Source: a virus. Taken from it: DNA of 64,000 nt. Position numbers and translations under genes: made by a program. The stretch lies in IMG/VR virus record IMGVR_UViG_3300021138_000016, positions 1-64,000 of that record. One strand, written 5' to 3'. Of the stretch, positions 1-64,000 are shown one piece after another (the stretch's first letter is position 1; every line of letters starts with the position of its first letter). Below the pieces are notes generated by a model. That model saw nothing but the letters and a program-made list of their open reading frames with translations, did not search any database and had not been told where the DNA came from.

Positions 1-108
1 GCTACGATACAGAATGTTTGGGGCAATGCTACGATACAGAATGTTTGGGACAATGCTACGATACAGAATGTTTGGGACAATGCTACGATACAGAATGTTT
101 GGTACAAT
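1..108 (+). repeat. 27-bp in-frame tandem repeat, at least 4 copies
   Basis: GCTACGATACAGAATGTTTGGNNCAAT x4; only one codon varies (GGC/GAC/GAC/TAC). Confidence 0.95.
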
Positions 109-189
109 GGATTGTATAAAGATTATAGAGGCATTAAGCCCAAACTATATTTAAAGAAAAATGCTTTCGAAATAGTATTGATTGATTAA
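1..189 (+). CDS. 3' end of a repeat-containing (beta-solenoid-like) protein, truncated by window start
   Basis: Frame 1 is open from base 1: ATIQNVWGN-ATIQNVWDN-ATIQNVWDN-ATIQNVWYN-GLYKDY...VLID, TAA at 187-189. Confidence 0.7.
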   Translation, partial: ATIQNVWGNATIQNVWDNATIQNVWDNATIQNVWYNGLYKDYRGIKPKLYLKKNAFEIVLID

Positions 190-201
190 ACAAACAACTT
201 T

Positions 202-426
202 ATGACACTACAACAAAAAGAAACACGATTGAATCAGGAATTGGCAAATGAACCCGCAGCGATAATAAACGCCCGTTTCCTCTATCTTACAGACACGAAT
301 CGAAGAAACTATTGTTCCCCCACTTTATTATCTAAAAGGGTAAGTAGTGGAAAGGTAGGGAGTTTAATTAAGGTTTTAGATAGGGGGTATTTTAACCAAC
401 TTACAGAGGGATATTTTGACAATTAA
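202..426 (+). CDS. hypothetical protein
   Basis: 74-aa ORF with A-rich leader, fills the gap in a + strand operon. Confidence 0.45.
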   Translation: MTLQQKETRLNQELANEPAAIINARFLYLTDTNRRNYCSPTLLSKRVSSGKVGSLIKVLDRGYFNQLTEGYFDN

Positions 427-448
427 TCACACTAAAAAATAAATACAA

Positions 449-1549
449 ATGAAAAGTAATGAAATTTTAAAGGCTATCGGATTGCCTAAAAGCAAGTACA
501 ATAATGCACATTGCAGTAAGTTAGCAAGTGTTTACTCCCTCTTAAAAGAAGTTAAAGGGGATATTATTAGTGCTGAAATAGTAGGCAGCGAAGAACTATT
601 TTTTGGTAGAGATACTGAAAATAGTTACGATTGGAAACGAGGCAAAGAAATAAAGGTAAATAATGAAGGTCAAAGCATTAAGGCTGAAAAAATAAAAGTA
701 GTTACTTCTTATGGTGGGGTTTATTCGTTTGCTATCCCAATTGAAAATGCTTTTTATTATTCAGTTTTAGACTTGTTGGGGATTTCTTACAAAGATACTA
801 AGGTAGAAATAACAGAATTTAAGATGGGTGTGATTTTAGTTCCCGAAATTTTGGATGACATTAAAAGGGCAGCAAAGTTCGTAAGCAAGGATGACTTAAA
901 ACCACAATTAGGATGTGTTTGTTTGGATTTTAGCGGCGAATGTGTGCAAGTGGTCGCCACCGATGCACATAGGCTTTATTTGAGCCGCAAAAGGGGATAT
1001 GAAAGGAACGATAAAACCCCGTTCAAAATACTAATTAGTGCTGAATCAGTAAAAGAACTATGCAGCGTAAAGGTTGACTACGAATCCCCTATTACTATCA
1101 AAGTAGTGGACAAAGAAACGGCTTATTTCAATGATATTAAAGTAAGCCTTTACGATGGGTACCAAAAGTTCCCAGACTACAAAGCAGTAATCCCCACTTA
1201 CGATACATCTATGGTATTTGATAGAAAGGATATGATAAGCAATGTCAAAAAAGTAATGCCTTACTCTAATAAGTCCACAATGCAAGTAAACTTTCATTTG
1301 AACGGTAAAATAGAAATGATGGCAGAAGATAGGGATTTCGAGTTTGGCACTACTGCATCTTTCCCCTATGTATCAAAAGACTTTCAAGATACTGATATAG
1401 CCTTTAATGGGAAGTTCTTAGTTGAAACTTTGGGGGTATTCAAAAGCAGCGAAGTATCTATGTTACATAATGGAATCCCAACTAAGCCCGCTATTTTTAC
1501 TGATGGCAGCGAACGAGTGTTAGTTTGCCCCTTAATGATAAAGGACTAA
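449..1549 (+). CDS. dnaN: DNA polymerase III beta sliding clamp-like protein (domains II-III plus unrelated N-terminus)
   Basis: Clamp motifs VSKDDLKPQLGCV, VATDAHRL, FPDYKAVIP, FNGKFLVETL and C-terminal LVCPL. Confidence 0.85.
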   Translation: MKSNEILKAIGLPKSKYNNAHCSKLASVYSLLKEVKGDIISAEIVGSEELFFGRDTENSYDWKRGKEIKVNNEGQSIKAEKIKVVTSYGGVYSFAIPIENAFYYSVLDLLGISYKDTKVEITEFKMGVILVPEILDDIKRAAKFVSKDDLKPQLGCVCLDFSGECVQVVATDAHRLYLSRKRGYERNDKTPFKILISAESVKELCSVKVDYESPITIKVVDKETAYFNDIKVSLYDGYQKFPDYKAVIPTYDTSMVFDRKDMISNVKKVMPYSNKSTMQVNFHLNGKIEMMAEDRDFEFGTTASFPYVSKDFQDTDIAFNGKFLVETLGVFKSSEVSMLHNGIPTKPAIFTDGSERVLVCPLMIKD

Positions 1550-1577
1550 TTTTTTAAACAATTAAAATAAATAAGTT

Positions 1578-1820
1578 ATGAGTACAGAAAGTAAAAATCT
1601 TGTTAAGGTTATGGTTATAACCAATTGCCCTTGTTGTGGGAAAAGTGATAATGTAAGAAAAGATTATGACTACCCAAAAACTTTGAGATTATGCGACACT
1701 TGCGGATGCGACTTCGATACTGATAAACAAACAATTTTTAACACAAAAGAAAGTGTTTGCTGCAATAAGGAAAGCGGAAGGCAAAATATTATAGGCTACA
1801 ATTGTAGCACACTAAAGTGA
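1578..1820 (+). CDS. small Zn-ribbon protein
   Basis: CPCC...CDTC cysteine pairs. Confidence 0.6.
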   Translation: MSTESKNLVKVMVITNCPCCGKSDNVRKDYDYPKTLRLCDTCGCDFDTDKQTIFNTKESVCCNKESGRQNIIGYNCSTLK

Positions 1821-1827
1821 AGCGATT

Positions 1828-1998
1828 ATGATAAAAAAGATTTTGTCTATTTTCAAAAAGAAAAATTACAACAAAGAAGGGTACGGGAACTTTCTTATGT
1901 TAAAGATAGATTTAGATAAGGATAAGCGAAAATTTAATGCAGCGAATCCTAAGCCCGTTTACAAAATATCTAAAATTATTGACCCAAACAATCAGTAA
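1828..1998 (+). CDS. small basic hypothetical protein (56 aa, not in ORF track)
   Basis: Hand translation MIKKILSIFKKK...DPNNQ; packed within the operon. Confidence 0.55.
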   Translation: MIKKILSIFKKKNYNKEGYGNFLMLKIDLDKDKRKFNAANPKPVYKISKIIDPNNQ

Positions 1999-2031
1999 AC
2001 ATATTTAATCACTTTTAAACATTTTTAAGCA

Positions 2032-2187
2032 ATGGAAATAGGATATATTAAAGGGGATATTGTAATCCTTAGAATAGTGGGAAAGATTACAGAAGTAACT
2101 TTCTCACATTATAGCGGGAAGAAAGGCAAAGGGAACTTTTTCTTTGATTTTTTAGGAAACAAATATAATCTCAACCAAATAGCGTAA
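2032..2187 (+). CDS. small hypothetical protein (51 aa, not in ORF track)
   Basis: MEIGYIKGDIVILRIVG...NQIA; stop 3 nt before next ATG. Confidence 0.6.
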   Translation: MEIGYIKGDIVILRIVGKITEVTFSHYSGKKGKGNFFFDFLGNKYNLNQIA

Positions 2188-2190
2188 CCA

Positions 2191-2421
2191 ATGGCAATAT
2201 TATCAGTAGCAGAGTACACAAAGAATAAGAATATACGGTTATCACTTCCCTTTAAAATGGATAAAGAAGGGGGTAAATACTATCACAAGGGGGGATGGAT
2301 AGACAAGCAGCGTTTAGACGAAATTTACCCAATAGATTTGCCTTTTGCAGAGAATAGGCGTAAGGGAGAAAACCCCGAAGTAAGCAAACGTTTTATTCAT
2401 AATCAAAAAAGTTATATGTAA
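2191..2421 (+). CDS. hypothetical protein
   Basis: ORF track; TAATG coupling to next gene. Confidence 0.65.
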   Translation: MAILSVAEYTKNKNIRLSLPFKMDKEGGKYYHKGGWIDKQRLDEIYPIDLPFAENRRKGENPEVSKRFIHNQKSYM

Positions 2422-2573
2422 TGGACAAGTATAAGTTGCAATCAGCGATTAATAAAATTAACGATAATCTTCGGTTGGGGAAATGTAAAAACCCCTTTGC
2501 AGCAAAGAACAAAAAGAAGCAATTACAAAGGGAACTAAGGGCAATATTGCAACAAGAATTTGAAGCTAAATAA
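2421..2573 (+). CDS. small basic helical protein (50 aa, not in ORF track)
   Basis: MDKYKLQSAINK...EFEAK; start overlaps previous stop. Confidence 0.6.
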   Translation: MDKYKLQSAINKINDNLRLGKCKNPFAAKNKKKQLQRELRAILQQEFEAK

Positions 2574-2580
2574 ATAAATT

Positions 2581-2784
2581 ATGTACTCAATAGAAGTTCA
2601 AGAAGAACAAACAAGAAAGACTTTAATAACCTATGAAGGAACAATAACCCCACAAATAGGGGATATATACGCAGGGTCTATTTTAGGGAAAGGCTTCTCT
2701 CAAATAGTAGTAGGTAGGTTACTAATCCCCGCTTGCCCAAAAAACATTGTAGTATTTGTTAAAGATGCGTATATAAATGAGTAA
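2581..2784 (+). CDS. hypothetical protein
   Basis: ORF track; operon packing. Confidence 0.6.
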   Translation: MYSIEVQEEQTRKTLITYEGTITPQIGDIYAGSILGKGFSQIVVGRLLIPACPKNIVVFVKDAYINE

Positions 2785-2965
2785 GCAAGAAAGCCCCTTT
2801 ATAAGATGTTTTAGGCTGTATTTCATAGTAGAACGGGAACAAAACAAAGTAAGAAAAGCCCTACTGAAAAGTAAAGACAATAGTGTTGTTATCCCCCTTA
2901 CTAACCGTTACGATATTTTGCAGCGAAGAAAAGATAGACTTAACCGTATTAAACTTAAATTATGA
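2777..2965 (+). CDS. hypothetical basic protein
   Basis: ORF track; overlaps neighbours. Confidence 0.55.
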   Translation: MSKQESPFIRCFRLYFIVEREQNKVRKALLKSKDNSVVIPLTNRYDILQRRKDRLNRIKLKL

Positions 2966-3276
2966 CAATAAGTGACAAGGCATTAGCGTGGTGGGCGGCG
3001 TTAAGCCCAGAAGAAATAGAAGATTTATATACCATCAGTACTATTGGGGAAACTTTGCCAACCATAGACCCAGAAATATTCATTGAAGGTGTCGAAAATG
3101 GGATTTTAAAAGGTTACGATGCCCCCCTTGCAAAAAGAAACTACCAAGTAGCGGAATATCTATGGCAAGAACTATTAGGAGTAGTTATGATTAATGAAAG
3201 TGGCAGAACCCTAAGCAGCGAAGAAATAAAGTCTTGTAGGGATGCACTAGAAAAACAGCGACCCATTAAGCAGTAA
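2962..3276 (+). CDS. hypothetical protein
   Basis: ATGA overlap; ends just before the terminator. Confidence 0.65.
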   Translation: MTISDKALAWWAALSPEEIEDLYTISTIGETLPTIDPEIFIEGVENGILKGYDAPLAKRNYQVAEYLWQELLGVVMINESGRTLSSEEIKSCRDALEKQRPIKQ

Positions 3277-3279
3277 AAC

Positions 3280-3310
3280 AAAAGCCCTTACGATTTGTAG
3301 GGGCTTTTTT
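3280..3310. terminator. bidirectional intrinsic terminator
   Basis: AAAAGCCCTTAC-GATTT-GTAGGGGCTTTT hairpin with T/A tails, between convergent operons. Confidence 0.85.
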
Positions 3311-3500
3311 GTTGGGTTAGAATATCCCTTTGCCATTGGATAGAAACATTATAGTGAATATAACGGGCTTCTAGTTCGTCCTTTGCCTTTTTCACTTCTT
3401 CTAGGTTATGTCTCCCCGTGATAGGTACTAGAAAAACTTGCATTAAATTACCTTTCGTTTCATAGGGGATATTATTGCTTGTGTGCTTAATTACTGCCAT
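3288..3500 (-). CDS. hypothetical protein
   Basis: ORF track; last gene of the - strand operon. Confidence 0.55.
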   Translation of the reverse strand: MAVIKHTSNNIPYETKGNLMQVFLVPITGRHNLEEVKKAKDELEARYIHYNVSIQWQRDILTQQKSPYKS

Positions 3501-3536
3501 TAAATTTCGTTTTCGGTGTGAACATTATCCCAATCA

Positions 3537-4094
3537 TCATCTTGCCAAATTAGAAGGGGAGTAAGTGGTGTTTCTTGCATCTTGATTATTGTTTAGTGGG
3601 GTTATTGTAATTGGTTGTCCGAAAATCCCCGTAGGACGATATTTTTTCAGTTCTTGTCGTAGGGTGATGTTCTTGTTTATTAGTTCGTTCTTTTCTCTTT
3701 GTAGGCGTTTGTTTAATCCCTTTAATTGGGCGAAATCCCGTACTAAATCATTGTACTCTTGTTCTAGTTGTTCGTATTCTTTTTGGTCTTGAACATTTAG
3801 TTCCAAGTGGGCTTTCAGTAGTTCTATATCATTGTAAGTAACAGTATCACTTACTGCTAATTGGTCTACTACTACATCCCTAGAATGCAATACTGTCGTG
3901 TGGTCTCGTCCCCCGATAGCATCGCCCAAACTCATTAAAGAAAACCTATAATAAACCCTTCCAATATAGCAATAATACTGCCTTATCTTTACTAAGTCCC
4001 TAAACCTTCTTTTACTTTTTATACTGACATCATCAGCATTAAACAAAGTACATATTTCTTCTAGTAGTTGTTCAGGTGTTGTTATGAGTATCAA
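3537..4094 (-). CDS. DnaA domain IV (TrpR-like HTH) protein with C-terminal coiled coil
   Basis: SKRRFRDLVKIRQ...SLMSLGDAIGGRDHTTVLHS matches the DnaA C-terminal signature (GGRDHTTV); heptad-rich tail. Confidence 0.85.
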   Translation of the reverse strand: MILITTPEQLLEEICTLFNADDVSIKSKRRFRDLVKIRQYYCYIGRVYYRFSLMSLGDAIGGRDHTTVLHSRDVVVDQLAVSDTVTYNDIELLKAHLELNVQDQKEYEQLEQEYNDLVRDFAQLKGLNKRLQREKNELINKNITLRQELKKYRPTGIFGQPITITPLNNNQDARNTTYSPSNLAR

Positions 4095-4115
4095 AATCTT
4101 ATAAAATTTAGTCGG

Positions 4116-4469
4116 TTACGAAAATAAGGATTGTTGTTGAAATTCCCCTACCTTTTCTAAGACTTCTTTAGTGGGGAGTGATTGCGTTGCATTATCAAAA
4201 TTAGTCTGTAATCCGCTATCATTTGGAGTAGAAACCAAAAGGTATTGTGCATAAGTACAAGTGTTGTTAAACCTATCGTGGGCGGTCTTGGGGACTGTTG
4301 AAATATCCCAACCCCCACGCCTTAATAACAAGATGCTTTGCCCTATCCTAGTATGCCCGTAAAGCTGAATTGCTTGCCAACTCGTAATTGTTTTGTACTT
4401 CATTAAGTGGGCTACTACTTTCCCGTGCTTAGTTACCTTAGCCGATTGTGTCGGATTTTTCTTTTCCAT
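4116..4469 (-). CDS. winged HTH protein (HTH_39-like)
   Basis: VVAHLMKYKTITSWQAIQLYGHTRIGQSILLLRRGGWDIST pattern. Confidence 0.7.
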   Translation of the reverse strand: MEKKNPTQSAKVTKHGKVVAHLMKYKTITSWQAIQLYGHTRIGQSILLLRRGGWDISTVPKTAHDRFNNTCTYAQYLLVSTPNDSGLQTNFDNATQSLPTKEVLEKVGEFQQQSLFS

Positions 4470-4632
4470 TTTCTTTTATTTTAGTATCAACAAATAGTTT
4501 TACCATATCCCAATGTTCTAGGTCAATGAAACACTTCTCATCAAAAGGGGAGTTAAAGTCGTTAGTAAATATAATGTTCCCGAACCCCACTTCAACAGAA
4601 TTATGTTTATCGTATTTAAAAACTTCACTCAT
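4438..4632 (-). CDS. hypothetical protein
   Basis: ORF track; ATGA overlap. Confidence 0.55.
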   Translation of the reverse strand: MSEVFKYDKHNSVEVGFGNIIFTNDFNSPFDEKCFIDLEHWDMVKLFVDTKIKENGKEKSDTIG

Positions 4633-4841
4633 AATGTTTGTTTTTCAAGTCCCATATAATAACCAATATTACCACTACTAAAGTACTCTTTTTGTCCCTT
4701 TTTATGCCCCGTTTCATATTGATAGACGTGCATTTTCTTATTCATTTTTTTGCCATCTGGGGCTATGTCACTATCCCCCACATATATTATTTTTTGCCTA
4801 TCAAAAATAAATGAATCAGGGGGCTTAAATTTTTCTATCAT
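4629..4841 (-). CDS. hypothetical protein
   Basis: ORF track; operon packing. Confidence 0.55.
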   Translation of the reverse strand: MIEKFKPPDSFIFDRQKIIYVGDSDIAPDGKKMNKKMHVYQYETGHKKGQKEYFSSGNIGYYMGLEKQTL

Positions 4842-4974
4842 AATTCTACTTGTTTAGTTCTATAAGGTTTCTTTTTATTACCCCCGAATTTGTGACCGAG
4901 AGGGAAGGTGTGTTTCATAATTTCTTATATTTAATGGGTTTATAACTCCATATCATTTGGCATCTGTACCGCCG

Positions 4975-5472
4975 TCACGAATAAAGGACTTCTTCTAAGT
5001 AATCCCACATTACTTGAAGATAACCTTTGGTATAAAGCATTTCTTTAAAGTGAGCGTGTTCCTTTTGATATTTAGTAAACATACTACTACCCGTCATTCT
5101 GCTGTATTGACAATTAGCAATCCTATCGCATAGCTTTACAAATAGTGCATTAGGGGTTTCTTTAATGTCTTTATAAATCCAATCGGGCATTCTTTCAGCC
5201 CTATTTCTTCCCCTTGTTAAATTAGTGCAAACCCTTACTATTTCAGCCGTTTCATAAGATGTATTTTCAAGTACATCGTTATAACTTTGTCTAGTATCTT
5301 CAATAAGGTCGTGACACCAACACCCATTAATAACACTTTCTTGATTATCATTTGAAACTAAATGTATAAATTTTTCCCCATTCCTTACAACCATTCTTAG
5401 GTGAAAATCATAAGGTAAATACTTGTCGTAAAAGTGATTTGTTTCAGCGTGTGCTTTAATTGCGTAATCCAT
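4975..5472 (-). CDS. HD-domain hydrolase, Mesh1/SpoT small alarmone hydrolase-like
   Basis: AIKAH...LPYDFHLRMV...CHDLIEDT...VKLCDRIAN motifs. Confidence 0.8.
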   Translation of the reverse strand: MDYAIKAHAETNHFYDKYLPYDFHLRMVVRNGEKFIHLVSNDNQESVINGCWCHDLIEDTRQSYNDVLENTSYETAEIVRVCTNLTRGRNRAERMPDWIYKDIKETPNALFVKLCDRIANCQYSRMTGSSMFTKYQKEHAHFKEMLYTKGYLQVMWDYLEEVLYS

Positions 5473-5587
5473 AATTTTATTTTTTAAAAGTTAATAATAT
5501 CATCGTCTATGTGGTTAGCCGTCACATAGCATTTAATTGTATATGCTATCATTGCGGCAATCGTTCGTAGTAGCATGGGTTAGGGGG

Positions 5588-5983
5588 TTAGTCGTGAATG
5601 TTGTAAACGTGAATAGTATCATTTATTAACCAGTCTGCAAGTTGTGGGTCGGATAAACTTTTGAATATTAATTCGTCTCCAGATACCAAGTCTTTAATAT
5701 CACTCATACAATATCTAGCCTTAATAACAAAGCCGCCAAAAGTGCGATAAATTCTAAATTTAGTACCTTCATTATCTTTCCTAATATCATCGTCAAATAT
5801 CTTTATATCTTTACAATCGGTTATCCAACTATATTGGCAAACCATTTCGGGTACAACCTCTATCGTTTCCCTGTTTTCATAAGTCCTGATGAAGTGCATA
5901 TCATCATCTTTATTGTACTCGTAAAACCCCTCTACCCATTCTCCGTTATCTACTCGTTTTGCTTTGAAAAGTATCTGTCTCAT
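5588..5983 (-). CDS. YopX family phage protein
   Basis: MRQILFKAKRVDNGEWVEG...VCQYSWITDC...IFDDDI...YNIHD. Confidence 0.85.
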   Translation of the reverse strand: MRQILFKAKRVDNGEWVEGFYEYNKDDDMHFIRTYENRETIEVVPEMVCQYSWITDCKDIKIFDDDIRKDNEGTKFRIYRTFGGFVIKARYCMSDIKDLVSGDELIFKSLSDPQLADWLINDTIHVYNIHD

Positions 5984-5996
5984 TTTTTTTATTTAT

Positions 5997-6542
5997 TTAA
6001 TTGTTAAGTAATGAATCTACATCAACGCCACGAGCAGTTAATATATTAGACATTTGTTCAAAAATAAGTTTAGATAAACATTCGTCATAACCATTGCCTT
6101 TTAAATATCTTTTGTAAGTACCTTCGCAACATATAACACGCCTATTTGTTTTATCATATCTAGTTAATAAGTGTAAATCACAAGGTGTTACTACTTTATT
6201 AAGAACTCTTATTTTACTTATGTATTTTTCAAGTGGGGATACTCCATTAGGGTATTTAATTGGAGTATCACTCAATGTTCTGTAGCTGTAACTATTTATA
6301 GTTTTATTTTTTAAAATAAAACCCCAAGCCTTAAATTGTTGAATCCAATAAAGTTCAATATATCTAGCTTTAGAATTATCGCAAACTTCAATAGCCTCTA
6401 TTTTTACATCATCTTTTGTAATATTTATTGACTTTAATAAATTAGTGTGACCAGAAAGCCTTTCTTTTAAGGTTTTTTTTGTAGCACCTACATAAAATGT
6501 GACATCATTGCTTTTATAAGAAAGTGTATATATAGTAATCAT
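5997..6542 (-). CDS. GIY-YIG nuclease-like protein
   Basis: TIYTL...FYVGAT...RLSGH...IELYWIQQF. Confidence 0.7.
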   Translation of the reverse strand: MITIYTLSYKSNDVTFYVGATKKTLKERLSGHTNLLKSINITKDDVKIEAIEVCDNSKARYIELYWIQQFKAWGFILKNKTINSYSYRTLSDTPIKYPNGVSPLEKYISKIRVLNKVVTPCDLHLLTRYDKTNRRVICCEGTYKRYLKGNGYDECLSKLIFEQMSNILTARGVDVDSLLNN

Positions 6543-6736
6543 TACTTATCGTATTGCATATTAGGAAATACTACTTTAATCTTTTCTATTTGCCCGTCAG
6601 TTGGCGCAAGCCTACCTTTTACAATACGGGATAACTCACTTTCGTGGATACCGCATTTATTCATTAGCCACCTATTAGTCCTGCCATCCATAGCTTTAAC
6701 TAATGCCTGTTGAAATGTAATCTTTTCTTTTGCCAT
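6542..6736 (-). CDS. XRE/Cro-like HTH regulator
   Basis: NRWLMNKCGIHESELSRIVKGRLAP; first gene after a divergent promoter. Confidence 0.8.
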   Translation of the reverse strand: MAKEKITFQQALVKAMDGRTNRWLMNKCGIHESELSRIVKGRLAPTDGQIEKIKVVFPNMQYDK

Positions 6737-6758
6737 TATCTATTTGTTTGATACGCTG

Positions 6759-6790
6759 CAAATATATAGATACATATTTAATCTACCAAA
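6759..6790 (-). promoter_or_regulatory. Bacteroidota sigma-A promoter (leftward)
   Basis: -7 TATATTTG (6766-6759) and -33 TTTG (6790-6787), 20-nt spacer. Confidence 0.8.
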
Positions 6791-6821
6791 AAAATATTTT
6801 TTAGTAAATTATAAAAAAAAG

Positions 6822-6853
6822 TTTGGTGGTTAATTTATTTCCCTGTACATTTG
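6822..6853 (+). promoter_or_regulatory. Bacteroidota sigma-A promoter (rightward, small-gene operon)
   Basis: -33 TTTG (6822-6825) and -7 TACATTTG (6846-6853), 20-nt spacer. Confidence 0.8.
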
Positions 6854-6879
6854 CATTATCACACTAAAAAAGAAATACA

Positions 6880-7077
6880 ATGAGACACGAGAAAGTAATT
6901 AAAGGTACTGATGGGAGAGAATACACTATTAATGTGTGGGTACACGTTGTAAATAATAAGCCTTCATACTTAACAATATTAACTAATGATATGGGTTATG
7001 AAAGCACATATAAACCCACTCCAGCCGAAATACTAGAAGCGAAACTAGAATTGTGGAATAAAATTAAACCGTGTTAG
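6880..7077 (+). CDS. hypothetical protein
   Basis: First ORF after the promoter. Confidence 0.7.
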   Translation: MRHEKVIKGTDGREYTINVWVHVVNNKPSYLTILTNDMGYESTYKPTPAEILEAKLELWNKIKPC

Positions 7078-7080
7078 TAC

Positions 7081-7263
7081 ATGACAGCAGAATCAATCTA
7101 CACCTTCATCGCAAAGCGTGACGGGATGCCAACTAGCGAAGCATTGATGCAAATGCAATTAGACCGCTATAAAAGATTAATGAAACACCCCCGTAGTGAT
7201 AAGCATAAGACTTATTTAAGAGAGGGGATTTATAACACTAAAAAAGTATTGAAAAATGTCTAA
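7081..7263 (+). CDS. hypothetical protein
   Basis: ORF track; operon packing. Confidence 0.6.
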   Translation: MTAESIYTFIAKRDGMPTSEALMQMQLDRYKRLMKHPRSDKHKTYLREGIYNTKKVLKNV

Positions 7264-7453
7264 CATGAACCATTGTATGTTTGAAAATACATACGCCGAC
7301 TTGAAAGATAGTCTTGAAAAAATGGACAATAACCACTACGATGATTTGTCCGAAACAGAACAAAAGTATTTTAAGTTATTGGTGAAACTTTGTACTAACA
7401 TAAGCGAAGGTTATCAAGAACAAGTTACTAAACTTTTAAAACAAAAGAAATGA
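7256..7453 (+). CDS. small phage protein (MSYCRFENT-like family)
   Basis: MSNMNHCMFENTYADLKD...LSETE. Confidence 0.7.
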   Translation: MSNMNHCMFENTYADLKDSLEKMDNNHYDDLSETEQKYFKLLVKLCTNISEGYQEQVTKLLKQKK

Positions 7454-7716
7454 CAAAAGAACAAATTGAACAAGTAATACAAGACACTTTTACCCAGTTT
7501 AAGGGTAGTGATAGAGGTGCTATGGTTCTAGCTTGTAGGCAACTATTCGAAACCTACTATACCCCGCTAGAGGAAAGCCATAGGGAGTTGGTGAAAGAAC
7601 TTGAACACCTGCTAAATGAATACAGATTGAAAATAAACGTAGGTAATGAATCACTTATCAAGTCTGCATTAACCGCATTATCTAACGCTAAAAATTTAAT
7701 AAATGAACAACGGTGA
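7450..7716 (+). CDS. hypothetical protein
   Basis: ORF track; ATGA overlap. Confidence 0.65.
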   Translation: MTKEQIEQVIQDTFTQFKGSDRGAMVLACRQLFETYYTPLEESHRELVKELEHLLNEYRLKINVGNESLIKSALTALSNAKNLINEQR

Positions 7717-7903
7717 TAAAGTAGAAATATTACAAGGACAATTTAAAGGTGTTATCGGGAAGATAATTAATGATGATATGTTTATATGTTCTTGTTGTGG
7801 ACAGAAACCTTTATCAGCGCAAATAGAAATAAATTCAGAAACTCAAATATTCGTATGGAATAGATATTTGGATATTAAAAAATTAATCAATGAAACAGAA
7901 TAA
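7703..7903 (+). CDS. KOW/SH3-like small protein
   Basis: GDKVEILQGQFKGVIGKI. Confidence 0.6.
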   Translation: MNNGDKVEILQGQFKGVIGKIINDDMFICSCCGQKPLSAQIEINSETQIFVWNRYLDIKKLINETE

Positions 7904-8297
7904 AGAAACCCCCACAATCGCTGAAATGAGCGAAGTAGTGGCAAAGTATATGGGATTAGAATATATTTCGTCAAAAGATTCAATAGATAGTTGGGGATGG
8001 TGGAAAAAAGGGAAATTCAAAGAGGGTACTGCTAACATCAGTCATGACTTTATATGTATTTCTACACATCAACTAGACTATCTCAATTGGAACAGGCTTC
8101 ACGAAGTTTGGGAGAAGGTGAGTGAATTTAATGTAGACTATTTGTCAGATTGTTGGGATTGGTCAGACAAAAAAAGTGCTATTGAAAAAAGTGCTATATG
8201 CCACAATAAACTCGAAACCCTCACAGCCTTATACAGAGCAATAATATTTATTAATCAATTAAAAAAAAACAAGTTATGCAAACAGAATACAATTTAG
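7890..8297 (+). CDS. hypothetical phage protein
   Basis: ORF track; VAKYMG...WNRLHEVWEKV pattern common in Bacteroidota phages. Confidence 0.65.
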   Translation: MKQNKETPTIAEMSEVVAKYMGLEYISSKDSIDSWGWWKKGKFKEGTANISHDFICISTHQLDYLNWNRLHEVWEKVSEFNVDYLSDCWDWSDKKSAIEKSAICHNKLETLTALYRAIIFINQLKKNKLCKQNTI

Positions 8298-8854
8298 ATT
8301 TCCTGTTAGAAAATACAGGATGCTATAAGAAAAGTAAAGTAGAAAATCTCTTTCCAAAAGACAGAGAAGTAGTTAGCTACAAGGATATATTGCAAAGCAA
8401 TATTCCTCTTGAAGATAAGTACTGGTTCTTTTGCCATAGAGTTTTTACAGATAGTCAGAACAGACATCTTGCTATTAAAATAGCAGAAGTTGTTCTTCCT
8501 ATCTTTGAAGATAAGTATCCTGAAGATAACAGACCTCGTAAAGCAATTGAGGCTGCTAGGTTGTACCTAGCAGGTGAGATAGGTATAGAGGAGTTAGAGG
8601 CTGCTGCTGGGGCTGCTGCTAGGGCTGCTGCTTATGCTGCTGGGGCTGCTGCTAGGGCTGCTGCTTATGCTGGGGATGCTGCTAGGGCTGCTGCTTATGC
8701 TGCTGCTTATGCTGGGGATGCTGCTAGGGCTGCTGCTTATGCTGCTGCTTATGCTGGGGATGCTGATGCCTACAAAACAAAATTAACTAATATACTTACT
8801 AACTTTATCGAAAACAATTTAAAACAACAAGAAAATGCAAACAAAGACATTTAG
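8276..8854 (+). CDS. Imm5-like helical protein with Ala-rich repeat
   Basis: VLPIFEDKYPEDNRPRKAIEAAR followed by AAAR/AAAY/AGD repeats. Confidence 0.7.
   Translation: MQTEYNLDFLLENTGCYKKSKVENLFPKDREVVSYKDILQSNIPLEDKYWFFCHRVFTDSQNRHLAIKIAEVVLPIFEDKYPEDNRPRKAIEAARLYLAGEIGIEELEAAAGAAARAAAYAAGAAARAAAYAGDAARAAAYAAAYAGDAARAAAYAAAYAGDADAYKTKLTNILTNFIENNLKQQENANKDI
8600..8770 (+). repeat. GCT-based in-frame low-complexity repeat
   Basis: (GCT)n punctuated by GGG/AGG/TAT/GAT; AGDAARAAAYAAAY occurs twice. Confidence 0.9.
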
Positions 8855-9278
8855 TGTGAAGGATGGTACACTTAGAATAGAGAATAACAATATTAATCTT
8901 CATTTTGACGGGAAAGATAAAACCACATTACCGTTAGCAAGCACAGATAGAAGTAAAATTGATTTACCTTTATATATCCTCCCCTCTACCCTTATCCGCA
9001 ATCAGACTGATGAGGAATTGGCAGAGAAGAAGTATCCTTATGATGGCAGAAGTCCAATAGAAGCACTTAAAAAAGGTTTCCTATCAGGTCGCAAATCAGT
9101 AGGTGGTGAGTTTCATTTGACAAAGGAACAAGTGAAGTCTATTTACTTTGCAGCTATGGACGGCAAAACATTTGAAGGAACTTTACAATCTTTAAAGCAG
9201 TCTATCTACCCTACTACAATCACAGTAGAACACGATGGAAACAATTATTATTGGGAAACTTTAAAAGCAGAATATTGA
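8835..9278 (+). CDS. hypothetical protein
   Basis: ORF track. Confidence 0.65.
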   Translation: MQTKTFSVKDGTLRIENNNINLHFDGKDKTTLPLASTDRSKIDLPLYILPSTLIRNQTDEELAEKKYPYDGRSPIEALKKGFLSGRKSVGGEFHLTKEQVKSIYFAAMDGKTFEGTLQSLKQSIYPTTITVEHDGNNYYWETLKAEY

Positions 9279-9279
9279 T

Positions 9280-9486
9280 ATGGGAATAAGATTAGCATAT
9301 ACACCTGTTATGGTAGAACTTTTAAGAATAAAAGGAACTTACACACAATTAAATGTTCAATGGCCTATTGATTCAATTAGATGTATTGGGGATACATCAA
9401 TATATAAAACCCTTTGCTTCATCTACCCCAAAGGTAAACGCCCCGACTTAGGGTATCCAGTTAATAATAAAATTGAAGAGAAATGA
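9280..9486 (+). CDS. hypothetical protein
   Basis: ORF track; operon packing. Confidence 0.55.
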   Translation: MGIRLAYTPVMVELLRIKGTYTQLNVQWPIDSIRCIGDTSIYKTLCFIYPKGKRPDLGYPVNNKIEEK

Positions 9487-9695
9487 GTTACAAACTATTA
9501 TCCCCAATAGAAAAGCTATTTGATAGTCATATTGGTAATTTTAAGTGTGTAAAATGTGGTGCAAAAGCACACACTTGTAACTGTTGGACTAAATGTAATA
9601 TTAAAGGCTGCACTTGGTCTTATGAAACAGGAACTAAATGCGGTAATCCGAAACACAATAAAACTAGTGAAAAAATGCACGGCAAAAAATATTAA
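9483..9695 (+). CDS. Cys/His-rich small protein (Zn-binding)
   Basis: CVKC..CNC..C....C...CGNPKH. Confidence 0.6.
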   Translation: MSYKLLSPIEKLFDSHIGNFKCVKCGAKAHTCNCWTKCNIKGCTWSYETGTKCGNPKHNKTSEKMHGKKY

Positions 9696-9697
9696 TT

Positions 9698-10153
9698 ATG
9701 AGCAACTTGAATTTAATGATAGGGGATTTTATAAAAGGTAAGGGGAATGAAGCAACTTTCAAAGTTAGGGAAATATTTGTAGAAGGTATTTCTACCACTA
9801 TGAAGTACATGGATAAATATGTATTTATAGATAATGATAATATCCAACCTATCCCTCTTTCGCCAGAAGTGATGGAGAAGATTGAAAATATATCTAAAAA
9901 TGAAAATAGAGGTACTAGATACGGTTTTTTAGATGGTTATTACAATATTGACAGAGATACTGATTTAGTTGCTATTTTTGAAGATGATGGTTTATTATAC
10001 ATTTATACTTACGAGTATTCACACGAGCAATTTCAATTAGTTTGTACTTTCCAATACCTCCACCAACTCCAGCAACTAATACGATTATTAACAGGTAAAG
10101 AAATTGAAGTAAAAAATGAGTGCAGAAAGATACATAGTAAGAGATTGGCTTGA
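9698..10153 (+). CDS. conserved Bacteroidota phage protein
   Basis: LMIGD...IQPIPLSPEV...YLHQLQQLIRLLTGKEI. Confidence 0.7.
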   Translation: MSNLNLMIGDFIKGKGNEATFKVREIFVEGISTTMKYMDKYVFIDNDNIQPIPLSPEVMEKIENISKNENRGTRYGFLDGYYNIDRDTDLVAIFEDDGLLYIYTYEYSHEQFQLVCTFQYLHQLQQLIRLLTGKEIEVKNECRKIHSKRLA

Positions 10154-10517
10154 CGGTAGTGTTAAAGAGTTTGATAATTTATCAGAAGCAAAAACTGACT
10201 TTGACAATAGTGTTAAATGTTCTGTGATAGAATGTGATTGTAGTCTTTATAAAGTAATTGAATAAGTTAAATTAGGGGTACTAAATGAAGATAATGTTAA
10301 ATATAAAGATAATAGTAAGCATTATAATGGTATTGATTTAGCACTTCAACAATTTGTTGGATTTTATCACGGCAAAAGAAATAATACTGATGTAGTTGGG
10401 CTTGTGTCAAGTATGGGGTTAACTAAAACAGAATGGGAACAAATTAAAAAGCAAGGCATGCCTACATATCTTTCTGATAGTGAAATAAAAGAAATTAATA
10501 ACTATTTTAAAAAATAA
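10116..10517 (+). pseudogene. 133-codon gene interrupted by an in-frame TAA
   Basis: MSAERYIVRDW...YKVIE*VKLG...NYFKK; TAA at 10263-10265, frame continues to 2 nt before next ATG. Confidence 0.6.
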
Positions 10518-10519
10518 CA

Positions 10520-10807
10520 ATGACTAATAAGAACCTTAAAGAAGTTAAGGTTAAAATGAAAACGTATATAGATTTTTTTGGCGATAGGTTATTAGATTCT
10601 ATATTGGCAGAACTTAAAATAATTACTAGACAATTAAGAAGTTTGAATAATGGCAACCTAAAATGTATAAAATATAAACACCGCCTTAAACGAGTAGTGA
10701 AGGGTAGGCATTGGGTGAAATATAAACATTACCACCCAATAACGCATTACAAGAACAAGCATCTATTTACAACTTATAGGGGTAATGTAGGGAACTACCC
10801 GTTTTAA
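10520..10807 (+). CDS. basic hypothetical protein
   Basis: ORF track. Confidence 0.55.
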   Translation: MTNKNLKEVKVKMKTYIDFFGDRLLDSILAELKIITRQLRSLNNGNLKCIKYKHRLKRVVKGRHWVKYKHYHPITHYKNKHLFTTYRGNVGNYPF

Positions 10808-10819
10808 ACATAACACATT

Positions 10820-11056
10820 ATGACAATCGAACAACAAGCAGAAGCGATAGTAGATAAGTATAAAAACTTATTAAAGACATCAGATTTACAAACTTGCTAC
10901 ACGGGAGATTTAGATAATGAAACAAGGATAACTGCCATCCAATGCGCTATCACAGAAGTAAAGGCGTGTATAGAAACGGCGAATGATAGTATTGCATTTA
11001 AACAAACTAAACGTGATAGGCTTAATGATATTTTAGTACACTTAAAACAAATGTAA
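10820..11056 (+). CDS. MTPKEKA-family small phage protein
   Basis: MTIEQQAEAIVDKY...AIQCAITEV; resembles 15116-15328. Confidence 0.65.
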   Translation: MTIEQQAEAIVDKYKNLLKTSDLQTCYTGDLDNETRITAIQCAITEVKACIETANDSIAFKQTKRDRLNDILVHLKQM

Positions 11057-11058
11057 TT

Positions 11059-11343
11059 ATGAAAACAGTAGTACAACAATTATTGGAATTAATCCCCGAT
11101 GCTTATGAAATTAAAGATTATATCTTTGAGAATGATGCAGATACAAAGATGCTAGATAGGTGGCTATGGGAAAAAATGTTTAAAGGGAAAGATTGGGTTG
11201 AGTTGGAAAAGCAGCAAATAATAGATGCCTATGGAAAGGGGTCTATTACTGCAACATCATTAATGGACAAGAAAGCTAGAGGCGAATATTTGAACGCCGA
11301 ACAATACTATAATCAAACTTACCCCAATGAAACAACTCATTAA
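11059..11343 (+). CDS. conserved Bacteroidota phage protein
   Basis: MKTVVQQL...EKQQIIDAY...AEQYYNQTY. Confidence 0.7.
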   Translation: MKTVVQQLLELIPDAYEIKDYIFENDADTKMLDRWLWEKMFKGKDWVELEKQQIIDAYGKGSITATSLMDKKARGEYLNAEQYYNQTYPNETTH

Positions 11344-11443
11344 ATTCATTCTCGGATGCTGTCTAATCTACTTTGCAGGACGGTTGAATAATTGGTGGAT
11401 GTTAGTAGTTGGGTGCTTGATTATATGTACAATAATAGAATAA
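11327..11443 (+). CDS. small membrane protein (38 aa, not in ORF track)
   Basis: MKQLIKFILGCCLIYFAGRLNNWWMLVVGCLIICTIIE fills the gap exactly. Confidence 0.6.
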   Translation: MKQLIKFILGCCLIYFAGRLNNWWMLVVGCLIICTIIE

Positions 11444-11446
11444 TTT

Positions 11447-11635
11447 ATGAAACGAGAAAGCGGTTGGTATTGGGTGAAGTTTACTAGTGACGATGAATAT
11501 GAAATTGCAAGATGGCTTAATAGTAGATTAGCTTGGCAAATAATAGGTAGTGGGCTTTGGTTTTATGATGATGATTTTATTGAAATTAATCCTAAAATAA
11601 TAATTCCCCCACAACAATCACCAGAAGAAAAGTAA
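11447..11635 (+). CDS. small Trp-rich phage protein
   Basis: MKRESGWYWVK. Confidence 0.65.
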   Translation: MKRESGWYWVKFTSDDEYEIARWLNSRLAWQIIGSGLWFYDDDFIEINPKIIIPPQQSPEEK

Positions 11636-11639
11636 AGTT

Positions 11640-11894
11640 ATGAAATTAGGACACAAACAAAAAGGAATATTAAAATTAATGGAAGATGGATGTTTTATAA
11701 ATTCTATTTTTGATTATACAGACTGCTCTACTGTAAATGTTTTACAAGATGATGATAATAATTATCACAGTAATATTACAAATAAAGAATTACAGGCTTT
11801 GATTAATAAGGGCTTATTTAATGAACATTACATTAACAAATCTATCAACATTGATATTCGTGAGTATAGGCTTAAAACCCCAACTGTAAACTAG
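11640..11894 (+). CDS. hypothetical protein
   Basis: ORF track; end of the + operon. Confidence 0.6.
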   Translation: MKLGHKQKGILKLMEDGCFINSIFDYTDCSTVNVLQDDDNNYHSNITNKELQALINKGLFNEHYINKSINIDIREYRLKTPTVN

Positions 11895-12576
11895 GATAAT
11901 ATTGTAAGATAATAGCCTTTAGCTTGTCGATTGATATAGCTGCATCACTTGGCTTAGTACTAGTATTTGTAGGACTATTTAACCCTAACCACGCCAAAGT
12001 AAAGTGGTCGAATTTGACTACTTTAAAATAATAATCCGCTATATAAACTTGGTTGTACTTATGTGGGTGCGAAGTGCTGATTAATACACCCGTGTAAACT
12101 TCACAATCATATTTACTGCCAATACTATCAAATACTATTGCTTCTATATTTTTCCATTGTTGCTCATTGAACCACGATATTTGAAAGGCTGTATTAGTAG
12201 AAAACATCATAGTTTCCTCTGCTGCTATACTATCGAAAGACATTGATTGGTACGGGATTATATGACCGATGTCAACAGTATTATGCTTATCTCCCTTGTA
12301 TTGCTTATTGTAATTAGCATAGTCTGACTTGCTTACCGTTTGCCATTTAGATGGTATTAACGGGTCTTTATGGAACTCGGTTAATAAACTACCTTCACGC
12401 TTTAATTTTGGGCTATTATGGTGCGTAATCGTTTGAGTGTAGTGGTTTAGTATCCCTTGACAAAACACCGTATCAAATTGCACCGTATAGTACTTATGGT
12501 TAAGTTGTATCGTATGCTGCCCCCACGAGTTGACTACAATCACTAACCAACTGAAAAATAATAATGTTTGTTTCAT
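11872..12576 (-). CDS. secreted DNA/RNA non-specific endonuclease (NucA/Serratia betabetaalpha-Me family)
   Basis: Signal peptide ending SWG-Q; DIGHIIP, TMMFSTNTAFQ, FNEQQWKNIE, YYFKVV. Confidence 0.85.
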   Translation of the reverse strand: MKQTLLFFSWLVIVVNSWGQHTIQLNHKYYTVQFDTVFCQGILNHYTQTITHHNSPKLKREGSLLTEFHKDPLIPSKWQTVSKSDYANYNKQYKGDKHNTVDIGHIIPYQSMSFDSIAAEETMMFSTNTAFQISWFNEQQWKNIEAIVFDSIGSKYDCEVYTGVLISTSHPHKYNQVYIADYYFKVVKFDHFTLAWLGLNSPTNTSTKPSDAAISIDKLKAIILQYYPSLQLGF

Positions 12577-12581
12577 ATTTA

Positions 12582-12610
12582 CAAAGATAGTTTATAAATG
12601 ATTATATTTG
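12582..12610. promoter_or_regulatory. back-to-back Bacteroidota -7 promoter elements
   Basis: TATCTTTG on - (12589-12582, 5 nt before nuclease ATG) and TATATTTG on + (12603-12610). Confidence 0.7.
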
Positions 12611-12614
12611 CCCC

Positions 12615-12745
12615 AACAGTACTTGGCAGCTTACCATTAGAACAGCTTACTGGTCAAGTCTTTTATTTAAGCCGACTTGGTTTTACCCGTTTGGTCTTAT
12701 CAAGCCGCAAAAAGTCCTCTGTTTTTTAACAGGGGCTTTTTTATG
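12615..12745 (+). ncRNA. candidate small structured RNA
   Basis: ORF-less, locally GC-richer stretch between a -7 element and a terminator; several short stems. Confidence 0.45.
12709..12742. terminator. intrinsic terminator (likely bidirectional)
   Basis: AAAAAGTCCTCTGTT-TTTT-AACAGGGGCTTTTTT. Confidence 0.75.
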
Positions 12746-12879
12746 TCGACTATTCTGCTCATTTTACTTGCCATATTTTAATAAGCATCTCGGATATTTT
12801 CCGAATAGTAACCATTTAATTATCAATTTTGATAGTAATTTTGTTAATACATTATCAAAATTACTATTATTGGGTGATA

Positions 12880-13089
12880 TTACGGCAACTTCATATAATT
12901 CTCTGCACGTTCTTTAGCTATCTTTTTATTGTCATCCTCAAACCACTGCTTTAATAAACTATCTTTTGAAATTGCCGACATTTTAACACCAGTATCATAA
13001 CCTACTTCTATACACTCCTTCATTAATTCAAGAAGCATAAACGTAGGATTATAACCTATCTTTTTTAATCGCTTTTCTGCTTTAGTCAT
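12880..13089 (-). CDS. hypothetical protein, paralog of the adjacent gene
   Basis: Start moved to MTKAEKRL by alignment with MTPIEKRL of 13103-13285. Confidence 0.65.
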   Translation of the reverse strand: MTKAEKRLKKIGYNPTFMLLELMKECIEVGYDTGVKMSAISKDSLLKQWFEDDNKKIAKERAENYMKLP

Positions 13090-13102
13090 AGTTGTATTTG
13101 TT

Positions 13103-13285
13103 TCAGTTACTAACTTTCTTCTTTTCTTCGCTAAACCAATCACGCTGCAAGTCCTCTAGTGTGGTGGTGGATAACCCCATACAAGCGGTGGCGTAACCTA
13201 TTGCCATCATATTCTTTAGCAAGTTAATTAGCGGCTCTGTTGGGGCTATATTACATTCTAGTAGTCTTTTTTCTATTGGGGTCAT
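13103..13285 (-). CDS. hypothetical protein, paralog of the adjacent gene
   Basis: MTPIEKRL...PT..L..L.K...GY.T...WF.E. Confidence 0.65.
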   Translation of the reverse strand: MTPIEKRLLECNIAPTEPLINLLKNMMAIGYATACMGLSTTTLEDLQRDWFSEEKKKVSN

Positions 13286-13288
13286 ATT

Positions 13289-14533
13289 TTACAATTTAGT
13301 TAAATCAAAAAAATAATCTTCGTGGCTTACCGTTGCTGAATGCTTGTCTATTACCTGTATTGAATAGCCGCTATATGAGCCGTTGTAGTTGTGGCTACTA
13401 TGGAAGGATGGCGGCGCAAATGACATATAATTGCGATAGTCAAACTTATTGCAACGCTTGTATCCTAATTGGTGCAAGTCCCCTTTATCAACGTGAATAA
13501 ACTTAGAATTAATCCCGTGATAGTCTATGTAGCTCCTAAAAAATTCTACAATAGTCGGGGTAAGGTCTAAGGATAAATTCTTAACCCTTTGCTTTTCGTC
13601 CTTTCCGTGAGTGAGGATAAAACAATGGTCACCGTAAAAGAAATGCTCTACAAACTTATTAAGTATTTTAAAACCTATTTGCCCGTTGCCGTAAATTCTA
13701 TCTAATACCATTTTAATGGTTTCGTTGGCTATCCTTGCAAAGTCGCCGCTATGATTATCATTGGAAACATTACGGCACTCTATATTATCGGAAACGTTGG
13801 CAGCTATTAACCTTTCAATTAGGTTTAGTTTCCCCGTAACAAAGGTCTTGAACGCATCAACATTACTCATATTCTGTGGTAAGTCGTGACCGCCTCTAGT
13901 TGTTAAACCATTCCAACCGTCTAAGCCATCGCCTAAGTCATCTATAAATAAAGTGTCAAATTTACCAAACTGATTATGCTTTGCAATTACAGAATTATAA
14001 ACGCTATCTAAGTTTTGAAAGAATATATCTGCGTTGTATTTGTAGTTGTAAATTCCGTATCCGTTGGGGTTTGGGTCTAGTCCAACGTGGGCATCTGATA
14101 TGGTTACTTTTAAGGCTTTTTGGCAAGTCTCGTTAGGTGTTGAAGGTATCTTTATTCTAGTGGTTAATCTTTCGGTTATTATGTCCTCTATTGATTTTAA
14201 AATGTCGCTTTCTTGTGTTTGTTCGCATTTTACGAATATGGAAGCATCTTTAGTTTTCCACCAGTAATGCGTGACCCTTTCTGGCGGCAATCCGTCTCTT
14301 TCGCACTCATTAACTAAGGCTTGGTGTTTTTCTTCTGTCTTTCTTTGCCTATACCCTTCTTCTAACTTAGGCAGTTTGCCCTCTTTGCGAAGTTCCATTA
14401 CTTGTTTAACAATGTAATTCTTAGTACTCTTAAACCGTTTCGCAATACTATCGTAGCTTTCATCTTGGTGCGATAAAAAGTACTCCTTTATCTGTTCTGT
14501 CTTTGTTTTACTTTTTTCTTCGGTGTTAGGCAT
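13289..14533 (-). CDS. calcineurin-like metallophosphoesterase with N-terminal HTH
   Basis: SDAHVG, DLGDGLDG, NDNH, THG, GDLHQ metal-binding motifs. Confidence 0.8.
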   Translation of the reverse strand: MPNTEEKSKTKTEQIKEYFLSHQDESYDSIAKRFKSTKNYIVKQVMELRKEGKLPKLEEGYRQRKTEEKHQALVNECERDGLPPERVTHYWWKTKDASIFVKCEQTQESDILKSIEDIITERLTTRIKIPSTPNETCQKALKVTISDAHVGLDPNPNGYGIYNYKYNADIFFQNLDSVYNSVIAKHNQFGKFDTLFIDDLGDGLDGWNGLTTRGGHDLPQNMSNVDAFKTFVTGKLNLIERLIAANVSDNIECRNVSNDNHSGDFARIANETIKMVLDRIYGNGQIGFKILNKFVEHFFYGDHCFILTHGKDEKQRVKNLSLDLTPTIVEFFRSYIDYHGINSKFIHVDKGDLHQLGYKRCNKFDYRNYMSFAPPSFHSSHNYNGSYSGYSIQVIDKHSATVSHEDYFFDLTKL

Positions 14534-14585
14534 ATTTTCTTTTTAATTAAGCGTAACGGCTCAAATATTATCGGGGGTGTGGGCA

Positions 14586-15119
14586 TTATACAAACAGTTT
14601 TTTAGCTTGTGAGTACATACTATTAAAGTCGCTTATCTCTATTGCAGTAGGCTTATAGTTCTTATCACCATACACCCATAAATCTTCGTAGGCTTGGCAG
14701 AAATTAGCTTCGGTTACATCGGTAAAAGATACATAAGGACTGTTAATTTTTCCGCCTACATAAAGCCCTCTAGTGGCAATTTCATCACTAAGAATATCTA
14801 CACTAGCTTTCCAACTATCAAAACATAAAAAACCCCTTGATTTGCCCGTAAGGTTTTCATTTTCGATGCAGTAGCCTGTGAAATGAACGCTGTATTTGTT
14901 TGGGAATTTGTCTCCATCGCTTTGTAAGCCAATATAGTTGTTTTGCACCCCTGCCGTTCCATTTGCGCCCTCATTCCTAAATATTAAGTAAGTAGCCCTT
15001 TTAACTTCTAACGGTACTTCTAGTGTCTTTATATAAGCAATAACACTATCCATATCAATAGAAGTCTTTTTATATGGTAGTTGTGGTAGTAGTGGGTATG
15101 CTTTGTTGTATTGTGTCAT
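14586..15119 (-). CDS. endolysin, lysozyme-fold (GH73 glucosaminidase-like)
   Basis: RNEGANG...NNYIGLQ...FLCFDSWKASV; next to spanin/holin genes. Confidence 0.65.
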   Translation of the reverse strand: MTQYNKAYPLLPQLPYKKTSIDMDSVIAYIKTLEVPLEVKRATYLIFRNEGANGTAGVQNNYIGLQSDGDKFPNKYSVHFTGYCIENENLTGKSRGFLCFDSWKASVDILSDEIATRGLYVGGKINSPYVSFTDVTEANFCQAYEDLWVYGDKNYKPTAIEISDFNSMYSQAKKLFV

Positions 15120-15328
15120 AACGCTTCAATTTCTAATTTAACTTGTTTCCAATATTGATTATGACCAGAGTGTATTTCTTTATCATTTGTAAGATAAATA
15201 CTAGGCACTTGGTTATAAACCTCTTCTACTGCAATATAAGCCATAGTTTTTGCGTGACCTATAAACATACCCTTTTCGATATTAAGAAACTTATCTACTA
15301 ACTCCTTAGCTTTTTCTTTCGGTGTCAT
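15116..15328 (-). CDS. MTPKEKA-family small phage protein
   Basis: MTPKEKAKELVDKF...YWKQVKLEIEAL. Confidence 0.75.
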   Translation of the reverse strand: MTPKEKAKELVDKFLNIEKGMFIGHAKTMAYIAVEEVYNQVPSIYLTNDKEIHSGHNQYWKQVKLEIEAL

Positions 15329-15513
15329 ACTATAAAAATTGTATTTATTAAATGAGTAAAAAAGTCGTTATCTTGTTTAATTTTCTGCTTTACTTGTTCT
15401 TTCTTCCTCAATACCTTATCTACATAAACATCTTTGCTTTGTAATATCTCATCGCTTTCAACTTCAACCATTACTTTCTTTTCGCCTACTTGTATTACTA
15501 TTTTATAAGTCAT
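15325..15513 (-). CDS. hypothetical protein
   Basis: ATGA overlaps on both sides. Confidence 0.6.
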   Translation of the reverse strand: MTYKIVIQVGEKKVMVEVESDEILQSKDVYVDKVLRKKEQVKQKIKQDNDFFTHLINTIFIV

Positions 15514-16028
15514 AATCTAGGTTTTACAATATACAATACCAACGCAATTACTATCGCTGCAATCAATAGCCAAAAGTACAACTCCCACCTACTAGCATCT
15601 TTTTCGTTTGATGCTGCTTGTAATCGGCTATCTGTTACCGCTTGGTTAAGTATTGCTATCTGCTTATCCTTATCCTCAATTTGCGATTTAAGTATGGATA
15701 GTTGTTGATTATCTACTATCGTATCTTTATCGTGAATGTGAATAGTATTAGTGTGGGTTATTGTAGTTGTATCGTGTATGTAATTGCCTACTGTATCATG
15801 ACAAGTAACTATAGATGTATCGTGTAAATAGCTTGTATCGCTACTATGCGATATCACCTTATTATCGCAAGGGTGTAAGCTAGTGTACACTTTCCCAACC
15901 GTATCGAATAACGGTTCTTTAGTAAGCACCTTCTGTAGTGCTGTACGGTCGGACATACAACCTATAAAAACGTTGCCCCAAATAATAAAGTTAAATAACC
16001 ATAATAATATTACTGTTGATTTTTTCAT
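15510..16028 (-). CDS. unimolecular spanin-like lipoprotein
   Basis: Signal peptide with lipobox FIG-C, D-T repeats, coiled coil, C-terminal TM helix. Confidence 0.65.
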   Translation of the reverse strand: MKKSTVILLWLFNFIIWGNVFIGCMSDRTALQKVLTKEPLFDTVGKVYTSLHPCDNKVISHSSDTSYLHDTSIVTCHDTVGNYIHDTTTITHTNTIHIHDKDTIVDNQQLSILKSQIEDKDKQIAILNQAVTDSRLQAASNEKDASRWELYFWLLIAAIVIALVLYIVKPRL

Positions 16029-16079
16029 TTGTATTTATTTTAATAACCGTATAAAACTTCTAGTGTGTTGTTGAAGTGC

Positions 16080-16280
16080 CTAAAATGGTGCTATTATTAT
16101 GAGCAATAAAAACAATGTTAATAGTACTAAGTATGATATTGGGTTATATTTATTCAACCCCTTTGTAGAATAACTTTTTAAGCCAGTGTTAGGGTCTTCG
16201 TAAGGCGGCTTACCATCCGACTTAATCACTTTTAATTTTATCAATATAAAAGCAAGTAAAAGTTTTATTTTGTTACTCAT
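16080..16280 (-). CDS. small membrane protein
   Basis: C-terminal hydrophobic helix. Confidence 0.5.
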   Translation of the reverse strand: MSNKIKLLLAFILIKLKVIKSDGKPPYEDPNTGLKSYSTKGLNKYNPISYLVLLTLFLLLIIIAPF

Positions 16281-16480
16281 TTTCTTTTCATTTTAATTAA
16301 ATCAGAATCAGATAATTGTAAATCGTGAATATCATCTTTAGTTAATCCACTTATATTGCAATAAAAATTAGCAGGGTATTTTATCACAACTGTACACCCC
16401 ACCAACGCCCCTAACATAGCCAAAAAGACTATCATTATGAATAAGTAGTTGTAGCCTTCGGTGTGTTGTTTATGGTGCAT
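16277..16480 (-). CDS. small membrane/lipoprotein
   Basis: Hydrophobic segment ending LVG-C. Confidence 0.5.
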   Translation of the reverse strand: MHHKQHTEGYNYLFIMIVFLAMLGALVGCTVVIKYPANFYCNISGLTKDDIHDLQLSDSDLIKMKRK

Positions 16481-16485
16481 ATTAC

Positions 16486-16569
16486 TTAAATTTTAAACAT
16501 AACCCAACCCACGACACAAACTATCGCTGTAAGGATTACTTCTTTAGTGAGGAATAGTAGATGTTTCAT
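16486..16569 (-). CDS. 27-aa hydrophobic peptide (not in ORF track)
   Basis: MKHLLFLTKEVILTAIVCVVGWVMFKI, A-rich leader. Confidence 0.5.
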   Translation of the reverse strand: MKHLLFLTKEVILTAIVCVVGWVMFKI

Positions 16570-16582
16570 TTTTTCTAATTTT

Positions 16583-16620
16583 AAAAGTACCCTCTATCGT
16601 TCTTGTGTTAGATAGAGGGC
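16583..16620 (-). terminator. hairpin / weak intrinsic terminator
   Basis: GCCCTCTATC-(12 nt)-GATAGAGGGT then ACTTTT on - strand. Confidence 0.5.
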
Positions 16621-16787
16621 GTTAAGTGTGTCTCGGACACTAGCCCCGTATGATTTGAGGGCGAACTTGGGGCAATGTAGCCGCAATGATGTTAAAAATG
16701 TGGGTCTCTGGAAACGTTATAACACTGCTTAGGTGCGTATGCGTTGTGCAATCCTTTTATGCCACATTCATTTACTTGCACCATAAT

Positions 16788-17045
16788 TTACTTTGAAGGC
16801 TCACTCGTAAGTACTTGCCCGTTGCTATTTGTAATAAACTGCTTTAACACATAAGAAGCCCCCACCGTCAAAGCTGTATGCTCAACACTATGCCAATCAA
16901 TATTAAATGTACCTGCGTTAATTGACGTGTAAACAATACTACCCACCGAACCTATTACGGCAGCTATTAATCCGTGAATAAAATCTTTAACCCTTACCGA
17001 ATATAAACCGCTAACCTGATTTGCGAAAAAACTTTGTAAACTCAT
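16788..17045 (-). CDS. holin
   Basis: Two hydrophobic helices, KDFIHGLIAAV...IDW...YVLKQF pattern; lysis context. Confidence 0.65.
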   Translation of the reverse strand: MSLQSFFANQVSGLYSVRVKDFIHGLIAAVIGSVGSIVYTSINAGTFNIDWHSVEHTALTVGASYVLKQFITNSNGQVLTSEPSK

Positions 17046-17049
17046 TTTA

Positions 17050-17328
17050 TTAATATTTAAGTGTTAATACTTTTACTACATTCATTTGAGCATCTAGTAT
17101 GTCACCAAAAGCCTTATTGATAAGGATATTGCTAATTTCTGAACGTTCACATCCACTTGTTTCGGTGTAAAGTAAATCAGCCAAATCGGCACAAAGCCTT
17201 TTAGCTTTACTAACTTTATCATCGTTGCTTGGATTAAAAGTTAATCCTACTAATTTTTCACCAAAAGTCCGAACAGTTTGGGGGTTTGTTGGTTCAGCCA
17301 TTTCGAATTCTTTTTTTTCTGTAATCAT
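17050..17328 (-). CDS. Acb2/Tad1-like helical-hairpin protein (candidate cyclic-nucleotide sponge)
   Basis: TFGEKLVGLTFNPSNDDKV.KAK...A...D...AQM.VVK pattern recalled for this family. Confidence 0.5.
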   Translation of the reverse strand: MITEKKEFEMAEPTNPQTVRTFGEKLVGLTFNPSNDDKVSKAKRLCADLADLLYTETSGCERSEISNILINKAFGDILDAQMNVVKVLTLKY

Positions 17329-17331
17329 TTC

Positions 17332-17421
17332 TTATCTTTTTTTATTGTTTAATGGATACGCCAATACGGCATAACCCATATACATAGACAAAACTACATA
17401 AATAAGTTTAATTATCCACAA
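17332..17421 (-). CDS. 29-aa membrane peptide, TTG start (not in ORF track)
   Basis: MWIIKLIYVVLSMYMGYAVLAYPLNNKKR; stop 3 nt before next ATG. Confidence 0.4.
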   Translation of the reverse strand: MWIIKLIYVVLSMYMGYAVLAYPLNNKKR

Positions 17422-17432
17422 TTTATTTTATT

Positions 17433-17648
17433 TTAGTCTATTTCGGGGTTTTTCCCTTTCTTCACCAACTTTCTCATTTGATACCATTTATCAATAGTAA
17501 ATGCCATCGTCAATAACCCCGTACCTATGGACACATAAACAAGTACATCACTTGCTGTTATTACTCCTGCTACACCTGATAAGTTGGTAATAACCCAACC
17601 TAGTAAACTGTACTTGCTATTGGTATTAGCTTCGTTTAAATGTTCCAT
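17433..17648 (-). CDS. holin/antiholin-like membrane protein
   Basis: Two hydrophobic segments, basic C-terminus. Confidence 0.55.
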   Translation of the reverse strand: MEHLNEANTNSKYSLLGWVITNLSGVAGVITASDVLVYVSIGTGLLTMAFTIDKWYQMRKLVKKGKNPEID

Positions 17649-17663
17649 AGTTAATTGATATTT

Positions 17664-17891
17664 TTATTTGAAGGTTAATTGAATATTTATTACTGCATCA
17701 ATAGCACTCCTGTCCGCCACATATTTACTCGTCACTTCATCTGCTATAATTGCGAATTTGCCGTCAATAGTTTCTTTAATGTCTGTATATTGTTTTGTTA
17801 CGTCAACGGCATCATTATCAATCCCTTCGCCTGTTGTTATAGCGTTATTTATTGCCGTAGCTTGTTCGATAGTGTCGTAGATAAAATACAT
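17664..17891 (-). CDS. small acidic protein, possible fibre chaperone
   Basis: Directly follows the lectin-like fibre gene. Confidence 0.5.
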   Translation of the reverse strand: MYFIYDTIEQATAINNAITTGEGIDNDAVDVTKQYTDIKETIDGKFAIIADEVTSKYVADRSAIDAVINIQLTFK

Positions 17892-17892
17892 A

Positions 17893-18849
17893 TTAGTAGA
17901 CTTTATAAAAGTTATTTACATTTCCTCCTATTGCAGTAGCGTTTGATATTTGATTGCTTTGCCATACTACAACTTCTTGGAAATATTCTGTACTGAAATT
18001 AGCTATTGCATTATCAGTTCCTAGTGCTATTGTTCCACCACCTGTTGATACATTTGCGGTATTATTTACAGTTATGGGAGCATTTGAACCGTTTAACTTC
18101 AAGGCATTTTCAGTACTATTTAATGAGCCAAACCAAATATTTTGAGAGTTATTAGTATAAATATGTGTTGGAGTTAATAATCTAGGGTTATTTGATGAAG
18201 GATAGCCATTGCCAAACATTAGAGTTCCACCTCCAACCCAATCTTGGTAATTATTTTGAGCAGATGATATAAAAGATTTGAAACCTGTGCTTGGTGGATT
18301 TATACCAATAGAAAATTGATAATTATAACTATAAAACGCCCCTGTACTCCATTTATTAAACATTACACTACTAAAGGATAAAGATGTTGCAAAAGAACTA
18401 AAGCTTGTAGTTGATAATAAATAATTAGTTGAACCGTTAAATACCGCACAAACATTCCCATTTGTGTAGTTAATAACACCAGAAACAACTAGACTAGGTT
18501 GCGCTGTGGCTGTACTTTGCGATACATCATAGCCGCCGCCGCTTTGGTCATACCAAGTAGTTATAAAGCCGTTATTAACCCCAACGAAAGTCTTTAATGT
18601 GGCTGTGTCTAAATAGTTGTTTACAAAGCCGATATTACTTTCGGTGTTATCACTACTACGGCGAACTCTAATACAGTTACCTGCATAAGTACTTGATAGC
18701 TTTCTGAATGAGTAAGCAAAGCCTGTCGTTGGGTATAAGTCTAGTAAGAAAGAGTATTGGCTTAACGGCACATAATAACGGCTAGCATTGATTATTTGCC
18801 CTTTGCCAACAGTAGCAACTAATAGTAATATGATTAATAACCTATACAC
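17893..18849 (-). CDS. secreted ConA/LamG-like (AbfB-N-like) lectin-fold protein
   Basis: Signal peptide ending GKG-Q; AYSFRKL...Y.GNCIRVRRSSDNTESNIGF...ITTWYDQSG. Confidence 0.7.
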   Translation of the reverse strand: MYRLLIILLLVATVGKGQIINASRYYVPLSQYSFLLDLYPTTGFAYSFRKLSSTYAGNCIRVRRSSDNTESNIGFVNNYLDTATLKTFVGVNNGFITTWYDQSGGGYDVSQSTATAQPSLVVSGVINYTNGNVCAVFNGSTNYLLSTTSFSSFATSLSFSSVMFNKWSTGAFYSYNYQFSIGINPPSTGFKSFISSAQNNYQDWVGGGTLMFGNGYPSSNNPRLLTPTHIYTNNSQNIWFGSLNSTENALKLNGSNAPITVNNTANVSTGGGTIALGTDNAIANFSTEYFQEVVVWQSNQISNATAIGGNVNNFYKVY

Positions 18850-21193
18850 GCTTCTTATATCCGATTAATGTTAAAGTAAAATAGGTAGGCTTAGTCGTAA
18901 CTTTTGGTGTTTTAACCCACACCCAAGTATTAGGGGGTATTTTCATATTATCAAAGCTAGTAACACTATTTAGCCCATACAGACTGCTTATCGTACTTCC
19001 TGCTGTCACTAACTTATATCCGCCTGTTGTTTCAACTAATAAACTATCATTTACCCATACAGTTGCTAACACACTAGCCGATGTCCCTTGCACCCCTCCT
19101 TGTATTCTTGTTATCACTAAAGTATCAGTTCCACTATTGAAGAATGAGCCATATACTGCCGATGTGCTGAATGCTGCCGTGTCCCCTGCCGCTGCTGAAC
19201 CTGCACCAAAAGAAACTAATGTAATAGTGTCTGTGTTTAGTGTAACTGTTGATGGTAAATCTGCTGCTGTCGCTGCACTAACATTACCACTACCGTCCGC
19301 CTTTAATATCCCCGTTACACTACCTGCACCGCCTTTAGTACTGCCTATTACTGACCCGTTCCATGTAGCGTTGGTTATACTTGCCGCCCCTAGATTAAAA
19401 GTGTTTGTACTCCAACTTACCGCCGAAGGTGCGCTAAAATGATAATCCCATGTACCCGCTGAACTGCCATTGCTTACCAATACAACATAGGCATAACCGC
19501 CCGAAGGGATGGATAAAACAGTTGTTCCAGAGTTATTGTTTACGGTTACTGCTCCACTAGACTGATTGTTATTGAAACTAAAAGTACACCCATTGGGCAA
19601 AGTAGTTGCATCAGGTAACTGCACAACCTGCCCACCTGACCCTGTTATGTAATAGTTGGGGGTAGATAAAACGGTTAAAGTTATCTGTGTGCCGCTTGCC
19701 GCTACGTTACTAAAACCGCTATAAAACGTATTCGCCGCTACATTACCACACGCTGTATCTACTGTTACACCGTTGGTATATCCCACATGGTTTGTGCCAT
19801 TCCAATAAGTTAGGGGTACTTTCGAAGATGTGATAGTTGGGGAGTTGCCTGTGATGCTACCTGTGCCTTTGTTAGCGTTGAAGTAAGTAGGGGTAATGTA
19901 TAAACTACTATCTTTTGCCATTAAGACTTGCCTAAAATATTGCCCCGAACCTATTTGAGCAAATAAACTACCATTATGAGTGCCTATCAAATTATAAGCA
20001 ACGTTTCTGTTGGTGTCGGGCAATGATAAGTAATTAATAGGATATATCGCACCTCCTGTTATGGCTGCGCTACTCGATGCGGTTACGTCACCTGCAAAAT
20101 CAAAAGAAACGCCACTATTACTTAATGTGCCTGTTTTGCCGAAAGTCCAATAGTTAGTATTGTTATTCATTATTTTCAAGTCGTTATTATCCGTAGTACC
20201 CAATGTTGCAGTTGTGCCGAATGAGTTGCCGCCTTGTGAGAAATAATTAGAAGCGTTTAAACTATCTTTAGGAACGTTACCGATTGCAACCAATAATGAA
20301 CCGTTTGTATTATTAGCGGTTACTATACCTATTCTCATTGCAGGGTATAATGTAGAGGGGGTTGGTGATATTCCCCCGTTATCGCCTAGATAAACGTTTT
20401 GTCCTGCATTGTATATGCTTAAATTAAGCCCCGTTACTATCCCCCCGTTATAAACTATTCTTCCATATCCATTATTAGGGATGGAATCTAAAGATATTGC
20501 AAAAGGGGGGTATCTAGGATTACTACCTTTTGCTATTGCTATACTAGATGTTGAATCAAGGCAAACGGGTGTTAGTGGGGAAATCCCCGTCCCCGTATTT
20601 TTGGGACTAGCCCCTACTGTACTTAACCTACTTGAATTGCCAAGACTATCTATGTAGTAGGGTTCTGTAAAGCCATTATTAGTCTTTGAATAAACCGATA
20701 TTCCGACACTAGGATTAGAAGGGTCTGTACTTAGTGGGGTATAATTATTTTTGGTTGTTTTACCTATGTAATAATATGTCGTACCGCTAGGTGTATCTAT
20801 TGAAAGATTTGCAGTATAGCTTAATGAATGAACACCATTATAAAATGGTATGTCTTGAATAACACCATTTCCCGTTATTACGTTAGAAGGTAGTGAGCCT
20901 AACTTAAAAGCATACCAATTGTCATTTATTAAAGTAGTTGATTTTAATTGATAGGTAGTGTCTGTGTTTTTAACATAAACTAACATACCGTATTTTCTTT
21001 CTGCAAAGGGGATTGAATCCCTTTGACCCGTTGTTACTAATACTCTGTAACCCCCTTTTACTAAACTATCGTATGTTACGCAGTAGTTTGTATCTGCTAT
21101 TGCATTAGTAGATATTGGTGCTGTTATTTTTGTATTTTGGGCATTAGCGTACCCTATTAATCCTAAAAACAATATAATAAATATCTTTCTCAT
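18842..21193 (-). CDS. fibre-like multidomain protein with Sec signal peptide
   Basis: MRKIFIILFLGLIGYANA-Q; GGYRV...RDSIP..ERKYGMLVYV, QGGNSFGTTATLGTTDNN and QLPDATTL modules typical of phage fibres; S/T/G/N-rich. Confidence 0.7.
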   Translation of the reverse strand: MRKIFIILFLGLIGYANAQNTKITAPISTNAIADTNYCVTYDSLVKGGYRVLVTTGQRDSIPFAERKYGMLVYVKNTDTTYQLKSTTLINDNWYAFKLGSLPSNVITGNGVIQDIPFYNGVHSLSYTANLSIDTPSGTTYYYIGKTTKNNYTPLSTDPSNPSVGISVYSKTNNGFTEPYYIDSLGNSSRLSTVGASPKNTGTGISPLTPVCLDSTSSIAIAKGSNPRYPPFAISLDSIPNNGYGRIVYNGGIVTGLNLSIYNAGQNVYLGDNGGISPTPSTLYPAMRIGIVTANNTNGSLLVAIGNVPKDSLNASNYFSQGGNSFGTTATLGTTDNNDLKIMNNNTNYWTFGKTGTLSNSGVSFDFAGDVTASSSAAITGGAIYPINYLSLPDTNRNVAYNLIGTHNGSLFAQIGSGQYFRQVLMAKDSSLYITPTYFNANKGTGSITGNSPTITSSKVPLTYWNGTNHVGYTNGVTVDTACGNVAANTFYSGFSNVAASGTQITLTVLSTPNYYITGSGGQVVQLPDATTLPNGCTFSFNNNQSSGAVTVNNNSGTTVLSIPSGGYAYVVLVSNGSSAGTWDYHFSAPSAVSWSTNTFNLGAASITNATWNGSVIGSTKGGAGSVTGILKADGSGNVSAATAADLPSTVTLNTDTITLVSFGAGSAAAGDTAAFSTSAVYGSFFNSGTDTLVITRIQGGVQGTSASVLATVWVNDSLLVETTGGYKLVTAGSTISSLYGLNSVTSFDNMKIPPNTWVWVKTPKVTTKPTYFTLTLIGYKKRV

Positions 21194-21200
21194 TTATACT

Positions 21201-22181
21201 TTAATAATGTAATGAATAACTTATAGCCCCTGTTGTCGTAAGAGGGGAAACTAATACTGTGTAATTAGCAATACCCCCACTTTGATTTGTGAAACTATTA
21301 TATGGATTAGATATGTATGATACTTGAAGACCCCCTATATATACTAAAGGAGTTGTGATAGTAGATAGGAAAGCAAAAAAAACATACTTTGGACTTGAAG
21401 GGGCAGCTAAATTGCCTATCAACGGTGTGTTAAATATCGTATTGCCCGTTGTATTTAAAAATGAATTTGCACCTGCATATAATTCAGAAGGTGTTGGCGT
21501 AGATGTAGAAGAATACCCTATATATATCTTGCTATAAGCATTAAAACTTGTTGTTGCTGTTGCTGATTTTCCGTCTGTAGTTAAAACAACGTTACTAAAT
21601 GAAGTATTAGTATTATATGTTACTGTTACCCTTTGTGTGTCACTGATTGTACAAGGGGGGGATGAACACCCTGTTGTTGATTTGCTAACCCCTGCTACTG
21701 TAATAGATGCAAAAGGGGATGTTGCTGCCACGTTTGTTCCTGCGGCTAACCTTCCTGCTGAATAATTTAAAGTAGGAGTGAATGTCCCCGCACTATGTAG
21801 TTCGTAATTACTTCCCCCCGTCAAAGTAGCAGTAGGGTTTTGTGTTTGTATCTTTACATACCCCAATAAGGTATCATTAAGTGCTGTATGGGTTACAAAT
21901 AGGCTACTATCTACTGTTGATGAGTTTCGTTTCCATCCGAAACCATTCCAAAACCATTTTGCTGTATCCACCCCTGCATTTGCAAAAATTATTTCTGTAC
22001 CATAATAACGGGCTTTCATATTTGTATCCGTCCTTACTGCGGGGATATAGCCACTATCTGATTTTAAAAAAGCGTATTTTATCCAACTTGTAGAATTGGT
22101 TACGGGATTACCTTGTGGGAGTGATTGTGAAAATCCCCCTAAGACAAAAAAACAAGATATAAAACTAATTACTAATCGCAT
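21201..22181 (-). CDS. beta-rich structural-like protein with Sec signal peptide
   Basis: MRLVISFISCFFVLGGFS-Q; Thr/Ser-rich. Confidence 0.65.
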   Translation of the reverse strand: MRLVISFISCFFVLGGFSQSLPQGNPVTNSTSWIKYAFLKSDSGYIPAVRTDTNMKARYYGTEIIFANAGVDTAKWFWNGFGWKRNSSTVDSSLFVTHTALNDTLLGYVKIQTQNPTATLTGGSNYELHSAGTFTPTLNYSAGRLAAGTNVAATSPFASITVAGVSKSTTGCSSPPCTISDTQRVTVTYNTNTSFSNVVLTTDGKSATATTSFNAYSKIYIGYSSTSTPTPSELYAGANSFLNTTGNTIFNTPLIGNLAAPSSPKYVFFAFLSTITTPLVYIGGLQVSYISNPYNSFTNQSGGIANYTVLVSPLTTTGAISYSLHY

Positions 22182-22653
22182 AATTTATCATTACTTTCAT
22201 TCCATATTGTAATCCCAAGTTTTCTGTTGGGTTGTCAATGGAATAGTTAAAGAAGTTTATTGTTACTGTATTGTTAGTGCCATATACTATTGTAATGTAT
22301 ATTTGATTCGTTACTGCTACGGGGTATATTGGTGTCCCTTCTATTATTACTTTTACTGATTGTGGTATTATATTCTGTACGGGGTTATCTACTTCTTGAC
22401 CTATTACATAAGTTACATCGCCACTATTCAAAACCCCGTCTACGCCAACTATTGTATTCAATTCGGGAAATGTTATTGAAGAAATACAAGAAAGAATGTT
22501 TGATATACTTCTTAAAGCGTACATCCCTGCCCCTGCACCGCCTACCGCTCCACTAACAAGTATCATCTCACTTGGAGATGGGCATCCCGTTAGTACGGGC
22601 AACTGATTTATTTCAACAGAACATCCTGCCATTAGTTTAAAAGTAGGGCGCAT
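22165..22653 (-). CDS. putative virion/fibre-associated protein
   Basis: EINQLPVL N-terminus; beta-rich. Confidence 0.5.
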   Translation of the reverse strand: MRPTFKLMAGCSVEINQLPVLTGCPSPSEMILVSGAVGGAGAGMYALRSISNILSCISSITFPELNTIVGVDGVLNSGDVTYVIGQEVDNPVQNIIPQSVKVIIEGTPIYPVAVTNQIYITIVYGTNNTVTINFFNYSIDNPTENLGLQYGMKVMINYAISN

Positions 22654-22952
22654 CCATTTATTGTGGCTACGCAGTTATTGATTAATAAAGAACAAAATCC
22701 ACTACAAGGGGCGCATATTGCATCTTTATAGGTGACAAAGTTAAGGAAAGAATTGAATTGTCGTGTACCAAATATATCTTCCCCCACTTTTACTAAAAAA
22801 ACATTGGTTGCAACTATATCATCATTTATTGTATAACCCCTTACAACAGAGTTACCAATAGGGGTTACAGAATAACAAGGCAATGATAATACTATGGGAA
22901 ATTCTTGTATCGCCCCATTAACTGTATCTGCTATGATTTCTATGTACTGCAT
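22632..22952 (-). CDS. Cys-rich hypothetical protein
   Basis: ORF track; C-terminal Cys cluster. Confidence 0.55.
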   Translation of the reverse strand: MQYIEIIADTVNGAIQEFPIVLSLPCYSVTPIGNSVVRGYTINDDIVATNVFLVKVGEDIFGTRQFNSFLNFVTYKDAICAPCSGFCSLLINNCVATINGCALLLN

Positions 22953-22956
22953 TGGT

Positions 22957-24237
22957 TTATATAAATCTTATTCCGTTTTTCGATAAATTCTGTAATGCTT
23001 CTTTTGCTTCTTCTATACAATCAGTATTTATCTTTAAATCATGCCCTTTTACTGTTTTTGCTATTTCTACTGCCATTTTAATTGCAGACTCCATAGAGTT
23101 ACCTAATCCTATAACCGCACCGACCTCGCACATTTCAATATTGTTAGGAACATAGTAATGTGTACCATCTTCTTCTACTACTAAATTCTTAATCTTTACG
23201 TTATTTTTATACTCTATTGGGAACTGAATTGCTATTGGCTCTGTTTTAGCTAATTCAGACTTCATAATTAATTCGCAGCCCCAAAGATACTTATATTTTA
23301 TGTTTGGAACAATACCGTTTGCAACTTCCCATATTATTTCAGAATAATTTTCATATTGTTCTAATGTTATAGAAGTATTGGGTTCGGGAAATCTTAATGT
23401 CGGGTCAATAAAATACCCCACCTTGTTTTCATCAACCCTTATTTCTGTACTAAATGCAGCCCTATAACCTTTACTTTGTAGTATTGGTGCAAATTTGTCA
23501 TTTACTTCCCTTACTTGTTTAGGTAGCATTTCATACCTAGTCATTTTGCTAACAGCGCACGCATCTTTTATCTCTAAGCAACAACTACTTTCTTTTGGGT
23601 ATTCCCCGTCCACAGAAAAGCCATCGTAGCCTATTTCTCCGATAGCATCTACGGGGTCGCAAATCAAGTAAGTTTCATCATTTGCATAAGTTCCCATATC
23701 GTGTTTAAGCCTTTTTAACTCTGTTTGTGTAAGCGTATAATTAACATGATGAAAAGTTTCGAGGTCGCCACGAAGGCTTGCTTTGATGTATTTATCTTCT
23801 ACTCTTTTCAACTTATACTCTAACTCGTCTAGCCCATTTGCTACATCATAAGTTAGTGTAGGCAATCCTAAGTCACTAACTAATTCTAAAAATTCCTTTC
23901 TATTGCTTTCTAATTCACTTGCAGTACCCCCACCAAAAACGGGTTTGCCTATCCCTCTAAGATATTCTTGCAATCCCCCCATGTATATGTCTGTAAATAC
24001 AAATAAATCTATCTCTCTAATATATTGCCACCAATCATCTACTCTTTCTACCCCTTCAACTCCTCTACCTATTGAATGTGCTTTATGGTCTTTAAATCCA
24101 TTTGTTACAGATGGGATATAATACAATACTCTTTTATAGTCTCTAGCCAACCTTTCAGCAACGGCAAACTGACTGCCAAAATCGAAAACCAAAACGGTCA
24201 TTTCGCTTAGTCCATATTTATCATATACCTTATCCAT
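22957..24237 (-). CDS. PurD(GARS)-like ATP-grasp amide ligase
   Basis: Pre-ATP-grasp domain, PVFGG..ELESNR, YIK, EIGYDG, STEIRV...FIDPTLRFPEP (cf. PurD E.N.RFGDPE). Confidence 0.7.
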   Translation of the reverse strand: MDKVYDKYGLSEMTVLVFDFGSQFAVAERLARDYKRVLYYIPSVTNGFKDHKAHSIGRGVEGVERVDDWWQYIREIDLFVFTDIYMGGLQEYLRGIGKPVFGGGTASELESNRKEFLELVSDLGLPTLTYDVANGLDELEYKLKRVEDKYIKASLRGDLETFHHVNYTLTQTELKRLKHDMGTYANDETYLICDPVDAIGEIGYDGFSVDGEYPKESSCCLEIKDACAVSKMTRYEMLPKQVREVNDKFAPILQSKGYRAAFSTEIRVDENKVGYFIDPTLRFPEPNTSITLEQYENYSEIIWEVANGIVPNIKYKYLWGCELIMKSELAKTEPIAIQFPIEYKNNVKIKNLVVEEDGTHYYVPNNIEMCEVGAVIGLGNSMESAIKMAVEIAKTVKGHDLKINTDCIEEAKEALQNLSKNGIRFI

Positions 24238-24246
24238 TATTTATGT

Positions 24247-24639
24247 TTAAAGTGATTCTATTAAGTTGGAATATTCAATCCAATCAACCCCACATTCTGC
24301 TGCTAAAAGCATTTCTATTGCTGTACTTTGCAAGTGCTGTTTTCGGTAAGGGGCGTTGTGTCTAAATCCGTTTTCAATATCATCTGTCATTGTACCAATT
24401 TCTTTTGCTTTTTCACAATAGGCATCCCAATCTGTTATTTCTTTTTCGCTGATATTATTAGCCTCGCAAGTAAGCACTTCGAATAATTCGTGAATAGCAA
24501 TTAATGATTCTTTCTTTTTATCCCCCAACTCTGCAACTAAGATGTTCAAAACGCCATTTGCATCATAGAAATAATCGCCCACGTCATTATTTCTGATTTT
24601 GCTTTTATCTACTGACTTAATATGTATTTCTAGTGCCAT
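24247..24639 (-). CDS. HExxE putative metal-binding enzyme
   Basis: VGDYF...IAIHELFE...APYRKQH...GVDW.EY. Confidence 0.6.
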   Translation of the reverse strand: MALEIHIKSVDKSKIRNNDVGDYFYDANGVLNILVAELGDKKKESLIAIHELFEVLTCEANNISEKEITDWDAYCEKAKEIGTMTDDIENGFRHNAPYRKQHLQSTAIEMLLAAECGVDWIEYSNLIESL

Positions 24640-24663
24640 TTTGTTTATGGGGGTTGTTTAAAA

Positions 24664-27600
24664 TTATTGTTCTGTTGATGGTTCAAATCCCTTCCCGCTT
24701 GGATGCTTCTCGTTGTTTTTGTAAAAACTTTTTATATCTTTATCCAATTGTTCATCAATATGTTTTTTCTTTTCTTCCTTTTGTTCTTCACTAAGGGACT
24801 TGTTTGTTTCTACTTCTCCTTTTCTGTGTTTTGCAGACTTTACTGCGTTTGTTGCTTTTTTATACCAAAACTCGGACAATAATTCTTTTTTATTCCCTAT
24901 ACCTACCCATTTAACGTAATCTTCGGGTGTAAAGGTAACTCTTTTTATGTCATTCCCCTTTTCATCTACATCATTAATTTTATAAGGCGGCAATAGCCTT
25001 TGCGAAAGCGGGTCAAACACCCATTTTTGTCCCCTTTCTAATTGTGGTGAACTTTCAATAAGATGTTCCACATTTGACACTACCGCATCTTTTGCCGCTG
25101 CTGCCGATATTTCTCCACGTTTAATTTTATCTTTATACACATCTGCCGCATCTAAAGCCATCATTGCAGGATAGAAAGCGGGGGTATGTTCTATTACCAT
25201 AGACACCCATTTAGGTAAAGTATAATTACCGATACGAATATCCCCCGTTTTTGTTTCGGGTTCTTTTGTCTTTTTTTGCCTTCTTTCTTTCTCCTTATCT
25301 TCTGCTGATTGACCTAGATGTGGGAATCCACCAAATGAAGCCCCGAAATACATTGACCCAATAGAAGCTAAAGCAAACATCCCTAACCCAAATCCCCCCT
25401 TTCTAAAAGCCCTTGCTATGGTTGCAGCTTCTTTAGCGGGGATTTCATTTAATCGTTCCCTTAATGCTGTTTTAAATTCTTCTGAATCCCTATCAGTATA
25501 TCCTAAATCAAACGCTTCGCCTTTAGCTTGTCTATATGCCTTATTCATTTTATATACTGCAATAACAGACCCTGCCGTGTATTCCATAACTAACTCTTTT
25601 AGCATATTGTTAGGTACACGGGTAATTGCTACATCTAGTCTTAATGCCGCCGCTACTGTGGGGTATTTTTTTTCTATATTAGTTAATGTATCGTTCCAAA
25701 ATCTTGTTACCGCATTATCTTCTGAATATTTACCACGTTCCCAATCGGGATAACTGTCATAGGCTATTTCTAATATTTTATTTGAATCTATTGGCATCCC
25801 TGCTTCTATATTCCCTTCTAATCTTGCAATAAATCCTGCCGCAAATTCAGAACGTGCAGAAAATGTTTTTAAAGCCCCGTGAAGCCTTCCCATCACACCA
25901 ACTAAATGTTCTATTGATTGTACAGATACTAATTGGTTTTGCCAATCGCTTCTTTCTTCATTCAATTCGCCAAATTCTTTTTCTATTTTATTTACCCTAT
26001 GTAAAAAAGTTTCATAAGCATCTTCAAAAGAACGTCCTGCAATAAACTCATATACCATATTGCCCAAGTCCTCTACCATAGCTTTGCCGTAATCTACTTT
26101 TAACTTGTCTACCTCTGTTTTTTTAGAATCATACTCTTTAGACTTTGATAAAGGGATTTCATCTAATTCTTTTTTGGCATCTAAATATTTACCTTCCGCT
26201 AGTTTAAACTTTTCCCTAGATTTTTCGTATAAGTTAGCTAATCCCTTCTCACCATATTGCATCCAAACAGCTTGTTGCAGTTTCTTTAGTGTTTCTATGG
26301 AATTGCTTTCGCCACCTAGCTTTGCATTTTTAGAAATAGCCTTTGTTGTTTCAAATGGAAGTGCATCAAATATTTTACCCGTAGTAAGTTTTGTTAATGC
26401 GTTTAATTGGGGTTTTATCCCTGCCGAAAATGCCACTTTCAACAAAGTTTTCCAACTATGTATAAGAAAAGCCACATTCAACCCTCTTGCCAATACTCCT
26501 GCCGCCCTCCATTGCCAATTTTTACCTTTGTTTTGTGAGGCTGCTTTTTCTTTAGACAATTCAAATGCTTGTTTCTTTAATCTTCTTTGATTTTCAAGCC
26601 TAATCAAGTCTGCATCGTATTGGGTAAATGGTTCTGTCTTTTTAGGCTCATCATCAAATTCCCCTGCATTTATTTTTCTTTCATACTCATTAATATCTGA
26701 TTGAAACTTACGTTTGGTTTTTTCTAACTTAATAGTAAGTTCATCTTTCTTTTTATCTTCTTCATAGTTATCTAATATAGACTTTGCTTTTAACCTATTC
26801 TCATAATCTTTAGCATCTTTAAATACATCCAAAGCGTTTTTCATAGCTTTTTCTGCTGCTTTAAATTTAGGTTCTTCGCTTGTCCCATCTAAATAAACTT
26901 TTGACTTCTCAAGTTCATCTATTGCATTTTCAAGCATAGACTTTTGCCTATTAAAATTTTTGTCAGTAGTGTCCCCTATTTCTTCAATCTTGTTTTTAAA
27001 ATCTTTTATTGCGTCATCTACTCTTTGATTATGACTTGATGCACGAGTTTCATAAGAAGCCCTTGTAGTGCTATCTGTATGACTTACTTTCAACTCCTTC
27101 TTCCTTAGTGAATCAGCTAATTCTTTTTGTTTTTTAACTAAGTCCTTATCTATTTGTTTAGGGGATTTATTACGGTTCTTTTTAAAATATTCCCCACTTT
27201 CATTAACTCTTTTTATCTGTTTGTCATAATCCTCTATCTGTTCATTTTTGCGATTTATATCCCTCTGAATCTTCTTTAATTCGTTTTCTTTATCACGCAA
27301 TTCTTTGTCAGCAACTTTTACTGATTCTTTTAATGCTTCTATTTCGGGAGTATCTATTTTTTCGTTGGATTTAGCCCTTTTTTCACGAATACCTTGTTGC
27401 AACTTATCCCTTTTATCGGTAAGTTCTTTTATTGCCCTTTCTTGTCTTTTTGCTTCATTTTCTTTATCACGCAATTCTTTTCTTGCTGCCGCTGCCTTTT
27501 CACGTCTATCTTTTAATATGGCTTCCTTTTCAGCAATAAGACCCTTTTCATATTCGTCACGTTCTCTTTGTGATTCAAATTGTTTTCCCTTAATATCCTT

Positions 27601-30600
27601 TAACTCCTTCAAGTCATTAATGTCATTTTCTAATTTAGTAATAGCATTAAATTCTATTTGGGTGTTTTGTTGTTTTGATTTAATCTTCCTAGATGTTTCT
27701 TGGGTAAATTCGTCTTTTTTAAGATACGCTTTTCTTAGCTTATTCTCGTCAACGTTTGGTAATACTTTCTTTAATTCTTCTAATGCTTGGGGTAATATTT
27801 CTTTCGCATCATAAGAAGGGAAATGAGCCTTAATATAATCATCAATTAGTTTTTTGCCTACCATTTCGTTATTAATATCATTTACCCCGTTTAGTTCGGC
27901 ATATTCTTTTATTGCATTTAAAGACTTTTCAATAGATGAAGGCTCGTTTAATATTTCTTCGTCTATCCCTGCTTCTTTTAACTTAGTCTTTATTTCTAAT
28001 TTTAATTTTTCCTTATCCGTACCATCATCGACTTTATTTACTGCTTTTTCTATAATGTCAGGGATTGATTTATCCCCCTTGTCTAATCCTGTTTTTATTT
28101 CACGAATAGCATCTGCGGACGACATTTTTTGTGGGGTTTCTTTACTGCCCGTATCTATCTTTTCTGATTTAGCACGTTCGTCAAATTCAGTAGCAAAATC
28201 TTCTAGGATAAGTTTAGCTTTATCCCTAATTGGTTTTTCTACTTTTGTTTTATTTACTTTCCCGCCTTGTGCTTTATCAGCCTTTTCTGATTCCGATTTT
28301 GCTTTAGCAACATCATCAGACAATCTTTTTTCAAAGTCTTTCTTAATCTTTTCAATTTCTATTTCTTGTGACTTTATAAGACTTGCCCTTTCTTCTTCCC
28401 AATCCCTTGCTGTTCTTTCTAGTTCTTCGGGGGATAAAGGTTCACCCTTTGCAGCACGAAGTTCTCCACGCTTTATTTCTAATCCCGTATCACTATCATA
28501 TCCTAATGCGGCTTGTAAGAATACTAAAGAACGCCCTAACGTAGTACCCCCTGCTTTAATTACTTTTACTATATCTTCAAATTGGCTTATTAATTTTTTA
28601 TAAGAATCATTTGCTTTTTCTTTTGATAATGGGGTTTCGGCAGTAAATCTATCTTCTGATTTTTTTACTAAATCTTGTTCTGTTTCTCTTTTTAAATATA
28701 ACATTACTGCCAAATCTTCATCATCCATTCTTATCCTGCCATTTTCAATATCCGAAAGATGTTTATATAGCATTTGTTCTGCACCTTCTTTTAAACTTAA
28801 ATGGGGGTAATCTTGCTTAACCCTATTAAGCCCTTTTTCTAAACTTTCACTCCACTTTTTAACCCCTTGTGCTTCGTAGGCTTCTTTTAAAGCAGAAACT
28901 TCTTTTAATTGGGTAGCCTTGTTTATTTGAGTAAATTTAGGTTGCCCACTTTCTTTTATAATAGGTTCTGTAATAGGAGGCACAATAGGAGGTGGGGGAA
29001 CAAGCCCCCTATCCTCAAATACATCTTCTTCCCGCCCTTCGGCATCGGCTTCTTTGTCCCTTTGTCTTTCAACTTGTTCTATTTTTGCTTCTCTACCGAT
29101 ATTGGCATTATCTTGTGTTGGGGTTTGTTCCCCTACTGTTTCTTCTTTCGGCTCAACGTTAATATTGCCGCTTTTTTCTGTAAATCCGTTAGTGGCTGCG
29201 TACTGTTCCCAATATTCTTTTTCAAGTTGTTCGATTGTATCAAACTGTTGTTCTGCAAGTTTTTGTTGCCCTTCTGTGAGTTTTCTAAATTCATTTTCTA
29301 TCGCTTTTGTGGCTATCTCATTGTTTAATGGAAGCCCTGTTAATTTTTCAAATTTGTCTTTTGCACTTTGTGCAACGCTATTTTCTGATTCTTTTAATGC
29401 GCTACTTTCGCCTTTAGGGAATTTGATAATAAAGTCAACAATATCTTGTGGGGTTATTTCAGTTCCATAATGGTCGGACATTTCTTTTGCAACCTCGTCT
29501 ATACTTCTTGCTTCTTCGCCTTTTTTGCCTTTAAAATAACTATTTATAATGTCGGAATCAATATTATTCCTATCCCCAAAACTTTTAAAGCTATCTTGAG
29601 ATATTTTACCAAGACCATATTCTGCTATTTGTCTTTCTTTCGTGTCAATTACTTCCCCTTCGGGCTGTTGCCTAATATAAGTTTCTGCAATTTCTAGTGG
29701 ATTATTTGAATTGTCAATTACATATTGGTCTGCTTCTTTCTCGTCTTTAAAAGAAATCCCTTTAGGTTCTTTTGAAACTTCTCCCACATTAAAATTATAA
29801 TTGTCTGCCGCCTCGTTTATAACCTTTTTAGATGTTTTTTTACTTACTTCTTTACCCGTATTAATATCAACCACTTTGGCAAACCCGTTCTCGTCATAAA
29901 CTAATTTATTTCTCCCACTTTTTGAAATATACTCTTTTGGTTCTGCAACTTGGATATTTTCTTCACTAGGTACAGATGCTTCTTCTTTAGGTACAGATAC
30001 TTCACTTGTTGGGATAGGTGTCGTAGGTTTTTCTTCTTGTTGTTGGGGTTCGGTTGCTTTTTCTGCTGCTACTTCTCTCTTATTTAATTCATTTGCATTT
30101 ATGAATTTAATATCCGCACCTAACCCTAAGTTTTCTACTTCTCCTGCAACTGCATTACTATTATCTATTAATACCCCCCCACTTTTTTCTGCTAAAGATG
30201 CCTTTTCTTCACCACTTAACCCTTGTATTATTGTAAGGTTCTTTTCTGCTTCGGGGGATAATCCCATAGTCTTTAAAATTTCAGCCTTGTTTTCTTCGGG
30301 GTTATCCTTTCCACTTTTGGTAACTATTGTTACCTTCTCCCCGTTTTCTAAACGTTGCTTTACTTCTTTACCAAAAGGTAATAATTCCCCATTTTTAGCT
30401 ATTGTACTATGATAGTCTGAAAATATTGGTCTGCCTTCAAATTCGTTTTCTTTACTTACAAATTTATCTGTACCCTTCTCTATTGGGGCTTGTTCCCCTT
30501 CTGCTTTTTTAACTTCCTTCTTTAATTGTTCTGCCTCAAATAATTGTTTTCTATACTTAGATGGAAATTCGGCATCGTCACTTTTTACTACTTCCTTAAT

Positions 30601-33585
30601 ATACCCCTTATCCATCCCCTTTTTAATATCACCATTTTCAGTCATTACTTTTAATGCTTTGTCTGATAATATTACGGGGTTATCATTGCCATCTACTAAA
30701 TAATGGAATGATGCCTCGTTATTCATTGATTTAGAGGCTTCTTCTTGGTATTCTTTTGATTTAGATTTATGGAAGTCTGCTAATGCTTTATTTTCCCCGT
30801 TATCCCCTGCTAATTGCTTAGATAGGGCATCGTGCATATCTGCTAGGGTAAGATTGTGTGCAGTATATAAATCATTGATGTTATATCTGTCTAGTTTTGC
30901 ATTTGCTATATTCCTTTCCAATCCTTGTGCGTGAAGAATAGTGTTTTCTAAAGATATTTTATTGGCTTTTGTTTCAGCCTCATTATCTGTTTTGTAATCG
31001 CCGTTTTCTTTCATCAACATAAGGTTGTCAATCAAAGATGCACTATTGTCATTTATAGCGTGTTGTATGTTGTTATTATAGAATTTATTTTGGTGGATTT
31101 CGGCATTTGTCGTATTCAATAATTCGTTCCAATTTTTCATTGAAGCCAAATGACCTTGAACCCCGTGATATAAATCCATAGGCAAGAAAGACAATGCAGA
31201 AACAAAACTATCAACACCGTGTTTTTTTACATAATCAACTATGTTTGGCTTTTCATTACCTAATGCTTCTGCTTGGGCTGATTCTTGTAATAATCCTTGA
31301 TTAGTCATCATTGCGGTATTGGCAGCAATGTTTTTTGTCAAGTTAGTAGCGGTCTTTAATAAAGTGGGTTTTAATGTTTTTCCAAATAAAGATGCTGACT
31401 GTAAATACCCCGTAAAAGCATTAAACAGCAAATCATTGGCAGCAATATTACTTGTCGCTGTACTTGCATCATAGGTATTAACCCCTTGCTTTAATAAACT
31501 ACCATAAGAATTAGCCAAATTAGCGGCAGTCATATATCCTGCATTACCTACTGTTGCCAATCCCGTCCCTACTACTTCGGGCGCACCTAAAGCAACTGCA
31601 CCTTCACCTATCCCCCCTGTTGCAGCACCCAATACTGTTGCACCTGCTATTAAAGGTGTAGAAGAACCTAAGAAGTGTTGCCAATAATCCCAACTTTTTA
31701 AAGAATTAATCCCCTTGTATTCAAAATGTTCTTTTGCTACGTTAGACAGGTCTATATTATTAGCACTAAGGCTTGAATTGTAAACTCTTGCAGCATCCCC
31801 ACCGTGTCCTGTTTTTGCGTACATAAAAGCACTAAGACCATACATCATATTTTTATATGCTTGGTCTACACTTGCCATATAAGTCCCCTTATCTGCTAAT
31901 ACTTCATCCGCTTTTCTTCCCCTTGCTTTAGATACTGCTTCTAGGGTTTTGTTTTCTACTTCACCTAACCCCTTATAGTAATCTTCTAGTGCTTTTTGTG
32001 ATTGGGCTTTAGTCATGCCTTTTATACCAATACTTCCATCGGGATAAACAGACACATCTTTGTTTGCTGATTGCAAAGCCCCAATTAAAAATCCTTTACG
32101 AACATCATTTGCCTTATCCTTTGCATTTTTTATATCTGCTTCTCTTTTCTTTACTAAAGCAGATGTTTCTTTATTGTTTTGTAGGTCACGGATAATATTC
32201 TTTTGGGCTATTTCGGGTGTAACCATTTTTGATTCCACTTGCGAAGCCCATTTTTGCATAATAGATTTCCCCGATTCATTTGCATCCAACGCTTTATTAA
32301 AGTTGTCATTTGCCGCTAATACATCATTATTAAAATGTGTTTCTGCTAATGAGTTTGCTTGTGCATATTTTTCGGGGGAGAAAGTATCTTTTATATTATG
32401 TCCGTTGTCTATAAAACTTTTTAAGGCAGGGTTATTTTTAGCAACTTGTTCATTGTATTTTCTTGTTGCGTGTTGTACGGGGATAGCCGTTTCTATATGG
32501 TCTATAATACGATTTTCTACATCTGTGTACTCTGTATTTTTCAAGTTTTCTCCCAATGCTAATCCTGCACCGTGTTCTTTTGCAGCAGCAATAACATCAT
32601 TCTTACTTGACATATAATCGTGTACTATCTTACGGATAGCATATTGGTCTGATTCGTCAAATATATGTGCTTGTCCTAGTGGGCTTCCTTTCCTTTGTTC
32701 GGGGTTTAATGACTTTAATTTCCCTTCATAATCCAACGCTGCTTTTTCAATATATTTTTGAAGTGCAGGTAGTTGTAGTAATTGCGGTTGGTATTCCGTA
32801 GTGTATTTGTGGTTATAAACTACATCAATACCGTGTTTTATAAAGTTCTCTTTATCCTTTAAGTTGTTTAATTGTGCATCTATTTTTTCGTAATCTTGTT
32901 GTGAAGGGGTAACGAAACGGGAAGCCAAATTTTGCCTTTGGTTATTCAATCGTTCCATATCCTTCTTAACATTCCCCCATTCTTGCAAAGCGGGCATAAT
33001 GCTTTGTGTTTGAGTAAGATTAGATATAGTTGCTAAATTCTTATTTTTTTGATTTATTGCATTGGTTAATTGTGGTAAGTCAATACCCATATTAGGCTTA
33101 ACCCCGTATGCTTCTAAATCTTCTTCTTTTAAATCACCCTTATAAAACCTTTCAGTTATATCTTGTCTTTTATTGGCATCGTGTATATTAGCCTCTAAGT
33201 TTTCGGGGGAAACCAATGATGTTGTTGGCTTTTTACCCGACAATATCCCACTAAATAAGTTTTTGTTCTTTATTTGTTGTTCTTGGGCTTGTTTAGCCAT
33301 TTCAGCATTATTACCTTCTACTACTGTTTTAGTTAAAGGCGAAACAGGCTTATCATCCCTTCCTAATGTAGATTTTGAAGTGGATGTGGATGTGGGTGAA
33401 GTTACCCCACCATTTTGCAAAGGCTTTGAGCCATCCAAAGGTATAGTTGGTATAGTAGGTTCGGTAGATGCTTTTTTTTTTAATATAGGCAATCCATCTT
33501 CTGTTGTTTCCGTGTTTGCAGAAACATTTTGATTACTAATTATTGGTAACCCATCCTCTGTGTATTTTCTAACCGATGTAGCCAT
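24664..33585 (-). CDS. giant internal virion/ejection (cargo) protein
   Basis: 2973 aa, third of three size-ascending genes after the tail genes; Gly/Ala hydrophobic segments, long coiled coils, embedded HAD-like domain. Confidence 0.65.
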   Translation of the reverse strand: MATSVRKYTEDGLPIISNQNVSANTETTEDGLPILKKKASTEPTIPTIPLDGSKPLQNGGVTSPTSTSTSKSTLGRDDKPVSPLTKTVVEGNNAEMAKQAQEQQIKNKNLFSGILSGKKPTTSLVSPENLEANIHDANKRQDITERFYKGDLKEEDLEAYGVKPNMGIDLPQLTNAINQKNKNLATISNLTQTQSIMPALQEWGNVKKDMERLNNQRQNLASRFVTPSQQDYEKIDAQLNNLKDKENFIKHGIDVVYNHKYTTEYQPQLLQLPALQKYIEKAALDYEGKLKSLNPEQRKGSPLGQAHIFDESDQYAIRKIVHDYMSSKNDVIAAAKEHGAGLALGENLKNTEYTDVENRIIDHIETAIPVQHATRKYNEQVAKNNPALKSFIDNGHNIKDTFSPEKYAQANSLAETHFNNDVLAANDNFNKALDANESGKSIMQKWASQVESKMVTPEIAQKNIIRDLQNNKETSALVKKREADIKNAKDKANDVRKGFLIGALQSANKDVSVYPDGSIGIKGMTKAQSQKALEDYYKGLGEVENKTLEAVSKARGRKADEVLADKGTYMASVDQAYKNMMYGLSAFMYAKTGHGGDAARVYNSSLSANNIDLSNVAKEHFEYKGINSLKSWDYWQHFLGSSTPLIAGATVLGAATGGIGEGAVALGAPEVVGTGLATVGNAGYMTAANLANSYGSLLKQGVNTYDASTATSNIAANDLLFNAFTGYLQSASLFGKTLKPTLLKTATNLTKNIAANTAMMTNQGLLQESAQAEALGNEKPNIVDYVKKHGVDSFVSALSFLPMDLYHGVQGHLASMKNWNELLNTTNAEIHQNKFYNNNIQHAINDNSASLIDNLMLMKENGDYKTDNEAETKANKISLENTILHAQGLERNIANAKLDRYNINDLYTAHNLTLADMHDALSKQLAGDNGENKALADFHKSKSKEYQEEASKSMNNEASFHYLVDGNDNPVILSDKALKVMTENGDIKKGMDKGYIKEVVKSDDAEFPSKYRKQLFEAEQLKKEVKKAEGEQAPIEKGTDKFVSKENEFEGRPIFSDYHSTIAKNGELLPFGKEVKQRLENGEKVTIVTKSGKDNPEENKAEILKTMGLSPEAEKNLTIIQGLSGEEKASLAEKSGGVLIDNSNAVAGEVENLGLGADIKFINANELNKREVAAEKATEPQQQEEKPTTPIPTSEVSVPKEEASVPSEENIQVAEPKEYISKSGRNKLVYDENGFAKVVDINTGKEVSKKTSKKVINEAADNYNFNVGEVSKEPKGISFKDEKEADQYVIDNSNNPLEIAETYIRQQPEGEVIDTKERQIAEYGLGKISQDSFKSFGDRNNIDSDIINSYFKGKKGEEARSIDEVAKEMSDHYGTEITPQDIVDFIIKFPKGESSALKESENSVAQSAKDKFEKLTGLPLNNEIATKAIENEFRKLTEGQQKLAEQQFDTIEQLEKEYWEQYAATNGFTEKSGNINVEPKEETVGEQTPTQDNANIGREAKIEQVERQRDKEADAEGREEDVFEDRGLVPPPPIVPPITEPIIKESGQPKFTQINKATQLKEVSALKEAYEAQGVKKWSESLEKGLNRVKQDYPHLSLKEGAEQMLYKHLSDIENGRIRMDDEDLAVMLYLKRETEQDLVKKSEDRFTAETPLSKEKANDSYKKLISQFEDIVKVIKAGGTTLGRSLVFLQAALGYDSDTGLEIKRGELRAAKGEPLSPEELERTARDWEEERASLIKSQEIEIEKIKKDFEKRLSDDVAKAKSESEKADKAQGGKVNKTKVEKPIRDKAKLILEDFATEFDERAKSEKIDTGSKETPQKMSSADAIREIKTGLDKGDKSIPDIIEKAVNKVDDGTDKEKLKLEIKTKLKEAGIDEEILNEPSSIEKSLNAIKEYAELNGVNDINNEMVGKKLIDDYIKAHFPSYDAKEILPQALEELKKVLPNVDENKLRKAYLKKDEFTQETSRKIKSKQQNTQIEFNAITKLENDINDLKELKDIKGKQFESQRERDEYEKGLIAEKEAILKDRREKAAAARKELRDKENEAKRQERAIKELTDKRDKLQQGIREKRAKSNEKIDTPEIEALKESVKVADKELRDKENELKKIQRDINRKNEQIEDYDKQIKRVNESGEYFKKNRNKSPKQIDKDLVKKQKELADSLRKKELKVSHTDSTTRASYETRASSHNQRVDDAIKDFKNKIEEIGDTTDKNFNRQKSMLENAIDELEKSKVYLDGTSEEPKFKAAEKAMKNALDVFKDAKDYENRLKAKSILDNYEEDKKKDELTIKLEKTKRKFQSDINEYERKINAGEFDDEPKKTEPFTQYDADLIRLENQRRLKKQAFELSKEKAASQNKGKNWQWRAAGVLARGLNVAFLIHSWKTLLKVAFSAGIKPQLNALTKLTTGKIFDALPFETTKAISKNAKLGGESNSIETLKKLQQAVWMQYGEKGLANLYEKSREKFKLAEGKYLDAKKELDEIPLSKSKEYDSKKTEVDKLKVDYGKAMVEDLGNMVYEFIAGRSFEDAYETFLHRVNKIEKEFGELNEERSDWQNQLVSVQSIEHLVGVMGRLHGALKTFSARSEFAAGFIARLEGNIEAGMPIDSNKILEIAYDSYPDWERGKYSEDNAVTRFWNDTLTNIEKKYPTVAAALRLDVAITRVPNNMLKELVMEYTAGSVIAVYKMNKAYRQAKGEAFDLGYTDRDSEEFKTALRERLNEIPAKEAATIARAFRKGGFGLGMFALASIGSMYFGASFGGFPHLGQSAEDKEKERRQKKTKEPETKTGDIRIGNYTLPKWVSMVIEHTPAFYPAMMALDAADVYKDKIKRGEISAAAAKDAVVSNVEHLIESSPQLERGQKWVFDPLSQRLLPPYKINDVDEKGNDIKRVTFTPEDYVKWVGIGNKKELLSEFWYKKATNAVKSAKHRKGEVETNKSLSEEQKEEKKKHIDEQLDKDIKSFYKNNEKHPSGKGFEPSTEQ

Positions 33586-33590
33586 TTATT

Positions 33591-35246
33591 TTACTTTAAT
33601 CCTGTTTGTTTAATATATTCATCAACGCTTACCCCCGATGCCTTTGCCGCTTTAGTAATTTGGTCTATGCTGAAACTTTTTGAGCCTAGCTTATACTGCT
33701 TTTGTTCGTTATTCTTTGCAGGTTCTTTACCAATTAATTTATTAACCCCACCTTCTTTGTGCAAAATATCTTGCGCCTGTTTAAGTATATCTAAATGTTC
33801 TTTACTTGTTCCCGAACCACTTGTCTTAACTATTTTATTCATTAAGTCATTTGTAGTTACAGGCTCTCCCGAAGTGTATAAAGGTATGTTTTTATCTTTC
33901 TTTATTTCTCCAACTTTAGGGGCTTCCCCCTTTTTAGTCACATCCCAAATATCAATTTCTGATTGAGAATACCTACTATAATAGATAGGTCTTATTTCCC
34001 CATCGGGTGTTCTAGTTATAACATCGGGGTGAATAGTTTTTGTTTCTATTTTTATCTTACCTGCATCGTCTTTTATCTCAACTTTTTCTTGTTTGTCAAA
34101 TAATTTATTTATATCTGTTGAAACCGATAATACGGGTTCTTTTTGTCCCCCTTGTACTGATATTGCGGGAGTGTTTTCATCTACGTTAGTGAGAACATCT
34201 TTTGTGATATTAACCAACCCTTTTGCTGCTTCCGACTTCTCTTTATCAGAATGTCCAAATTCAAGATTTTTTAAATATATAGCTTGTCTTTGTCTTTTAT
34301 CTGCAAGCATCAACTCTGTTTCTCTTTTATAAGCAGGGTCTTGTTCGTCTTTAATTGTTTCTTTGCCACCTTCGGGTCTATATGCTTCTTGCCAAGATTT
34401 TAGCCAAAATGCTTTTTCGGGATTAGTTGGATTTTCTTTTTTGAAAACTTCTTTTTGCTCGTCAGGTAGTTTGTTGAACATATATTTAGAAGCATCTGAA
34501 ATAGAATACTTTTGATTTCCGCCCGCAGGTTGGTTACTATCATAAAGAGCATTGCCAATATTCATATATTGCCCCTTATCAAATTCTATCCCCCCTTCTT
34601 TTCTTCTTAATAATCCCGTATAAATAGCTTTATCCCCTTCACCTTCCATCACACGTTCCCCTTGCGATGGGTATTGTTTTGATTTACCTATACCACCGTG
34701 TTCTACTGTTGTGAGAACCTTGCTAGATAACCCTTGAAGGTCTACTGTCTTAGGCATATCAAATTGGAATATAGGTGCATCTAACCCCCCTTGTCTAAAA
34801 TCTGCTATCCTTTTTTTATTTTCATCAGTAAGTACACTAGGGTCTTTATCTGCAAATGATTGTTGTGTTTGTAGGTATGAGTTACGGGCTTTGCTTTTTT
34901 GCATATTACCCAATAATTGTTGAAATTCGGGGTCATTACCTATTTGTGCTAACTTGCTAGGGTTTTGAGCCATCTTTTGAAAGTAGGCGGTTGATTGCTT
35001 TTGAAGTAGTGGGACATCTTCTTGCATTACACCTGCCCAATCTAATTGATGATTAGCAGCCCAATCTGCTACTTGCTTTTGATGATTTTCGTACTTAGCC
35101 CAATCGTATTGTGCTTTTTCGTGCGCTGCATCCCAAACCCCTTTTAAACCGCTAGATATATCCAATACAACGGCAGGGCTACCTGCAACGAGGTTAGCAT
35201 CTTTGTCAAAGCTATTGATTTCTCCTAAAGAGGGTTCGTTTGCCAT
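33591..35246 (-). CDS. internal virion/ejection protein
   Basis: Position between small and giant cargo genes; helical. Confidence 0.55.
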   Translation of the reverse strand: MANEPSLGEINSFDKDANLVAGSPAVVLDISSGLKGVWDAAHEKAQYDWAKYENHQKQVADWAANHQLDWAGVMQEDVPLLQKQSTAYFQKMAQNPSKLAQIGNDPEFQQLLGNMQKSKARNSYLQTQQSFADKDPSVLTDENKKRIADFRQGGLDAPIFQFDMPKTVDLQGLSSKVLTTVEHGGIGKSKQYPSQGERVMEGEGDKAIYTGLLRRKEGGIEFDKGQYMNIGNALYDSNQPAGGNQKYSISDASKYMFNKLPDEQKEVFKKENPTNPEKAFWLKSWQEAYRPEGGKETIKDEQDPAYKRETELMLADKRQRQAIYLKNLEFGHSDKEKSEAAKGLVNITKDVLTNVDENTPAISVQGGQKEPVLSVSTDINKLFDKQEKVEIKDDAGKIKIETKTIHPDVITRTPDGEIRPIYYSRYSQSEIDIWDVTKKGEAPKVGEIKKDKNIPLYTSGEPVTTNDLMNKIVKTSGSGTSKEHLDILKQAQDILHKEGGVNKLIGKEPAKNNEQKQYKLGSKSFSIDQITKAAKASGVSVDEYIKQTGLK

Positions 35247-35256
35247 TAATTATTTA

Positions 35257-36045
35257 TTATTCGGGTGTCCATCCTAATCCACCGTAAGAAGGTTGAGCCA
35301 TTTCTACTCCCAATGGAGTAGGTGGCAACGCTTGTGGTGCGTTAGGTGTTGTTAAATTGGGTAAAGGTCTTGAAACTATACTTTGTGGTATAGAATTACC
35401 ACTAGCATCCGTTGGGGTATATCTTGGGGAATAAGTATCACCTTTTAGTTGATTTATTTGAGCCTTGTTTAATGCTGTATTTTGCATACCCGTACCAAGT
35501 GCAGAAACCCCGCTTATTGCATCACTTAGCCCACCAAAAGCATTTTGTTTACCTGCTGCCATTCTTTGCTTCAACTCATTTAACTTCCTTTCATAAGGTT
35601 GGTATTCGTTCAAACTCCATTGCATTGTTTTTTGCCCCGCCAACTCTTTATTCCGTTCCATAAAACGGTTAATGTTTTCAGTGTGCATTTGTGCATCTGC
35701 TACGGCGGTTGAACCTAATTGTTGATTGTAATTTTGCAATAATCTTGCTATATTGTTTACATCGCCACCGCCTTGCAATGTTGCCCCAATACCTGCACCT
35801 AATCCCCTTTGTGTTTCTTGGGTTAAATAGTCTTTAGCCCCTGTACCTAATCCCCCTTGCGCTTCTTGTGCTGCAAGGTCACGGTTTTGTTGGTATTCGC
35901 TTTGTATCTTATAAAAAGGCTGCCTTAAATTAGCCATTTCTTTTTTGGCTTTGGCTTCATCACTAAATCCTTCAATAGACTTAGCTATGCCCAAACCTGT
36001 TTGTGCAATACCCGCTCCTAAAATTAAACCTCCCGAAATTGGCAT
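35257..36045 (-). CDS. internal virion/ejection protein (pilot-like)
   Basis: Gly/Ala hydrophobic N-terminus, Gln-rich helices. Confidence 0.65.
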   Translation of the reverse strand: MPISGGLILGAGIAQTGLGIAKSIEGFSDEAKAKKEMANLRQPFYKIQSEYQQNRDLAAQEAQGGLGTGAKDYLTQETQRGLGAGIGATLQGGGDVNNIARLLQNYNQQLGSTAVADAQMHTENINRFMERNKELAGQKTMQWSLNEYQPYERKLNELKQRMAAGKQNAFGGLSDAISGVSALGTGMQNTALNKAQINQLKGDTYSPRYTPTDASGNSIPQSIVSRPLPNLTTPNAPQALPPTPLGVEMAQPSYGGLGWTPE

Positions 36046-36056
36046 TGTTATTTATT

Positions 36057-36851
36057 TTAATTTGTTACTTGTTTCCATCCGAACCCAGCTGCACTATATC
36101 CCTTGCCATTAACCACTCTTGCAATACTCTTCGTATCTAATCCAAGACTTTTTGCTGCGTGAGATATACTTGTATAATAAGATATAACTACATTTGTTTT
36201 TAAATCAAATTGACATACTTTTTTATGTTGAGAAATATTAGATTTGCCATCTTTAAATTTCCAAACATATCCCGCACAAGTTTTACTGATACCATTTACT
36301 GCATTTTTTATAGCAGTTCTTTTTAATCCATTTTCATTTGCGGCATCTACCGTACTAGGGTACTCTTTTATAAAGTCACCATTGGTATCATACTGCAATA
36401 TTGCTCTTTGAGATGCCTCTTTACACTTTAATAAAGTTTCCTTAGAAGGTTTTACTCTTGCATTATTTACGCTAACCCTATTTCTTGATTCGATAGATAA
36501 CGACTTCCCAATATTGGATAATGATATTTTTTCTGTCATATCTTTACTCCTAATCTCTTTTAATTCTCCATATTTAGGCAAAATAGAATTTAAACCTAAT
36601 TCTAAATCTAATACATTATATAACAACCCAAATTCTCTTTCTTTTAAAAATCTAATAGAAACATCTCCTTCCCATACTATTTCTGTTTTGTGATTATTAT
36701 AACCATAAGCAAAAATGCTATTATATAGCTTTAATTGAAATTTGCAATTACCGTTTTTATAATAGTTCAATCTTCGCTCAAAATTTAAGGTAGAGCCAAT
36801 ATAAACTTGCCCAATAGGATTCGTTATTTTATATACAAATGCTTTACCCAT
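36057..36851 (-). mobile_element. free-standing GIY-YIG homing endonuclease with NUMOD repeats
   Basis: FVYKITN...VYIGST; two NUMOD1-like repeats (QYDTNGDFIKEYPS...AGYVWK; QFDLK...AAGFGWK). Confidence 0.85.
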
Positions 36852-36853
36852 AT

Positions 36854-37315
36854 TTAATTGTTAAAAAATCGTCTCAAAATTACATACTTTTTCTGATTAT
36901 CTGTAATTTCATTTATTATCTCAAATCCGTTACTTAAAAGATGCTTTATTGCGGGGGTGTTTTTGGTACAAAGCCCTGCATAATAATCGTTCCCTAAATT
37001 AGCATCTATAAAATTCCAAAACAAAGATAAGAACCATTTTACTCTGTACTTCTTCCTTATATGGAAAGAATTTAGAACTATTGAAGTCCCATCTGTAAAC
37101 CTTGTAAAGAACGCTGCTAATTCATCGTCTACTTTTATTTTGTACACTATCTCGTCATGCGAAATACACCGCAACGTATCATCAATATTCTCTTGTACTG
37201 TACCGCCGTTCTTGTGGACATTTTTATGCCAATCGGGGCTTTCTTCTGAATATAATTCTTGAACAATGTCTCTAACGTTTTTAACCTGTTTGCAAATAAT
37301 CTTTCTGCCATCCAT
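36854..37315 (-). CDS. GNAT-fold acetyltransferase-like protein
   Basis: LNSFHIRKKYR...KNTPAIKHLLSNGFE. Confidence 0.7.
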   Translation of the reverse strand: MDGRKIICKQVKNVRDIVQELYSEESPDWHKNVHKNGGTVQENIDDTLRCISHDEIVYKIKVDDELAAFFTRFTDGTSIVLNSFHIRKKYRVKWFLSLFWNFIDANLGNDYYAGLCTKNTPAIKHLLSNGFEIINEITDNQKKYVILRRFFNN

Positions 37316-37628
37316 TATCTATTATAAACTCATTTATTTGTGATTGTATTTCAGTATTGTAAGAACCAAAGTTAGGTCTTATTTGTGATTGTTGTAATGT
37401 TGGGATATTATTGTTTATCTCTAAAGTAAAATATCCTGCAATAGTGCCATTATCTCCTTCTATTCTATAAGGGATTACATTGCTTGTTACCAATGCTATT
37501 TTGGCATCTACAAGGGGTTGCAAAACATTCCCATTACCAACAACGGGGAAAGCGGTTTGCCTTGCATCCAACAAAACAAACTGAATTAACTTTGCATAAT
37601 AAAATTCGTAAACAAATCTGAACGTCAT
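37281..37628 (-). CDS. truncated GNAT-like protein
   Basis: YRIEGDNGTIAGYFTL...SQIRPNF. Confidence 0.45.
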   Translation of the reverse strand: MTFRFVYEFYYAKLIQFVLLDARQTAFPVVGNGNVLQPLVDAKIALVTSNVIPYRIEGDNGTIAGYFTLEINNNIPTLQQSQIRPNFGSYNTEIQSQINEFIIDNGWQKDYLQTG

Positions 37629-40600
37629 TTTTCTACTATTGAATTGCCACTAGCAATGTATTGTAAGTAAATCTTGTTTAACTCAAAGTAACTTCCTGCA
37701 CTATAAAAATCTTCTATCAATCTAAGTATAAAGTATTTCCCTGCTACCCTATTGCCATCTACTATCATACTTCTAAAGTCTTGTTCTGCATCGGCAGGGG
37801 GGTATGTATTCCCGTTTCTTAAAACTTGCCCGTAAGATAACCCCTCTTTATTTTGAAAGTAACTCGAAGGTACATAACTAAAGCTATATTTTGCAGTAAA
37901 ATAAATTAAGTCTATGAACATTTTTGCATTAGTAATGTCTAAAGCTACATTCTGTAATATCTTTATTGTTTCGGGCATCATATTTATTACTAGCATTAAA
38001 GCAGGTAATTGAGTAAGCCCATAATAAGTGCAATAGTCTGTTGGTGGGGTATTATTGTGATAATAAGGTAATCCTGCTGCAAAACTGAAAAACTGATTGA
38101 TTGTACCTATGCCCCTTAATTTGCCATAACTTTCGGGGGCGAATCCTGCAAACCTTGTCCATCTTCCCGTATTCAAATTAAAGACTAATGTTTCTTGGAA
38201 GTCTAATTGAATATTTCTTCTATCGTTTACATAAGATGTTAAGTCATTTGTTTTGCCCCTTCTTGGTCTGAATGTAAGGTATATGTTTTCTCTTTCTAAA
38301 TCTATTCCACTTACTACGTCAAATTTGTATCCTGTACTGTTATTTTCGTTCCAACTGCCTATGAATTGGGATTTGGCTGTATAGTAAGATTTAATCCCCA
38401 CTATTGCACCGTTTTCAATAATATGTGTAATGTCTTTTGCTTGTCTGAAATCACAAAGTACATAGCATCCGTTTCTTTGGTCGTGCCAAAAAGCATACTT
38501 ATCATTGAATAAAATGCTACTTGTATATTCATAAGCGCATCCGTAATTATCCCCTATTTTTTGATGTGGCGTACCCATAGCATTATCTAGGTTTGCTATT
38601 TGTACTCCTTGTGCGTTTGCATATATGTAGTTGAAGTTAAAGTCGGTTACAAACCAATCGTTTTCACAAAGGAAAAACACTAATTGGAATTGGGTTTTGA
38701 TTGCGACAATCCCCCCACGACCATAACCCTTAAACACTTTTCTGTTTTCATTTCTAAATGTTGCTAATCCGTTCTTTAAACCTTGACTGATATAATCATC
38801 TGATTTAATAGTATCATCTAGGTAGAACATTTGTTTTGCATAGGGGTTTATTAAGTTTGATTGACCCCCACTTGCTGCATCGTAACCCCAACTATCTGTT
38901 ATGTTTGGGCTTTCAAAGTTATGTGTAAAGAACTGCACCCCTGCATTTGGGATAGTAATTGAACGTGGGAATAAATAAGTATCCCAATAGTTTAAATCCC
39001 CCGTAGTAGGAGCATAGGTAACCCCGTTATACACTATTGAAGGTTCTCCATCTATTATAGGCATCCAACTTGTAATGAATGTTTGGCTATTTTCTTGTGA
39101 TTCTGTTTCGCTTTGAAAGAAAGGTGTCAAATCATTATTTTCAGAAGGGGAATAAATCTCTATCCAAAAGCCTGTTTTAAACTGTAACTGATTGAATCTA
39201 TTATCGTATTCTACAAATAAATTCACCCCTGTTGATGTGGTTGTGCTACTTGGTAATACAGTATTTGAAGGGGGCGATATAAGTTGTGCGTTTATCGCTG
39301 ATTGGTTGTAGTTTGTACCTTGTATTGGTACGTCTATAACTGCACTTAATAATTGCCCTTGTCCATTATCATATATCCTTAATCTATCGTTTTGTTGGAA
39401 CTGATAGTTTGCCAATAAGTTAAGATTGTTTTGAATATTTGTATTCAATAGGCTTGTAATAGATACAGAACAATACGTTGCCAAAGCGGGGTCAATTACC
39501 ACTATTCCTGCCGCATTATAATATGTAATGGAATCCCCTACCCATTGTATGTATTTTTTATAGTTGGTGGCTTTTGTAACAAAGAAAGCCATATATGCTG
39601 CATTTTCGGTTTGGGTATATGTATTCAGTTTTAATCCCCCCGTAGCAATAGCCCATTGTAAATAAGTAGGTAAAGTATTCCCCCTTGAAACAAAAGAAGG
39701 TACTGTAATGTCTTGTACTTTTTGGATAGCCGTTACTCTCCCTGCCAAATCTGCCAAAACAACCCCCACAGAATAACTACCTTGTTGTTTTACACTTGTA
39801 TATTGATTTGCTATCACATTAACCAATAATGGGTATGGCGAATAAAACAATGTCCTTTGTGAAGTGGAACAAGCCGATGCAGGTAAAGCCTGTGGTACTA
39901 TATATCCACAATTGGCAAGCGTAATCAAGAAATTACCGCCTGAATTTACATATACCAAGTCTGTTGAAGTGTAAACATTATCAGATGATTTTCTTGTGCT
40001 GCTGCTACTTGCATTATGTATGACCAATGTGGCAATACCATCTTCGTTGGTGTATGCAACTGCCCCATCCTTTACTGATACCCCTATATTTGAATACGGT
40101 ATAGTGCCACTTAAATCTGTTACTTTTGCCTTATAAATTATTGCATTTACGTTTACATTGTAAGGCGTGGTATCAGGAGAAACGGGAACGTAGTCTGAAA
40201 TGTACGATATCCCCATAGTATTATAGCCGCCGCTAGACGCACCTTTTGCTAGAATTGTAAATAATATAAAGTTTCCACATTCAAAATAACCTTGAACATG
40301 AACATCCGTTGCCGCACTTGTAGCATATCTAAGCATAAAGAAAAACCCATTCTTATCTGTGTAGTAATACTTGGGAGACCCTGCTCCCGTTGCAGGATAA
40401 TTTAAGTCTTTAGTGCCAGATATTTGTAATAATTCAAAAGGATTGTTTGTAGTCCTAGTGTCATATATGTAGCCTTCATTAAAGCACCATTCCCCTGATT
40501 TTGTTGCGGGCGATAATACTATGAAGGAGTTGATGGCATCCCCCCACACATCCACGTCACCTGCCGTACAATCAACCTCAAACTCCTTTGAATAATCCAA

Positions 40601-42379
40601 AATGTCCGCCGTTGCATCAAATCCTTTGGCAGACTTGTAAAGCCCCATTATATAGGTGCTTTGTCCCCTGAAATCTTGGTTAAGGGAAATGTTGTGACGA
40701 CCCAATGTTGCCGTGTAATATCCTGCGGGAACTTCAAAGTCAAAAACACAAACAAAATAGGCATTCTTTGAATAAATAGATGTAAGATAAGTCGTAAGGG
40801 CTGTACCGTCTCCGTTGTAATCCAAAGGTGTTGTTATTTCGGTAAAAACCCCTGCGTCAGACACCCAATTCCATTTCCCCACCGCAAAGTATGGAGTGCC
40901 TTTCAAGTAACAGACAAAGGCATTGTTTTCTCCGTCCGCCCCAAACCTTAAATCGAATGTGGAAAACTGTGAAAAATCAATATGTGCATTAGTTCCGTCA
41001 AATGTCATTCCCCCAAAACGCATACCCAACGCATCCTTGCTATTATAAAACCCTACCTGTGTGGCATTGTTGTCAGCATTGGTAACGGTGGCGTATAACC
41101 TTATCTTTCTTGTAGGTATGACGCAACCCATAGATGCCTTTTCCTGTACTGAAATGGAAATCTTGTTGGTTATTTCTTGCGGGATATTGTCATAGCCGTA
41201 TTGATTGTTCCCTAAAACAATTCCATCCCCCAAATCACTCATTCCCACACTTAACAGGGGCATATTGCTTTGAACCATCGCAAACAATGATTGGTCAACT
41301 ATTTGTCCTATTTTAGTGTTATCAAAAATATAGGTAAGCGTATTAGTTATTGAATCGTAACTGTTTACATTTGAGTTTTGCCATGCCCCTGTTCTTTTCC
41401 AATATTCAACGGGACTATTTGTACCAAACTTATAGATAGTATCATATAAATACCAATCACTCCAAGTTACATAAGCATTTACGTTTTGTTGTTTTTTTGT
41501 GAACCTATAAAATAGATTTATTTTTTCAACAAGGGGTGACCCTGTATATAATGTCAATAACCATTGGTTATCTATCAAATTAGGGTTAGCCAAAAATGAT
41601 TGTGACTGTATTATATTTGGAACTGAAAACGGGGATACTGTTGTTTCCCTTCCATCAGTATAAACAAACTGATAACAGAACTCAAAACCGTAGTCTAATA
41701 TATCGTTTAATCCGTTTGTATTATTTAGTTGTGAAACTGCCGTTACGGGCTGCATAGGTGGTCTAACGGGGTATTCTAACAACTCCCTTCTATCAAAAAG
41801 TGGTGGTTGTAAATCATAATAAGGATATTCTGTTGCATCATACCCATCAGTATTGATAGCCGCTATTACGTTTATCCATATTTGCCATCTATCCCCGTTT
41901 GTAGCGATAAAATACTTCTCAATTACGTTTTTATTTTCATCATACTTTACTCTTAATGTGCAACGATGTTCTGCAAAAAATCCGTCTTGTTCGTCTGTAA
42001 AGTTTAGTTGTGGGTCTATGATAACTTTTGTTACATTCAAATCATCCCCACTTATAATATATATTCCGTGTTGGGAGTTGCTATTATAGTTAAGGTAGTA
42101 TAATTCTTTTGTTAGTGTACTTTCAAATGTGCCAACGTTTTTATTGTATCCATCGGGCAAAACTGAATCAGGCACTTGTACGTTTCTTCTTAGTGGGGTT
42201 AGTGCTAATTCGTTCTGACCTTCCCCTGTAGGATTGCCTGTACCCGTAGATAGTTGTGGGTTACTGTTTATATCCCATCCTAAGTCCTTTATAAAAGGGG
42301 AACTATCGGGCTTCATGGTTTCATTGCTCGAATCAGTATCCAAAAATAAAGGTAGTATTTTAGATTGCTCTTGTGCCAT
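37625..42379 (-). CDS. tail stabilisation/muzzle (tail tubular B-like) protein
   Basis: 1584 aa, beta-rich, LDTDSS N-terminus, FCYQFVYTDG, GIVLGN; follows ring-protein genes. Confidence 0.7.
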   Translation of the reverse strand: MAQEQSKILPLFLDTDSSNETMKPDSSPFIKDLGWDINSNPQLSTGTGNPTGEGQNELALTPLRRNVQVPDSVLPDGYNKNVGTFESTLTKELYYLNYNSNSQHGIYIISGDDLNVTKVIIDPQLNFTDEQDGFFAEHRCTLRVKYDENKNVIEKYFIATNGDRWQIWINVIAAINTDGYDATEYPYYDLQPPLFDRRELLEYPVRPPMQPVTAVSQLNNTNGLNDILDYGFEFCYQFVYTDGRETTVSPFSVPNIIQSQSFLANPNLIDNQWLLTLYTGSPLVEKINLFYRFTKKQQNVNAYVTWSDWYLYDTIYKFGTNSPVEYWKRTGAWQNSNVNSYDSITNTLTYIFDNTKIGQIVDQSLFAMVQSNMPLLSVGMSDLGDGIVLGNNQYGYDNIPQEITNKISISVQEKASMGCVIPTRKIRLYATVTNADNNATQVGFYNSKDALGMRFGGMTFDGTNAHIDFSQFSTFDLRFGADGENNAFVCYLKGTPYFAVGKWNWVSDAGVFTEITTPLDYNGDGTALTTYLTSIYSKNAYFVCVFDFEVPAGYYTATLGRHNISLNQDFRGQSTYIMGLYKSAKGFDATADILDYSKEFEVDCTAGDVDVWGDAINSFIVLSPATKSGEWCFNEGYIYDTRTTNNPFELLQISGTKDLNYPATGAGSPKYYYTDKNGFFFMLRYATSAATDVHVQGYFECGNFILFTILAKGASSGGYNTMGISYISDYVPVSPDTTPYNVNVNAIIYKAKVTDLSGTIPYSNIGVSVKDGAVAYTNEDGIATLVIHNASSSSTRKSSDNVYTSTDLVYVNSGGNFLITLANCGYIVPQALPASACSTSQRTLFYSPYPLLVNVIANQYTSVKQQGSYSVGVVLADLAGRVTAIQKVQDITVPSFVSRGNTLPTYLQWAIATGGLKLNTYTQTENAAYMAFFVTKATNYKKYIQWVGDSITYYNAAGIVVIDPALATYCSVSITSLLNTNIQNNLNLLANYQFQQNDRLRIYDNGQGQLLSAVIDVPIQGTNYNQSAINAQLISPPSNTVLPSSTTTSTGVNLFVEYDNRFNQLQFKTGFWIEIYSPSENNDLTPFFQSETESQENSQTFITSWMPIIDGEPSIVYNGVTYAPTTGDLNYWDTYLFPRSITIPNAGVQFFTHNFESPNITDSWGYDAASGGQSNLINPYAKQMFYLDDTIKSDDYISQGLKNGLATFRNENRKVFKGYGRGGIVAIKTQFQLVFFLCENDWFVTDFNFNYIYANAQGVQIANLDNAMGTPHQKIGDNYGCAYEYTSSILFNDKYAFWHDQRNGCYVLCDFRQAKDITHIIENGAIVGIKSYYTAKSQFIGSWNENNSTGYKFDVVSGIDLERENIYLTFRPRRGKTNDLTSYVNDRRNIQLDFQETLVFNLNTGRWTRFAGFAPESYGKLRGIGTINQFFSFAAGLPYYHNNTPPTDYCTYYGLTQLPALMLVINMMPETIKILQNVALDITNAKMFIDLIYFTAKYSFSYVPSSYFQNKEGLSYGQVLRNGNTYPPADAEQDFRSMIVDGNRVAGKYFILRLIEDFYSAGSYFELNKIYLQYIASGNSIVEK

Positions 42380-42388
42380 TAAGTGTCA

Positions 42389-43519
42389 TTAATAATTAAC
42401 GTCCTGTGCGTAATTACCCCCAAAATAAGAAGGCATATAAGTCTTTTGTGCGAACATTGAACCAAGTTCTTTAACGGTGTATTTGTTTAATTCTCCCAAT
42501 AACCCCCACTTCATTTTTGCATACTTTACATTATACCCATCATTTAATCTTTGCATATTGTCATTATACAAGGTATAGTAGTATTTAAGCCCCATTATGA
42601 AAGTAGGTACTGCTATAAAGGGGATTGTCATTTTTTCTAGTGGAACACTTTCGTAGTAACGTATAAGTACTTTTTTGTGACCAAAATTTTTAGGGAATAT
42701 CAATCTATTACCTAATTCTGAAATATTGTAAATATCATTAAATTGATTTCTGCAATTCCCTCTTGAAAAATAACAACCACATTGCGTACTGTATATGTCT
42801 GCTTTTGAACTGCAATAATATATCCAAGTATTTACATTGGGGGATGGTGGCAACCAAGAATCTCCCCCTATTGCTACCTTTTGATTATTAGGTACAGCGC
42901 AATGGGAACAAGCCAATATAGCATCGTAATTTTCTTCACAATCTGTAACACATCCTTTTTTATCTGTTTTTAAGGCGCAAAGTTGTGTATTAGTCGTTAC
43001 TACTTGTGTTGAAGTCCACACACCGTCTGTATATATTGCTTGTGGGGCTTGTTTTTCTTCGTAATAATGTCCGTCCAAAAAACCCCTTCTAGTAATGCAA
43101 GTGAATTGTTGTGTATTCCCATCGGGCAACGGTGCTGTCACATAAGATGTAATTCCTTCATACCCCTTAATCATATTACACAACTCATAATTACAAGTAC
43201 AGTTACCACGCCCCCCTGCATTTACATCAACTAAATCATCGTGTAACTTTTGATTCATAAATACGGGGGTAAAAGAACCGTTTTCGTTCATTATTGAAAC
43301 CCCACTTAAATCTAAGTAGTTGCAAGGTAAATCAACCGTATTCGTTCTTTTGTTTACGTCCAATAATACCCTAGTAGCATTTTTTACTGTTGTAAGATTG
43401 AGGTCGTCCCAAACGTATTTTGCAAGACGGTGGTAACGCATCTTCAACTGTTGCAAGATGTCGTCACCGAAAAGGCTTGCATCTTCTATTGCTTCTGATA
43501 TAGGGATAAATCTACCCAT
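42389..43519 (-). CDS. tail ring/adaptor protein with Cys-rich insert
   Basis: TVDLPCNY, VLIRY..P...IP pattern; position. Confidence 0.55.
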   Translation of the reverse strand: MGRFIPISEAIEDASLFGDDILQQLKMRYHRLAKYVWDDLNLTTVKNATRVLLDVNKRTNTVDLPCNYLDLSGVSIMNENGSFTPVFMNQKLHDDLVDVNAGGRGNCTCNYELCNMIKGYEGITSYVTAPLPDGNTQQFTCITRRGFLDGHYYEEKQAPQAIYTDGVWTSTQVVTTNTQLCALKTDKKGCVTDCEENYDAILACSHCAVPNNQKVAIGGDSWLPPSPNVNTWIYYCSSKADIYSTQCGCYFSRGNCRNQFNDIYNISELGNRLIFPKNFGHKKVLIRYYESVPLEKMTIPFIAVPTFIMGLKYYYTLYNDNMQRLNDGYNVKYAKMKWGLLGELNKYTVKELGSMFAQKTYMPSYFGGNYAQDVNY

Positions 43520-43526
43520 AGGTTAT

Positions 43527-44189
43527 TTATTGTGGGGCTGAATCCCCTAGTTTACTTTTTATTTGTTGTAACATTTCATTACTTTCATCATCTACCTTGT
43601 TTTGGGGCAATTTACGGGTATCCAATAACAAAGCCAAAACAGATTTAACAATATCAAAAGCAATGTCATTGGGGACTTGCAATTCATCGCTATCCCATAA
43701 CCCTTCTACTTCTACTTCGTTGATGCAAAGTGGGAAATTATAGGCATCTATCCCGTTCCCCCTTTTTGAAAAGAAAGAAAGCCCTTTAAATTCGGGCGTT
43801 AGATAAAATCTTTCTTCGGCAGGTTGTACTTGTGTTATTGTGCTGAATATGGTGCTAGTATCACAACTACCTATCCCTTCCACATTGAATATGTCCTTAT
43901 TTTCGGGTAAGGGTATAGTGTAATACTTTCCAAATTCAACCCTTCTTCTGCCCGATGCAGTAGGTTCTCCTAGTGGGAATTTCTTTCTGAAAAGGTTTGC
44001 ACTAAAAAAATAGTTTTCATTGTCGTTGTTCTTGTTTTGGTATCTCATATACAATTCACGCATAACATTGGCATAACCAAGTTTACAGAACTGTACTATC
44101 TTCTGTTGGCTAATCAACTGTTGTGTTGATTTAGGATTACCATTGTTGTAGGCACTCCAAATAATATTTGCTAAGTCGTCTAGGCGCAT
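43527..44189 (-). CDS. tail ring/adaptor protein
   Basis: Position; C-terminal PQNKVDDE. Confidence 0.55.
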   Translation of the reverse strand: MRLDDLANIIWSAYNNGNPKSTQQLISQQKIVQFCKLGYANVMRELYMRYQNKNNDNENYFFSANLFRKKFPLGEPTASGRRRVEFGKYYTIPLPENKDIFNVEGIGSCDTSTIFSTITQVQPAEERFYLTPEFKGLSFFSKRGNGIDAYNFPLCINEVEVEGLWDSDELQVPNDIAFDIVKSVLALLLDTRKLPQNKVDDESNEMLQQIKSKLGDSAPQ

Positions 44190-44192
44190 TGA

Positions 44193-44555
44193 TTAAAGGC
44201 TTTTGTAAACAAAGTAATTCACCGATACTAAAATAAAAATATCCCAAATCCAAACCCATATTTCTATTGTATGAAACCCAAATACAGAAACAACCGTTCC
44301 CCAATAAGTTATAGACCCCCAAACAGATGCCATACACTTAACACATCCCCACAAAGGCAATGTCCAATTATTGCCCCTATACTTTTCAAAGAATGAAGGG
44401 TTTAGTTTATAAAATATGTTTCCACTACAAATATTCCCCTTATTAATATCATTTACACAACCACCTTTAAATGCTTCATAAACACCATTTATAGCTAAAG
44501 ACTGTAAATAAGTAAAAAGAAGAAAAGATAATATGTATAAAAAAAGTGTACCCAT
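44193..44555 (-). CDS. membrane protein with CxxC (DUF1360-like)
   Basis: Three hydrophobic segments; PLWGCVKCMASVWG. Confidence 0.6.
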   Translation of the reverse strand: MGTLFLYILSFLLFTYLQSLAINGVYEAFKGGCVNDINKGNICSGNIFYKLNPSFFEKYRGNNWTLPLWGCVKCMASVWGSITYWGTVVSVFGFHTIEIWVWIWDIFILVSVNYFVYKSL

Positions 44556-45325
44556 TATGTAAGCCCTATTTGTTTTAATTCTTGTGCAAAAGCCCTAAAT
44601 GTATTGTCTTTTGAATAACACCCATAAAGAACACTTAACCCTTTAAATATGTACTCATACGCATTTGTTTCCCACTCTGTTTCTATTGTTGTTTCGGGGT
44701 TATAAACAAATGTATCATCGGGTTGTTGTATGTATCCTAATGAATAAGTATTTTCATTGCGAAGATACCTAATTTCTACCGAAGTTAAATCGTATGGGCA
44801 AACTTTTAAGTTACTGTCAAAAAAGCAACCTATTGGGTCTTTGTATGTCGGATAGTCAAAATTATCTGTTGTACGGTAATCCCATTCATTTTGGTCTACG
44901 ATTACGATTGGTCTGCTTTGGCATCCTGCTTTTGCTACGCTTATTTTAAATTCTTGTAGTTTTTGTTGTTGGGTTTGAAATGGCTTCCCCTCCTTTTCTT
45001 CTTTTGTTTCGTATGTGCCACATTCCCCCGAAAAATCATTTTTTACTGTTACCCCTGCGCTTAAAAAGTTTCTGCAATCATTGGGTATTACTATCATCCC
45101 ATTAGTTACGGGTATAGATACTTTTACCATAAAAGGACGTGCTATATCTATTATGCGTTGATTTGTAGGGAATAACTCTGCTACTTTAGATAACAGCCAA
45201 GAACTGACTGTATTATACATTGCTGAATATATCGAAGGGGGCAAGAACTGATTGAAGTCTTGATTCGATACAGCCAACAATGAAGTAAGCATATTGTTAA
45301 GACTAGATTTGTTCTCTGATGCCAT
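44555..45325 (-). CDS. head-tail ring/adaptor protein
   Basis: IVIPND, VEIRYLR, YNPETTIETEW; position. Confidence 0.6.
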   Translation of the reverse strand: MASENKSSLNNMLTSLLAVSNQDFNQFLPPSIYSAMYNTVSSWLLSKVAELFPTNQRIIDIARPFMVKVSIPVTNGMIVIPNDCRNFLSAGVTVKNDFSGECGTYETKEEKEGKPFQTQQQKLQEFKISVAKAGCQSRPIVIVDQNEWDYRTTDNFDYPTYKDPIGCFFDSNLKVCPYDLTSVEIRYLRNENTYSLGYIQQPDDTFVYNPETTIETEWETNAYEYIFKGLSVLYGCYSKDNTFRAFAQELKQIGLT

Positions 45326-45338
45326 TATTTAATATTTA

Positions 45339-46424
45339 TTAACAAGATAATCCCGTGTTGTTGCCTATTAATCCTGTTGATGGATTGATGCTGTAAATAC
45401 TTCCCCCTACGCCTGTTGTAACACCTAAGAACCCTGTAACGGGAACTGTCAATGCGTTATCGTAATATAAAGTAACACCCGTAGCAATAGGTTTTGAAGA
45501 ATACAATGTAATTGGGGTTTGTCCACAAACAGTATAGATAGTACTTCCTAAAAGATAACTTCTACTGTAAACAGAACTAAATTGTGAAGCATAGAACGTT
45601 TGTACCAAGTTATTTAGTGTCGCCGCTAAATTTATATTAAACGCTGATTGAGAAGTGCTTGAAGGGTATGTAGTTGTATTTACATTGTGATTATAGTCTA
45701 TTGTCTGTAATGATATAGATTGCCCTATTGTAACTTCCAATGCGGTCAAAGAACATATATAATTTATAATTGCTTGCAATACCGCTACCAAACTTGTGCT
45801 TGTGCTTTGGAAAGGTACAGTCATTGGGCTACCATTAACAATCAGAACTACCGATACGGGGTTGTTTGCATTGCCATTTGTTAGAATATTAAAATAGCCC
45901 CCACTTGTACTATTTGAATAACTTGTTTGGTATGTGCCAAGTCCTAAACCATTTAGCCAAGCCAATATGTCAGACGAATCTGAAACTAAATAAGGTGTTG
46001 GTGCTGTATGTGTCGTTGCCCCAATTAATATGCTTTGTATTTGCGCTGCATTACTAGGTACTGATTGTGATAAGAAGTAATTAGTAGAAGATAGGTTTAT
46101 AACACATCCCCCGTTAAGATTAGCAAGGTTTATAGCATTTGATTGTGTTACCAATGCGTTTAATTGCGCTTCCAAAACCCCTGTTGTATCTGCCGCTATT
46201 GCAGCAAGGATATAAGATGCCAATTTTGTATAATTCCAAGAAATAAGGTATTGTACATTATTTGGGATTGCGGTATTTAGTGTTATCTCAAATGCCAAAT
46301 CGCTATTGTTAGCTTTCGCCACTTGATACGAACTAGATTGTATCTCAAATTGGGTAGTACTACCTACTGGTTCACTTGTAACGGTTGTAGCCCCTGCACC
46401 TATGATATTTACATTTTGTGGCAT
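45339..46424 (-). CDS. putative virion structural protein
   Basis: S/T/N-rich, in the structural operon. Confidence 0.55.
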   Translation of the reverse strand: MPQNVNIIGAGATTVTSEPVGSTTQFEIQSSSYQVAKANNSDLAFEITLNTAIPNNVQYLISWNYTKLASYILAAIAADTTGVLEAQLNALVTQSNAINLANLNGGCVINLSSTNYFLSQSVPSNAAQIQSILIGATTHTAPTPYLVSDSSDILAWLNGLGLGTYQTSYSNSTSGGYFNILTNGNANNPVSVVLIVNGSPMTVPFQSTSTSLVAVLQAIINYICSLTALEVTIGQSISLQTIDYNHNVNTTTYPSSTSQSAFNINLAATLNNLVQTFYASQFSSVYSRSYLLGSTIYTVCGQTPITLYSSKPIATGVTLYYDNALTVPVTGFLGVTTGVGGSIYSINPSTGLIGNNTGLSC

Positions 46425-46430
46425 ATCTTA

Positions 46431-47369
46431 TTAATAAAATTGGTTTTGATTATTGCAATTACAATTTAGTATGTCTTGCATTATTTTTATTTGGGAAGAA
46501 GCATCTTGCCCTATTGATTCCAATGCTTGTGCTATTGCCAAAGGTACAGTTATTTGTTGTAGTTTCTGATAGGCGTTTTGTCCTATTGCATTATTACAGT
46601 TAGCCTTGTATATTTCTTGTTGTTGAAGTATGCAGCATATAACACTTTGTACTGCATTATTACAAGTAACGTCATAAGGCTGATTGGTATAATAAGAAAC
46701 CAATACATAAGTATCTGTCCCAACTAGATAGGTAGCAGTAGTCGTGTTCACTATCCTAAATTCCCCCGAAACAACAGAATTATTTACAAAGGGGGTAAAA
46801 GTAAATGGAACGGGAGAAATAGTACCTACGGGGTAATATAATTCACCCGAAACCACTTTACTTGTAGGAATGGTGTTTTGATAGAACAACGGCGTAATTT
46901 CTGTAACCGTCAATGCGTTTGTTTGGCAATTAGGCGTAATTGTGAAAGCCCCCTGTGAATATCCCGTAGATAAAAACAAAGGCGGTTTACTTACCGTTGC
47001 TACCATTGGTGTAGTTTGGTAAATAGTGCCATCTTGGTCTTTTATCGCCCCTTGAATAATATAATCTTGAAATAAGAATGGGTAATTAACAGAAGATAAA
47101 TCTAATGTAAATGTACTTTCCCCCATATATACAGGTTCGTTATCTGTACTTGGGTGTGGGATTTGTGGGCTTGTCCAATTATAAGACAAAAGAACTATCC
47201 CCGAACTATCTTGCAAGGAAAAGCAAATACCCTGTACATTCAAAGCCCCACCACTCTTAAAAATAGTAAGTTGTGAAATATCAAATACAACTACCCTATT
47301 AAGTATGTCAAAAGTAGTTGAAAACCCAAATTGGGATATATTAGGAGAATCTATTTGTACTTGTGGCAC
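46431..47369 (-). CDS. putative virion structural protein
   Basis: Start moved to GTG 47369 (MPQVQI, cf. MPQNVN of next gene) because ATG 47405 lies in a terminator stem. Confidence 0.55.
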   Translation of the reverse strand: MPQVQIDSPNISQFGFSTTFDILNRVVVFDISQLTIFKSGGALNVQGICFSLQDSSGIVLLSYNWTSPQIPHPSTDNEPVYMGESTFTLDLSSVNYPFLFQDYIIQGAIKDQDGTIYQTTPMVATVSKPPLFLSTGYSQGAFTITPNCQTNALTVTEITPLFYQNTIPTSKVVSGELYYPVGTISPVPFTFTPFVNNSVVSGEFRIVNTTTATYLVGTDTYVLVSYYTNQPYDVTCNNAVQSVICCILQQQEIYKANCNNAIGQNAYQKLQQITVPLAIAQALESIGQDASSQIKIMQDILNCNCNNQNQFY

Positions 47370-47387
47370 TTGTGTTAATTTTTGCTG

Positions 47388-47423
47388 TAAAATAATAAAG
47401 GGCATCCGAAATTAGATGCCCTT
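47388..47423 (-). terminator. intrinsic terminator after the capsid genes
   Basis: AAGGGCATC-TAATTTCG-GATGCCCTT then TATTATTTT. Confidence 0.75.
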
Positions 47424-47461
47424 CAAATCTTTTCGGGAATTACTAGCGTAATATTTTAAGA

Positions 47462-48058
47462 CTACGAACTACAAGCCCCAAGATAAACCGTATCTGTACC
47501 TTGCACCAAACTTTGGAATTGGGTGTAAGTATAGTAGCTTTGAATTGTGTAGTGGGATGTGTTACTAAAGTTACTTCTCATAACCGCAGTACCTACATAT
47601 AAACCTACATAATCATCTGCGAAAGCATCGTGCGCCCCTGCACTACCATCATCATTACGATAAATACACAAAGAGTTTATTGAAAGGGGAGTGAAAGCAG
47701 GTGCATTACCTCCGTATAAGTTGGCAACAATAGTTGGGACAGTACCGCAACACGCATCACACGCTTGTTGAAATACCGCTATTGACGTAGCATCAATCAT
47801 CACATCTTGACCGTCTTGTTCTATCCAAAAACCTTGCAATGTATTAGCGTCCAACAACTCGTCAGACGTTGGTTGGAACGTTGGTTCATACAAGATTATT
47901 GTGCCATCACCGGGAGCAAGGATTCTCTTTAACCAAACAGGTCTTGGAGAAAACGCTTGTAAGCGTTCACAGTTTATAGATATGGTAACCCCTTGACCCC
48001 CAACGTAGGAGTTCATCGTACCATTGTAAATGACGTAAGCGTTGATTAAATTTGCCAT
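47462..48058 (-). CDS. putative capsid auxiliary/decoration protein
   Basis: Last gene of the capsid transcription unit; Cys cluster. Confidence 0.45.
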   Translation of the reverse strand: MANLINAYVIYNGTMNSYVGGQGVTISINCERLQAFSPRPVWLKRILAPGDGTIILYEPTFQPTSDELLDANTLQGFWIEQDGQDVMIDATSIAVFQQACDACCGTVPTIVANLYGGNAPAFTPLSINSLCIYRNDDGSAGAHDAFADDYVGLYVGTAVMRSNFSNTSHYTIQSYYTYTQFQSLVQGTDTVYLGACSS

Positions 48059-48077
48059 TGTATTTGATATTTATAAT

Positions 48078-49076
48078 TTATTTAAACTGTTTTGCTACTA
48101 TTTGATTCAACTTGATTATTGCTTCAAAAATGTCGGCATCCAAATAATTCTCAAAGACGTAATCCAACATCCCTTCTCCCTTTGCAGGAATATCTTTCAA
48201 TAGAACTTCTTTTTTTGATTTACCTACTACTATTTCACCGTCAGTAGTCAAATCTAAGAAGTTGTTGTCAGACTTAATCTTTTCAAACAAAGCGGATACA
48301 TCTCCTTTGTACTTAGTAACTCCGTTTATAATAATTTCGGGTTCTTTATCAGCAAGTTTCTTTAAGTGGCTAAACTTGTTTTCATCTGCCACCGTATTGT
48401 CTCCTGCACCGTACAATATACTATAAAGGTTCTTTACCTTGTTTCTAGTGTTATCCAAACCAGCTTCGTTTACTATTTTCAACGCCTCGAATTTAGAATC
48501 TAAGAATGATTCGTTTTCTGATTCAACAAATTCATCTTTGTATTCTTCAAACATAGAGTTGAAGTGTCTTGGGTCTTTACTTACACTATTCTTGTTGTAT
48601 GGGCTTGCTTTTAAAAATTGAATCTTATAAGGTTCAATATCTTCATCAAACTCGTTTACTCCACTTGTTAGCGTAATAAAGAAGGCATCTGCTGAACTAG
48701 CATCATTATCATTAATGTTTTTATCTGCATTAAGGATAAGGTTTTGATACTGCGTGTCCAATGTGGCGTAAGATTGAAGAAATCTAACGGGTATCAAACT
48801 ACCTTGTGGGTCTCCCCATTTAAGTATCTTGATTTTCCCCGAATAGTTAGTGTCTTTGACATCTAATACCTTTTCGGGGATTTTACCGTTTTTATCCAAT
48901 CTTACCGCCCATATATCGGCAGAGTTTGGAATCCCTACGGATTGCGGTTGTAACGTGTATTGCGTTTTTGTGCCGCTGTCCGTAACTGATTGCCCACTAT
49001 TCTTTTCAATGAACTGTCCTGTCAATGTTGCAGGTCTATCACCCGCACCTGCGAATACTTTGTACTTCTGTCCCAT
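48078..49076 (-). CDS. conserved hypothetical protein downstream of MCP
   Basis: ORF track; position. Confidence 0.6.
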   Translation of the reverse strand: MGQKYKVFAGAGDRPATLTGQFIEKNSGQSVTDSGTKTQYTLQPQSVGIPNSADIWAVRLDKNGKIPEKVLDVKDTNYSGKIKILKWGDPQGSLIPVRFLQSYATLDTQYQNLILNADKNINDNDASSADAFFITLTSGVNEFDEDIEPYKIQFLKASPYNKNSVSKDPRHFNSMFEEYKDEFVESENESFLDSKFEALKIVNEAGLDNTRNKVKNLYSILYGAGDNTVADENKFSHLKKLADKEPEIIINGVTKYKGDVSALFEKIKSDNNFLDLTTDGEIVVGKSKKEVLLKDIPAKGEGMLDYVFENYLDADIFEAIIKLNQIVAKQFK

Positions 49077-49114
49077 TTTATTCTTTTAGTTTATTTTTTT
49101 AGCTTGTTTGAATC

Positions 49115-50608
49115 CTAGTTATAAACGTTACCCCTAGAAATCATACCCAACTGTGTTGGCTTGTGTATTTCAAGACCGAAACTGTCTTTTGCAAATACTG
49201 ATGCGATACGACCACCTTCATTTCTGAAATCGTGCATCCATACCTTTTGGTCTTTTGCAGGTTCAGCACCTTGAATATTAACATAGTTCATAATTGGAAC
49301 TCTGTTGCCATCTGTATCAGTGTAAGCCTTTGCAGGAAGTAATGCTGCAAAATATTCCAAAGGACGACCTAATTGGTAATCATCGAAAGCATCCATTTGA
49401 TAAGTAAGGAAATGGTAGTTATTCCAAGAGAAATTACCAAAGTTAAAATATTCAAACTCTCTCATTCCTTCACCACCTTCACCAAACAATCTGTATTGGT
49501 AGTTTTGGTTGTAGTTACGAACCAATGCTGCGATTGCTTCGCTCCAATCTAAGCCAAAGTTGAAGTCGTGAATCATAAAGTAATCAGTAGAACCATTTAC
49601 TTTACGAAGTGATTTGATAATAGAGAACAACAATGATTTGAAAGAACCACCCAAGAATTGGTCGTATGCGTAGTTGAATAACCCGTATTTTCTGATAGTT
49701 GGAATCAAACCATCGAAATCTTGGTCTAATTGGCTATCGTGTTGGTTGAACAAGGTTCTCATAATACGGTTTTGAGTAATCCAAGTTTCAACTTCCATTG
49801 ACAATTGTGGGATATAGAAATAATCTATTGTGTTACCGTTTGCATCAAGACCCTTTGCAATCATAATGTCCTTGTCATAGATGTAGTTATCTATTTCAGA
49901 TTCATCCACGTCAATACGTTGCTCATATTTTTGTACTTGTGAAGCATACAATACAGGTGGGTTCTTAACGATACCTTGACCTTGTATTTGATTTGCAGGG
50001 TATGGGTTTTGTACCGATTCGGGTTGATACTTAGTGTTAGTGTAGTTACGCATTGCGTTCATAACTACTGTATATTGACCTCTTACTGTAAGGTCTAACA
50101 CTTGGTTATTGATTGGTTGCAATGTTACTGCATAGTTACCTGCCGAAGTGGTAGTAACGTTTGTGATAGTAACTACTTGTTGGTTGTTTTCTTTGATGAT
50201 TGCTTTCAATCCAACTTCGGGTTTTGCAAACACACCGTTTTGGCTCAAAGAAGAACGACTGATATTAACAGTTACAGGAACACCTGCTGGCGGTACAGAG
50301 CCACTTGCTTTCAAGATAGCAAAAGAGAATGTTTGGAATTGGTCGTATTCAGCCCACCAAAACTTTCTTGACTTAACCATTTTAGTGTCAGAACCCAATT
50401 TAGATTGAAGTTGTGACAACAACCCCCAAATAGAAGTTTTAGGATAAGGCAACACGGGAGCAATATTCCCATTAGCACCCCTTCTTATACTTGGTTGATA
50501 AGCAACTTGCTTCAACGGGTCATAGAAAGTCAAAGGTGTTTGACCTTGTATTACTTGGTCGATACTGAACGACCCTGCTTCTGAAAAAAACTGATTCTGA
50601 TTTGCCAT
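49115..50608 (-). CDS. major capsid protein
   Basis: 497 aa after the scaffold; SRKFWWAEY, DGLIPTIR, FGLEIHKP.QLG patterns of HK97-fold crAss-like MCPs. Confidence 0.8.
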   Translation of the reverse strand: MANQNQFFSEAGSFSIDQVIQGQTPLTFYDPLKQVAYQPSIRRGANGNIAPVLPYPKTSIWGLLSQLQSKLGSDTKMVKSRKFWWAEYDQFQTFSFAILKASGSVPPAGVPVTVNISRSSLSQNGVFAKPEVGLKAIIKENNQQVVTITNVTTTSAGNYAVTLQPINNQVLDLTVRGQYTVVMNAMRNYTNTKYQPESVQNPYPANQIQGQGIVKNPPVLYASQVQKYEQRIDVDESEIDNYIYDKDIMIAKGLDANGNTIDYFYIPQLSMEVETWITQNRIMRTLFNQHDSQLDQDFDGLIPTIRKYGLFNYAYDQFLGGSFKSLLFSIIKSLRKVNGSTDYFMIHDFNFGLDWSEAIAALVRNYNQNYQYRLFGEGGEGMREFEYFNFGNFSWNNYHFLTYQMDAFDDYQLGRPLEYFAALLPAKAYTDTDGNRVPIMNYVNIQGAEPAKDQKVWMHDFRNEGGRIASVFAKDSFGLEIHKPTQLGMISRGNVYN

Positions 50609-50635
50609 TGTTTGTTATTTAAACTGTTTTTATAT

Positions 50636-51670
50636 TTATTTACCAAAACGCTCCCTTGCGGCTGCTATTTTTCTGTTACTTTCTTCTAAAGCATCTGCAT
50701 CAAATTTCCTTACAGGGGGCTGACCGCTTTGTTGTGTTCCAAAAAGGTTTTCTGCACCTATTGTAGAACCGTTTTTTACTCCTATACCTTTACCCACTTC
50801 GTAAGACCTATTAACTACCCTATCGTAGTTGTTCAATTTGATAAACCCTTGTATTTTAGATGCTATCTTTTCTTTTACTGCATCACGGCTATCTTTATTT
50901 GTAAGGTATTGGTATAGTGTCTTTTCGTTTTTGAAGGACTTTTCAATTTCCTTCTTTTGTTCCTTAGTCAATTCTATATCAATATCTACATCTACTTCGC
51001 CGTCTTTTACTTTTGCTACTAACTTATCTGTTACAGTAGTTTCAATTATATCGTCAATGAACTTATTAAATGCGGGGTATTCTGTTCTTAGGGTTTTGTT
51101 TTCATCGTATCTGCTTTTTGCAGTACCAAACTTTTCTTCAAGTGGCTTTCTTAATTCTGCTGCTTCTTTTGCAATCTTTTGTTCCCAACGTGCTTTTTGT
51201 TTGTCATTAGAAGCATTTAGGTGGTATTCTTCTTCAAAGTCTTGCTTTGCTTGTTCCCTTGCTTCTTTTGCATCGTAATCGGGATTTTCTTCTTGCCAAG
51301 CCTTCAAGTAGTTTTCAAAAACCAAGTCTGTATCTGATTTTGATTTTAGACTTTCATAGGTGTTAATTTCTTCAACCCCCATTATATCTTCGTCAGTAGA
51401 AAACTTAATGAAATCCGCTTTTTCTTTTTCTTGTTCCCTCTTTATTTGTTCGGGGGATTTGCTTGTTTCTTTTACTTTAGCAAAATATTCGTTTGCCGCT
51501 TCAATACTATCAAACCCCCACCCTTTTATTACATCTTCGCTAAAAGTAGGTTTTACTACTTCTTGTGGTTGTTCTGCGACTATTGGTGTTTCTACTATTT
51601 CAGTAGTACTGCTGCCGTTACCGCCTTCCCCTTCTTCTGTATTATAAAAAAAACGACTTTTAAAAAGCAT
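50636..51670 (-). CDS. capsid scaffolding protein
   Basis: Acidic coiled coil upstream of MCP; start moved to MLFKSRFFYN (the longer ORF overlaps the divergent gene). Confidence 0.7.
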   Translation of the reverse strand: MLFKSRFFYNTEEGEGGNGSSTTEIVETPIVAEQPQEVVKPTFSEDVIKGWGFDSIEAANEYFAKVKETSKSPEQIKREQEKEKADFIKFSTDEDIMGVEEINTYESLKSKSDTDLVFENYLKAWQEENPDYDAKEAREQAKQDFEEEYHLNASNDKQKARWEQKIAKEAAELRKPLEEKFGTAKSRYDENKTLRTEYPAFNKFIDDIIETTVTDKLVAKVKDGEVDVDIDIELTKEQKKEIEKSFKNEKTLYQYLTNKDSRDAVKEKIASKIQGFIKLNNYDRVVNRSYEVGKGIGVKNGSTIGAENLFGTQQSGQPPVRKFDADALEESNRKIAAARERFGK

Positions 51671-51691
51671 ACATTTGTTTAAATGATTACA

Positions 51692-51729
51692 CAAAGTTGG
51701 TACAGTTTGTAATTTTAATACTATCTTTG
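51692..51729. promoter_or_regulatory. divergent promoters between capsid operon and + strand island
   Basis: TATCTTTG on + (51722-51729); imperfect CAACTTTG on - (51699-51692). Confidence 0.55.
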
Positions 51730-51747
51730 TCGGACATAAATTTTTAT

Positions 51748-51975
51748 ATGTCAGATACAACGCCCCGTAGGATATACCTAAGAGTAAGTGAATTTGAATG
51801 GAGGAAGTTTCAAAGACTAAAAGACAATGGCATTGGCGCAAGAGAGATTTTTGAAATAATATCAAATCAATGTTTATGCGAAAAGTGCAATAAGATAGAA
51901 ATGGTTGCGTTTAATAAAGAAAATGGAGAACCTATAATAATCCCCAATAAAATTTTAACTAAAAGAAATAGATAA
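51748..51975 (+). CDS. ribbon-helix-helix-like protein with Cys cluster
   Basis: RRIYLRVSEFEWRKFQRL...AREIFE; CLCEKC; start moved to ATG after the promoter. Confidence 0.5.
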   Translation: MSDTTPRRIYLRVSEFEWRKFQRLKDNGIGAREIFEIISNQCLCEKCNKIEMVAFNKENGEPIIIPNKILTKRNR

Positions 51976-52193
51976 TGAAAATAGAAATAGAACAAGCAGA
52001 ATACGATAAGCTAAAAGAAAGAATAGCTTGTTTAGAAGGGGATACCCTTATTTATAAAATGAAAATAGAGGCATTAACTAAAAAGTATGAATTTATTTAC
52101 AAAAATGCTTCTGAAAATTTAAAGAACAAAGTAACTTTTGACCGACAATTTATCCCAAGTTTTAGTGACATTTTTAAAGCATTAAAAAGATGA
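51975..52193 (+). CDS. small coiled-coil protein
   Basis: TAATG coupling. Confidence 0.6.
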   Translation: MKIEIEQAEYDKLKERIACLEGDTLIYKMKIEALTKKYEFIYKNASENLKNKVTFDRQFIPSFSDIFKALKR

Positions 52194-52882
52194 AAAAAGC
52201 AATAGAACTAGCAAAGAAGATAACTCTTAATATAGGGGTAGATAATACAGAACTACTTACTGATTACAACTTCCACAAAATATTTGAGCCTATATTAGAA
52301 ACAAGCGAACCCCACTTAATAAAGAACACCCTTATAGCAGCAATAATATATGGCTATGACAATGATAGTAAATGGATAGATACTAGACTAGATGGGATTA
52401 CTAACAATAAAAACATCCTTAAAGGTTTAAATGCTGACTTTAAAAACCCCACTTTAATAGAGTTTATAAACTTACAGCACGAACCATCTTTAGAATGTAT
52501 TGGGAATTTCTTGGATAGACTACCTGACTGGCGTTTTCGCCACATAAGGCGTTTGTTAGATTCTTATACTACTACTATGAATCAAGCATCCCCCGATGTT
52601 TCAGAAGTTGATGCCGAAAAAGTTGCAATGGTTTTTGTTAATTGGGGGAAAGCAATGGAATCTGCAAAAAGACAAATGTATGATTCACAAGAAATGCTTA
52701 AAGAGATTGAACGTGATTATCTAGCAACTAACTCTAAAACAGAAAGTGATTTGGGAGAACCATTTACAACCAAGACATTACAAATGTTTGAAGAAGAAAA
52801 TACAAAACGAGATGCAATGAGTTGGAATCAATACGTTAGAACCGTAGTTATTCCTAAAAGAAAAAATCCCCCTATTGTATAG
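52190..52882 (+). CDS. helical hypothetical protein (possible packaging accessory)
   Basis: 230 aa, convergent with portal. Confidence 0.6.
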   Translation: MKKAIELAKKITLNIGVDNTELLTDYNFHKIFEPILETSEPHLIKNTLIAAIIYGYDNDSKWIDTRLDGITNNKNILKGLNADFKNPTLIEFINLQHEPSLECIGNFLDRLPDWRFRHIRRLLDSYTTTMNQASPDVSEVDAEKVAMVFVNWGKAMESAKRQMYDSQEMLKEIERDYLATNSKTESDLGEPFTTKTLQMFEEENTKRDAMSWNQYVRTVVIPKRKNPPIV

Positions 52883-55418
52883 GTGGGAGTTTTTTTCTTT
52901 GTTCCGCCTCTGCCTCTAATTCTGCCTTTGTTTTTGCTTCTTGCTGACGGTTATTGCCTTTTTGGTCTATTAATTGTGATTGTGATAGTGTCTTTAATTG
53001 TGCAATAAGTTGTTGAAGTTCCATCTTTATTTTACCTTCTTCATCAACAAGTGCTATCTTGCTTTGTGTTTGCGCTTGTAACATCATCATTGCTGATTGT
53101 TGTTGTGCTTGTTGCATTTCTAAAGCCCTCTGATGTTGAAGTTCCTCAAAATCGCTTTTCTTTTTCTCCATCTTATTTGCAGCGATAACCATTAATACTG
53201 CACCATACTTGTAGTTTTGTTGTATTGTATCTACTATTAATTGCACGTCTTGGGTTTCTATCTTACCATCCCTTAACATCTGCATTGCCATATTGATAAA
53301 GAAATCTGTTTTGGCTTTAACATCCTCTAATGAAACTGTTAGTGCCAAATCTTCGGCTTCGATTCCTTCAATACTGTCTAATAAAGAAGCGTTTGCAATA
53401 CCAATGGCACTTGTTAGTTCTTCCCACCTTTGTTTAAAGCCATATTTTTTCTTTTCTTTAATCATTGCTAATATATGCTGTACACATCTTTCCCCATACA
53501 TTATTAGCATTTCCCTACAAGCCTTTTCCATAAACCATATACCTTCATTAGCGGCGTTTAGTTGGGATGTTATTGATTGCTCATTTTGTCTTGGGGCAAT
53601 TTGACCTAAAGAAGCATCAGTAGCGGATAAAGCAACAGTCATTTGGTCGTATAATTGCATCATTACTTTTAAGTAATTTTCTGCTTTATCCAAATGTTTT
53701 GTATCTATTGGGACAAATAACTTAGAAGGGTCGTTTACTACTACATTACCGTTTTTGTCTCTGAATTTAAGCCAAGCCATACCGCTTTGTCTTAGCATCT
53801 TCCATTGTTCCATTGCCGCATCGTATCCATTATTCCCAGATGGCTTATCTTCATCTACGTTGCCTATGTTTTTAGAGTTCGCTTCGTCTGCCACATTCAA
53901 TAACCCACTTATCAAATCCCAATCCATTGCCAACCCTGTCATATCTTGTACTATACAGTTTTGGAATTTATGCCATAAAGTATTTATTTTAGGCATATAG
54001 GCTTGTTTAATATCCATATAAGATGGTCTTTCTACATCTTGCCAAATAACAAGTGTACTTTTAGCGTATCTCATATCAATACCATATCGGTACATATCAA
54101 TATCTTTTTTCATATCGAAAATGTACTGCGACTGCCAAGCCCAATCTGTTTGTTGGTTATTTTGAAGCCTATCTCCGGGCGGTGGGACATAATAACAACT
54201 GTACCAAGTGTTGTATATCCTTTGCCTTTTTTCTTCGCTATCTGTTTCGGGAATCCAATTAAGAGGTTTTGGTTGCCAAGTCTTTATTTTATCATTAACC
54301 AATTTTTCGGAAAATGATTCAGCATCTTGTGTAAGTATTGAAAAGAATCCTACTTGTATAAAAGCATTACTGCCGCTAACTCCCCCTGCTTTGGAGTAAC
54401 TCATATTGTGACCTGCACCTTGAACCTTATTTAGTTCAAATACTTCTTTCAATTGTTCGTCTGTAAGTGTTTCACCAAACCTTCTTACAAATTCTGCAAA
54501 GGTTATTAGTTTCTGATGATACCAAAATACAATATCTTCCCCGTTATGCGTTTTAAAGGGGGATGTAAACAATTCTGTTGGGTCTATGTATTCTACTGTA
54601 CCCCTACCGTTAGTTTCATCCGTGTACCATCTGCCACAAGCCCGATTAAAGTTTTTTATATCTCTATTGAAGTCTTGGGATATTATTCTCCACTTATTAA
54701 GGTTTATTAAATAGTGTTCTATACCTAATTCAAAAGCTAATTCAATATTCCCCCTGTAAATGTAAGATTGATATAAGGCAAGTGTTTGGGAATCGTTTAT
54801 TTGTGATTTTATGTAATCTAAAACCCCACTTATCTTATCTTCCTTTAAAGTAACATCCTTATCGTCCGATTTTTTACCGCCTTTTGTTGCTAATGATGCA
54901 GCATATTTATATGGGTCTTGGCTTTCTGATAGTGGGGACATATTTAATTCAACCAAAACGTGATTGATTATATCCCTAAATAAATGCTGATAGATTAACT
55001 TGTCTTTTTCTTTCTGCCTTTGCATTTTGGCATACTTATCTATTTCGTTTACTTGTATTTTGTTTTCAATCCCAATTTTATCTAGTTTTGCTAAAATGAT
55101 ATTATCTAAATGTGCGTCTATGGGGTTTGCCTTAAAATCTGCCGAAAAATAAGATGCAGTACCACCGCCGCCTTGTGGTGTTTTAGGGTCAATGATATTT
55201 ATATACTCTTGTTTGTTTAATTCTAGTACATCTAGTTTTCTGTAAATTTTTGCTTTTTTGGGGTCTAAAAACCTAGAACTATTTTTTTGTGCATAGAATA
55301 TGGCTTGTGCTAACCATAACTTAGATAGCTTTAAATCTTCGGGAAAGAAGTTTAAATCCGACCAAAATAAGGTTATATCTTTAACTTGGGGCGTGTTCGT
55401 AATTTTTGGCTTTGCCAT
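52872..55418 (-). CDS. portal protein
   Basis: 848 aa downstream of terminase; VEYIDPTEL, Gln-rich C-terminal barrel helix. Confidence 0.8.
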   Translation of the reverse strand: MAKPKITNTPQVKDITLFWSDLNFFPEDLKLSKLWLAQAIFYAQKNSSRFLDPKKAKIYRKLDVLELNKQEYINIIDPKTPQGGGGTASYFSADFKANPIDAHLDNIILAKLDKIGIENKIQVNEIDKYAKMQRQKEKDKLIYQHLFRDIINHVLVELNMSPLSESQDPYKYAASLATKGGKKSDDKDVTLKEDKISGVLDYIKSQINDSQTLALYQSYIYRGNIELAFELGIEHYLINLNKWRIISQDFNRDIKNFNRACGRWYTDETNGRGTVEYIDPTELFTSPFKTHNGEDIVFWYHQKLITFAEFVRRFGETLTDEQLKEVFELNKVQGAGHNMSYSKAGGVSGSNAFIQVGFFSILTQDAESFSEKLVNDKIKTWQPKPLNWIPETDSEEKRQRIYNTWYSCYYVPPPGDRLQNNQQTDWAWQSQYIFDMKKDIDMYRYGIDMRYAKSTLVIWQDVERPSYMDIKQAYMPKINTLWHKFQNCIVQDMTGLAMDWDLISGLLNVADEANSKNIGNVDEDKPSGNNGYDAAMEQWKMLRQSGMAWLKFRDKNGNVVVNDPSKLFVPIDTKHLDKAENYLKVMMQLYDQMTVALSATDASLGQIAPRQNEQSITSQLNAANEGIWFMEKACREMLIMYGERCVQHILAMIKEKKKYGFKQRWEELTSAIGIANASLLDSIEGIEAEDLALTVSLEDVKAKTDFFINMAMQMLRDGKIETQDVQLIVDTIQQNYKYGAVLMVIAANKMEKKKSDFEELQHQRALEMQQAQQQSAMMMLQAQTQSKIALVDEEGKIKMELQQLIAQLKTLSQSQLIDQKGNNRQQEAKTKAELEAEAEQRKKLPPIQ

Positions 55419-55434
55419 TAATAAAAAATTTCTA

Positions 55435-55442
55435 CAAAATTA
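55435..55442 (-). promoter_or_regulatory. -7 promoter element upstream of portal
   Basis: TAATTTTG 16 nt before the ATG. Confidence 0.5.
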
Positions 55443-55463
55443 GAGATATTTTTGGTAGTTCCA

Positions 55464-56201
55464 TTATTTTTTTGTATTGGTGGCTATCGCAAGTACATCT
55501 GTATCTACTACGCAATCAATTTTTTTGTCATTTAGTATAACGGGAAACACGTCCCTATCGTCTAATAATAGTATATCTCCTTTATTTATTGGTATTTGTT
55601 TGTTTAGATAAATAGGGGATGATATTACTTTCCTTTGATATGTTTTTTCTTCTTCTGTGTACAAAATATCAAATGCAGATACTTTTTGTATAACACTTTC
55701 TTCGTGTTCTAGGAATACATAAGGGCTATTGCTTATTAACTCACCCCCTCTTATTAATCCTAGTATTGGGCTTAACTCATCCACATCCCCTGCATAATAA
55801 ACTATGGTGGGTTTTGTTATCCTTCTGTTGGCATCAACTACCAATGTTTCTTTGTGATAAGTACTGTTGGCATTTACCAAAAATAAATCATCGTCACCAT
55901 CTTTACAAAAGAAGTTAGAAGAACTATTACAAACAGTATAGTCTATTATTGCTATATCCCCTACTTGAATGTTTTTCTCATTGGGGTTTACTTTCTCTAC
56001 TGTTGCTGTCTGTACAAACTTAGAGTTGTATGCTTCATCTATTTCATCAACCTTAATGGTTTTGAATAGGGTTACTTTACTACCATCGTCCCTAACTATT
56101 TGCTTTGTATAGATACTTTCTCTATGCTCTGATGTTATTCTTAGTAAGATTCTATCTCCTAATAACTGTACTTTGCTTAAATCTAAATCTGTGATAGCCA
56201 T
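55464..56201 (-). CDS. GroES-like co-chaperonin (tandem domains)
   Basis: LLGDRILLR...ATVEKV...IQVGDIAIIDY; second unit INKGDILL...DVLA. Confidence 0.7.
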   Translation of the reverse strand: MAITDLDLSKVQLLGDRILLRITSEHRESIYTKQIVRDDGSKVTLFKTIKVDEIDEAYNSKFVQTATVEKVNPNEKNIQVGDIAIIDYTVCNSSSNFFCKDGDDDLFLVNANSTYHKETLVVDANRRITKPTIVYYAGDVDELSPILGLIRGGELISNSPYVFLEHEESVIQKVSAFDILYTEEEKTYQRKVISSPIYLNKQIPINKGDILLLDDRDVFPVILNDKKIDCVVDTDVLAIATNTKK

Positions 56202-56207
56202 TTTCTT

Positions 56208-58232
56208 TTATTTATTTCTTGGGGGGTTTATTTCCATCATTATTTGCATCATTGTTCTAGTACTATTGTCTGTAAGATTTGTTTCTTGTATCTGCTTTAA
56301 TCCATACTCTAACATTACCTCTGACATTGTTATGTGGGATTCCTCTGTATTGCTCAAATCGAAATTCTTTTTATCTTCCAAACCTTCTTCAAAAGGGTAT
56401 TGTTCTAGTTGGTCTATGTCGTTGGGGGATTTTGGTATATCAAACCTAGTCACCAACATTTGCAATCCATTTTCAGTTGTCTTTGGGGTTGTCCACATTC
56501 CCCACTTCTTATCTGTTTCACTTTTCAATAAAAAGTTAGACATATTTTCTTCTTCAAATACTTCTTCTGTTGATTCTACCTGTCTTTCTGCCATTACGGG
56601 GTATCCCCAAAACTTACAAGCCTTAACGCACTCTTTATGTGCTATTTTAGGGTCACTTGGACGTTGTAAATATAAGGCACAATATTTATTTGCATTACCA
56701 CTACCAAAATAATCAAATTTTTGATACACGACTATTGATGCTTTAGATAGTTTTTTACTGATAGTGTTATCGGTCTTATATCTTATAGGGTCATATCCTA
56801 TACAACCTTCGGGGTTTATTGGGGGATAGTAAGTACCTTCACTACGTCTGAACCTATTTCTTGTATCAATGTTTTTTTCTGTATCAAAGTATGGCATAAC
56901 GGCAACTAACCAAGCCCCTTCATCGTTCTGTTCAAACCAAACCTTGCCTTGTTTATCTTCTACCAAATCCCCTTTAACATAAGGCTTTTGGTCTATTGGG
57001 AGTGCGTAAAGATGATTTAACCTTTCGTCAAAACGCATTACCGAGAAGTAGGTTTTGTCATTTGCCGACATTAACCCGTGTTCTTCTTTTAGTGGCATAC
57101 GCCTTAACTCAAATACATATTGCTTACTATCTTTTGCGTATTTGTTTGCTTGCGCCCATACATAAGCCTCACAAGCATCTTTGTTTACTTTGCCAAATCT
57201 GGTATAAACAGGGTCACGAACCTTATCGGGGATGTCGGCAGAGTGTATTGCACTAACGAACCATTTGTATAACCCACTTGTTGTACGGTTATTAGCATCC
57301 CTTACAAGGGGATTACTTTCCATATACATCTTACACCCTTCCTTTACGGCGTTTAATTGGTTGTCACTATCTCCCATTGTAGAAAGAACATCTATCTTAC
57401 CTTTTATGCCATATTCTACTACACACTTTTTATTAATGTCTAGTGTTTCCATTGTAGAGGCGGTTGTCCACTTAAAGGCTTCGTCCTGTACTATAAATCT
57501 CTTTTTTGTACCATCCATTGCTGATGCTACTGTTGGATAAGCCCTTGCAGTTCCCCCTAAGTAAGTATTGTTTTCATCACTATCCTCATCTTTAAGAACA
57601 TTGCAAGTTAATTCTATCCCGTTACGGGGTTTCTTTGATGCAGGGGTATAAATCTTTTCACGCATCCAAATAGGTCTTGCAAGATATGTTTCTATAAAAG
57701 GCAACATCAAAGTTTCCTTTACTTTTTTATCGGTATTACTTTGTAATCCAACGTGACTATTTTCATCTTCTAGTAGAGTATAAATACCTTCGCTTATTTC
57801 CTCTGACGACATACCACTACGCCTACACTTTAGAATACATTTCCCAAAACAATCTGCATCTTTTCTAACCAAGTCCCTAAAATAAAAGTCTAATCTTTGT
57901 TGGTCTAAGTAGTTGGGGTATCCGAAGTCAAACTTATTGAAAACAAGAAAGTCATAGTGCATCCCTGTAAGGTAAACCAATTCTCCTCCTATAAGTATCC
58001 AAACCCCTTCAAGCCATCTTTTTCTATGCAAGTCTATTATTTCAATCCTTTTCTTTTCTGTCAATCTTCTTACATCGGGTATGTCGGGGCGTGTCCAAAT
58101 TTGATTTTGTTTATTATAAACATCAAAGTTTATTATATCTTTTTCATCATTAGGTACAGACAAAGGGATTTCGTAGGTATATAACCCATCCATTAGTGAA
58201 ACCGTATTACTATTTGTTACTTTCTTTGACAC
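56208..58232 (-). CDS. terL: terminase large subunit
   Basis: YLTGMHY, Walker A KCRRSGMS, Walker B IVQDEAFK, nuclease CIGYDP. Confidence 0.9.
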   Translation of the reverse strand: MSKKVTNSNTVSLMDGLYTYEIPLSVPNDEKDIINFDVYNKQNQIWTRPDIPDVRRLTEKKRIEIIDLHRKRWLEGVWILIGGELVYLTGMHYDFLVFNKFDFGYPNYLDQQRLDFYFRDLVRKDADCFGKCILKCRRSGMSSEEISEGIYTLLEDENSHVGLQSNTDKKVKETLMLPFIETYLARPIWMREKIYTPASKKPRNGIELTCNVLKDEDSDENNTYLGGTARAYPTVASAMDGTKKRFIVQDEAFKWTTASTMETLDINKKCVVEYGIKGKIDVLSTMGDSDNQLNAVKEGCKMYMESNPLVRDANNRTTSGLYKWFVSAIHSADIPDKVRDPVYTRFGKVNKDACEAYVWAQANKYAKDSKQYVFELRRMPLKEEHGLMSANDKTYFSVMRFDERLNHLYALPIDQKPYVKGDLVEDKQGKVWFEQNDEGAWLVAVMPYFDTEKNIDTRNRFRRSEGTYYPPINPEGCIGYDPIRYKTDNTISKKLSKASIVVYQKFDYFGSGNANKYCALYLQRPSDPKIAHKECVKACKFWGYPVMAERQVESTEEVFEEENMSNFLLKSETDKKWGMWTTPKTTENGLQMLVTRFDIPKSPNDIDQLEQYPFEEGLEDKKNFDLSNTEESHITMSEVMLEYGLKQIQETNLTDNSTRTMMQIMMEINPPRNK

Positions 58233-58298
58233 GTTATAGATTAAAACTATTAAAAACCTTGTAAATATAGAAAATATCTATCAAGTGCTATTCTGTTT

Positions 58299-59096
58299 TT
58301 AGAATTTAACGATGTATTTTTCAAAAATCTCGTTTAAAACATCTTTCCCCAATGCTGTTATTTTTAATTTAGTCCCCATTAACTTTCCGCTTTTGCTTAT
58401 ATAACCTTTATTTTGAAGGGTGCTAAATGCCAATTTTATTTTAGTCTTACTGCTATTGAAAGAATATTTATACAAATCACGCCAAATTGTACTGCTTAAT
58501 ACCTCTTCCCCTGCATATAACCTAATCATTACTTGAAATTCGGGCATATTTAACTTAGTCCTTAAAGCAATAGTCTTTCTATTAGCTTCATAATTAACTA
58601 AGAACCTAGACATATAGTTTGAAGCTATCATCCATTGGTCTTTAGGTATAGATAGTTTGTTCTTTGATTTTATAAGGTAGTTGTATGTTGGGGAAAGATT
58701 AATTGTATTTATTTTGGAAAATGTATCAACCAATTCCTTGCATCCTAAAACAAAAATACCCTTACTGATAATATCATCTGAATCTTTTGATTTTAAGTTC
58801 TTTTCGTGCAATTCTTTGTACTTAAAAAACTCCTCAACAGACATCCCATTTACATCATCCTCAACTATTAGTATCCACTTCTTTCTTAAAGCCCTAATCA
58901 ATACAAACATCTTGGATAAGAAACTTAACTTACAACTAGACTTAGTATCAAATATGTGACCTTTCTTGAAAATTTTATACCCTATGTCTTTAGGTAATAA
59001 TTCTCTTTGAGCCTCTCCCATAAGTGATGCTTGGCTTTGAAAATAGTATTCAAAGTTTTCGTTCTGCAAATCAAATTTACTATTGCCTATATTCAT
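58299..59096 (-). CDS. winged-helix (MarR-like C-terminus) DNA-binding protein
   Basis: STLQNKGYISKS...LKITALGKDVL. Confidence 0.65.
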   Translation of the reverse strand: MNIGNSKFDLQNENFEYYFQSQASLMGEAQRELLPKDIGYKIFKKGHIFDTKSSCKLSFLSKMFVLIRALRKKWILIVEDDVNGMSVEEFFKYKELHEKNLKSKDSDDIISKGIFVLGCKELVDTFSKINTINLSPTYNYLIKSKNKLSIPKDQWMIASNYMSRFLVNYEANRKTIALRTKLNMPEFQVMIRLYAGEEVLSSTIWRDLYKYSFNSSKTKIKLAFSTLQNKGYISKSGKLMGTKLKITALGKDVLNEIFEKYIVKF

Positions 59097-59269
59097 TAGT
59101 TGTTAGGTTTAGTTTTCAATACTTCGTGGGGGTTGCTTGGGCAAGTACACATTTCCTTATAGAAAATAAGTTTGCCACACTCACAAGTCCTGCCATCAAA
59201 CTGTAAGTCGTTTGGTTGTGGTATAACCCCATCAACCTTATGTGCATCTTTACAAGGTTTGTTATCCAT
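59096..59269 (-). CDS. small Cys-rich protein (57 aa, not in ORF track)
   Basis: MDNKPCKDAH...CECGK...CTCP; overlaps both neighbours. Confidence 0.6.
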   Translation of the reverse strand: MDNKPCKDAHKVDGVIPQPNDLQFDGRTCECGKLIFYKEMCTCPSNPHEVLKTKPNN

Positions 59270-60248
59270 CGCTAAAAGTGTTTAGTTGGATTTCTTTGAA
59301 TTGAAACCCGTGATTAACAATAATTTTTTCTAATTGATTTATCCTATTACTCCAAGTGTGATTTGATAGAAATAATCTATTGGTGGCTTTTGCAGCCCCC
59401 TGTACAAAAAAGTCCCTATACAAAGCAGCGTGACATATTTCACCTAATTCTTTAAAGTTAGACCATTTGTAAATAAAATCTTCTGACAATCCTTTTATAT
59501 CTTGGTGAACCGTGAATATACCACAAGCCAATGCCCTAAAATCCCTATCACTACAATATCCTTCACGTTCAAAGTTGTTTTGGGTAAATGTTATCTTGGC
59601 TGAATTGTAACAAAGTATTTCTTCTTGTGGGTTTAGGAATCCACCTTTTTGCCCCAACCCATAAGCCTTAAACTTGTCTCCAAATTCTTTCTCCATATAC
59701 TCAATTACTTCTTGTCGTTCTTTTGACTTAGGGAAGTTTAAGTTTGAGTTTTGATAGTTACTACCTATGAATACTATTGGGGGAAAATCAAATATAGTGT
59801 TCTTGTTATTAAACTTTCGATACATTTTAGTATCACAACTTGGTTGCATATAATCAACGTTGTTAATCCCTTTTTCTTTTAGTTGTGCAACACTTTCTCT
59901 ATCACAAAAAAGAATAAGATTTAAGTGTGGGGCAAGTTCTTCTATGAAGTCAATATTGTCCCTTACATCTACTGTATAAAAAAAAGTAAATCCCAACTTA
60001 GACAACTCCGATGCAGTATAACTGTCTAAAGAACCTTCGTTTTGCATTTGAATAAATATCAAATCGGGTTCTTCCATTGCTGCTTTAGCAATAAGTCGTG
60101 GGGAAACCCCCTCTATCCCTGCGTTTAGCTTTACTTTCTGCCAATCAATTTCAGAAACTTCCCATCCATTGCTTTCAAATGCTTCGCTTATCCCCGTATT
60201 TGGATATGCGGCACTTGTTTGTCTGATGTGTAATACTTTCTTTATCAT
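59262..60248 (-). CDS. glycosyltransferase, CgeB/Glyco_trans_1_2-like
   Basis: EPDLIFI, IVFIGS, YNSAKI...YCSDRDFRALACG, HTWSNRI. Confidence 0.8.
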   Translation of the reverse strand: MIKKVLHIRQTSAAYPNTGISEAFESNGWEVSEIDWQKVKLNAGIEGVSPRLIAKAAMEEPDLIFIQMQNEGSLDSYTASELSKLGFTFFYTVDVRDNIDFIEELAPHLNLILFCDRESVAQLKEKGINNVDYMQPSCDTKMYRKFNNKNTIFDFPPIVFIGSNYQNSNLNFPKSKERQEVIEYMEKEFGDKFKAYGLGQKGGFLNPQEEILCYNSAKITFTQNNFEREGYCSDRDFRALACGIFTVHQDIKGLSEDFIYKWSNFKELGEICHAALYRDFFVQGAAKATNRLFLSNHTWSNRINQLEKIIVNHGFQFKEIQLNTFSDG

Positions 60249-60561
60249 TTGTCTTTTTTTATTGCTTTAATATGTTCCGTATAATAACTTAAAGAAAATA
60301 AAGAATGTTTTATTAATAACTTCTTACCTTCTTCCAAATATTTATCTAAGTCATTATGCCCCCACTCTTCTGGGTCAAAACTAATTCGGACTTCTTTTGT
60401 TGTTCTCTTACTTTCTTTATGTTTTATATAAAAAAATAAGCAATCTCTCTGCCGCCAGAACTAATAAAATCGTGAACCCAATCTTTGTAAAAAAAATCTG
60501 TACCCTCAAAAGATTGTTTTAAAATACTGTCTAAATAAAGTAATTCATTAATTTGTATCAT
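60245..60561 (-). pseudogene. 105-aa gene split by a -1 frameshift at a T7 run
   Basis: MIQINELL...IAYFF, then -1 frame YIKHKESK...IKKDK ending in an ATGA overlap with the next gene. Confidence 0.6.
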
Positions 60562-61226
60562 ATATTATTTGTTAATCGGTTAAAATTTTGTTCCATCATT
60601 ATTGAAAAATCAACAACTCCCAATTCTTTATTATAAATACTATCAAGACCTTTATGCTTTAATGGGTCGTAGTTGAATATGTCTGATTTAGTAGGTCTTT
60701 GTGTAAATATCATTGGGTTACTGCAATAACACTTGCCTAATGGCTGTATCTTTCTCATAATACTTACATCTATTGGTTGTGTTTCATCTTCCAAGAGGGG
60801 CAAGATTAGATTTATCGCTTCCTTCGAGTAAAATGTAGCGTGTAAAGCGTATGAAGCTGTTATTTTAAGTATGTTTTCAGATACTTTAGTAGGTGGAACT
60901 AATAAGTTTACCCCTAAGTGTAGGCAATGATAGTCTTTAGGGATTTGTTGCAAACATTCTGAAATAAACCCTTCTGTACCTTCTATAAATTTAGCATCAT
61001 CTTCAAATACAAGTATATTTTCATAATTCATTAGTTTGGCTATTGAAAAAAGGCTGTGCATTGTCTTAATTAAACCAACATAACCTTCTTTGTTTCTTAA
61101 AGCATCAAACTTAACCCATTCAATCCCCAATGAATCCAATTCCTTACCCAACACATCAAGTCTATCCGACTTTCTTTCGGGCAATGAAATAATAAAAACC
61201 TTATCTACAAAATCATTAATTAGCAT
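60558..61226 (-). CDS. glycosyltransferase family 25-like
   Basis: VFIISLPERKSDR, ILVFEDDA, LHLG, ALHATFYS. Confidence 0.8.
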   Translation of the reverse strand: MLINDFVDKVFIISLPERKSDRLDVLGKELDSLGIEWVKFDALRNKEGYVGLIKTMHSLFSIAKLMNYENILVFEDDAKFIEGTEGFISECLQQIPKDYHCLHLGVNLLVPPTKVSENILKITASYALHATFYSKEAINLILPLLEDETQPIDVSIMRKIQPLGKCYCSNPMIFTQRPTKSDIFNYDPLKHKGLDSIYNKELGVVDFSIMMEQNFNRLTNNI

Positions 61227-62763
61227 CTGTTATTATTTGATACTTGAAAGAAATAAACTTGTTGGTTATCGTTTTCTTGACCCCTTCGTAAGTAAAAAAT
61301 TCATTGAACATTGCTTTACAGTTTTCTTGCAATATCCATATTTGCTTTTCGGGATATGATTGCAATATAATATCAATGTCATTTATTTCTGCTTCACTAA
61401 TAACAATACCAAATCTTTCAAATTGTTCTTTTGTCAGTCCGTATGGATATAAATGCTTGTCAGAAATGTAAACAGGGATACTACCTTGCTCAACCGCTTC
61501 CATTATTCTAAAACTACTCAATCCAAACCCCCTAAAACATAAAGTAAAAACAGATTGTGCCATTATATCGCAATATTCTTGCATTGAATGATTATCTGTT
61601 GATATGTAGTAGTTGGGGTTGTTTCTTAAAGATTTAATACCTTCACTTCTTAGGGGGTTTGTTAATCTGCCAACAAAGTTCGCCAAGTACTTCTTATCTG
61701 TTTTTTTTGATTTGCCGTGTGGCTTACAGATAAGTGGCAGTATATAGTCACATTGCTCGTCACACATACCAAATACCTTTATGTCTAAGTTGCTTAAATC
61801 GTTGATAACCCCCAAATCAAATTGGCAAATAGTAAAATACTTCTTTGACTTGTCTAGCTTATCCAAATAGGATTGTAATTGCTTTATCGCTAGTGTATCG
61901 TTACCGAAATTGTGGTTTTTATAATAAGCAGTCCACATAATAGGTAGATACTCTCTGTCTTTCACTTCTCCTTTGTATGTTGATGCAAACCATTCCTCAA
62001 ATATTTGTTCGTTATCTGATGGATACTTGCTTGTTTCTTTAGGGGTAAATAATTTGGGGATGCCAAAATCGTTAAATTCTTCCAATAGCTTAGGTATATA
62101 CCTTTTTTCTGCGAATTTCAAGGCACTTTTAGCGGGTTCACGTCTAATATAGAACGCATCACCCCATCCTGCCCCTGTCATTGATAATTCTACCCTATCA
62201 AACCCATTTCTTTCCAAAAATTCGTCTATTTCGTGCAGTTTAGGCACTCCCTTGTAGACTTCTCCCGTGTTTACCTCACAATAAATGTACTTCATCTGCT
62301 TTAAAAAGTTACCAAGACCTTTTAAAGCCATCAATTCAGCACCCTGTATGTCTAAATTTAAGAAAAAATCAGAAACGTCCACTCTTTGTATTCTTAAAAA
62401 AGTGTCTAATCGCTTTGTAGTAAGTTGTATTTTACTTACAAATGATACTTCGGGGTGGTTTGTTGTGTGTGTACCAAAATCAAATATTGAACTGCTTTCC
62501 CCTTTGTTAGAAGAAACATTAAATTGCACTACTTCACCGTCTTTGTCGCCTACACATACATTGTACGCCTTGTGTGTGGGGTAATCTTTCAGTATTTCTT
62601 TTGCTGAATTAAATGTTTCGGGCAATGCATCTACCCAATAAACGTTTTCAAGACCATTACGTTTGTAATCCTCTCTTTCTTGGAAGTAATTAGCCCCAAC
62701 GTGAAGTACCCCGTTTGCTTTTATATTGTATTTGTTATTTAGAAAGTCTAGTTTAATCAGCAT
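61216..62763 (-). CDS. FkbM methyltransferase fused to exostosin (GT47)-like domain
   Basis: LHVGA...LDIQGAELMALKG..YCEV; C-terminal SVFTLCFRGFGLSSFRIMEAVEQGSIPVYISD. Confidence 0.85.
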   Translation of the reverse strand: MLIKLDFLNNKYNIKANGVLHVGANYFQEREDYKRNGLENVYWVDALPETFNSAKEILKDYPTHKAYNVCVGDKDGEVVQFNVSSNKGESSSIFDFGTHTTNHPEVSFVSKIQLTTKRLDTFLRIQRVDVSDFFLNLDIQGAELMALKGLGNFLKQMKYIYCEVNTGEVYKGVPKLHEIDEFLERNGFDRVELSMTGAGWGDAFYIRREPAKSALKFAEKRYIPKLLEEFNDFGIPKLFTPKETSKYPSDNEQIFEEWFASTYKGEVKDREYLPIMWTAYYKNHNFGNDTLAIKQLQSYLDKLDKSKKYFTICQFDLGVINDLSNLDIKVFGMCDEQCDYILPLICKPHGKSKKTDKKYLANFVGRLTNPLRSEGIKSLRNNPNYYISTDNHSMQEYCDIMAQSVFTLCFRGFGLSSFRIMEAVEQGSIPVYISDKHLYPYGLTKEQFERFGIVISEAEINDIDIILQSYPEKQIWILQENCKAMFNEFFTYEGVKKTITNKFISFKYQIITDAN

Positions 62764-62775
62764 TTTTTTTATTTT

Positions 62776-62976
62776 TTAATTATCAGATATTATTTCACAT
62801 TGGTCTAACCTAGCATATACATAATCCCCATGTCCATGTATTTCAATTATTAAAGGACTATCTAAAAATGACATATTATTATCCAAATCTTTTACTACTA
62901 TTGTGCCTTTAGGATATTTATAAATAGTCCCATAAACATCTTTTTCTATTTGTTCTTTCAAAACAAGATTTCTCAT
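62776..62976 (-). CDS. hypothetical protein
   Basis: ORF track; operon packing. Confidence 0.55.
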   Translation of the reverse strand: MRNLVLKEQIEKDVYGTIYKYPKGTIVVKDLDNNMSFLDSPLIIEIHGHGDYVYARLDQCEIISDN

Positions 62977-63594
62977 TTACTTTTTAGTTATAATTATTAG
63001 TTTTTCATCTGCCTCTATTGAAACAGACTTTATTAGGTTTTGGAATACTTTACTTTCCCCATCACTAAAGAACTTGTTTTGTATTTTACCTGTTTCCAAG
63101 TAGTTTTTAAACATCCATAGTGGGGTATCTTCAAATACATTTACTCCTTCGCCCCAATAAAATTCATCCTTGCAGCAATGGGTATCCTCTATAAAGTAAA
63201 CACCGCCACTATTTAAGTTATTTACAAATAAGTGTTTAAAGGTTATTATTTGGTGGGCAGAGTTATGTGACGCATCTTCTGAAATTAATTCAAATTTTTG
63301 ATGTATCCTAGATAAAGCATCTATATCTGTTTGGCTACATTGATAAGGGACAAAAAAGTGTTCCCTACACCATCTTTGGGTAGTGTGGTTGGGGTCTAAA
63401 AACAAATCAACACAATGAATATCAACCTTGCTTTGAAAGTAATCATTAAACATAAGCAATGATGCCCCTTTTGCAATACCAACTTCTAAATATGCTAATG
63501 TATTTTTAGGGATATATTTTTCGTAAAAAGGTAAATACCCGTGTTCTACTTTATCTGTTTTGTATCTTCTTCCAAGTGTTTCTAAATATGACAT
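62977..63594 (-). CDS. class I SAM methyltransferase (sugar O-methyltransferase-like)
   Basis: TDK..HGY...YLEVGI.KGASL...EDASH...GGVYFIED. Confidence 0.8.
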   Translation of the reverse strand: MSYLETLGRRYKTDKVEHGYLPFYEKYIPKNTLAYLEVGIAKGASLLMFNDYFQSKVDIHCVDLFLDPNHTTQRWCREHFFVPYQCSQTDIDALSRIHQKFELISEDASHNSAHQIITFKHLFVNNLNSGGVYFIEDTHCCKDEFYWGEGVNVFEDTPLWMFKNYLETGKIQNKFFSDGESKVFQNLIKSVSIEADEKLIIITKK

Positions 63595-63597
63595 TTA

Positions 63598-63999
63598 TTA
63601 GTATTTAATTTGATGAAAATAATCGGGTATTATTGTTTCAGTAGAAAGGTGCTTGTTATCTTCTCCAAACCAATTTTCTTTTGAAGGGGATATGCAAATT
63701 TTATTTTGTGAATCAGAAAGTATTGCAGCAATTAAACTAAATGTGCTATTGCTAATTATAAAATTTGCACAACCAAGCATTAATAAAAAATCTTCACTAT
63801 CGCTTTTACCTTCTGAAAATAATACGCTATCTGCATTTAAAATAGGGTCAAATAATTTATTAAACCCTATTAAATTATTTTTACACCAATCTATATCATC
63901 AGAAAAAACAATAAACATAGGTCTTAATGGCATTATACCATTAATAAAATGAGCGGATTCACATATATATTCATAAGTTACACAAGGATGCTTTGAAGA
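63598..63999 (-). CDS. alpha-1,2-fucosyltransferase (GT11)-like, 5'-truncated by window end
   Basis: FIVFSDDIDWCK, FIISNSTFS, P...WF; frame open to the window edge (SSKHPCVTYEY...). Confidence 0.8.
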   Translation of the reverse strand, partial: SSKHPCVTYEYICESAHFINGIMPLRPMFIVFSDDIDWCKNNLIGFNKLFDPILNADSVLFSEGKSDSEDFLLMLGCANFIISNSTFSLIAAILSDSQNKICISPSKENWFGEDNKHLSTETIIPDYFHQIKY

Positions 64000-64000
64000 C

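Follow-up and report, generated by a model that had tools for sequence, protein, structure and literature searches.

Fibre-type proteins with predicted export leaders and O-glycosylation sequons in an uncultured Bacteroidota phage

In an uncultured phage of 78 kb, the host of which was assigned to Bacteroidota, three adjoining late genes encode proteins of 326, 783 and 318 aa (p326, p783 and p318). Sequence comparisons support the view that they are composed of modules typical of tail fibres or minor tail proteins, and that their N-terminal leaders would behave as Bacteroidota Sec/signal peptidase I (SPase I) signals. The evidence likewise supports an excess of O-glycosylation sequons that tracks the presence of the leader, even within one homologous module. 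At present, the three are best explained as host-recognition proteins, of tail-fibre or minor-tail type, of a Bacteroidota phage that is short-tailed and Pachyviridae-like. The usual assumption is that the parts of tailed phages fold, and are put together, in the cytoplasm.

The locus and its host

The window, that is, the whole stretch of 64,000 nucleotides analysed, carries the three genes on its minus strand. The p326 gene overlaps the gene upstream by 17 nt, the step from p326 to p783 is 8 nt, and p783 and p318 overlap by 8 nt. The features are as follows.

21201..22181, minus strand: p326; leader, then an N-domain (aa ~20-108) that is variable and rich in sequons, then a pair of beta-sandwich domains (aa 110-326)
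22128..22181, minus strand: p326 signal peptide, predicted by rule; aa 1-18, ..GGFS before Gln19
18842..21193, minus strand: p783; leader and mosaic tail-fibre protein, 12 sequons along its length
21140..21193, minus strand: p783 signal peptide, predicted by rule; aa 1-18, ..YANA before Gln19
17893..18849, minus strand: p318; GTG start, leader and lectin module (ConA-like/GH54-like) of the kind seen in phage minor tail proteins
18799..18849, minus strand: p318 signal peptide, predicted by rule; aa 1-17, ..VGKG before Gln18
16080..17648, minus strand: interval from the fibre genes to the spanin-like gene; small membrane proteins of 71, 85, 67 and 66 aa, and one further protein of 92 aa
15510..16028, minus strand: lipoprotein, unimolecular-spanin-like; lipobox ..FIGC and C-terminal membrane helix, belonging to the lysis cassette next to the fibre genes
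14586..15119, minus strand: 177-aa protein in the endolysin slot; in loci L014 and L147, relatives come directly behind the gene for the spanin-like protein
11872..12576, minus strand: secreted non-specific nuclease (PF01223 at 1.2e-21); fourth leader-plus-Gln protein, ..NSWG before Gln

The small membrane proteins are holin-type candidates, judging from their hydrophobic segments and position; no PHROG match was found for the small proteins of this interval. The 177-aa protein, for which no family match was found, takes the place where other phages encode a lysozyme-type endolysin.

The leader-bearing proteins are encoded behind the last of the tail or portal-proximal genes, with the genes for holin, spanin and endolysin still to come. 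This order was seen in no fewer than five distinct phage backbones, as well as in one prophage of a Chitinophagaceae MAG. The prophage, the Q-rule (leader, then Gln) and the terminase relatives point to a Bacteroidota host; all 81 records of the latter indicate this phylum, and 80 of them name a Flavobacterium, Cellulophaga or Maribacter host.

Predicted export leaders

Leaders were called by a purpose-made rule, which asks for a positively charged n-region, a hydrophobic core free of charged residues and, at -1, a small residue. All three proteins satisfy it, and Gln stands directly after the predicted cleavage site (residues 19, 19 and 18). The sequence-only reading of this DNA had described three consecutive fibre/lectin genes with a leader and then Gln (GFS-Q, ANA-Q, GKG-Q), which by the rule is exact. 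Two papers describe Gln after the SPase I site as Bacteroidetes-specific and as stabilising exported proteins (PMC5837995, PMC10653852).

The same arrangement is found among relatives. For p783, 34 relatives were found, and a leader followed by Gln is present in 19 of the 20 inspected. The family of p326 is large (2,671 cluster representatives), with a leader in about 90% of the members examined; in its alignment, 26 of the 28 rows begin with an evident leader and then Gln. Among the viral relatives of p318, a leader is present in only 1 of 80.

It may be argued that these hydrophobic N-termini are no working secretion signals but uncleaved tethers or chance features, the proteins being assembled in the cytoplasm and the sequons incidental. 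The leaders are called by our own rule; some of the p783 sequons are inherited motifs, as described below; and PMC10367356 considers it probable that the prohead protease takes off some of the leaders predicted for phage capsid proteins. Nevertheless, the leader pattern is kept among p326-family members while the leader sequence itself varies, and Gln comes next in 152 of 169 of them. The rule fires on 31 of 197 ORFs (16%) in the leader-fibre phages, whereas in unrelated phage loci it fires on 2 of 302 ORFs and on 9 of 495 (0.7-1.8%). The paired cysteines of p326 also speak against chance: 14 of the 28 alignment rows have Cys172 together with Cys177, and the other 14 have neither. Further, only leader-bearing proteins and lipoproteins show the sequon excess, which leaderless homologues of the same module lack. 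The objection is very improbable.

A lipobox with Cys at +1 is absent from the leaders of p326, p783 and p318, though present in the neighbouring spanin-like protein, and a search for a T9SS C-terminal domain in the three gave no Pfam or NCBIfam match at E<=0.1, a search that divergent domains may escape. The earlier suggestion that the fibres are displayed on the infected cell found no support.

Sequon excess and its link to the leader

In Bacteroidota, O-glycosylation is described as periplasmic, and its motif as enriched in the non-cytoplasmic proteins of the phylum, in passages of PMC12871550. Here, the sequon was taken as D-(S/T)-(A/I/L/V/M/T), and the expectation was drawn from 20,000 shuffles per protein. 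The Asp-S/T counts made earlier by hand were correct in every instance. In p783, S/T follows 16 of the 29 Asp, against 7.0 expected (p=0.0003), and there are 12 full sequons against 2.9 expected, a number reached in 0 of 20,000 shuffles. In p326, S/T follows 6 of the 7 Asp (1.9 expected, p=0.002), but the full sequon occurs only twice (0.8 expected, p=0.19). In p318, S/T follows 1 of 7 Asp against 1.6 expected, and the protein is not enriched. The proposed enrichment over shuffled sequences hence stands for p783 with both motifs and for p326 with D-S/T, and fails for the full sequon in p326 and for p318. At the family level, the excess is located in the N-domain (214 against 40.0 expected).

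The rest of the phage shows no such bias. Its other 108 ORFs (23,352 aa) hold 164 D-S/T, where 168.8 are expected, and 54 sequons, where 58.7 are. Among all 111 ORFs, p783 ranks first for sequon excess (Poisson 5.6e-5), and the second and third ranks are taken by the other exported-type proteins of the phage, the lipoprotein (4 against 1.1 expected) and the nuclease (3 against 0.72). Relatives of the spanin-like lipoprotein in five other loci hold 4-6 sequons against about 1 expected. Two of the 12 sequons of p783, D59-S-I and D78-T-T, are also present in leaderless Cellulophaga virion proteins and are, therefore, inherited motifs of the domain.

Signal-less homologues, with which a comparison had been proposed, lack the excess. 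Seven leader-bearing relatives of p783 hold 63 sequons against 19.1 expected (3.3x), whereas 38 leaderless relatives hold 62 against 83.6 expected (0.74x). In the module that they share, 6 leader-bearing versions have 10 sequons and the 38 leaderless versions have none; site 479 is a sequon in all 6 leader-bearing versions. Across 15 loci, sequons reach 1.07x of expectation in 148 ORFs without a leader, 2.9x in 31 leader-plus-Gln ORFs and 4.4x in 6 lipoproteins.

The phage also has a sugar- and methyl-transferase island of its own (59262 to beyond the window end), which could tailor the glycan on the exported fibres. It includes GT25, a GT1-like domain, an FkbM methyltransferase fused to GT47, and another methyltransferase; the outer O-glycan is said, in PMC12871550, to be assembled on a lipid carrier in the cytoplasm, and often to be methylated. 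On the other hand, among four other leader-fibre phage records, two of them incomplete, none has GT2 above the cut-off or any FkbM match, and nothing ties the island to the three proteins. Such tailoring is very unlikely.

Virion parts or accessory proteins

The N-domain of p783 (aa 50-83) matches gp60 of Cellulophaga phage phi18:1 with 62% identity over 34 aa (pairwise E 9e-10). It also matches phi18:1 gp61, and the record gives both gp60 and gp61 as MS/MS virion proteins. A further module of p783, at about aa 401-650, recurs in the 38 leaderless fibres. Shaft modules move between backbones with up to 95% identity, and the N-domain co-varies with the tail backbone, being common to 3 of 3 same-backbone pairs and 4 of 33 other pairs; same-backbone pairs may have the 5' end of the gene in common by linkage alone. 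For p783, the predicted monomer structure is of low quality (mean pLDDT 52). For p326, the AF2 model has pLDDT >90 at aa 110-326 and a helix at aa 2-16; its fold gave 43 matches in BFVD at E<=1e-3, the top names being 'Tail protein' and 'Tail fiber protein' (predicted). Matches of p318 include Pfam PF09206 (1.4e-7) and phrog_10356, 'virion structural protein' (2.3e-14), and its relatives in Gordonia, Arthrobacter and Synechococcus phages carry the labels 'minor tail protein' or 'virion structural protein'.

A cultured precedent is provided by phi18:3, a distantly related Cellulophaga phage of the Pachyviridae. Its gp085, gp086 and gp087 are consecutive, and each has a leader with a small residue before Gln. 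In the GenBank record they are named virion, structural or tail proteins, and the stated ground is 'experimental MS/MS proteomics analysis'. As p326, p783 and p318 had no BLASTP match to gp085-087 at E<=0.01, the likeness being one of layout and leader only, and as no relative of p326 was found in GenBank phage records, virion membership is argued from module homology and position.

The proteins may instead be exported without becoming parts of the virion, as fibre-derived accessory proteins that are periplasmic or released at lysis. They could possibly mask or bind receptors, leading to superinfection exclusion or to protection of the progeny from debris, or they could bind or degrade envelope glycans and so aid release. 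The slot between tail and lysis genes commonly houses accessory genes, and the nuclease of the same phage has the same kind of leader. The p318 protein is a bare lectin-type domain without an N-terminal docking part, and other large ORFs could be the true receptor-binding proteins of the virion, such as a 1584-aa protein here and ORFs of 356 and 686 aa in record G305. Leader-then-Gln proteins of Porphyromonas gingivalis phages, too, are taken as host-envelope modifiers in passages of PMC10367356. This sits poorly with the N-domain of p783, which is that of proteomics-confirmed virion proteins and co-varies with the tail backbone, and with the genome of the phage, where no leaderless paralogue of p783 exists for a decoy to mimic. 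The recording of the phi18:3 leader proteins in purified virions also favours a virion part over a secreted accessory. Lysogenic conversion is no general explanation, since leader-fibre genes occur also in phage records in which no integrase was seen. An accessory role is, on the whole, rather unlikely.

A proposed assembly route

The sequence features with their statistics and conservation, and the homology to fibre modules, are shown directly. For p326, p783 and p318 we infer virion membership, export, cleavage, glycosylation and attachment to the particle at lysis, and we lean slightly towards the following route. The three proteins would be made late, in one operon with structural genes, and the Sec system would carry them over the inner membrane. 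Signal peptidase I would cut before Gln, which the host glutaminyl cyclase would convert to pyroglutamate. In the periplasm, the general O-glycosylation system of the host would modify D-(S/T)-(A/I/L/V/M/T) sites of p783 and, mainly in the N-terminal domain, of p326. The proteins would fold there, and p326 may have a Cys172-Cys177 disulfide. Finally, fibreless particles would take up the fibres once the inner membrane has been breached by the lysis cassette, the genes of which lie immediately downstream. We know of no mechanism that brings periplasmic proteins onto cytoplasmic particles.

Export looks general. Glycosylation looks lineage-specific, as the leader-bearing virion proteins of phi18:3 are sequon-poor, and for the same reason it cannot be the general purpose of export. 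The original idea of fibres exported for glycosylation is partly supported: the leaders, the fibre modules and the tracking of sequons with leaders agree with it, and the phi18:3 precedent favours virion parts. The unenriched p318, the mere two canonical sequons of p326 and the low counts of phi18:3 weigh against glycosylation as the purpose of export.

A broader and distinctly tentative proposal, which we would sooner doubt than accept, is that a widespread set of Bacteroidota tailed phages is built in two compartments. Heads and tails would be cytoplasmic; the receptor-binding fibres would pass through Sec, be capped by pyroglutamate and in some lineages be coated with the O-glycan of the host, and would dock only once the inner membrane has been opened by the holin. 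In that case, the N-domain with its many sequons would be the docking piece, and p318 might bind the glycan of a partner fibre, which would place a host sugar in the assembly interface.

If the proposed route is true, tailed phages would have a new way of assembly, and their infectivity would rely on the Sec, glutaminyl cyclase and O-glycosylation genes of the host. Gln after a phage leader would be a mark of a Bacteroidota host, and receptor-binding proteins of Bacteroidota phages produced in E. coli would be made without their native processing.

Comparison with known systems

The same leader, Gln at +1, sequons and motif enrichment outside the cytoplasm are described for the Q-rule Sec/SPase I and O-glycosylation substrates of Bacteroidota in PMC5837995, PMC10653852 and PMC12871550. 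Those are cellular envelope proteins, whereas the proteins here are phage-encoded and made of tail-fibre modules. Closer in origin are the five genes of P. gingivalis phages noted in passages of PMC10367356, the products of which also have a leader and then Gln; they are given there as genes of unknown function, not as fibre proteins.

The homologous N-domain, shaft and lectin modules occur without leaders in phi18:1 gp60/gp61, in minor tail proteins of Gordonia and Arthrobacter phages and in the 38 metagenomic fibres. These leaderless proteins sit in the same place after the tail genes and, unlike p783, the leaderless fibres have no sequon excess.

Virion proteins with glycans or with Sec passage are known from other phages. 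Mycobacteriophage virions are glycosylated in the cytoplasm by phage enzymes. The coat proteins of filamentous phages pass through Sec, and the particles are assembled at the membrane by extrusion; unlike these, the phage described here is tailed and lytic. In literature searches, no description of exported, sequon-rich tailed-phage fibres of this kind was found, nor any paper that comments on the leaders of phi18:3 gp085-087.

The system most similar in layout is phi18:3 itself. Its terminase and portal are distant relatives of those in the window, and small membrane proteins and an endolysin follow gp085-087, much as small membrane proteins and a gene in the endolysin slot follow the fibre genes here. 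It differs in its host, a marine Cellulophaga, and in its sequons, of which gp085-087 have 3 against 9.8 expected (1 vs 3.7, 1 vs 3.2 and 1 vs 2.9).

Organization of the late operon

The window covers bases 1-64,000 of a virus record of 78,142 bases, which CheckV rates complete. The large terminase is distantly related (~20-25% identity) to those of 81 GenBank phage records, 80 of which name Flavobacterium, Cellulophaga or Maribacter as the host; the Cellulophaga phage phi18:3 (Pachyviridae) is among these 80. Phages of this kind probably infect freshwater Chitinophagaceae or Flavobacteriia. All the late genes of the window are carried on the minus strand. The terminase and portal genes come first, followed by several structural genes without annotation, the genes of two giant proteins (1584 aa, then 2973 aa) and those of three tail-fibre-type proteins with N-terminal Sec-type leaders, named p326, p783 and p318 by their lengths. 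Neighbours among these three genes overlap or are 8 nt apart. 3' of p318 come several small membrane proteins in series, then a lipoprotein and, where an endolysin would be expected, a 177-aa protein.

Features of the late region
37625-42379, minus strand: 1584-aa giant protein
24664-33585, minus strand: 2973-aa giant protein
21201-22181, minus strand: p326; leader ends in GGFS before Gln
18842-21193, minus strand: p783; leader ends in YANA before Gln
17893-18849, minus strand: p318; leader ends in VGKG before Gln
15510-16028, minus strand: lipoprotein, unimolecular-spanin-like, with a C-terminal membrane helix
14586-15119, minus strand: 177-aa protein with no family match, in the slot where related phages carry a lysozyme-type endolysin
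11872-12576, minus strand: DNA/RNA non-specific endonuclease of 234 aa (PF01223 at 1.2e-21); leader ends in NSWG before Gln

The 1584-aa protein has no Pfam or PHROG match and the 2973-aa protein, scanned against PHROGs only, has none there. The layout of the two giant genes resembles that of gp114 and gp123 of phi18:3, and the 1584-aa protein has, at its end, a weak match to gp115, a virion protein of the same phage. The run of structural genes is interrupted by the gene of a GIY-YIG/HNH-type homing endonuclease (36057-36851, minus strand; phrog_314 at 2.7e-20). A 426-aa late-operon protein (22957-24237, minus strand) shows a weak PurD/ATP-grasp match (TIGR00877, 2e-4, far under the cut-off); such an enzyme amid structural genes would be unusual, if true.

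Leaders and glycosylation sequons

The N-termini of p326, p783 and p318 consist of a short charged stretch followed by an uncharged hydrophobic core. Leaders were scored with a simple rule of our own; it fires on 2/302 and 9/495 ORFs in the loci of unrelated phages, as against 31/197 in leader-fibre phages. A Gln right after the signal peptidase I site (the Q-rule) is established for cellular Bacteroidota proteins (PMC5837995, PMC10653852), and pyroglutamate capping stabilises the exported proteins (PMC10653852). The O-glycosylation motif D-(S/T)-(A/I/L/V/M/T), here called the sequon, is likewise established for cellular proteins (PMC12871550).

The Asp counts of the sequence-only reading were exact on recount. 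Its proposal that Asp-Ser/Thr pairs are enriched was compared with 20,000 shuffles per protein; it held for p783 in both pairs and sequons and for p326 in pairs, the full sequons of p326 showed no significant excess, and p318 was unenriched, as had been noted.

Asp-Ser/Thr pairs (D-S/T) and sequons in the three proteins
p783: 29 Asp; D-S/T 16 (7.0 expected), p 0.0003; sequons 12 (2.9 expected), reached in 0/20,000 shuffles
p326: 7 Asp; D-S/T 6 (1.9 expected), p 0.002; sequons 2 (0.8 expected), p 0.19
p318: 7 Asp; D-S/T 1 (1.6 expected), p 0.84; sequons 1 (0.6 expected), p 0.45

Two of the 12 sequons of p783 are old domain motifs. The remaining 108 ORFs (23,352 residues) stand at expectation, with 164 D-S/T against 168.8 and 54 sequons against 58.7; thus, the excess is not a genome-wide property. 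Among all 111 ORFs, p783 has the top sequon enrichment, and the second and third ranks are held by other predicted exported proteins of the phage, namely the lipoprotein and the nuclease.

Relatives of p783 with and without a leader were compared. Among 5.8 billion proteins searched, 34 relatives were identified, whose similarity is patchy and of high identity, as is typical for fibre genes; 19 of the 20 examined start with a leader and then Gln. In viral contigs, 62 loci hold 45 distinct relatives. Seven of these bear leaders and have 63 sequons against 19.1 expected, every one at least 2.0-fold enriched. The other 38 have ordinary fibre N-termini, share with p783 only the module at about residues 401-650 and have 62 sequons against 83.6 expected, none exceeding 1.3-fold. 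Even within this common module the contrast persists, with 10 sequons against 3.1 expected in six versions with a leader and 0 against 15.7 in the 38 without, although the versions are mutually related and the counts are therefore not independent events. At residue 479 of p783, all six leader-bearing versions read D-T-A or D-S-I, while the leaderless versions alignable there (32/38) read R-D-A, Y-D-A, K-D-A or similar. An excess over signal-less homologues, the comparison proposed earlier, was borne out. A scan of the genome collection with p783 gave no match.

The link between leader and sequon is strong in the freshwater group of leader-fibre phages. It is not universal, as p318 and some other leader-bearing proteins lack the enrichment.

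The p326 family and the p318 module

The p326 profile matched 2,671 of 1.84 billion cluster representatives at E<=0.001, of which 171 reached E<=1e-30. The leader and its Gln are clear in all but two of 28 aligned relatives, one of the two being cut at its start, and 152 of the 169 family proteins examined pass the rule; most of those that fail look truncated. Members combine a variable N-domain (~90 residues) with a C-terminal part that is conserved. Across 121 of them, the N-domain holds 214 sequons against 40.0 expected and the rest 63 against 77.4. In longer members, a p783-like N-domain is joined to the p326 C-terminal module, so p783 and p326 belong to one mosaic set.

In the AF2 model of p326, two beta-sandwiches are predicted with confidence over residues 110-326. 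The model matched 43 predicted viral structures at E<=0.001, with 'Tail protein' and 'Tail fiber protein' as the top names and with crAss-like and Tenacibaculum phage proteins among them. PDB fold searches returned only generic Ig-like sandwiches (Z<=8.7), PDB sequence searches were uninformative, and the protein atlas gave only leads scoring below 0.9, all of them viral. For p783, the mean pLDDT of the model is 52, and its matches among the predicted viral structures of BFVD are therefore only weak support.

Cys172 and Cys177 of p326 occur together in 14 of the 28 alignment rows and are jointly missing from the remaining 14, a pattern that fits a disulfide and would be weak evidence for an oxidising compartment. 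The p326 family occurs in only 2 of 301 genomes from the taxonomic family of a Chitinophagaceae MAG (G001) and is thus not a common cellular family among the genomes searched. The 28-row alignment was too variable for scanning the genome collection; the scan with P0059 found one prophage.

p318 is a ConA-like/GH54-like module (PF09206 at 1.4e-7; phrog_10356, 'virion structural protein'), and its cultured-phage relatives carry annotations as minor tail or virion structural proteins. Only 1 of its 80 viral relatives has a leader; that locus holds three leader-plus-Gln proteins.

Lysis-side and secreted neighbours

The leader and Gln of the 234-aa nuclease indicate that it would be a secreted phage protein; an identical N-terminus was seen in another phage backbone. 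The H-D-T motif recurs in the periplasmic part of the spanin-like lipoprotein. The sequon count is 4 where 1.1 would be expected, and in relatives from five loci it is 4-6 against ~1, which suggests a glycosylated spanin. Relatives of the 177-aa protein lie after the spanin-like gene in another phage locus (L014) and in a Chitinophagaceae prophage (L147); the protein may be an endolysin of a family not yet described.

Evidence for virion membership

Four lines of evidence favour p326, p783 and p318 as probable virion parts. In the cultured Cellulophaga phage phi18:1, the adjacent proteins gp60 and gp61 carry virion-protein annotations 'based on experimental MS/MS proteomics analysis'; both are leaderless and located between the tail genes and the holin. 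Residues 50-83 of p783 share 62% identity with residues 21-54 of gp60. Further, fibre N-domain and tail backbone are associated, the domain being common to 3/3 locus pairs with the same upstream genes as against 4/33 pairs with different ones, though linkage alone could give the same result. Shaft modules are common to different backbones, at up to 95% identity. The gene order also recurs: the last tail genes, a set of as many as six consecutive leader-bearing proteins, then holin-like, spanin-like and endolysin genes. The same arrangement was found in several unrelated phage backbones and in one prophage, which comes from a MAG with the label Chitinophaga pinensis. The fourth line is the cultured phage phi18:3, described below.

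No equivalent cluster follows the giant gene of MW202828, the closest terminase relative, outside its 31.5-44 kb stretch, and the annotated tail-fibre genes in the first 34 kb of a Flavobacterium elemo phage record have no leaders. That a leader-bearing fibre is the only possible receptor-binding protein was unsupported, as another phage record has other large unannotated ORFs. In most related phages, a small leader-plus-Gln protein (90-125 aa; L003, L007, L012, L013, L015 and L147), in which D-T-T or D-T-S motifs and pairs of Cys are frequent, lies directly 3' of the large leader-bearing fibre; it is absent from the window.

A possible route of fibre maturation

We infer all the steps past translation. 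The fibre proteins would be exported by Sec, cleaved before Gln, capped as pyroglutamate and O-glycosylated in the periplasm. They would then attach to fibreless particles between two lysis steps, the breach of the inner membrane by the holin and the opening of the outer membrane by the spanin-like protein. Neither a T9SS sorting domain nor a lipobox was found on p326, p783 or p318, and they are therefore expected to stay in the periplasm.

A phage-tailored glycan was also considered, as the window holds an island of transferases.

59262-64000 and beyond, minus strand: sugar/methyl-transferase island (GT1-like domain, GT25, FkbM methyltransferase fused to a GT47 domain, another methyltransferase)

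Its link to the leader fibres was rejected, since the island did not co-occur with them in four other leader-fibre records, two of which are incomplete; the glycan is thus likelier to be the host's own.

Comparison with known phages

In the literature searched, no account of tailed-phage fibres bearing secretion signals was found. In P. gingivalis phages, five Q-rule genes of unknown function have been read as envelope modifiers (PMC10367356). The cultured phage phi18:3 offers a closer parallel. Its gp085, gp086 and gp087 are consecutive, and their leaders end in GYS, VSA and LNA before Gln; each is annotated as a virion, structural or tail protein from MS/MS, and small membrane proteins and the endolysin come after them. 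However, they have no BLAST similarity to p326, p783 or p318, and their sequons are depleted (3 against 9.8 expected). Taking the unenriched p318 and these sequon-poor proteins together, export seems to be what is general, with sequon loading added in particular lineages.
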